Source: Octopus vulgaris (lineage: Eukaryota). From it: a stretch of 62,000 nucleotides of DNA. The notes under the pieces are model-generated. The model made no database searches, was not told the origin of the DNA, and saw only the letters and a program-made list of their open reading frames with translations. The stretch is from NCBI GenBank assembly GCA_951406725.2, contig OX597817.1, positions 87,936,001 through 87,998,000 on the forward strand, in the 5' to 3' direction. Below, piece after piece: positions 1 to 62,000 of the stretch. How positions within the stretch are numbered: position 1 is the first letter of the stretch; each line of letters starts with the position of its first letter. Position numbers and translations under genes: made by a program.

Positions 1-336
1 CACCTACACCCAGATATATCACTGCAAACAATAACTCTTTACTTGAATGGGTTATGGTACCCAAAAGATGACTGTAATATGAAACATCATTAAAATGTCT
101 TTTCTAGATGGTGCTATCAAGTTAGTCATAGCTTGAGCCAATTCTGGCCAAAACTTTTTTAAGTATCCAAGTACGTATATATATATACATAGGCACAGGA
201 GTGGCTTATAGGTGCAGGAGTGGTAAGTAGCTTGCTTACCAACCACATAGTTTTTGGGCAAGTGTCTTCTACTATAGCCTTGGGCTGACCAAAGCCTTGT
301 GAGTGGATTTGGTAGGTGGAAACTGAAAGAAGCCCG

Positions 337-338
<2 letters not shown>

Positions 339-385
<47 letters not shown>
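339..385. repeat. (TA)n microsatellite
   Basis: Direct read; similar tracts at 2610-2646, 12175-12250, 13372-13405 and 29820-29868. Confidence 0.95.
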
Positions 386-387
<2 letters not shown>

Positions 388-1299
388 AATAAATGAAAGA
401 ATGGAGTTGAACGATGAATTAACAAAATTCCTTTATTTTCGACATATGTTTCGAAGGCTGCATATTCCTAATTTTGAAGGAATAAGGGGTGCATTATGCC
501 GCCTTCTCATCAGGAAAAGCAAGGAACTTATGTCAGCATCAAGATGCACAAAAACTTTTAGATGACTGCCCACACAGAGCCCATAGCGATAATGAGTGTT
601 TCTTTAAAATATTCCGTTATAAGCAGTGACGTCAAAAATGGTTGAATGTAGAAGATTCTAGAAGGTTCAAGGTTGGAGGGGGTAGGCCTAAGAATAGGAA
701 GGTGATAGGGTGCAGGTCATATGAATGGTGATTTTGTTGTTTTCTTTTGTGAATGAATGCCTATGTTTGTGTATGTATATAACTGCATTAATGTCTGTGT
801 GTGTGTATGTGTGTGCGTGATTGTGTGTGTGGTTGGGTAGATGCCAAAAACAGACAGTGGTGAAGTGACAGGTTTGTGTCTGTATGTTTGATTGTGCTTA
901 CGATAAAGAGAGGGAAAGAGAGAGAGAGAGGAGGGGGAGGTAGAGAGACAAAGGTAAAACATACCTCAATGGATTGGGTAGTAGTCCTTTAAGAGTATAA
1001 AAATTGACTATGGGGGTGATATATAAATGGGATTATATTATTAAAATTCAAGGAGGTTATCTATATTAATCATTATTCATATGAGTGAAAGGTGTGTTTT
1101 TGCCAGTGCATGCACCTAAAGGTTTTCTCGACCATTGTATTTATTAAAGGAACTTTGGCGAACAATATATGGAAAAGTTCGGAATTACAGACGCCACAAA
1201 ATTTTCTGCCCTTATCAAATGGAAAGGATACCGACAATATGGACCATTCCAGCCTGAAAGTTGTATTGCTGTCCTTAAGACGCCAAACTAATTTACTTA
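383..1299 (-). mobile_element. Penelope-like retroelement 3' end (left arm), inverted copy
   Basis: Reverse complement of 1312-2229 with about a dozen substitutions and four small indels by eye; ORF 1073-1519(-) mirrors 1092-1538(+). Confidence 0.85.
428..526 (-). ncRNA. Type I hammerhead ribozyme (PLE-associated), mirror copy
   Basis: Minus strand reads TTCCTTGCTTTTC-CTGATGA-GAAGGC...GCCTTC-GAAAC-ATAT-GTC|GAAAATAAAGGAA; all core positions intact; predicted cut between plus-strand 441 and 440. Confidence 0.88.
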
Positions 1300-2376
1300 A
1301 CAGCACAGGACTAAGTAAATTAGTTTGGCGTCTTAAGGACAGCAATACAACTTTCAGGCTGGAATGGTCCATATTGTCGGTATCGTTTCCGTTTGATAAG
1401 GGCAGAAAATTTTGTGGCGTCTGTAATTCCGAACTTTTCCATATATTGTTCGCCAAAGTTCCTTTAATAAATACAATGGTCGAGAAATCCTTTAGGTGCA
1501 TGCACTGGCAAAAACACACCTTTCACTCATATGAATAATGATTAATATAGATAACCTCCTTGAATTTTAATAATATAATCCCATTTATATATCACCCCCA
1601 TAGTCAATTTTTATACTCTTAAAGGACTACTACCCAATCCATTGAGGTATGTTTTACCTCCCCCTCCTCTCTCTCTCTTTCCTTCTCTCTATCGTAAGCA
1701 CAATCAAACACACAGACACAAACCTGTCACTTCACCACTGTCTGTTTTTGGCATCTACCCAACCACACACACAATCACGCACACACATACACACACACAG
1801 ACATTAATGCAGTTATATACATACACACACATAGGCACTCATTCACAAAAGAAAACAACAAAATCACCATTCATATGACCTGCACCCTATCACTTTCCTA
1901 TTCTTAGGCCTACCTCCTCCAACCTTGTTTGAACCCTTGAACCTTCTAGAATCTTCTACATTCAACCATTTTTGACGTCACTGCTTATAACGGAATATTT
2001 TAAAGAAACACTCATTATCGCTATGGGCTCTGTGTGGGCAGTCATCTAAAAGTTTTTGTGCATCTTGATGCTGATATAAGTTCCTTGTTTTTCCTGATGA
2101 GAAGGCGGCATAATGCACCCCTTATTCCTTCGAAATTAGGAATATGCAGCCTTCGAAACATATGTCGAAAATAAAATAAAGGAATTTTGTTAATTCGTCG
2201 TTCAACTCCATTCTTTCATTTATTTGTATTTAAAAAAACACACAATTTTCCACACGAAAGCACGTGATCTCTGCCCTAGGCATGTAGCTTCAACCGTGTT
2301 TTTCTGACGTGAATTTGCTACCCAGGTATCGGTTAACCGAATTATCCATAATAAGATAATTCATTCAACTACTCTT
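1300..2376 (+). mobile_element. Penelope-like retroelement 3' end (right arm): GIY-YIG endonuclease C-terminus + pLTR with hammerhead ribozyme
   Basis: 1299-1538 reads NSTGLSKLVWRLKDSNTTFRLEWSIL...CGVCNSE...INTMVE...RCMHWQKH*, the typical tail of PLE GIY-YIG domains (T.LS..IW.LK...W.I...C..C..E...LN...E...C.H..K), followed by a UTR with a hammerhead at 2081-2184. Confidence 0.85.
2081..2184 (+). ncRNA. Type I hammerhead ribozyme (PLE-associated)
   Basis: TTTTC-CTGATGA(2094-2100)-GAAGGC...GCCTTC-GAAAC-ATAT-GTC(2164-2166)|GAAAA: complete catalytic core; stem I TTTTC/GAAAA, stem II GAAGGC/GCCTTC, minimal stem III with palindromic ACATATGT. Confidence 0.88.
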
Positions 2377-2601
2377 ATATATATATGTATGTATATGTTT
2401 GTGTGTTTCTGTTTGTCCTCTTAACATCGCTTGACAACTGATGCTGGTGTGTTTGCATCCTCGTCGGTTAACGGTTCAGCAAGAGAGACCAATAGAATAA
2501 GTACTGGGGTTGATTTGCTTGACTAAAGGTGGTGATCCAGCATGGCCACAGTCAAATGACTAAAACAAATAAAAGAAGTAAAGAATAAAAGAATATATGT
2601 A

Positions 2602-2649
<48 letters not shown>

Positions 2650-2960
2650 CATATATGTGTGTGTGTCTGTATCATGTAAAATGCTCTCATTCTGGTGCTA
2701 CGTAAACTCATCCAACATGCAAAATGCACCCAGTACACTTTGTAAAGTGGTTGGCATTAGGTAGGGCATCCAGCCATAGAAACCTTGCCAAAATAGACAA
2801 TTGGAGTCTGGATAACTCTCCAGTTGGCAGCTCCTATTTAACTATCCAACCCATGCCAGCATGGAAAACAGATGTTAAACAATGATGATGATATATATGA
2901 ACATATATAGCTGTAATTGAATGGAATGAACATTTACTCTCTCACCTCACTTATCTGTTC

Positions 2961-2994
<34 letters not shown>

Positions 2995-3355
2995 GGCATA
3001 GGAGTGGTGTGGTAGTAGCTTCCTTACCAACCTCATGGTTCCGGGTTCATTCCCACTGTGTGGCACCTTGGGCAAGTGTCTTCTACTATAGCCTCAGGCC
3101 GACCAAAGCCTTGAGTGGATTTCGTAGACGGAAACTGAAAGAAGCCCATCATATATATGTATATGTATGTGTGTGTGTATGTTTGTATATGGTGGTGTGT
3201 TTACATCCCCGTAACTTAGCTGTTCAGCAAAAGAGACAAATAGAATAAGTACTAGGCTTACAAAGAATAAGTCCTGAGGTCGATTTCTCGACTAAAGGTG
3301 GTGCTCCAGCATGGCCACAGTCAGATGACTGAAACAAGTAAAAGAGTAACGAGTA
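2995..3355 (+). mobile_element. SINE family A, full copy
   Basis: GGCATAGGAGTGG head with A/B-box-like motifs, internal TA/TG tract, AAAAGAGTAA tail; repeated throughout the window. Confidence 0.85.
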
Positions 3356-3844
3356 ATACACACACACACACACACACACACACTTTTCACCAGTTGTTAT
3401 TCTTAATAGTATCCAATCCCTTATGGAGCAAGTGTATATGTATTTTCAATTGGGTTGGTTGAAGCAAGCAGAGCTGTTAAAACTAAACTGGAATTTCAAG
3501 GTTGAACTTTTCACTTGAGGATTCAGATTTTTGTATTCTATAATAATTTTCATATTTGATAAGTGATTAGCTTTTCCTTGGTATTTGATTTAATAATTAA
3601 ATGCTTTGCTGATCAGTAAGATCATCGTTCACTGCATAAACTACCAGGAGACTCAAATCCTCTACTCCATTCACTGTCAAATCTCACCTCAACAAAAAAC
3701 ACTATTCTTAATTTTGTAAATTTTCCAAGCTATTAAACCCCATCATTCACAGTTTTATGTTCTGCACTATCAAAAGTACTTGGAGACAAAAATTGGTCCA
3801 GTCAGTGTGATGTGGAAAATGCTAAAACATCAAAGATAAAGTTC

Positions 3845-3995
3845 TTTTACTTTTTTTCTTTTTTTCTAACTTGTTTCAGTCATTGGACTGTCGCCATGCT
3901 GGGGCAACACTTTGGAGATTTTTGTTGATTAAATCAATCCCAGCGCTTAATGTTTAAGCCTGGTTCTTATTTTATCAGTCTCTTAGGTTGAACTG
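3845..3995 (-). mobile_element. SINE family A, 3' fragment
   Basis: CTTGTTTCAGTCATTGGACTGT..CCATGCTGG reverse-complement tail. Confidence 0.65.
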
Positions 3996-4123
3996 CTTAA
4001 TTACTAGGAGGAAAACGACCCAACAAAGGTTGTCAAGTAGTGTAGGTGGACAAACACACACACCTCACACATATCCATCCATGTATATATATATATGCTA
4101 GCATGGAAAACAGACGTTAAACG

Positions 4124-4149
4124 ATGATGATGATGATGATGATGATGAT

Positions 4150-4185
<36 letters not shown>
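4124..4185. repeat. Compound (GAT)n(AGT)n microsatellite
   Basis: RTE-type GAT tail followed by AGT repeats. Confidence 0.9.
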
Positions 4186-5449
4186 TTATGAACCTTTCGG
4201 AATGATAGACGACTGAGATATGTGGCACATTGCTGAACTTGAGAAGACCTGCCCGCCACAAGAGAATTGAAATTTGAAAACCAAGGTACCCAAATACCTC
4301 TCTCACTCTCTCTCTCCCTTCCCAAATACAAACTTACAAAAGTGTAAGCTGAATATCAACCACAGAAGACTAGGTGAGCTTGCTTCTCTTCCTTATGCAA
4401 AAAAATTATGTTTTTGAAAATAATCTAATCATGAACCTGGTTCCAACAGTTGATGTAAATGTCTGAATTTGAGGAATCACTAACTGTTGCATCATCAATG
4501 TTGTGATGTTAAATTGCTTAAAAAAGAATTTCATTGTGTCAGAAAAGTTATATCTAACAGATATTTTTTTTATCTTCAAAAACCATTCATACCAACATTT
4601 TCTTACATTTTTATTTTGTTGGAAATTTGTCTGTTGTAATGTAAAATTTTAAATAGCTAAGAAACTTCTCTTTCAATCATCAATGATCTAAAAATGGTGA
4701 AAAAACATAGTTAAGTGCAAGTAAAAAGAAATATGACAAAAGTTGTATAGCTAAATCTAGCCAAAGGGAAATTTATATTATTGTTCAGAAATATTACCAA
4801 ATGTAAAAAAGGAAAATATTTGCACCAACCATTCATAAAACACATTACAGACACCAATCTATTGTTAGTACTGAAAAAAATAAATGTGAAAATGTTGAGA
4901 AATTTGTCAGATGTAACATTTGTCAAAGAAGTCAATGCTTTAATACTTCTGAGACACACAACAATCCAGTTAAATATGGATATGTTTTCTCTTTATGCAT
5001 TTTTCATGAACTTGGCACTGTTTAATAATTGCTGGTTCAACTCCAACAAAATTTGAAGTCATGATTTAAAAACAGTTTTCTTAGCAGTCATCCAAAACAA
5101 TGTATTACATGACCATGAAAAAGGAAAACTCTGTTGCTGTTGCAGTTGTTGTTGTGTGCTGATGCCATTGTTTTTGCTGCTGCTGCTGCAGTTGTTTAAC
5201 CCCAAGTTAACCTTCATTGGGCAAACTTAGGACCACATGTATCCCAGCCATGAGCTCCCTATCTTTTTCTTGTCACAATGTACCCAAGATATCATTATCC
5301 AATCCTTAACACAATAGAATGTGACTTGAGGGACATATAGCTGCTATTTCATGCCGGTCAATCATAGAGGTTCTCTCATTGGCCCATTAAAAAAAAATCT
5401 GGTATTGGTTTGTTTTTTTTTCGCAGCTTGCCAACTATTTTTTTATTCT

Positions 5450-5660
5450 TTTCTTTTGCTCTTTTACTTGTTTCAGTCATTTGACTGCAACCATGCTGGA
5501 GCACCACCCTTGAAGGGTTATAGTTGAACAAATCGACCCCTGGACTTAATTCTTAATACTTATTCTATGTCTTGTTTTTGCTGAACTGCTAAGTTACAGG
5601 GATGTAGACACACCAACACTGGTTGTCAAGCAGTGATGGGAGGACAAACACAGACACAAA

Positions 5661-5703
<43 letters not shown>

Positions 5704-5840
5704 GATGGGTTTCTTTCAGTTTCTGTCTACCAAATCTAAGGCTATAGTAGAAGACACTTGCCCAAGGTTCCATGCAGTGGGACTGAACTCGGAACCATGT
5801 AGTTGAGAAGCAAGTTTCTTATTACACAGCCACACCTGCA
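5450..5840 (-). mobile_element. SINE family A, full copy
   Basis: Reverse complement of the family A consensus with internal (CA)n. Confidence 0.85.
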
Positions 5841-5989
5841 TCTTTCTTTTATCTTATTTTAATGATTTTTCAACCATATTGTTTTATGAATTTGGTATCT
5901 CATTTTTTAAGATTGAGAGGATTTATTCCAGAAGTTTGTATGCAACATTAGCAGTTTACAGATTTTTGAAAGATGTGAATGTCTCGTCA

Positions 5990-6580
5990 ATGTATGAATG
6001 TCTTCTCAATATGTGTCTCAATGTTAGTATATGGGTGTCTCATTATCAATGTATAAGTGGCTCAACATCAATATATAAATGTCTCATTGTCAAGATATGG
6101 GTGTCTAAATGTCAAGGCATAGGTTTCTCAGTTTCAAAATACGTTTCTTTATGAGCGTCTCAATACAAGAGTCTCTATGTCAATGTATATGAGTGTCTCA
6201 TTGTCAATATATGTGTCTCAATACATGAGTGTTTCATTGTCAATAAATGTCTTGTCAGAATATATGAGAGTCTTAGGCAGTGAGCTGGTTGGATCATTAG
6301 TGTGCCAGGCAAAATGCTTAGCAGCATTTTGTCCATTTTTACGTTCTGGGTCCAAATTCCACCAAGGTTGATTATGCCTTTCATCCTTTTGGAGTAGATA
6401 AAATAAGACCCCAGTTGAGCACTGGAGTCAATGTAATTAATGTAACCCTTCCCCCAAAGTTGCTGGCCTTGTGTCAGAATTTGAAACCAATATATATGAG
6501 AGTCTCATTATTAATATATGAGTGTCTCTTCAATGCATGAATGTCTCATTGCCAATATATATGAATGTTTTATTGTGGGT
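5990..6580. repeat. Degenerate ~22-bp minisatellite (GTGTCTCATTGTCAATATATGA-like) interrupted by SINE B
   Basis: Units at about 5990-6275 and 6490-6580. Confidence 0.75.
6276..6490 (+). mobile_element. tRNA-derived SINE family B (label mine)
   Basis: GGCAGTGAGCTGG head, GCCTTTCATCCTTT..GATAAA..AG(T)ACC core, GGCCTTGTG..AATTTGAAACCA tail; core resembles the Meta-type central domain (inference). Confidence 0.8.
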
Positions 6581-7970
6581 GTCCTGCTGTGAAGAGTTAT
6601 GTATGTAAACACATTCATAGAAACAGTATGAAGTTATTTCATTAATAACTCTATGACTGTGTGCAGTCAGTCAGAAAGGTTTTCATTAAGATAACCAACT
6701 GTACAGAAAGACACTCTAATATGAAACCTGTAAATGGTTGGCATCACTAATGTTCTGCTTCTATTACCGTTAAATGCTATTTCTTTCTCACAAACATCAT
6801 TTACATTCCGTACATTGTCTCTGTAATTGATAACAAATCACTGAGGTATTACAATGACTTCATTGTTTTATTACATGTGCAAAATTTTACAGAATGTTTA
6901 TCACCTTATAGAAACCAATGAACTGTCTTCTGAAATTCCAGCAGAGCAAAATAGCCATTACACTGGTAATAATCAATATTACAATGATCACCAGTAATAA
7001 TCAATATGATAATAGTGGTTTTCTTCACTAGTGACAGATGAGATTATTTTATTTATGGGCTAAATATTGGTGGAATAAATAATTAGATAAGCTACTGAAG
7101 AGCTGGCACACAGGTCAGTTATCTGTATTCTATAGTCATTATTGCATTGTATCTATGGTTAATTGCTTGTTCCACCTAACTCTATATATGGATCCAAATT
7201 TATACTTAGGACACCCCAACCCTTCAAATTTGCAGGCCCAATAAATCAAAAGAGGGCTCAGTTGTTTTAAAATTTTTTATTGGATTAAAAAAAATTTAAA
7301 CAAGTAAAAAAAATAATTTTTACAAATTATTTGTTTGGTTGCTGTAAATACATTTTTCAAATTTTTAATTCTAAGTTTTAGACTTCTCTGAGTTAGAGGT
7401 CCATGGCCCATATCAATCCATACTTAAATCTGGACCTGTGTATATATGATTACCAGAGACTGGTCATTATTAGCCTGGGGTAATTATACATACAGTTAGG
7501 TGGAGCAAGCAGCAGCATTGTAGAAATGCTTTTTGTTGTCTCTCTTGTATTTAAAACAATATGACCAGAACTAAGTAGCAACTGCCATGCAGTCTGGGGC
7601 TTCATGAAAGGACACAGGGTTGATGTTAGTACATGTATATGTTTGTATGCATCTATAAACATATGGTGTTGCTGTCGGTGTTGCTGTCAGTTCTCCTGTC
7701 AACAAATTATCTGCTCACTTCATGCCTTTGAAACCACATAGAATATAAGATTCCTTGCTTGAAAAACTGATAAAGTTAGTGACAGGAGAGGCATCTAGCT
7801 GTAAAACTGACATATTCATATAACCCATGCTAGTGTGGAAAAAGTGACATAAAAAAAAGAAGATAATGTGTATGTGTGTGTGCACACGTGCATGCATGTA
7901 TTTATGTACAGATATATCATAGCAAAGCTTCTAATTTTACTGCTGTCCTATCTTTTCTTTTCACTGCCAG

Positions 7971-38836
<30,866 letters not shown>

Positions 38837-39369
38837 TTTGACTTCGAATTGCAATGACAATTCAGAATGGTTCCTAAGTCATTTTAAATTATTCTATGGC
38901 CATTGTTTCAACTATGTCGGTCAGTGAAAACTCATTGGAAAGAAAAAGTTCAAAGAATAAAGGGCTGTACAGCTAAATACAGATTTATCATCATGTCAGT
39001 ATGATGATGATTTCTTTTCAGAAAGATCTCATGGAAATTATCTTTTTGTTTAATTTCTGACACTGATTGGCACAAGGCTGTACATTTTAGAGGAGGTGGT
39101 TTAGTCCATTGAAAAGATACCAATTCAATGTCTTTATGTTGTTTCATATACGTACATAGCATTTGGTGACATATTTTATCTCCAAATATTAGTGATGAGG
39201 TTAAAAACCACCCCTCTAAATCTTTTCATGAATTCTAACAAATAATTTAATTTAAGCTTATATAAAGTGATGACTGAAAGAAATATTTATGATAGTATAT
39301 GTATTTGGAATTTTGGGGTTAGTGCTCTTAACATTCTGAACTGAAATCCCTCCAAATTGTGTGAATTGG

Positions 39370-39800
39370 CAGATCTTCTTCTACAACACGGCATGTTGCT
39401 AATTATCATGGTCCTTTCTCATTTCCTTTGTGAAATCCAATATCTCGCATTCCATCCACTTTCAATGCTTTGCACTTCTTTATATGACTGTCATTCTTTA
39501 TATGTCCATTCTCTTTGTCTTTTCTCATACTCTGCATCAGATTCCTTTTGTATCCAGTTTTTCTCTCTGTGTACTTCAATTCTGTCATTCATGTACACCA
39601 AAATTACACATCCAGCAGAGCATACTCACTTCAGTTCTTTCTAGTCTTCATAAATCTTCTGCATTCAAAACCCACAGCTTGTTTCCATGCAACATTGCTT
39701 TCGTACACAATCATCTTACAATCTGCTCTTTGTTCTAACAGAGAAGTTCTTTGTTATCAGCAGAGATTATAGCTCCTGAGAATGACAGGCAGAGTCTACA
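39370..39800 (-). mobile_element. Degenerate RTE fragment (family of 57356 element)
   Basis: Minus strand: AMLHGNKLWVLNAEDL.RLERTEVSMLCWMC, colinear with the 57800 region. Confidence 0.72.
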
Positions 39801-39899
39801 TACTTCAGTAGGAATCTGAACTGAGATTGTAAAGGGACAGGATGTTTAATCTAACACTTTACCATTTCTGCCATTCTACCTACCTAATACTCCTAATAA

Positions 39900-41568
39900 T
39901 AGACACAAGGCCATAAATTTGCAGGGAGGAGTTAGTTGACTGAATCAACTCCAGAATTTGACTAGTACTTTATTTATTAACTCCAGAAGGATAAATGGCA
40001 AAACTGACTTTGGCAGGATTTGAACTCAAAATGTAAAGAGCTGGAAAAAATGTTGCAAGGCATTTTATATGACATAGTAACGATTCTGCCAATCTACTAC
40101 CCTGGCATTTATAATAATATTTCAAATTTTGGCACAATGCCAGCAATTTTAGGGGAAGAGCAAATCAATTACATCAACCCTAGCACTTGACTGGTATTAG
40201 ATTTTAATGACCCCAAAAGGATGAAAGGCAAATTTGACTTAAGAAGAATTTGAAATCAGAACATAAAAAACCCAAAGAAGCATTTTGTCTGATGCTGTAA
40301 AGGGTTATGCCAGCTTGCCACCTTAGTAATAATAATAATCTTTTCTAGAATAGGCACAGGGCTGAAATTTTGTGAGAAGGAGCTAGTTGATTGCATCAAC
40401 CCTAGTGCATAACTAGTATGTATTTTACTGACCCCAAAAGGATAAAAGGCAAAGTCGACCTTGGCAGAATTTGAACTCAAAACATAAAGCTGGAAGAAAT
40501 GCCATGAAGCATTTTCTTCAACATGCTAATGATTCAGCCAACTTGCTACCTTAGTAATAATAATAATTAATTCTTTTATTAGCCACAATGGCTCACATAC
40601 ACTAACTTTAAATGACATGACATAAACATAAAAGACAACACAAGACAAGACAAAGGGTTTTACAGCATGTAAACAATTTATAACAATAAAAAATTAAATT
40701 AAAACTCCCATAGGGGAGGCGCTTTAAAGGTCCTCGTGGAAAAACCCACAAAAGCCATGGGTTCCTGAACAACAGGGCAAGAGCCCTTCTCCTTTAATTT
40801 ACAGGTGCACGCTTAGAATTGGTCCTTTCACACTGGTCATTCTTCCAACATTCACCCACCTTTCAACAAACTTGCTGGAAGGCAACACTTCCTTCTCCAC
40901 CCTCACTTTCCTCTTCAAGTGAAACTTGAAGAAGTTGATGAGGGCTTGGCCAAAGAGGAAAGTGTCTGTCTTTAGCCCTTTCAAATGGGTCCGCCACACT
41001 ACCTCTTTTGCTACAGCCACTACACAAATAAAAATTGTCTGCCCTTCTCAGCCAAAAGAGGGCAACAGGGCAACCTTCACAATGGATTCAGCCAATAGCT
41101 GCATTCATCCTACACGCGGCAGCAGGTGTTCAGTATAAGCCCACAGGTCAGCAATACTCAGGCACTGGGCGAGGGCATGCAGAACAGTTTCATCACCCTG
41201 CACACACCTCCGGCAGGCTCAGCTGATAGCACTTCCCTGCCTGTAAAGTTTATCTCAAACAGGCAGCACCCCTTGATAGAACTGCCAGGCAAGGGATTTC
41301 TGGAAGTTATCCATAGGCCCAGGTATGAAAGTTCTCTGAAACAGACTGGTTAATTAATTTTCATAGACGTCCAGAGTTTCCCCAAGTACGTCATCGCACT
41401 TTCCCTCCAGGATGAAAGGGTAAGAAGATTACATCAACCTCAGTGCACAACTGGTACTTATTTCATTGACCCTAAAAGGATGAAATACAAAGCTGACCTC
41501 AGTAGAATTCGAACTCAGAATCTAAGCATTTTTGTCTGATGCTGTAATGACTCTGCCAGCTCAATGCC

Positions 41569-41601
<33 letters not shown>

Positions 41602-41975
41602 GTTTAAAATTTTGGCAGAAATTTTGGGGGTTGGAGGTAAATTGTTTAGTACTTATTTTATCAACGCTGAAAGGATGGAAAGCAAATTTGAACTCAGAAC
41701 ATAAAGATAGCCAAAATGCCACTAAGCATTTAGCCCAACATGCCAGCAGTTCTGCCAGCTCACCGCCTTATTAATAATAATAATGGTTTCACTTTTTGGC
41801 ACGAGGCCAGTAATTTCAGGGGAGAGGGCTTAGTCAATTACATCAACCCCAGTGCTCAACTGGTACTTATTTTATCGACCCTGAAAGGATGAAAAGTGAA
41901 GTTGATCTTGGCAGAATTTGAACTCAGAACATAAAGACAGAAAAAATGAATTTAAGCATTTCCCTAGTGTGCTAA
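39900..41975 (-). mobile_element. Array of six co-oriented SINE family B copies (about 39900-40100, 40120-40325, 40350-40555, 41410-41565, 41600-41770, 41790-41975)
   Basis: Repeated GGATGAAAGGCAAA.T.GAC.T.GGCAG.ATTTGAACTCA blocks separated by (AAT)n. Confidence 0.82.
40565..41409 (-). mobile_element. 5'-truncated 3' fragment of the same Tx1/L1 family
   Basis: Reverse complement aligns to 26080-26925 (VAVAKE.VW.T.LKGLKT...FFKFHLKRK.RV); same GTGGCTAATAAA end. Confidence 0.88.
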
Positions 41976-44351
41976 TAACCATAACTTCATTTAAAAGACT
42001 CAGCTATCACAAACATTTATAACTATTGACAACTGTTATCAACCACTTTTGTGATTCTTTATATTGGTTATTCTGTAATAGAATCAATTGGAAACACAAT
42101 AATCTACCAAATTACTTATAACTTCATTAGTTACAGTTCTTGTTTTAATGAGATGTCATTCTTTGCATACATTACAGGTTTCTTTTAGATATATATTTTT
42201 CCAATTACTAAAATATATTTTAATTTTGTTCATCATTGTGGAATATAGATTCTTCATTGCCACTCAGAGAAATTCCTTGTAAGTTTAATCAATATTTTAT
42301 ATCCAAATATGTTTCATAGAGTAAAGAAAACCAGTTTATAGTAATCTAAGGCTACAACCCAGTTTGAATTCTTAATTGTAGATATTTTCTCCTCTTGGTT
42401 ATGCTGCTTATACTACCAAATCTCTTCCTCTCTTTCTTGTAAAACAAGGCTATGTGACTCATTAAAACAGAATGAATGCCAGCATTTAAAGAAAGACAGT
42501 TATTGTCAATAAGATTATTTAATGATTAGAAACAATATGGAAAGAAACTGAATATATATAGAATAAAAAATGTTTATATTTATTTCTCTACAGTTCAGAA
42601 ATCCTTTTGAGAGAACAATTAATGTTCCTTTAATAAAATATGTTACCACAATGAAAGCAGTCTCAAATTTTGAATCAAGACTTATAGAATAATTAAAGCT
42701 GATTAAAAATTTGAAATTATCAAAACTCAGCTGAATTGCAATTCAGGTAATTTTCATAATTATGTTTTTCCAATATCATAATAAACGTATTTTGTCATAT
42801 TTAGATTTCCAAATAATTAATGTAATATTTAATTATGTATTGTTCAGCTTATAATGATGAATTAATAACATAAATTACTCTAGGTGATGATTCCTTTCTA
42901 ACATATATTATATGGTATTAAAAAGAATTCATTGAAACGTGTGTTGATTTTTAAAAAAACTTTGCTTTATATCAACTCCCAACACCAGCAAGATTTCTAC
43001 TGCATCTACTATAAATGGAGAACTTCTTCAACTGATGTAAAATGACATATTCCATTGTTTTGCAGATCTATTAAATCAGATTGTATATTTTTTTTAAGAA
43101 ATGGTATCCAAAGAAATTTGAAAGACAATAACAAAAGCTTATAATTTATTTTTGCATCATATTGTCTCAGTGAGTTATTGAGATGAGCAACAATGGCAGT
43201 TTAGCATACTTCTGTACACTGAACAGCTTCAACAGGCATGAAGGTAGATTTCATATTTTAAACTAAAAACAAGACACAGTTGAGAAAAAAAAAAGACAGA
43301 AAAGAAAAGAAAGAACTACAATAACTCGAGTGGTACGCATACACAAAAAAAAATGAATAAATAAAGAAAACAGTTGTGGAATTTCAAAATATACAAAAGG
43401 TATTTTTATACAATATTTTCACATATATATGTATATATATATATATGTGTGTGTGTGTATTTGTGAGAGTGTGTATGTACATATATATGTGTTAATTCAC
43501 ATATATTCAAATATTTGAACATTTAATGAAAGACAAATAAATATATGATATGTTTTCCAGACATGTGTCTGTGACCAATACATAAGGAAGTTGTGTCTGG
43601 TTTAAAAATGATAATTGATACCTTCATAAGACATTGACTTCAAACACATAACCACATGCTGATATCCACAGTAAGTAAAAGGGAAACAGAGAATCCAGCT
43701 ATTTTACATGATCTGCACACAAGAATTATAGAGCTATTGCAGATAGATTATTATTTTTTTTTATACATATCTATCAACAAGATATGAAAAAAATAACTTC
43801 CAAATGGTTATGAGTGCTTGTCTACCTCATGTGCATTGTATGGCATTGAGGAAAGAGTTAAATGTTAAGGTATGAAGAGAGAAAAAACACCCATCTTTTA
43901 CAGGTATACATACTTAAGCCGTTCTTCTTAAAATAAATTTTGGCTGGATCATTCCATATATATATATATATTAATGTCATAGACATTAAACAAAATATTT
44001 TTTTATATATAACTTATTTTGTAAAAGTCGTCTAAATATTTTTTTAGTTGATGTGATATTTCAGTGTTTTCCAAAGCTCATTAGAGTAAGTTAATAATAG
44101 TAACGTTTGAAGATCTTGAAATATAATAAATATAATACTTCAGCAATATATAGTATACAAGATGTTTAAAACTAATAAAAAAAAGAGGTAACTAAAATTT
44201 TACCCTCCTCAGCAAGTGAATAAGGGAGGGACTGAAACAGCCTTAAAAAAGGGGAGGAAACTCAGTTGACCAACTTAATTTTAGTTGGTTGAACCAATGG
44301 GGAAGAGTAAATGAAGAAATAAAGACAGTTATCTCTGAAATTATTAAAGAG

Positions 44352-44664
44352 TCAAGGTGTGAGTGGAGGTAAATTCACTGCCCAATAACCTTTGTGAGAA
44401 TAAAAAGAACGTGCTAGATATTCCAAAAGTTTCACGGAATCATGGAAAACATTGGCCGGGTTGACAACAAAATCTGAACAGTAGTTTATAGTAGTTAACA
44501 ATGAACAATACTGTCGGTTAGTTTTAAGGTTTCGGAGGGCATTCAGTGCTTGTTTACCAGGTGAGTGCAATACAATAGACATCTCTGGATGAACTCGTAA
44601 AGTCAGATCAGGGTGGAGAGTGGTTTGCAGAAATACATACAAAGCACGACAGGTGAGCCGGAAT
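44352..44664 (-). CDS. EPG5: EPG5 last coding exon (FRLTCRALYVFLQ...KQALNAL...stop)
   Basis: tttcag|A TTC CGG...TGA at 44352-44354. Confidence 0.92.
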
Positions 44665-47600
44665 CTGAAAACAAATACAAATTATTATTACACACCAATT
44701 AATTATATTTCATTAACAAGTATACATGCACACAATGGCATACACCTGTATATGAGTATGAGAATATTCTTAAATAGAGTTGAACTTCTGTAGTGACTTG
44801 TGATAATAAACTTGAATTCAGCTTTCAAAAGCACTCTAGTAAATAGCTTTGAATGCATGTGCAAAATTATATGAGCTCCGTCATAAATTTACTAAACTGG
44901 AGGCAGCCAATCTATGTTCTACTTCAGACCTCTTCATTCTAGTCTTTGAAGTAATATATCATCATCATTATTATTGTTTAATGACAACTTTTAGATATTT
45001 GCATGGGTCAGATGGAATTTGTTGCAGATATTCTACCATCACAATGTCAATACTTAACACACAAACATATACATATATTTACATACACACATATATATAT
45101 CAGGCTTCTTTCATTTTCTGACTACCAATACTTTCATCAAACTGGGGCTACAGTGGGAGACACTGGCCCAAGATGTCATGCAGTGGGACTGACCACAAGA
45201 CCACATGGTTGAAAAAAAGTTTAACAATATGGCCATATAAATACATACACATATATACCTACACATATATACACATATACATAATATACAAATATATGTA
45301 CATGCATATATACATATGTATATCTGTATACGTATGTGTGCCTATATATGCATGAATACAAATATATATATACACACACACACACACACATATAAATATA
45401 TATATATATACACACGCATTTTCCTTTACTTGTTTCAGTTACTGGACAGTGGCCATGCTGTGGCCTTGAAGAGTTTAGTCATTCCTAGTAATTTTCCTTT
45501 TAAGCCTAATACTTATCTTTTCAGTCTCTTTTTGCTGAAACATTAGGTTTCAAGGTCATAAACAAACCAGCACCAGTTGTCAAGTGATGGTGGGAGACAA
45601 AGACATACATACATACATACATAGATATACATAAGACATGCTTCTTTCACTTTCCAGCTATCAAATCCAACCACAAGGCTTTCATCAGTCTGAGGCTACA
45701 GTAGAAGACACTTGCCCAAGGTGCCATGCAAGATGACTGAACATAAAACAAAATGAGATGGACAAACTAGGATGAACAAGGAATACATCCATCTAATTTT
45801 GTTTTGTTATGTTTTGGTCATATTCCCAACAAGTTCTCTTGCTGGTTACCTCCAGGGTGGAAGTAATATTATCAATAATGGCATGAAATTGCGCCTGACC
45901 CCCGCTGACCAATAACTGATGAGGAGTTGGTGACCTTCTGTGTTTGTTCTCTGTTCATCTGTGCATTTAGTGTATGGTTTTCGACTTGACCTTCTGTGTC
46001 TTTTTTCCGTTTGTTTGTTTATTACTATACATGTTTGACTTCTGAAAATATTATAGGCGTAGGAGTGGCTGTGTGGTAAGTAGCTTGCTTACGAACCACA
46101 TGGTTCCGGGTTCAGTCCCACTGCGTGGCACCTTGGGCGAGTGTCTTCTACTATAGCCTCGGGCCGACCAAAGCCTTGTGAGTGGATTTGGTAGACGGAA
46201 ACTGAAAGAAGCCCGTTGTATATATGTATATATATATATATGTGTGTGTATGTTTGTGTGTTGTGTTTGTCCCCACCAACATCGGTTGACAACCAATGCT
46301 GGTGTGTTTACGTCCCCGTAACAAAAGAGACCGATAGAATAAGTACTAGGCTTACAAAGAATAAGTCCTGGGGTCGATTTCCTCGACTAAAGGCAGTGCT
46401 CCAGCATGGCCACAGTCAAATGACTGAAACGAGTAAATAGTGCAATACACTCCTTATTTTTGACCTATACACACACACACAAATACATAAATATATATAC
46501 AAGCATTAGTACAAGAAAACTATTATTGTTCTTAAATCTCTCAATGAGAGATATTCAGTAGCAGCACTTGAAAGTAACAACGATTATTTGCCAATCTAAT
46601 GTGGCAGTCCCATTTGGGGTGAATGCTATATGACACACAATCTGTGTCCTTTATAGACATGCATCACATCAGATTGGCAAATAATCGTTACAAGAAAACT
46701 ATTATCACCAAACTCCATTATTAAGGGAAAAGTATGCCTTACTTGATGGACAAAGTAGACCTTCTGCCTAAACCAATAGCTCCAAGGATACCAGTTGTGT
46801 CTTTATCTTCAGCCAATGGAGTCAACATGTGAATGAATGCTGATAGTATCTGTGCAATGTCTGTAGTGGAACAAGTCTTATTCTCCAGTTGAGAAATCAT
46901 CTGACAAAAGCATTTGTGCCACCACAGTAGCATTTTTCCTTCATTGTCACTACTAAAGAGATAAGGAAAGAAATTTAACAAAATGTCAAAACTGAAAGAT
47001 GTACATTTTGAAAAATGTAGAATGTAGGATTAAGAGAATGTTGGAAACAGAATGTCTCCTGTAAGCTTGTATACAAGGGGGTACTGAAAAGTTCTTGGCT
47101 TTAAGGGTATCACAAAAGGCCTGGTTGGAGGCCCAATCTTCTGAGTTCTTTTCCAGGGCTTAGAAAAATTGAAAGCCTACTGCAGTAGGTGTGTGACTCA
47201 TAATTAATTGCAATAGGTGTGTGAATGATAATAAACTGATCCTCCTGTATTTTCTTTTACCCAAAGCCAGGAACTTTTCAGCATCCTCTCATTGTAATAG
47301 AATTACTTTCCAATTGAGATAGAGCAGATAAATACACTGATGTTAGTGAAATGCCAAAAGTGAAAATAATAAAATTTTGCATTAAATAGTAAGTTAAAAT
47401 TTTTGACAATCAATCAAAATATTTCTTTCAAATTTTGGCACAAGGCCAGCAATTTTAAGAGGAGGGGGAAGTTGGTTACATCAAACTCAGTACTTGACTG
47501 GTGAAAAGCGTGAAAAGCAAAGTCAACTTCGGCAACATTTGAAGTCAGAATATAAAGTGTTGGAGGAAATGCTGCTAAGCATCTTGTGCAATCAACCAAA

Positions 47601-50600
47601 ATATTAGTTTTAAATTTTGGCACAAGGCCAGCAAGTTCAGGGGAGGGGTAAGTCAATTACAACGACCCCAGTGATCAACTGGTACTTACTTTATCGACTG
47701 CAAAAGGGTGAAAGGCAAAGTCGACCTCAGTGGAATTTGAACTCAGAATGTAAAGACAGACGAAATGCAGCTAAGCATTTTACTCAGCATGCTAATGATT
47801 CTGCTAGCTCACTGCCTTCCAATCAACCAAAATATTAGTATTTAGAACTTTTTATCAGATTGAAATAGACTCAAAAAAATGGAAGGCTTACCTAGATTTT
47901 CCTTTTGTACTCCATTCCAGCACTTTCCAAATGACAGCTTGTTCTTCACTACAGTCAGTTGCTGAGGAGAGCTGTTGTAGGAGGTAAGCATGGAGTGTCA
48001 GGAATGCACCTTGCTGTAGACATTCTTCAAGAAATTCAGCCAGGTTCAATTCAGGAATTTGAATATTTAACAAAATAATGTCCCAGTTACTCTTTTGGAA
48101 GCTTCCATCTGTTTGAGATTTAATAAAAGATGAATGCAGATTTAATCATATGAAGCTAGCAGTATGCAGTAAATTATACCTATACATGTATGCGTACATA
48201 TTTTGAACACATAAACACAAATACTCAAAGATAAATAGTTTGGTTCATTAACTATATCATATAACAATAGAACTTCAGTAAAAAAAAAGAACCTATAGCT
48301 TATAAACCAATGGAAGCAAGCTTTATCTGTTGCCTTCAGTAAGGCAGGAACATTCTTCTTTGTAAGAAAATGTAGAGAGTTTCATGTAGTGATACAAGAT
48401 ATTGTGATTACAGAAACAGTGCAAGAGGCATGTAGATAGATAATGTCTGTGTGGAGTGTAAAAGAAGGGTGAAGGCTGGTAGCGAGTGTTGTTACAAGTG
48501 ATAGTAAACAGATTATTAATCTACAGAAGAAAGAGTATAGGAGACTGAACCAAATCCTGACACAAACCAGAGTTAATATAATGGGGGTTGGGGAGAGAAC
48601 CATATTGATATATATATATATATATATATATACATTATGATGAAGCACTGAAGTGGAAAGAATCAAAGGAAGATAACTTTTTCACATCAAGCATAAGTAT
48701 GAAAATTCTGCTGACATCAAGATAAACAACATTACTTTTGCCAAATTGCTCAAATACAAAATACCCATGTCCAGAAAATTCACTGTAAACATTTTTGCAA
48801 TGGGAAATTTCACCATAAAGAAGGCACGTAAGCAGACTGTAAACTAGATAACTCATTTTAAAGAAATTATCTTTTGCTAATTGGTAGGTTAGTTGATGAA
48901 GCAGCCATTTTTAAAAAACAGCTATTTTTTTTTTTTTTTTTCAATTTACTTTTTACTTTTTTTCCAACATATTTTCCTGCAGTTAAAATGTTTATGATGA
49001 ACTTTCCTATAACCCAAAATACCTGCCAGTCTGTTATGCAAAAGGAAGTCTTCAGTATTACCCTTAATACCCACAAAATACAATTTATCATGAGACTCAA
49101 CACCTCATTGGCAGATTTACTGATTTAGCATCATATTTAGATTTATAAATGTTAAGAAGATAATTTTTTGTATTAACTAACCTGAAGTGAAATAAACATC
49201 AACACATTTCTCTAAAATTTGTACAACATTTGTAAGACTAGCCAAAGAACGACAAGCAGCAGCAATGGCTGGCATTAATAGTATGCTGTGGATGGAGGAC
49301 TCTAACCAGCTGTAAATGGTACTGGTAATTAGTTCACTGATTGTTCCTTCTGGATTACAATTATTCAAAAGACTATACACAGTTTTCATCATCTCCACGG
49401 ATTCCTCATTTTGCACATATCGATCAGCAACTGGAAATATATTAGTAGAATAATTAGAGTTTAACAATAAAACATTACAGTAGAACAATATGTAGTAACA
49501 GTTATAGTACATCAATGCTAAGAGATAACCACTTAATTGTAAACAAGCACCCGGGTGCACTACGACTCAGCAGCAAAGATTAAAAGAGGAGACAGCAGCC
49601 ATTTGTCAAGTAAAGACAACAATGAAAGCTAAACGTGCATGCAAACTAGCCAGAATAAAACATAAACAGATACTAAAAGAGCCATAAAGAGGAAAGATTA
49701 CATAAGACTTAAGATTTCACCAATTTGGTGATGCAGCTTGTGAGACTGATTGGACAGTGGTAGACAGGGATGGTGTAGTTGCTTTTTTTCAAACAGGGGA
49801 ATAACTCTTGCAATTTTCCATACATCTCTCCACAAGTAAACAGAATTGCAGAATAGTTTGACAATAAAGCATTATAGAAGAACAGTATGTAGTACCAAAA
49901 TAGTACATCAGTACTGTCAAATAATCACCCAATTCTTATACATCTCTCTACAAGAAGTAAAATTTCAATATCTAGACAATCAATTTAATTTATATGAAAT
50001 CATTACTTAGCAGCAACCTGACACAAACATTAACCAAATTTAATTAAACATAATGTTTTATTTTGTTTTGAATCTTTATTTAAGCAAGTTATATAGAGAC
50101 TTTAGGATTAAATGCTGAGATTAAATAGAAAATTAAAGAGAATTTAAGTGCCATATATTTCTGAAATGAGTTTCTCACTGAAATAAAGCTGAAATGAGTT
50201 TCTCACTTAAATGATTTATATATGAAAAAGAAAACTTCCGGTCTTATTTAATAAATAATAATAATAATAATTGTGTACAGTGCTCAGGTGCACTACAACT
50301 CATCTAAAGTGTATATATAATCAGGTGTAGTTTCGGCGGATTTCGGAAAGCATGAGGGCCTTAAAAGATGCAGTGTCATGGCAGTCAACAACTGACGCAG
50401 GCAGTTTATTCCATGCTTCAGCAATTCTGAGCGTGAAAAAATGTTTCCGAAAGTCATGGGAGCTGTATTGTTTTCTGACTTTGTAGGCATGTCCACGTGT
50501 GTTAGACACATCTCCATATTGTCACTATTTCATAAACTATTAAATGTGACTCAGATAGATAGGTTGTTTATTAATAGAAGAATCATTAATGCTGTGAATA

Positions 50601-53600
50601 TCTTATCAAAAATACTTGCAATGGCTCAGGTGACTTAACTATAAATAAATACTATGGACAGGTTCCACATACTACTAGAAACCTCAAGAGACAGGCAACA
50701 CAAACTACTCAGCCCTCCTACTTACATATCTACAAATATATATCGCTGAGCACATATACACACACACACACAGCTGCAACTATTGGTTACCATTCTATTT
50801 TGCACATAGATAACATCTATGTCTACTGTCTCCTATCCTCTATTTAACAGTAAGCACCTGTGGATTTATAAAATAACCAAACAATTTCAAAACAACTTGC
50901 TACACAAACTTATTAGGAATTTACATTGATGAAAAGAAATCAGTTTCTCCTTCCTTACCTGCCATCTCAACTGTTTCTATTTCAGTCAAGATATTAAGGA
51001 TGCTGTTACTGAATGTTTCTTCATTTATATCATCCTGGTAAGAACACTGGCAGAGAAGCTGGATCACGCAGTACACATAACCAACTCTCTTCTTACTAAT
51101 TTCACTGTTCCAATGAGCAGAACTGTCACAGTCAAATTTTGAGGCAGATTTAATCAAGCTAGAAATAGAAATGAATTTCTCTTTAAAGACAAAATTTCAA
51201 AAAGAAACAAATTTAAACATAAGTTATTGATACTGTATTGCAAAGAACAAGATTAACTGATTGGTATGCAATAGCTAACTTATCAATCATAAAATAATGG
51301 TTTCAAATTCTGGCACAAGGCTATCAATCTTAGGTGAAAGGATAGTCAATTACATCAATGCAAGTGCTCAGCTGGTACTTATTTTATTGACCCTAAAAGG
51401 ATGAAAGGCAAAGTTGACCTCAGTAGATCAATCATAAAATCTTTCTTAGGATTCTTGTAGAAAACGGGATGACAATTTTCTACAGATCAACAATGTGTAT
51501 CTCAATTCCAATATCCTTCACTGTCTTAGGTAGCAGTGTGGGTGTCATTCTAAGTGCATTAATTACCACAGAAAAGTTTTTCACCTTTGTGTTCCATAAT
51601 CTCTACAACTCTCTGGCTAGGTCCCGATATTTCTCACTTTCTTGGGTATCTACTCTATGGTATTGAAAACTTATGATCTTACACTGTTTTTCTTTTTTCT
51701 CCTTTTGTCATCTACAATTATATCTGGCTTTCTTACTTCAATAGTATAGTCAGTTTTTATGAAGATATCCCATAAAACCTTCTGATTGTTTTTCACTATC
51801 ATAATCTTTCTAGCTTGTGTTCATATCACTTTTCTGTAACTATGAATCCACACTTGGTTAACATCTCAATGCACTCTTTTACCAACACAGTTATGCCTAC
51901 ACCTATATTCTTTTTCTGAACTCGCTTAAGACATAGTTAATACTTTCATCTCCTTCAACACAGATTCTGCATTTGCTTTCTGTCTGCAAATAAAGCAGTA
52001 TCATCAGCATACTCCCCATTTTGTCATGGTTAAATGATGACAGATAGTAGATTTTGTAAGAGTGAAACTAAGTTTTTAAATTTTGTCAAACTAAGATACA
52101 AAAGCCATAGTCCAAGTTGACAACAACTGAGAATGATGTAAATGTAGAAGATATTGGTCTAGATGCCAATGCCTCAAAGACAGCAATACATCTGTTACAA
52201 TCAACAGTATTCAATAAGCACAATGAAGCAAAACTCTCTAAAATCAGCAAAGGCCTTTATGTATTTAGGGAATAACATTGCATCTTCAGAAAACAATGTG
52301 AAAATTCATTTTGTGAAAGCATGAACTATTGATGGCTGCAAAGTCATCAGGAAGTCATTGCTTACTGATGATTTTAAGAGAATCTTCTTCCATCTTACTG
52401 AGGAATCAGTGATATTGAATGGGCCCAGTGCTTGAACACTTACCAAACACCTGGGAGCAAGGTTTGATGGTGCTTACATCTGCATTTTATGTGCCATTCT
52501 GAATATCTCATAAAAAATGCATCTGACCAAAGAGACAGTATGGCAATATTCTTGCAATTATTCAATGCAATTAGAGAGAGAGAGGTATTTGTTTTGTAGG
52601 ACATTACTAGAGAGCTAAGCAAGAACTTGTTAATGATATTCTCTATGGACACTCTGACAGGGATATACATGGGTTGATTGGCCAATTAAAACCTTGATTG
52701 ACCAGCTCTGTACAAACACATGTACCCCTTTTTACCTGCTGATTGCTATAGGGCACCGATGATCAAATCAGGCCAAACCACATCAAGTTTGAACTTATTC
52801 CAATAATTTTGGATGTTTTTAAAACACAACTGATAGAAATAATCTTCATTTTGGATTTTATACTGTATGGGGGGTGTTGAACTATTTACATGTCTACCTC
52901 ACATTGGTGTAAGACAAAGTCAGTTTTTTTAAAAATTGATTTTTTTTAACTGTGTAATAATTCAATGAAGCCCACCTGTTACATAGGAACTGACACCACT
53001 TTAAAAAACACACACAAATAAATTAATAATTTTGAACAGAGCAAGAACGCTGCCCAACAGACAAAACCAAAACCAAATAACATTACACAGGGAGACTTTC
53101 TAAATGCAGGGAATGAAACAAAGGATAACATTTCAGAAAAACCAAAAAACCAGTAGCTTGATAAATAACATGTTTGACAACATTTATATACACACCCCAA
53201 AAAAAGATACACACATCATCAAACAAAAGCTTTGAATGCAGGTCACACCCTGTCACTGGCAAATGCACTTGTAAATGAAAGCACTTTTATTTTCACGAAA
53301 ATAACAAATGCATGGCAACATTATGTCACAAGAACAAGTGCTTCTCTACCTGAAACTATCACTCAGGCATGAGAGAAAAGGAAAATAACTTACCTATGCT
53401 TTGCCAATACCACAGGGGTTTTCCTGGTGCCCTCCACAAAGAGGCAGCCTTTGTAGATACATGAAGCAAAATGTCCTTCATAGGGAGAAGGAGGTCATAT
53501 AACACAACATGCATTGTTTTTAAGACTGAGGACAAGTTGAGAGCATGGGATATGACAGTAGTTAAGAGAGTAACACACCTATCAATAAATGGGTCTCATA

Positions 53601-54975
53601 GTATTTGGGACGGAGTTAGTTATAACATCAACCCTTAGCTCACAGTTACGTTTATAGCATAATTGAGGCAGGAGGGATCACTAAGTCATACTAGTCCTCA
53701 TGACTCTACAAGACCATAAAATGGTCTAAGAATTATAATTTGTGGTAGGTGTCAAAAGAAAGACTCTCAAAAACTGATTTTTCAGAAAAGAGACCCATTG
53801 GTACCCATGCAGCAGCAACAGTCATTTAAGAGCTTTCCTTCCAGCAGAGCTGAAAGGAAGAAAGCATACAAACAGCATGAACAAAGGAGATTTAGGCATC
53901 GCCCAATATTTCTCTCCATGAATGTCTCAAGCAAAAGTATTAGATGGAGCTCTTTCCACCACAGAAAAAGTTTAACACTGCAAGTTAAAAAAACACTCAT
54001 CTGTTTTACAACACTGCTGCTCTTCACAATGAAGAATTGTTGCTAAAGATTGAACTGTTTGAAAGTTAAGTATCTAAGAGACAATGCCATGATGCTGACA
54101 AGGTGAAAACTACAAACTTCAAATCTCTATCAATCATCTTATTTCTTTATTGCCCACAAGGGGCTAAACATAGAGGGGACAAAGAAGGACAGACAAAGGG
54201 ATTAAGTCGATTACATCAAACCCAGTGCATAACTGGTACTTTATTTATCGACCCCAAAAGGATGAAAGGCAAAGTCAACCTCGGTGGAATTTGAACTTAG
54301 AACATAATGGCAGACGAAATACCACTAAGCATTTTGCCTGGCGTGCTTACGTTTCTGCCAGCTCACCGCCTAAACTCTATCAATCATCTTGGCTATCTGT
54401 GACTCTCTCAGGAACAATACATGAAATAAAACTGAAATTAGCGTAAGTTGATAGCCTGACTGACATTTTATTGTTGCATTGATAAAACAATGTATCAACC
54501 ATCTTTATTAAGTTCATTTAGTAGAGTTCAAGATTCAGGATTGCGTTTTCAAAATGTTTCTTGATTTCTTCTAACAACAAGCCCTAATATATAACTGACA
54601 CATGCTGAACTCAGAGGAATCAAAATTAAAGCTGAATACAGCAAGATTTTTAACTCAGATTTAGAGGTCACCACATTTTCCTTGGTAATTGTCTTCATTA
54701 TTTAAATGATAAACCTTGACTAAAAGCAAAAATTAAAATCTCACTAACCGTAGTTCCAATGCCTGTAAAGATGACCTCTGTGCAAGAATTGCTCTTGGAT
54801 CACAGTGCTGTAGATACCAGTTGACTGACTGGCTGAAACTATTGGAATCTAAGTAATTCCAACATAACTTCTCAGCCATCATAAACATTAGTATTACTTC
54901 TTCAGTCTGGAAGGAATCAAAACAGAAAACAAACTAAAACAAACTGCAAATCAGGGGAGGGGGAGGGGAGGGAAG

Positions 54976-55045
<70 letters not shown>

Positions 55046-58000
55046 ATTTCTGCTGTAGGCACAAGGCCTGAAATTTTGGGGGGAGAGGGCTAGTCGATTA
55101 TATCAACTCCAGTCCTCAACTGATACATATTTTGAAGACCACAAAAGAATGAAAGGTAAATACAAATAAATGACCTAATGTAATACCAGACTCTCCTGGT
55201 AATATGTACATGTTTTGTCTTGGTGTAAAAGATGGGCTATCGCAAATATTCAGCTCAATATCACAGATTTGCTTGTCAGTTACTTGACCATAACAAGTTG
55301 AGCGTATCCTTTAGTGGCGGACGATATGTGCATCTTTGATCATGAGCAGGAGTATCATAGCTATGAGCTGAGAGTGATTCTTTGGGGTTTGAATAATTCA
55401 CCCCTGGAAACATGGGTGTTTCATTCCTTAAACAAACTTATTCAGAGACCTTTTAAGAGGGATGGGCTACTCAACCTGAAGAAAATTCTAACAGGGCTCT
55501 CATCTGCAAGGTCATGTGCTGTTTATTTTGATATGAAGTCACCATGTCATGCGCATATGGTTGTGATGCATGTACTCTTATCAGACGGGTAATCATGATG
55601 GGTATATTGGGCTTTATATATTTGGCACTTTGATGGTATGTGCTGTCCTTTCACTCAATAATAATGGTTTCGAATTTTGGCACAAAGCCAGCAATTTTGG
55701 TGGAAAGTGTAAGTCAATTGCATCAAACAGTGTTCACCTGGTATTTATTTTATAAACCCCAAAAGGACAAAATTCAAGTCGACCTCAGCAGAATTTGAAC
55801 TCAGAACATCAAGAAGGACAAAATGCTGCTAAGTAATTTGACTGGCATGCTAGCAATTCTACAAGCTTGCCACCTTAATAATAATAATGACAATTTTGAT
55901 CTGTAAATAATATATTTGATAATAATTTAACTATTTTTCATTTCTTTGTTTTAATATAAATGTCTCTCTTTATCAACAATTACTTTATTGTTTGTAAAAA
56001 AAGATAGAATAATAGTGTATAGCCAATACAACCTGGTATATAACTGGTATACATTTATGCACCCTAAATGATATGAAGAGACATAAGAAATTGAGCTCAA
56101 TATTATCAAGATTTTCATATATCACCAGATATGTATACATGGAAAATACTTACAAATGATAAAAAACTTTCTTTATCATCTCCAGCAAGTTGCAAGAATA
56201 AATGGAAAAGATGTGCAGCAAACTTGGATACAATATTTACAGGGTAATTGCTGATGAAATCCTGCATTGCATTTGCCCAGTTGACATGAGGGGCAATTAC
56301 TTTCACAAGCTGGAAGCTTTCTATGTTACCATTATCACGAATCTGTCAGATGGACACAAATACATAAGATAATTAAAAATAATAATGGCAATAATCATGA
56401 GTATTACTGCCATTATGAAATATATATAAAGCCATTCTTAGAAAACAATCAATAAATTGTTAATATTTTAAAGCATTATTGGATGATTTTAAATCACTGT
56501 AATCAAATGTACTTTTGTGAGGTTTTTATCAAATAAAAAACATATTACAATCACAAAATACTCAATCAGAAAATAAATTTTAAACCTAAAATCTTCAATT
56601 ACAAATTTTATAAACTTTATACTCTAATCAAATATTACCAACAAATTAACTTCTATATGTCGTAAATTGTTGACAATGTTACTTTTATAGATGGTCACCA
56701 CTTTTTATAGCCACGTTTTGTTACCATTTGTGTAACACTACTTTTATATCATCATCATCAACAACAATTAACATCTGTGTTCCAAGCTAGCATGGTTTGT
56801 TCAAGGCTTGCACTGAGCTCCAAAGTCTGCTTTGGCATGGTTTTTACAGCTGGATGCTCTTCCTAATACCAGCCACTTTACAGCATGGACTGGGTGCTTT
56901 TTTTGTGCTACCTGCACTACTGAGATTGTCATGTAGCTCTCAGGACTACAAACCTTAGTAGTGGTGGGGTGTCAGCTTCATGCTAGGGGATGAGGAGATT
57001 TCTATGAGCAGAGAGGGGCTACTACCAAAAATATGTTAATAATAATTTGTGATATTTTCTCAATATATTTATCATGGAAGTGAACATATCCAGATAAAAA
57101 CTGCAGTTGACTAGTCTGCCAACACAAGGTTGTTCTAAATAGTTATGCAACTTGCATGCAGGAAACACTGTTCTTTTAGACTTTATACAAACAAACTCCT
57201 TGCAGTAGAATTAGAGAATGCATGAGACAAATTCCTTTAACATTTCTGTTATTCCTCTCTAGCTCTATAAAGCTAATTAGCATCAAATAGTTATTCCTAT
57301 TCTATATGATTAATTTTATCATTAAAATGAAAATAGTAAAACAAGAGATATTTATAGTTAGAGTAAATGTAGCAAAAACCAAAGTAATAGTAAGCAGCAA
57401 GGCATACTCAGCACACACCCCCTCGGGTAGGTGGTCCTGCTCAATCTGTAGGAAAGGTACAGGTAGAAACTCCATAAGATGCACCCAATGTAAGCTATGG
57501 ACGCATAAGAGGTGCAGCAACATTAAAGGGAAATTAACAGATAAGATAGCTTTCATGTGCGGCAGATGCACAGGGGCAATAGACACAACAGACACTCAGA
57601 AAACAGATTCCATCACACTCCAGGGAGAGAAACTAGAAGTAGTTGATAGTTTCCGCTACCTGGGTGACCAAGTTAGTAGCGGAGGTGGATGCACAGAGAG
57701 TATCACCACTAGAATACGAATAGCCTGGGCAAAGTTCAGAAAGCTCCTACCCCTACTGGCGGCAAAGGGTCTCTCCGTCAGACCGAAAGGTAGATTGTAT
57801 GATGCATGTGTGCGAACTGCCATGCTTCACGGTAATGAAACATGGGCTGTGACTGCAGAGGACATGCGTAGACTTGAAAGAAATGAAGCTAGCATGATCC
57901 GCTGGATGTGTAGTGTCAGTGTGCACGCACGAGAGAGTGTAAGCATCCTGAGAGAAATGCTGGATATAAGAAGCATCAGATGTGGTGTGCAAGAGCGACG

Positions 58001-61000
58001 CTTGCGATGGTATGGTCATGTGCTGCGGATGGATGAAGAGAGATGTGTGAAGAAGTGCCACTCCCAAACAGTTGAAGGTATCAGGGGGAGAGGTAGACCC
58101 AGGAAGACATGGGATGAGGTAGTCAAGCATGACCTCAGAGCATTGGGCCTCACTGAGGCAATGGCGAAGGACCGAGATCTCTGGAGATATGCTGTGACTG
58201 CAAAGACCCGGGCTGCTTCCTGCATCAGTTCCACATAGCCCCTGCCCATTCAAAGTACCCCGGATCCCAGATAGTCCTGCTGTGCCTGAGGAGATCTGTT
58301 GAGTCAAGTACATGAACATGAACGTCGAAATAAATATCAATGGAAATAGGAGTTATGATGCCTGTGCCGGTGGCACATAAAAAGTACTATCCGAACGTGG
58401 CCGATGCCAGCGCTGCCCCGACTGGCCTCTGTGCCGGTAAGACCATCTGAATGTTGCCAGCGCCGCCCTGGCTGGCTCCCGTGCCGCTGGCACGTTAAAA
58501 GCTCGAACCGATCGTGACCAATGCTGGACCCCCCGGCCCCTGTGCAGGTGGCACGTAAAAAGCACCCACTCCACTCGCGGAGTGGTTGGCGTTAGGAAGG
58601 GCATCCAGCCGTAAAAACTCTGCCAGATCAGACTGGAGCCTGGAGCGGCCCCTGGCTTCCCAGACCCCGGTCGAACCGTCCAACCCGTGCTAGCGCGGAA
58701 AACGGACGTTAAACGATGATGATGATGATGATGATACATGCTAAGATTTAAATTAAAACTCTGTTTCTAAACAATAAATCAGATTCTTAAACAAGGGTTT
58801 TACTTACAGTTGACATTGTTTCTGCAACCTGCAAATCAATTGTAAGTTGATCCCATGGCAACAAGGCCAATTCAACATTCAGTAACGTAACACAATAAAC
58901 TGGTATCTTTCTCGATGCTAATATAGAGGTATAGAAGATCCACAGCCGTCCAAGTATGTCTTGGGTTTGTGAGTAAGCTACAGGTGATAATAAAGCTGTA
59001 AAGAAAGAAAACACAACAGTAATTAAGAGTCTTTTAGTGAAGCATTCAAAAGTAAATCAAGTGTAAAGGTACCCTGGCAGGAAGGTTTCTGATAAATGAA
59101 ATACAACCAAAAGATGTTTCATAGTATTCTGAATTAACTGGAAACCTAACGTGACAACAACAGACACCTTCTTCATAAAGAACTCAAAATGCAACTGAAG
59201 ACCTCTCCTAATCATTCTGGTTCTGATACAATACAAGTCAATAAAGCAATCCAAATATTAAAAAAAAATCTTACAAACAACCATTCAGAAGCCACATGAA
59301 AGTATTTGAAGGCAGTATTATATGTAATAAGGAGAAATTTCAAACTATAATTCCACTACCAAAGAAGGGTAAACCTCAGCACAGTCACATCCATTGATGC
59401 ATCGAGACAACATTAATCACTGATATTATATCATCATCATCATCTTTCATATCATTTAATGTCCATGTTCCATATTGGCATTAAAAGATCCACAGATATT
59501 TCAGAAAAGCCTGTCTCTACAGTAAAAAAATCTTCATTGAAAATTAAAGTTCAAGCCTATTAGTCATCATGGTAATAGTCTAGATTTTAAAAACCTGTGA
59601 GACTGACAGAATCAAAAGAAAAGTAAGTTTGTCAATGTTAGAACTTACATTTTTTTGATAATGTTTTAATCATCCATTCCTATATAGGAGCAGTTGGATG
59701 ATTTTAAATCATTGTAATCAAACGTAGAGAACATTCTAGATATAACAAAATCATAAACTTTGAGATTATTGTAAACAAAAACCAAAACAAAAAAAAAGCA
59801 GAATATCATTTTTTAATTACGATTTAATTTAAATATGTCTAATTACAAAAGTTAATTTGTGGCACAAAACAATGCTAAAAATCATAGCTAGGTAAATCAA
59901 TTACTTTACTTTCCATTCTAAATCAAATACAACAAAAACTTACATTTATAAAATGTGTGGATATATCGGATTGCATCACAGAAGTTTTGAACCATTATGG
60001 TAGCAGCCTCATGGTCACCAGCTGTCCAAGGGATCAGTAATTGAGTCTGCGCTGGTCCTTTCAATGGCCTCACCCAAGGACTGAACACATTTACTATCAT
60101 ATTCCATAAATAATCAATCACTAAAAAAAAATATAATATATAAATTATGAACACAAAAGAAAATCAATACAACATCAATACAAATCAATACATAAAACGA
60201 TAAAGTAAAGTTCCCAGCAAGAATGTGAAACAGTTTCAATTCCTAGTAATAGCCTATTCAATTTGACTATGACACTAATGAGTTTAAGTTAATCTCATTT
60301 CCTATGTTATTTACATTGGAACTAAGAGATCAATATTTTAAATGTGTTTTGTTTTGCTTTTTAACCCTTTAGAATTCAAACCAGCCATATCTGGCCCAAT
60401 TATTCTACCTGTTTTATGTTCAAACCAGCCAGATCCAGCCTCTCACACCTACCCTACAATGTCATTCTAAAGTAGACAATCACATCATTGAAACCTCAAC
60501 GCCATAAGATAATGCATGATTAATTGAAAACAATGTGAATAAATAAGCAATACATTTGATCGAGCAATCTGAATACTAAATAGAATATTTTTTGGTAAAA
60601 ATTATGATATAGTTAACTAATTTTTAGTGATATCTATTTTAACAACCTTATGAAAATGATAAAAAATAGGTAGGGAATCAGATCTGACATATACCTTAGT
60701 CAGCTTGCTTCCTGGTTTCTAAATCTGCTTGACACCTAAATTTACAAAATTAATTAAATCTTTGTTTTAGATTGCTCACTAAAAATATAGTTTTGTTATC
60801 ATCATTTGAACTGGTTTGGTATATTGCGGTTCCTGAACTGAACTGGTTTGGCATACTGTAGTCTGCCATCTTATCTATTATGCCAAACATCTCCAGATCT
60901 CATCACACCAATTCTACCCCCATCTCTTCCTTGGTCTTACCCCAACCACTGCCAGTATACAGCACATTTTTACACTGTAAATTTTATTAAGAGTTTACCA

Positions 61001-61684
61001 GATAAAGAAATGGAGGTTATCTTTACTTTTAAGCATCATTGAGAGTTGAATTAACTAGTAAATGTTACTAATCAGTAGGTTTAGGCTAAAAAGAAACTGA
61101 TAGAACTTAATATGCAGCATCATCATTTAGCATCTGCTTTCAATGCTGCATGGGTTAGATGTTTGACTGGAACTGGTAAGCCAGAGAGCTGTACCAAGCT
61201 CCAGTCTGTTTTGGCCTGGTTTCTAGGGCTGGATACCCTTCCTAATGCCAACTACTCTACAGAGTGTACTGGGTGCACTTGTGCCTTTTATATGTCATCA
61301 GCATGGGTGCCTTTTATATGTTACCAGCAGTGGCCATGACTAATACTTGATGAAAAATTTTAAGATAAGCAGAAGGGTACCCAATAAACATTCCACACTA
61401 AGATTGAAAAATTCCATATTTTAATTCATGAGTCATATTTCATTCGAACATAAATTTTTAACCAAATTTACTACCACCAATATTAACTTACCCTGAGCAG
61501 GTGATTCTTCTGAAAGATTTTCATGATATTGAGCTGCTAGAATTTTTAGAAAACCAGCACTGATGGAAGCAATATACGGCACATATTTATGCCATTTGGA
61601 ATAGAGACCAAATGTACAGCTTTCTTTATTGAGTAGTCGTTGTTCCATAAAGAATGATGACATCATCTCAAGAATTTGTGCGAG
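44352..61684 (-). CDS. EPG5: EPG5 (ectopic P granules protein 5, autophagy tether), 3' 10 coding exons, 697 aa C-terminal part
   Basis: Minus-strand exons 61492-61684, 59944-60120, 58808-58995, 56154-56342, 54749-54906, 50959-51158, 49182-49430, 47892-48108, 46743-46952, 44352-44664 join in frame (2094 nt). Motifs FGLYSKW..YVPY, VFSPW, IQIPEL...FLEECL, LLWWH, GILGAIGLGRRS and KQALNAL match EPG5 in order. Confidence 0.93.
45420..45740 (-). mobile_element. SINE family A, diverged copy
   Basis: TTACTTGTTTCAG tail to GAAGACACTTGCCCAAGGTGCC head segment. Confidence 0.75.
46056..46437 (+). mobile_element. SINE family A, near-intact copy
   Basis: GGCGTAGGAGTGGCTGTGTGG (A box)...GGTTCAGTCCC (B box)...GACTGAAACGAGTAAA. 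Confidence 0.88.
46743..46952 (-). CDS. EPG5: EPG5 coding exon (EGKMLLWWH...GILGAIGLGRRSTLSI)
   Basis: ctttag|T AGT...ATC AA|gtaagg; tandem TAGTAG acceptor. Confidence 0.93.
47072..47292. mobile_element. Mariner-type MITE
   Basis: TIRs TGAAAAGTTCTTGGCTTT (left) and AAAGCCAGGAACTTTTCA (right); TA at the left end. Confidence 0.72.
47415..47820 (-). mobile_element. Two adjacent SINE family B copies; the 47609-47820 copy has a 19-bp TSD
   Basis: AATCAACCAAAATATTAGT at 47590-47608 and 47821-47839. Confidence 0.85.
47892..48108 (-). CDS. EPG5: EPG5 coding exon (WDIILLNIQIPELNLAEFLEECLQQGAFLTL...)
   Basis: aaacag|AT...TCT AG|gtaagc; phase 1 to 2. Confidence 0.92.
49182..49430 (-). CDS. EPG5: EPG5 coding exon (...LLMPAIAAACRSLASL...YFTS)
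   Basis: ttccag|TT...TCA G|gttagt; AAC.SLAS motif. Confidence 0.92.
50250..50512 (-). mobile_element. CR1-like LINE 3' end with (ATT)n tail
   Basis: ORF 50321-50509: TRGHAYK...RKHFFTLRIAEAWNKLPASVV....SFK. Confidence 0.85.
50959..51158 (-). CDS. EPG5: EPG5 coding exon (LIKSASKFDCD...ILNILTEIE)
   Basis: ttctag|C TTG...GCA G|gtaagg; phase 2 to 1. Confidence 0.87.
51440..52000 (-). mobile_element. R4/Dong-like (restriction-like endonuclease) LINE C-terminal fragment
   Basis: Minus strand: KCRIC..GDESINYVLSE, KVLWDIFIKTD..I..RKPDII, EKYRDLAREL, VINAL. Confidence 0.68.
52130..52760 (+). mobile_element. Degenerate RTE-type RT/3' fragment
   Basis: IGLDANASKT, FMYLGNNIASSE, FDGAY..IL.AILNIS motifs with stops. 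Confidence 0.62.
54141..54374 (-). mobile_element. SINE family B variant with alternative 3' tail and 16-bp TSD
   Basis: CTCTATCAATCATCTT at 54125-54140 and 54375-54390; tail AGCCCCTTGTGGGCAATAAAGAAAT. Confidence 0.85.
54749..54906 (-). CDS. EPG5: EPG5 coding exon (TEEVILMFMMAEKLCWNYLD...CDPRAIL)
   Basis: ttccag|ACT...CTA CG|gttagt; phase 0 to 2. Confidence 0.87.
54973..55043. repeat. Compound (GAA)n(TAT)n microsatellite
   Basis: Direct read. Confidence 0.95.
55045..55875 (-). mobile_element. SINE family B copies (55045-55160 partial; 55665-55875 full)
   Basis: Reverse complement of the family B consensus; another partial copy at about 51300-51425. Confidence 0.7.
56154..56342 (-). CDS. 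EPG5: EPG5 coding exon (IRDNGNIESFQLVKVIAPHVNW...)
   Basis: gacag|ATT...TTT|gtaagt; phase 0 to 0. Confidence 0.87.
57356..58735 (+). mobile_element. RTE-clade LINE, 5'-truncated, with PHD-like finger in RT, 3' UTR and (GAT)n tail
   Basis: ORF 57306-58238: VNVAKTK, C4HC3 finger, LEVVDSFRYLGD, LRWYGHVLRM, RGRPRKTW; 3' UTR ends GGACGTTAAACGATGATGAT. Confidence 0.9.
58808..58995 (-). CDS. EPG5: EPG5 coding exon (LLSPVAYSQTQDILGRLWIFY...LPWDQLTIDL)
   Basis: ttacag|CT...ACT|gtaagt; phase 1 to 0. Confidence 0.88.
59944..60120 (-). CDS. EPG5: EPG5 coding exon (IDYLWNMIVNVFSPWVRPL...PWTAGD)
   Basis: ttttag|TG...AAA T|gtaagt; phase 1 to 1. Confidence 0.9.
61492..61684 (-). CDS. EPG5: EPG5 coding exon (LAQILEMMSSFFMEQRLLNKESCTFGLYSKWHKYVPY...)
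   Basis: ttccag|CTC...CAG G|gtaagt on minus strand. Confidence 0.88.
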
Positions 61685-62000
61685 CTGGAAAAAGACATAA
61701 TGAAAATTTATGATAATAATAAATTAAAACCTATAAAATAAAAGTAATGCTTTGATTGTGATGAAAATAGATTTTTATTGTAACTACTTTGAAGAATCTA
61801 CAAAAAGTACTGAGCAGCTGACACTTGTGATAACATCATCTTTCTGGACAACCTGAAAAAACTGGCTTTTAGGCTACATTAACCTTTACAAGCAGTAGAT
61901 TAGAGACAAGTAATTGAAGACCAGAGTCATTTATATCCCAACTTTTAAGTGTTGTGAAGAGAATCATAAACAGAAAGAGAAACAACTCAAACCAACAGAA

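Follow-up and report, generated by a model that had tools for sequence, protein, structure and literature searches.

A near-perfect palindrome in an intron of the Octopus vulgaris gene TBC1D32 is mainly explained as the routine insertion footprint of a Penelope-like element (PLE), and not as a new structure or gene. A single retrotransposition of a Hydra-clade PLE into the (TA)n of a SINE-like repeat probably gave rise to both of its arms. The palindrome occupies positions 383-2229 of the window, which is the whole stretch of DNA analysed (62,000 nucleotides of contig OX597817.1). Positions along the element are written a1 to a918, in its 5' to 3' direction.

Anatomy of the palindrome and its insertion site

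The original prediction described two reverse-complement arms of about 917 bp, 383-1299 and 1312-2229, differing by about 12 substitutions, mostly transitions, and by indels of 14, 12, 5 and 2 nt. An inverted-repeat search of the window and a global alignment of one arm with the reverse complement of the other agree on these arms. The self-comparison that had been proposed for exact arm identity resolves four collinear inverted blocks (380-1299 against 1312-2232) which are 96-99% complementary, and the alignment gives 14 substitutions, 11 of them transitions, along with the same indels. The surplus nucleotides are on the left arm for the 14-nt indel (938-951) and the 2-nt indel (917-918), and on the right arm for the 12-nt indel (1928-1939) and the 5-nt indel (2176-2180). 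An inverted repeat of 917 nt with about 98.5% identity cannot be due to chance.

The arms were also predicted to have diverged within the genome, and comparison with other copies of the family bears this out. Derived states private to one arm account for both long deletions and for 13 of the 14 substitutions, and the family state is invariant at most of the sites where the arms differ. The divergence between the arms is 1.78%, while any other copy differs by at least 1.97%, which makes the arms mutual nearest relatives; they also have one variant in common that is found in none of 27 other copies. The palindrome is as diverged as the youngest ordinary copies of the family. This is best explained by neutral decay of the arms after insertion, to about 1.5-1.8% pairwise divergence, with slippage between short direct repeats as the source of the 12- and 14-nt deletions.

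The left copy (383-1299, minus strand) is a 5'-truncated PLE 3' end, a1 to a918, that lacks a tail and terminates directly on (TA)n, precisely at the short 3' end that is canonical for the family and is seen in 12 of 28 other copies. Its ORF remnant (1073-1299, minus strand), identified from the ORF translation and alignment, retains the nuclease domain's last ~75 codons, with the pattern CxxC-E-N-CxH, and the stop codon. The body of the right copy (1300-2229, plus strand) extends from a-11 to a918. Twelve nucleotides do separate the arms, as had been proposed, but they are element sequence: 1300-1311 reads ACAGCACAGGAC, which is conserved before a1 in 25-27 of 27 aligned genomic copies, and hence the right copy begins 12 nt further 5', at 1300. 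A foreign spacer at 1300-1311 is ruled out, as the same 12 nt precede a1 in about 25 other copies. The left copy stops at 1299 and the right one starts at 1300, so that the junction contains no filler, and (TA)n is absent between the two arms.

The ORF remnant of the right copy (1300-1538, plus strand) consists of STG, 75 codons and a stop, and represents the C-terminal part of a GIY-YIG-type endonuclease (EN) domain only. Beyond the end of the palindrome at 2229, the right copy continues to about 2378. This 3' extension of about 150 nt (2230-2378, plus strand; TTAAAAAAACACAC...TTCATTCAACTACTCTT) is the PLE tail; it is common to 22 other copies, among which its identity is 93-98%. The outer ends of the palindrome are thus asymmetric, with the tail at the right side only.

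Comparison with paralogues indicates that the unit from 383 to about 2378 is lodged within one SINE-like repeat, at its internal (TA)n. The left half of this repeat lies at 151-337 and the right half at 2421-2600, and the remnants of the target site are a (TA)n microsatellite at 338-382 and a (TA)n(TG)n microsatellite at 2379-2420. In the uninterrupted paralogues of the window (~3068-3356, 30445-30758, 31128-31320, 35370-35686 and 46133-46437) the two halves adjoin, with a microsatellite of ~40-60 nt between them. Likewise, (TA)n is found at nearly all outer ends of the family copies. The host gene is TBC1D32 (broad-minded), as was suspected from the 463 amino acids of this protein encoded downstream. 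Residues 846-1308, which are exactly 463 in number, map to 7971-38833 on the plus strand, the first downstream exon (7971-8060, plus strand) corresponding to residues 846-875 of the Octopus sinensis orthologue, and the BROMI-domain exons lie 36-92 kb upstream of the palindrome on the same strand. With exons on both sides, the palindrome is intronic. Further along, the exon-like minus-strand ORFs between 44 and 62 kb of the window have no Pfam match.

Long palindromes can come from fold-back errors of replication or from chimeric long reads. An inverted duplication through replication template switching after the insertion, or a fold-back artefact of the assembly, would account for a palindrome in this manner, and yet either is very improbable here. 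The duplicated segment would need to have the canonical short 3' end as its precise starting point and to leave out the tail and the flank. Most of the 14 substitutions and 4 indels are derived changes confined to one arm and do not resemble sequencing-type errors, and unrelated loci commonly show this architecture as well. The artefact in particular is unlikely on account of the private derived differences between the arms, the asymmetric outer ends and the recurrence at many loci.

A Hydra-clade Penelope-like family

The view that the arms are PLE 3' ends placed head to head is upheld by longer copies in the genome, which extend 5' into RT-like and YIG..R..H sequence. Between them, these longer octopus copies contain RT-like motifs, DKT, YIG..R..H and CxxC-E-N-CxH; the arms of the window themselves are devoid of RT sequence. 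The RT-like piece of one longer copy matches the proteins P0002-P0007 (E 1e-35 to 1e-55). These relatives are 570-806 amino acids long, have a TERT-like RT fold and bear all the motifs of the Hydra clade. For example, the AF2 model of P0004 (pLDDT 95.6) retrieves TERT structures at ranks 1, 2, 5, 6 and 7 (E 4e-9 to 9e-8). On this structural model, the RT of the family is closest to telomerase RT, as in EN+ PLEs with a C-terminal endonuclease. With Pfam RVT_1, a match is obtained in only 3 of 78 family members.

The evidence for a C-terminal GIY-YIG nuclease in the family ORF is moderate, with scores that are sub-threshold or moderate themselves. Pfam GIY-YIG matches 7 of the 78 members (best E 6.6e-6) and gives sub-threshold matches to an octopus copy (E 0.031) and to P0002 (E 0.012). 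The nuclease alignment of the family has invariant Y..Y.G..R..H..E..N columns, and nearly all top matches in a viral fold library (BFVD) are GIY-YIG nucleases (probability 0.9-0.99, E 0.017-0.1). A profile of the EN region had no significant match among PDB sequences, nor did a Foldseek search of PDB with a natural C-terminal fragment (best E 0.94). The window ORFs alone yield no GIY-YIG match in Pfam, as all that the arm keeps of the nuclease domain is its last ~75 residues. The proposed assignment of the ORF at 1299-1538 to PLE GIY-YIG domains by profile search therefore fails when attempted directly with Pfam, but the ORF can be aligned, column by column, to the CxxC-E-N-CxH end of the family EN. 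The window ORFs read ..FCGVCNSE..LIN..RCMHW, in which C35, E41, N54, C63 and H65 are invariant with four relatives and across the 78 family members. A weak zinc-motif match of these ORFs to KDM6_GATAL (Pfam, E 0.006) was taken as noise from the CxxC motif.

Motifs and target sequence support the placement of the arms in a Hydra-clade PLE with (TA)n targeting. The family resembles the elements of this clade (Craig et al., 2021; PMC8557442, section 11) in lacking CCHH, in carrying CxxC and CxH around the nuclease E and N, two motifs that the window ORF also contains, in its (TA)n target and in a unit of ~3 kb. From the start of the 5' region to a918 the unit measures ~3.0 kb by collinear matches, to which the tail adds ~0.15 kb. 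DKT, which replaces DKG in the clade, is present in the single octopus copy that spans its region (VQSDKTRNTY), and the relatives have DKT or DKS. The relatives also bear the N-terminal motif RW[KRQ]; the octopus copies sampled stop short of the N-terminus.

Two features of the clade were not seen in the octopus copies sampled. The CxCX5C linker is carried by the Hydra relatives as CNCRxxxxxCP, whereas in the three longer octopus copies its place is taken by a low-complexity stretch rich in Asn, with stop codons and frameshifts near the linker region. Octopus copies with long open frames exist. Hammerhead ribozymes are reported for the clade (PMC8557442), but Rfam detected none in positions 1-4000 of the window or in five 10-kb loci with longer copies, only one of which reaches the 5' region. 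An 899-aa sister family, with 82% amino acid identity in the RT, has RT segments spaced 3622-3625 bp apart in same-strand arrays (C1 and C24).

Head-to-head dimers and the origin of both arms

Hydra-clade elements have been reported from Mollusca among aquatic invertebrates (PMC8557442, section 11). The genome search recommended in the original prediction returned thousands of copies of this family in the octopus, most of them 5'-truncated. Searched with the arm, the genome yielded 3702 first-look candidates, whereas the 5' region yielded 218-267, which implies heavy 5' truncation, and first-look candidates for the RT exceeded 10,000.

Inverted 5'-truncated partners are documented as routine in PLE insertions (PMC8557442) and, together with a tail at a single end, are hallmarks of these elements (PMC8557442, section 6, Fig. 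2). The expectation that they would often accompany this family too is matched by 9 of 25 other evaluable, unselected copies, in which the 5' end is directly adjoined by an inverted partner. The palindrome shares with the insertions described in 2021 (PMC8557442) the 5' truncation, the abutting inverted partner, the tail at one end and the microsatellite target. It differs in its tail of about 150 nt as against 30-40 nt, in having no direct pseudo-LTR repeat at the locus, which PLE insertions may form, and in its near-equal arms, which make a near-perfect palindrome where the described insertions have a short inverted stub next to a long copy.

With thousands of copies of a family that targets (TA)n, repeated strikes on one microsatellite are conceivable, and two independent insertions in opposite orientations into a single (TA)n could in principle have placed the arms head to head. 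Such a coincidence is barely credible, for neither (TA)n nor any other target sequence lies between the 5'-truncated ends, the truncation points are merely 12 nt apart, and the arms are nearest neighbours with a common private variant. Moreover, abutting inverted partners in 9 of 25 copies far exceed the rate of chance co-insertion.

The architecture is recurrent, and the two ends of a dimer follow a rule. Both ends are visible in 11 dimers; in every one of them, an arm ending at a908-926 is paired with one ending at a1080-1104, and exactly one arm bears the tail (11 of 11). If the ends were independent, the 12:16 split of short to long ends in single copies would lead to discordance in about 49% of dimers. 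Measured along the element, the truncation points of the two arms are 12 nt apart in the palindrome, while the 10 other dimers show offsets of at least 312 nt.

This short distance and the near equality of the arms would also be produced by copy-back, in which a single cDNA from the right nick reached a-11, folded on a 12-nt loop, copied itself outward and rejoined the left (TA)n. The arms of the palindrome must have been identical, or nearly so, at birth, judging from the family comparison, and small signatures of copy-back occur in the family: in L045, a70-99 is inverted directly against a70, followed by a jump to a787; L038 has an inverted piece of 50 nt located 36 nt from its 5' end; and L034 has an inverted internal piece of 92 nt. 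Copy-back nevertheless appears unlikely. A tail-bearing cDNA that was copied back should repeat its tail or end arbitrarily, but the left arm ends at the canonical short end. Copy-back cannot generate the one-short/one-long rule of the 10 unequal dimers, which the left arm obeys, and the microhomology that would close the proposed loop is absent.

For the preferred origin, a single insertion with both strands primed, we infer an order of events in which the GIY-YIG nuclease would cleave the self-complementary (TA)n target on both strands, and reverse transcription of the element RNA would be primed at each 3'-OH. The cDNA begun at the internal short site (a~918) would give the left arm, and the one begun at the long site, ~150 nt further 3', would give the right arm with its tail. 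Both minus-strand cDNAs would halt far from the 5' end, at a1 and a-11, and their 3' ends would then be joined without filler, each being finished on the other as template. The product would be two 5'-truncated copies placed head to head with their 3' ends outward. An extra assumption is needed for this double priming, since near-equal arms are not predicted by two independent cDNAs. The halting of both within 12 nt could be due to run-off on one 5'-shortened RNA, or to chance among hundreds of dimers.

In the twin priming of L1, as Ostertag and Kazazian reportedly described it in 2001, the second nicked strand serves as an extra primer in target-primed reverse transcription, and an inverted segment results. 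The use of a second nicked strand as an additional primer would be alike in both cases. However, L1 twin priming inverts the 5' part without duplicating sequence, whereas here both arms hold the same 917 nt; each arm would hence have started near the RNA's 3' end, and an inversion of the L1 type is ruled out.

The genomic anatomy matches the published biochemistry of PLEs in the priming of two strands, the two RT starts and a tail that spans the distance from one start to the other. In vitro work on Poseidon, a PLE of Anolis carolinensis (Frangieh et al., 2024; PMC11167929), shows that its protein cleaves and extends both target strands, which are AT-rich as in the octopus. Reverse transcription of this element begins at two internal positions of the RNA, and the stretch that separates them is the genomic tail (PMC11167929). 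The Poseidon element belongs to a different clade (Penelope/Poseidon), and its interval is 30-40 nt (PMC11167929). Its two start sites are used in vitro without strand preference (PMC11167929), whereas each of the octopus dimers combines a short and a long end; the in vitro findings thus do not account for the strict pairing.

The hairpin transcript and its possible significance

The RNA of 383-2229 is predicted to fold with 895 pairs between the arms and an MFE of -1625.9 kcal/mol, its longest uninterrupted helices being 231, 164, 116 and 102 bp. Judged from the sequence, a transcript of the host intron would bear a hairpin of ~900 bp and is a plausible candidate substrate of ADAR and, as had been suggested, a candidate source of endo-siRNA. 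Inverted Alus and similar repeats are ADAR substrates in which two inverted copies in one intron pair to form dsRNA (PMC5625713). The palindrome is comparable to these, but its pair was probably made in a single event and has essentially no loop.

A perfect-looking stem of ~900 bp within a transcribed intron, in an animal in which hyper-editing of repeat-derived dsRNA is exceptionally high (PMC5625713), could be taken for a selected hairpin-RNA gene of PLE origin, such as an endo-siRNA source, a miRNA-like locus or an ADAR sponge. There is very little to recommend this reading. None of the arm differences is compensatory, each of them breaking a pair or making a bulge; the divergence is that of the youngest ordinary copies; and the locus resembles hundreds of others. 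No Rfam match in positions 1-4000 of the window reaches the gathering score, the best at the centre of the palindrome being mir-581 with 41.6 bits against 100. Similarly, the five 10-kb loci and this part of the window give only sub-threshold miRNA-like matches, on microsatellites and on the palindrome centre. All of these are hairpin noise, and the identity of the palindrome with a curated structured RNA or miRNA was rejected. The best explanation is a palindrome without a function of its own.

The family to which the palindrome belongs offers genomic evidence in line with the recent in vitro work on PLE integration, and extends this picture to the Hydra clade, a poorly known group that is very abundant in the octopod genome. 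PLE biochemistry did not predict that one short and one long end would be combined in 11 of 11 dimers. It is possible, although doubtful, that this combination reflects a strict rule of PLE integration in vivo, by which the two strands are primed from different (short and long) sites, about one-third of the insertions of this family are born as hairpin dimers, and the clade is a major source of dsRNA for A-to-I hyper-editing in the octopus. Elements that make their own inverted partner at insertion would supply introns with ready-made long hairpins. As a hypothesis, if true, such self-paired insertions may bear on the richness of the octopus in dsRNA-forming loci and on its hyper-editing.

Structure and genomic position of the palindrome

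The repeat search recovered two collinear inverted blocks (380-1299 and 1312-2232) with a complementarity of 96-99%. Aligned globally within 383-2229, the left arm and the reverse-complemented right arm differ by 14 substitutions, 11 of them transitions, and by indels of 5, 12, 2 and 14 nt, which reproduces the numbers of the original prediction (about a dozen substitutions, mostly transitions, with indels of 14, 12, 5 and 2 nt). The observation is hence confirmed. The RNA of 1847 nt folds into a stem with 895 inter-arm pairs (MFE -1625.9 kcal/mol), the longest uninterrupted helix being 231 bp. A mir-581 miRNA candidate at the centre (1249-1362, minus strand) scored 41.6 bits in Rfam against a gathering score of 100 and was rejected as an artefact of any perfect hairpin. 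The 12 nt at 1300-1311, earlier described as a separate spacer, are element sequence, because other copies with flanks carry conserved sequence upstream of arm position 1, ending in ...ACAGCACAGGAC|TAAGTAAATT. The right copy (1300-2229) is 12 nt longer than the left (383-1299), and the arms join without filler.

One SINE-like repeat flanks the palindrome, its left half at 151-337 and its right half at 2421-2600, so that 383 to ~2378 is a single unit inside (TA)n. At least five copies of this repeat are uninterrupted in the window (3068-3356, 30445-30758, 31128-31320, 35370-35686 and 46133-46437), their halves being separated by a 40-60-nt microsatellite alone. The repeat carries a (TA)n/(TG)n microsatellite inside it and occurs often in the window; such repeats are ready landing sites for a (TA)n-targeting Penelope-like element (PLE).

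The palindrome had been suspected to lie inside TBC1D32. It is intronic, since BROMI exons (Pfam) are found 36-92 kb upstream of the window and residues 846-1308 (463 aa) of the Octopus sinensis protein broad-minded (P0001, 1308 aa) map downstream to 7971-38833, both on the plus strand. The exon identities of 84-100% mark the genome as that of an octopod distinct from O. sinensis. A 150-nt segment encoding TBC1D32 residues ~1156-1211 occurs twice on the plus strand (34470-34619 and 36923-37072; 97% identical, 2453 nt apart). Because the next exon (aa 1201-1271, 36079-36291) precedes the second copy, the order is not that of simple tandem exons, and the repeated segment may be a duplicated exon or pseudo-exon. 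A TBC1D32 intron also carries a plus-strand run of non-LTR retrotransposon ORFs (24504-26631; Pfam RVT_1, E 1.1e-7 at 25077-25550). Further along, a 315-aa open frame (57291-58235, plus strand) encodes a PHD finger (E 2.4e-5) ahead of a stretch resembling the C-terminus of a retroelement ORF. Exon-like ORFs on the minus strand at 44355-61723 (e.g., 49180-49566, 47891-48145, 56118-56345 and 61436-61723) had no Pfam match and suggest a second gene convergent with TBC1D32.

A Hydra-clade Penelope-like family

A search for other genomic copies of the arms had been proposed, and in the 2.8-Gb genome of the window the right arm as DNA query gave 3702 first-look candidates. Of these, 48 matches were scored, at 89-96% identity, and most of them spanned all 918 nt. 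Two kinds of 3' end were seen. A conserved extension of ~150 nt beyond position 918, ending in ...TTCATTCAACTACTC(AATT/TT)ATAT and then (AT)n, is present in 16 of 28 other copies and in the right arm of the window, while 12 of the 28 and the left arm stop at position 918 directly on (TA)n. Identical 5' truncation points occur on different chromosomes, at family position a250 (L041 and L042) and at a-241 (L022 and L023), where a1 is the first arm position; in independent copies these hint at preferred stop or jump sites of the reverse transcriptase (RT).

Upstream, the longer copies read as a degenerate ORF with the motifs FDISSFYPSI, GLYRDD, FLDVTLNL..Y.PYHKPS..SNH, ..FYIGATT..R..H and CxxC-E-N-CxH in this order, of which the window arms keep only the last. 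Pieces of this ORF, used as protein query, matched proteins of 574-806 aa (E 1e-35 to 1e-55), all carrying RW[KRQ], DKT/DKS, CxCX5C and CxxC..E..N..CxH. These motifs define the Hydra clade of C-terminal-endonuclease PLEs, whose features also include (TA)n targeting and a short unit (Craig et al., 2021; PMC8557442, section 11). The extension of longer copies into RT-like and YIG..R..H sequence, together with these relatives, bears out the view of the arms as Penelope-like 3' ends, and the structural interpretation of the original prediction is supported.

The protein family is very large, with 24,477 representative clusters at E <= 1e-3. Among 78 members scanned singly, Pfam found GIY-YIG in seven (best E 6.6e-6) and RVT_1 in three, with no further family recurring. 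The AlphaFold model of one relative (pLDDT 95.6, pTM 0.91) best matched telomerase catalytic subunits, which is expected of PLE RTs as sister group to TERT. For a natural C-terminal fragment (model pLDDT 92.8), the PDB held no match; among its best matches in a viral predicted-structure library, nearly all were GIY-YIG homing endonucleases, with probabilities of 0.9-0.99 yet E-values of only 0.017-0.1. The arm ORF had been assigned to the PLE GIY-YIG domain. Pfam did not recognise it directly, because it keeps no more than the final ~75 residues of the nuclease domain; this stretch aligns with the CxxC-E-N-CxH end of the endonuclease domain in the relatives. Scans of window positions 1-4000 and of five loci with longer copies turned up no hammerhead ribozyme. 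The octopod Hydra-clade family is new, and the kind of structure is already known.

Divergence of the arms and origin of the dimer

Polarised against 27 other family copies, 13 of the 14 substitutions and both long deletions are private to one arm, in agreement with the proposal that the arms diverged in place. Four substitutions and the 14-nt deletion belong to the right arm; nine substitutions (three of them CpG to CpA) and the 12-nt deletion belong to the left. The remaining substitution, like the 2-nt and 5-nt indels, lies at a family-variable site, and both long deletions are flanked by short direct repeats. Thirteen non-consensus states are common to both arms, one of them absent from every other copy compared, and the arms are mutual nearest neighbours, though narrowly (1.78% vs 1.97% to the next copy). 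As other copies differ pairwise by 2.2-10.6% (median 5.7%), the dimer is one of the family's youngest insertions. Its arms were identical or near-identical at birth and have decayed since, without sign of compensatory change. A hairpin gene maintained by selection is disfavoured, as is a later inverted duplication of a single copy.

Head-to-head dimers recur in the genome. With all family loci mapped onto one reference copy, 9 of 25 evaluable copies not chosen for an inverted partner had one adjoining the 5'-truncated end, and a tenth has a 50-nt copy-back piece. Outside the window, partners measure 31-498 nt, and their junctions have either 1-7 nt of overlap or a gap of 4-20 nt. An assembly artefact is disfavoured as the source of the window's inversion. 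In all 11 dimers with both outer ends visible (window included), one arm stops at the short end (a908-926), whereas its partner extends through the tail (a1080-1104). Among single copies, 12 ends are short and 16 long, so only about half of the dimers would be discordant if ends were independent. The joining of two independent insertions is disfavoured as an origin of the palindrome. Published hallmarks of PLE insertions include a 5'-truncated partner in inverted orientation and a tail on a single end (PMC8557442, section 6 and Fig. 2). The architecture also agrees with an Anolis PLE in vitro, where both strands are cleaved and extended and reverse transcription has two internal start sites, the interval between which is the tail (PMC11167929).

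The best reading is that double target-primed reverse transcription at (TA)n made the palindrome. The site would be cut on both strands, each priming reverse transcription, the short start site giving the left arm and the long one the right arm with its tail, and the 3' ends of the two cDNAs would then be joined head to head. Run-off on one 5'-shortened RNA could account for the 12-nt offset, as could chance among many dimers. Nearly equal arms would follow from pure copy-back of one cDNA, and the family does contain small copy-back pieces, but this mechanism leaves unexplained that the left arm stops precisely at the canonical short end without a tail, and we consider it improbable. The pieces comprise a 30-nt piece inverted right at the truncation point (L045, 5177-5206), a 50-nt self-inverted piece 36 nt off the 5' truncation point (L038, 6374-6423) and an inverted 92-nt internal fragment (L034, 5490-5581); they look like RT template switching onto nascent cDNA.

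Possible parents and consequences for the host

A 210-aa RT query gave more than 10,000 first-look candidates in the genome. Around the RT segment, copies that share 90-98% identity with the window's family retain frames of 693-833 aa with no interruption. In a sister Hydra-clade family (82% aa identity in RT), dozens of copies have identical RT scores and stop-free frames of 899 aa. Some of these copies form same-strand arrays, spaced 3622-3625 bp (G000, the window's own genome, C1:119516387-119524258 and C24:21625736-21629981), which match the tandem (pseudo-LTR) organisation typical of PLEs and suggest recent activity. Given the long open frames, identical scores and arrays, relatives that are likely full-length and possibly recently active exist in the genome. 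The sister family also forms RT-bearing minus/plus pairs 497 and 798 nt apart (C6:69778569-69780312 and C8:37519741-37521785), and hence long-armed head-to-head dimers are not unique to the window.

Any transcript of the host intron would contain the hairpin described here, a candidate for editing or for processing into small RNAs. Hyper-editing is reported to be exceptional in octopus, with an unusually large share of loci that could form long, near-perfect dsRNA, mainly from inverted repeats lying next to each other (PMC5625713).

What the first reader, a model, noticed from the sequence alone, without database searches (positions are those of the whole stretch)
428..2184. Twin intact hammerhead ribozymes, one per strand, pointing outward from a fold-back retroelement
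Seen: 2081-2184(+) and 428-526(-) both carry the full core CUGAUGA-stem II-GAAA-stem III-GUC. Stem III is 2 bp with a self-complementary ACAUAUGU. Stem II is unusually long and branched (GAAGGC/GCCUUC, GCAU/AUGC, AUUCCU/AGGAAU). In the left copy stem I extends to 5 bp + 2x2 loop + 6 bp; the right copy has an extra AAAUA bulge. AAUAAA overlaps the 3' strand of stem I. Known: Penelope-like elements carry type I hammerheads in their pLTRs, and minimal palindromic-stem-III forms cleave as dimers. Inference: any one transcript holds only one sense ribozyme together with its near-perfect antisense 1.6 kb away. Cleavage of the host pre-mRNA would then compete with hairpin formation, a kinetic self-cleave versus fold-back switch inside what is probably a TBC1D32 intron.
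Basis: partly seen in the sequence, partly recalled or inferred. Interest (0 to 1): 0.9.

Follow-up and report, generated by a model that had tools for sequence, protein, structure and literature searches.

The report
Head-to-head Penelope retroelement stubs with hammerheads
Two broken copies of a Penelope-like jumping gene sit head to head, most likely inside an intron of the TBC1D32 gene; each carries the hammerhead ribozyme motif normal for that family, which is a known by-product of how these elements insert and not a new RNA switch.

Summary
Window 380-1299 and 1312-2232 form a ~920-bp inverted repeat with a 12-nt spacer. Each arm carries a complete type I hammerhead near its outer end: + strand 2081-2184, cut after C2166; - strand 526-428, cut after C441. 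The motif is not chance (0 of 200 simulated windows). Rfam Hammerhead_1 scores it below threshold (23.5 and 25.5 bits, gathering 34).

Each arm begins with the last 74 codons of a GIY-YIG endonuclease ORF, followed by a ~690-nt 3' UTR holding the ribozyme. That ORF tail matches 257 protein clusters that carry the marks of the 'Hydra' clade of Penelope-like elements.

A model built from relatives finds a hammerhead downstream of the endonuclease in 43 of 59 usable loci, with strong covariation. The closest relatives share GAAACAUAUGUC and the long helix II. Outward-facing twin hammerheads recur in other loci.

The locus is therefore two 5'-truncated copies of a Hydra-clade element, joined head to head, abutting a (TA)n tract. 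This architecture is published. TBC1D32 exons are confirmed on the + strand downstream.

The proposed cleave-versus-fold-back switch is not supported. The sense ribozyme always lies in the 3' arm, and its duplex with the antisense copy is about -175 kcal/mol against -21 to -24 for the ribozyme fold.

The parts
150..337 (.). SINE copy whose (TA)n tail is the left flank of the insertion
   Evidence: Segment 150-340 matches at least 10 other places in the window at 73-94% identity.
338..386 (.). (TA)n microsatellite abutting the left end of the element; presumed insertion target
   Evidence: Sequence. (TA)n is the reported preferred target of Hydra-clade PLEs (PMC8557442 section 11).
380..1299 (-). 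Left arm: a 5'-truncated PLE copy in inverted orientation (sense on the - strand)
   Evidence: Inverted-repeat arms; arm alignment.
428..526 (-). Left type I hammerhead motif. CUGAUGA 513-507, helix II 506-453, GAAA 452-449, ACAUAUGU 449-442, C17 = 441, predicted cut between 441 and 440.
   Evidence: Descriptor; Rfam Hammerhead_1 25.5 bits, E 1.4e-4 on a 121-nt slice; fold.
1073..1297 (-). Left-arm copy of the last 74 codons of the GIY-YIG endonuclease ORF plus its stop codon
   Evidence: Mirror of 1314-1538. The 148-aa palindrome-spanning ORFs are listed.
1300..1311 (.). 12-nt spacer (ACAGCACAGGAC) at the centre of the palindrome
1312..2232 (+). Right arm: a 5'-truncated PLE copy, sense on the + strand (the same strand as the host gene)
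1314..1538 (+). Last 74 codons plus stop of a Hydra-clade PLE endonuclease ORF. It contains CxxC, the conserved E and N, and CxH.
   Evidence: Translation. phmmer against 1.84 billion representatives: 257 hits at E<=1e-3, always matching the C-terminal end of the hit. Alignment.
1539..2080 (+). 3' UTR of the element, including CT- and CA-rich low-complexity tracts
   Evidence: Sequence. A similar layout is seen in L001.
2081..2184 (+). Right type I hammerhead motif. CUGAUGA 2094-2100, helix II 2101-2154, GAAA 2155-2158, ACAUAUGU 2158-2165, C17 = 2166. A 5-nt AAAAU insertion at 2168-2172 lies in the 3' strand of helix I.
   Evidence: Rfam Hammerhead_1 23.5 bits, E 6e-4 on a 126-nt slice.
2170..2180 (+). 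Two overlapping AAUAAA hexamers just 3' of the predicted cleavage site
   Evidence: Sequence.
2185..2232 (+). Terminal segment of the element; the 3' end lies 66 nt after the cut site
   Evidence: The inverted repeat ends at 2232 and 380. In relative L090 the element ends ~67 nt after its cut site, next to a (TATC)n tract.

Best explanation
[quoted passage not shown] It consists of two 5'-truncated copies joined head to head.

Each copy keeps only the last 74 codons of the endonuclease ORF and a ~690-nt 3' UTR. The family's type I hammerhead lies 66 nt from the element's 3' end. That layout is why one ribozyme sits at each outer end, one per strand.

The left end of the insertion abuts the (TA)n tail of a SINE, and the whole thing most likely lies in an intron of TBC1D32 (+ strand).

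The hammerhead is a lineage feature of the element, not of the host gene. In the element's own life cycle it is proposed to process pLTR or tandem transcripts, but that role is itself unproven in the literature.

At this locus it most likely does nothing. In a read-through transcript the sense ribozyme is paired into a ~920-bp hairpin with its antisense copy.

Shown here: the anatomy, the homology, the conservation of the hammerhead in the clade, the recurrence of the architecture, and the host gene.

Inferred:
- How the palindrome formed. The same truncation point in both arms and the 12-nt loop suggest snap-back copying of the nascent cDNA, or priming on both strands.
- The lack of function at this locus.
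For: 1. Arms and divergence.

2. The ORF tail at 1314-1538 is homologous to the C-terminus of 257 protein clusters. These include P0150, with an RT YRDDG motif, a Cys-rich CNC...C linker that does not fit the CxCX5C spacing, and VVY...YIG...R...E...N. P0078 and P0120 do carry a CxCX5C linker.

3. In L005 the ORF upstream of the endonuclease has RWR, SDKTGNLY and YRDDG. [quoted passage not shown]

4. An AlphaFold2 model of the relatives' endonuclease (pLDDT 78) has the I-TevI GIY-YIG catalytic domain as its top PDB match: probability 0.97, TM 0.57 on the target. T4 EndoII is at rank 5.

5. A covariance model built from 14 relatives, with no window sequence, finds 61 hammerheads in 90 loci. Of these, 52 lie downstream of the endonuclease on the same strand, at a median of 193 nt. 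43 of the 59 loci with >=350 nt of downstream sequence have one.

6. Covariation: 86% of cells paired against 60% in shuffles; 220 cells with changes on both sides against 65.

7. The closest relatives (L090-L092, L002, L088) carry a homologous hammerhead with the same GAAACAUAUGUC. Their helix II is 50-59 nt with a different helix sequence. Core plus helix III is 18/19 identical in L090, against 45% in the other ribozyme columns.

8. Outward-facing twin hammerheads within inverted repeats also occur in L004 (144-nt arms) and L042 (94-nt arms, 2-nt spacer).

9. Literature: PLE insertions often carry an inverted 5'-truncated copy next to them (PMC8557442). Paired hammerheads on opposite strands 100-700 bp apart were seen in Schistosoma (PMC4209133). 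A purified PLE protein cleaves and extends both DNA strands (PMC11167929).

10. Energetics.
Against: - No RT, linker or 5' part of the element is present in the window, so clade assignment rests on 74 residues plus relatives at 30-52% identity.
- Pfam and PDB sequence searches do not recognise the relatives' RT or endonuclease. The fold match to I-TevI has a weak E-value (0.05).
- Rfam scores are below the gathering threshold.
- My clade model does not align the window copies correctly because of the 54-nt helix II: 11.6 bits, using an alternative CGAAA inside loop 2.
- The right flank is not (TA)n, and no target-site duplication was identified.
- The equal truncation point of the two arms is not explained by any paper I read. 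Snap-back is my inference.
- No other copy of this element is in the window, and the source genome could not be searched.
- Monomeric cleavage of the isolated motif cannot be excluded. Invertebrate type I hammerheads with a helix III of 2 bp plus tetraloop can cleave at 0.1-0.8 per min.
Confidence: 0.85

Rival explanations
1. The intronic ribozyme and its antisense copy form a kinetic switch: the TBC1D32 pre-mRNA is either self-cleaved after C2166 or protected by fold-back pairing, and this tunes host gene output.
For: - The motif has a complete core.
- The host gene is TBC1D32 on the + strand, so the right copy is sense in the pre-mRNA.
- Related invertebrate type I hammerheads can cleave as monomers.
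- Conserved intronic hammerheads are cited for amniotes (reference list of PMC7229834).
Against: - The sense ribozyme is always transcribed after its complement.
- The duplex is -174.8 kcal/mol against -20.8 for the competent fold of the right copy. That fold is already 2.8 kcal/mol above the copy's own MFE.
- The right copy has a 5-nt insertion in helix I.
- There is no second sense copy for the dimer that the palindromic helix III favours.
- The two copies are young duplicates, so nothing shows selection at this locus.
- For a vertebrate PLE, core mutants did not affect insertion and no RNA-seq ends were found at the cut site.
- A 2026 preprint reports hammerhead-bearing retrozymes depleted from introns.
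Confidence: 0.04
2. The relevant product is the ~920-bp perfect RNA hairpin in the pre-mRNA, not the ribozyme. It would be a substrate for A-to-I editing or for small-RNA production, and the hammerheads are passengers.
For: - Near-perfect arms with a 12-nt loop.
- Very large predicted duplex stability.
- The location is very likely inside a transcribed gene.
- Established knowledge, not tested here: long intronic inverted repeats are classical ADAR and Dicer substrates.
Against: - No expression, editing or small-RNA data could be examined.
- It would be a side effect of any inverted duplication, with no evidence of selection.
- It is compatible with the best explanation rather than an alternative origin.
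Confidence: 0.25
3. The palindrome is an assembly or sequencing artefact (for example a fold-back chimeric long read). The genome really holds a single truncated copy with one hammerhead.
For: PLE tandem and inverted structures are reported to cause problems in whole-genome assemblies (PMC8557442).
Against: - The arms differ by 15 substitutions and 4 indels, including a 14-nt and a 12-nt one. That is not expected for two strands of one molecule after polishing.
- The two outer flanks are different sequences: a SINE plus (TA)n on the left and unique sequence on the right.
- The same architecture occurs in independent assemblies.
Confidence: 0.04
4. The hammerhead-like motifs are chance matches in AT-rich repeat DNA.
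For: - There is no Rfam hit at gathering score.
- The slice E-values would scale to about 0.07-0.3 over the whole window (my arithmetic).
Against: - 0 of 200 simulated windows give a motif of this quality.
- A homologous motif with a conserved core is found in relatives.
- Its position downstream of the endonuclease is conserved across the clade.
Confidence: 0.01

Closest known systems
Hydra clade of Penelope-like elements (Craig, Yushenova, Rodriguez and Arkhipova 2021, PMC8557442)
   Same: [quoted passage not shown]
- Relatives carry DKT, RW[K/R] and a CxCX5C linker.
- A canonical-type hammerhead lies near the 3' end.
- The insertion sits next to (TA)n.
- Copies are 5'-truncated, with an adjacent inverted copy.
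- The clade is reported from molluscs.
   Different: - Only the last ~920 nt of the element is present.
- There is no direct pseudo-LTR.
- The 3' UTR is longer: the hammerhead starts ~555 nt after the stop codon, against a median of ~190 nt after the end of the endonuclease match in relatives.
- Helix II is 54 nt, against 10-15 nt in most relatives.
PLE hammerheads (Cervera and de la Pena 2014, PMC4209133)
   Same: - A type I motif in the terminal repeat region of a PLE.
- A small palindromic helix III that favours dimers.
- A G10.1-C11.1 pair and a larger than usual helix II.
- Single truncated copies are scattered in genomes, and pairs on opposite strands 100-700 bp apart were noted in Schistosoma.
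   Different: - There is no unpaired nucleotide between A9 and G10.1.
- Helix III is present (2 bp plus AUAU loop) rather than absent.
- Helix II is far longer: 6 bp, then 4 bp, then 6 bp, with a 12-nt internal loop.
- The two copies are 1.6 kb apart.
Metazoan non-LTR retrozymes (Cervera and de la Pena 2020, PMC7229834; Li, Clavereau and Pollet 2026 preprint)
   Same: A type I hammerhead with a helix III of 2 bp plus tetraloop. These are non-coding, PLE-related sequences.
   Different: Retrozymes are direct tandem repeats of ~170-400 bp that yield circular RNAs. Here there is no tandem repeat, only one sense ribozyme per strand, and a coding remnant of the endonuclease.
Conserved intronic hammerheads of amniotes (Rfam HH9 and HH10)
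   Same: A hammerhead motif inside an intron of a protein-coding gene.
   Different: There is no Rfam match to those families. Those are single, deeply conserved motifs with stable helices. This one is a recent transposon remnant paired with its own antisense.

Membership tests
Hammerhead ribozyme, type I (Rfam RF00163) | Conserved core C3 U4 G5 A6 N7 G8 A9 ... G12 A13 A14 ... A15.1-U16.1 H17 | tested here: met
   Both copies read CUGAUGA ... GAAA ... U C. No core difference between the copies.
Hammerhead ribozyme, type I (Rfam RF00163) | Three helices around the core, with helix I open and a G10.1-C11.1 pair | tested here: met
   Helix I is 5 bp plus a distal extension, helix II 6 bp plus an extension, helix III 2 bp plus a tetraloop. 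The competent fold is within 2.2-2.8 kcal/mol of the MFE.
Hammerhead ribozyme, type I (Rfam RF00163) | Score at or above the curated gathering threshold (34 bits) | tested here: not met
   23.5 and 25.5 bits on short slices; nothing on the whole window. A relative with a short helix II scores 19.5 bits, so the one clade relative tested also falls below it.
Hammerhead ribozyme, type I (Rfam RF00163) | Helices supported by covariation among relatives | tested here: met
   Across the clade: 12 of 14 pairs show changes on both sides, and 86% of cells are paired against 60% in shuffles. The alignment is fitted to the model and the seeds were chosen by a pairing descriptor. In the close subfamily, the proximal part of helix II is kept with a different sequence in L090 and L002, but that rests on only three lineages.
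Hammerhead ribozyme, type I (Rfam RF00163) | Mg2+-dependent self-cleavage 3' of H17 | not testable with these tools
   Needs in vitro transcription assays.
Penelope-like element, Hydra clade | C-terminal GIY-YIG endonuclease with CxxC and CxH flanking the conserved E and N, and no CCHH motif | tested here: met
   The window tail contains CGVC ... E ... N ... CMH and is homologous to 257 clusters. The relatives' domain folds like I-TevI: probability 0.97, E 0.05. Pfam and PDB sequence searches give nothing. Absence of the CCHH motif was not examined.
Penelope-like element, Hydra clade | RT with DKT (instead of DKG), an RWK motif, and a CxCX5C linker | tested here: inconclusive
   Absent from the window because both copies are 5'-truncated. 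Present in relatives: P0150 ADKT and YRDDG; L005 RWR, SDKT and YRDDG; CNCRxKxxC in the consensus.
Penelope-like element, Hydra clade | Hammerhead near the 3' end or in the pseudo-LTR | tested here: met
   In the window it lies 66 nt from the element's end. In relatives, 43 of 59 loci have one downstream of the endonuclease on the same strand. Upstream direct copies are seen in L012, L022, L023, L043 and L060.
Penelope-like element, Hydra clade | Insertion into (TA)n or another microsatellite | tested here: inconclusive
   The left end abuts (TA)n at 338-386. The right end abuts unique sequence. Relative L090 ends at a (TATC)n tract.
Penelope-like element, Hydra clade | 5' truncation with an adjacent inverted truncated copy | tested here: met
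   The same is seen in L004 and L042. Described in PMC8557442.
Penelope-like element, Hydra clade | Pseudo-LTR (partial direct tandem) | tested here: not met
   No direct repeat of the arm anywhere in the window.
Metazoan non-LTR retrozyme | Direct tandem repeats of ~170-400 bp, each with a type I hammerhead | tested here: not met
   There are only two copies, in inverted orientation and 1.6 kb apart.
Amniote intronic hammerheads HH9/HH10 (RF02275, RF02277) | Match to those covariance models | tested here: not met
   Only Hammerhead_1 is reported. Overlapping lower-scoring matches from the same clan are suppressed by the tool.

The most novel reading that the evidence does not exclude
Cephalopod-type Hydra-clade PLEs may carry a distinct hammerhead variant. 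Its helix II is extended to 50-59 nt, and this is kept in at least three diverged lineages (the window, L090, L002) alongside an invariant GAAACAUAUGUC. The extension could be a functional module, for example a protein or RT recognition arm, or a substitute for the usual loop-loop tertiary contact. Separately, the intronic 920-bp hairpin could feed RNA editing or small-RNA pathways acting on TBC1D32 transcripts.
Probability: 0.25. Interest if true: 0.35.

Novelty: new member of a known kind. Interest (0 to 1): 0.2.

Why it matters
This mainly matters for annotation. The locus is a clean example of a Penelope-like element insertion architecture (head-to-head truncated copies, microsatellite target, terminal hammerhead) in what looks like a cephalopod genome.

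It also shows two practical points:
- Rfam's Hammerhead_1 threshold misses both window copies and the one Hydra-clade relative I tested (19.5-25.5 bits against 34), so genome scans relying on that threshold may under-report them.
- The endonuclease tail plus a clade-specific covariance model recovers them efficiently: 61 hits in 90 loci.

The long helix II variant is a small addition to the known diversity of PLE hammerheads.

No evidence supports a regulatory role in TBC1D32. If one existed it would be of moderate interest, because transposon-borne intronic ribozymes with a host function are rare.

Tried and rejected
- Rfam on the whole window and on 350-2300 at E<=10 gave no hammerhead. The only matches were microRNA and snoRNA models fitting the palindrome centre or TA repeats, which are artefacts of any long hairpin.
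- My clade model R1 did not find the window copies with default filters. With filters off it gave 11.6 bits by misusing a CGAAA inside loop 2 of the right copy. The model cannot absorb a 54-nt helix II, so this is uninformative, not negative.
- The word-based protein search with the 74-residue tail found nothing. The exhaustive phmmer search was needed.
- Pfam found nothing on the arm ORFs or on the relatives. PDB sequence searches were also empty.
- The search for related loci with a too-diverse alignment failed. A closer alignment worked.
- An exact-sequence look-up of the palindrome-spanning 148-aa ORF found nothing, so the source assembly and organism stay unidentified. A literature search for the SRR accessions of the closest relatives also found nothing.
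- I first guessed the host gene was on the - strand, from an exon-like ORF at 49180-49566. Ten - strand ORFs gave no Pfam hit. The BROMI_C exons are on the + strand.
- I considered whether the antisense copy's own ACAUAUGU could supply a helix III partner for the sense ribozyme. I rejected this by inspection: the bases after it in the antisense copy cannot pair with the 5' strand of helix I.
- No supplementary sequences of the Hydra-clade paper are held, so no direct comparison with curated Hydra consensus proteins was possible.
Full report
OBSERVATION

The window holds a near-perfect palindrome. The arms are 380-1299 and 1312-2232, separated by the 12-nt spacer ACAGCACAGGAC. A global alignment of the arms gives 15 substitutions and four indels of 14, 2, 12 and 5 nt, about 1.7% divergence.

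Near each outer end lies a complete type I hammerhead.
- + strand: CUGAUGA 2094-2100, a 54-nt helix II at 2101-2154, GAAA 2155-2158, CAUAUG, U2165, C2166.
- - strand: the same motif from 513 down to C441.

- ACAUAUGU is a perfect palindrome. It gives 2 bp plus an AUAU loop in a monomer and 8 bp in a dimer.
- Helix II contains GAAGGC/GCCUUC, GCAU/AUGC and AUUCCU/AGGAAU.
- Left helix I is 5 bp, a 2x2 loop, then 5-6 bp.
- The right copy has an extra AAAAU at 2168-2172.
- Two AAUAAA hexamers follow the cut site.

One correction: helix II is a single interrupted hairpin with a 12-nt one-sided loop, not a branched structure.

IS IT MORE THAN CHANCE?

A descriptor of the observed quality found nothing in 200 simulated 62-kb sequences. 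A looser one found 0.04 per window.

Rfam gives a mixed answer.
- It reports nothing at gathering score on the window and nothing at E<=10 on 350-2300.
- On ~125-nt slices, Hammerhead_1 matches full length at 23.5 bits (E 6e-4) and 25.5 bits (E 1.4e-4). The model places a 50-nt insertion in helix II. The curated threshold is 34 bits.
- A relative with a short helix II scores only 19.5 bits. Rfam also reported none of the hammerheads in L003, L004 and L007 at E<=1.

The threshold therefore misses the window copies and the relatives I looked at, and the shortfall says little about this motif.

The two copies are not independent. They differ only at 2088, at 2132 and by the 5-nt indel. About 0.2 core changes would be expected at this divergence, so 'both intact' carries no information about selection.

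WHAT THE ARMS ARE

On its sense strand, each arm starts with an open frame of 74 codons (1314-1535, stop 1536-1538):
SKLVWRLKDSNTTFRLEWSILSVSFPFDKGRKFCGVCNSELFHILFAKVPLINTMVEKSFRCMHWQKHTFHSYE.

Pfam and a word-based search found nothing. An exhaustive phmmer search of 1.84 billion cluster representatives found 257 proteins at E<=1e-3, and the match almost always lay at their C-terminus.

The longer hits show what the protein is.
- P0150 has an RT-like YRDDG, a Cys-rich linker, then VVY...YIG...R...H...E...N. That is a GIY-YIG pattern. The protein begins ...ADKT....
- P0078 and P0120 have a CxCX5C linker.
- In L005 the ORF upstream of the endonuclease carries RWR, SDKTGNLY and YRDDG.

[quoted passage not shown] The clade's elements are under 3 kb, carry canonical hammerheads, insert into (TA)n, and occur in Cnidaria, Mollusca, Echinodermata and Arthropoda (PMC8557442 section 11). 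The window tail keeps CGVC, the E and N, and CMH.

Sequence profiles do not recognise the domain. So I modelled the relatives' endonuclease from a 52-sequence alignment (pLDDT 78). The best PDB fold match is the catalytic domain of the GIY-YIG homing endonuclease I-TevI: probability 0.97, E 0.05, TM 0.57 on the target. T4 EndoII is at rank 5. This is modest support, and it agrees with the literature.

IS THE HAMMERHEAD A FEATURE OF THAT ELEMENT FAMILY?

I fetched 97 loci encoding relatives of the endonuclease.

A simple descriptor found type I hammerheads 75-250 nt downstream of the endonuclease, on the same strand, in 14 of them. I built a covariance model from those 14, with no window sequence. 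It then found 61 matches in 90 loci.
- 52 lie downstream of the endonuclease on the same strand, a median of 193 nt after the end of the endonuclease match.
- 43 of the 59 loci with at least 350 nt of downstream sequence have one.
- Six more lie upstream on the same strand, as expected for pseudo-LTRs.

Covariation is strong in all three helices: 86% of cells paired against 60% in shuffles, and 220 cells with changes on both sides against 65 (seeds). Two caveats apply. The seeds were chosen by a pairing descriptor, and the alignment is fitted to the model.

The closest relatives are 41-52% identical in the tail and come from Logan assemblies of runs SRR118693xx. They carry a hammerhead that aligns with the window's over its whole length.
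- L090-L092 read CUGACGA, a 50-nt helix II, then GAAACAUAUGUC.
- L002 has the same layout with an A14G change.
- L088 is decayed.
- Core plus helix III is 18/19 identical between the window and L090; the one difference is at the free position N7. The rest of the ribozyme is 45% identical.
- The proximal helix II is kept with a different sequence: GAAGGC/GCCUUC, GAUUGAUACA/UGUAUCCAUU, GAUGAAUGCA/UGUUUUCGUU.

So the long helix II is a subfamily trait, not a local accident.

In L090 the element ends ~67 nt after the cut site, next to (TATC)n. In the window it ends 66 nt after the cut site; on the left that end abuts (TA)n.

WHY TWO, POINTING OUTWARD?

Both arms are 5'-truncated at the same point inside the endonuclease domain and are joined head to head. 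The 3'-terminal ribozymes therefore end up at the two outer ends, one per strand. This architecture is known.
- Paired hammerheads on opposite strands 100-700 bp apart were noted in Schistosoma (PMC4209133).
- A purified PLE protein cleaves and extends both DNA strands (PMC11167929).

I found it again in the fetched loci. L004 has 144-nt inverted arms, each with a hammerhead, 1642 nt apart. L042 has 94-nt arms with a 2-nt spacer. L041 has an inverted copy upstream of its endonuclease.

The identical truncation point and the 12-nt loop suggest snap-back copying of the nascent cDNA. That is my inference; nothing I read shows it.

The left flank (150-340) is a SINE present at least ten times in the window, and its tail is the (TA)n tract. 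The right flank is unique sequence. No other copy of the element is in the window.

HOST GENE

I scanned the 150 longest stop-to-stop ORFs of the window, piece by piece, against Pfam. BROMI_C (the Broad-minded/TBC1D32 Rab-TBC domain) matched four of them, best E 1.7e-29. Three were located, all on the + strand:
- 16918-17238, profile positions 61-106
- 32367-32603, profile positions 238-292
- 34368-34742, profile positions 296-358

This is a C-terminal domain (as its Pfam name indicates) and its first located exon is 15 kb downstream, so the insertion very probably lies in an intron. No upstream exon can be seen inside the window, so intron status remains an inference.

In the pre-mRNA the sense ribozyme is the right copy, the one with the 5-nt insertion in helix I.

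HOW IT MOST LIKELY BEHAVES

The ribozyme-competent secondary structure is accessible in isolation: -23.9 kcal/mol (left) and -20.8 (right), against MFEs of -26.1 and -23.6. A homodimer with an 8-bp helix III gains 7-8 kcal/mol over two monomers.

Published data on related motifs are mixed.
- Metazoan PLE hammerheads cleave poorly in vitro, even as dimers.
- Invertebrate type I motifs with a helix III of 2 bp plus tetraloop can reach 0.1-0.8 per min as monomers.

So cleavage by the isolated motif cannot be excluded.

At this locus the geometry is the least favourable possible. In a read-through transcript of either strand, the sense ribozyme is in the 3' arm. Its perfect complement has therefore already been made and is brought alongside by the zipping hairpin. 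The 100-nt sense:antisense duplex alone is -174.8 kcal/mol. Cleavage takes minutes. Helix zippering is generally taken to be sub-second; that figure is my own knowledge, not checked here.

No second sense copy is available for a dimer. Only a transcript starting inside the palindrome would free the ribozyme, and truncated copies lack the element's 5' promoter region. That last point is an inference.

For a vertebrate PLE, core mutants did not affect insertion in vitro, and no RNA-seq ends mapped to the cut site. The 'kinetic switch' is therefore unsupported.

A more plausible by-product is a long intronic dsRNA hairpin. I could not test that.

VERDICT

The thing is ordinary for its kind: a dead, head-to-head pair of 5'-truncated Hydra-clade Penelope-like element copies carrying the family's hammerhead, next to a (TA)n tract in a probable TBC1D32 intron.

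Two small additions come out of the work. One is a long-helix-II hammerhead variant shared by the closest relatives. The other is the finding that Rfam's threshold misses the window copies and the clade relatives I tested.

Noticed in passing
window 16918-17238, 32367-32603, 34368-34742 (+ strand): Exon-bearing ORFs match Pfam BROMI_C (the Broad-minded/TBC1D32 Rab-TBC domain) at profile positions 61-106, 238-292 and 296-358. A fourth ORF, the best match at E 1.7e-29, was not located.
   Followed up: partly
window 150-340, with copies near 3068, 5700, 22034, 29198, 30675, 31128, 35603, 45640 and 46133: An abundant SINE-like repeat ending in a (TA)n or TA/CA microsatellite, with at least 10 copies in 62 kb. 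From memory it resembles cephalopod SINEs, but the source organism was not verified.
   Followed up: partly
window 24504-26631 (+) and 57291-58235 (+): Other retroelement remnants. ORFs at 25077-25550 match RVT_1, and another ORF (not located) matches zf-RVT. A 315-aa ORF at 57.3-58.2 kb has a PHD finger.
   Followed up: no
window 2086-2146 (+): The right copy's loop 2 reads UCGAAAUU, where the left copy has UCAAAAUU (G/A at 2132). This creates a second CGAAA box, which my clade model preferred and used to give a spurious shorter 'hammerhead' at 11.6 bits.
   Followed up: yes
window 1249-1362: Rfam mir-581, mir-5583 and mir-87 matches (E down to 1.4e-6, all far below gathering score) sit on the palindrome centre. 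They reflect the hairpin shape only.
   Followed up: yes
window 37828-37862 (-): An isolated weak hammerhead-like descriptor hit (CUGAAGA, 4-bp helices) with no repeat context. At that stringency it is about what chance gives.
   Followed up: no
L049 1120-1168 (+) and 1306-1354 (-); L023 33-83 and 2430-2480 (both +): Other arrangements of paired hammerheads in relatives: an inward-facing pair in L049, and a direct pair 2.4 kb apart in L023 that looks like a full element with pseudo-LTRs.
   Followed up: no
L042 6049-6238: A perfect 94-nt inverted repeat with a 2-nt spacer holds two identical hammerheads of a different type (an unpaired base after A9, CAUG helix III). It lies 2.6 kb downstream of a Hydra-type element on the same contig.
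   Followed up: partly
window 49180-49566 (-): An exon-like ORF of 129 residues on the strand opposite TBC1D32, with no Pfam or PDB match. Its nature is unknown.
   Followed up: partly
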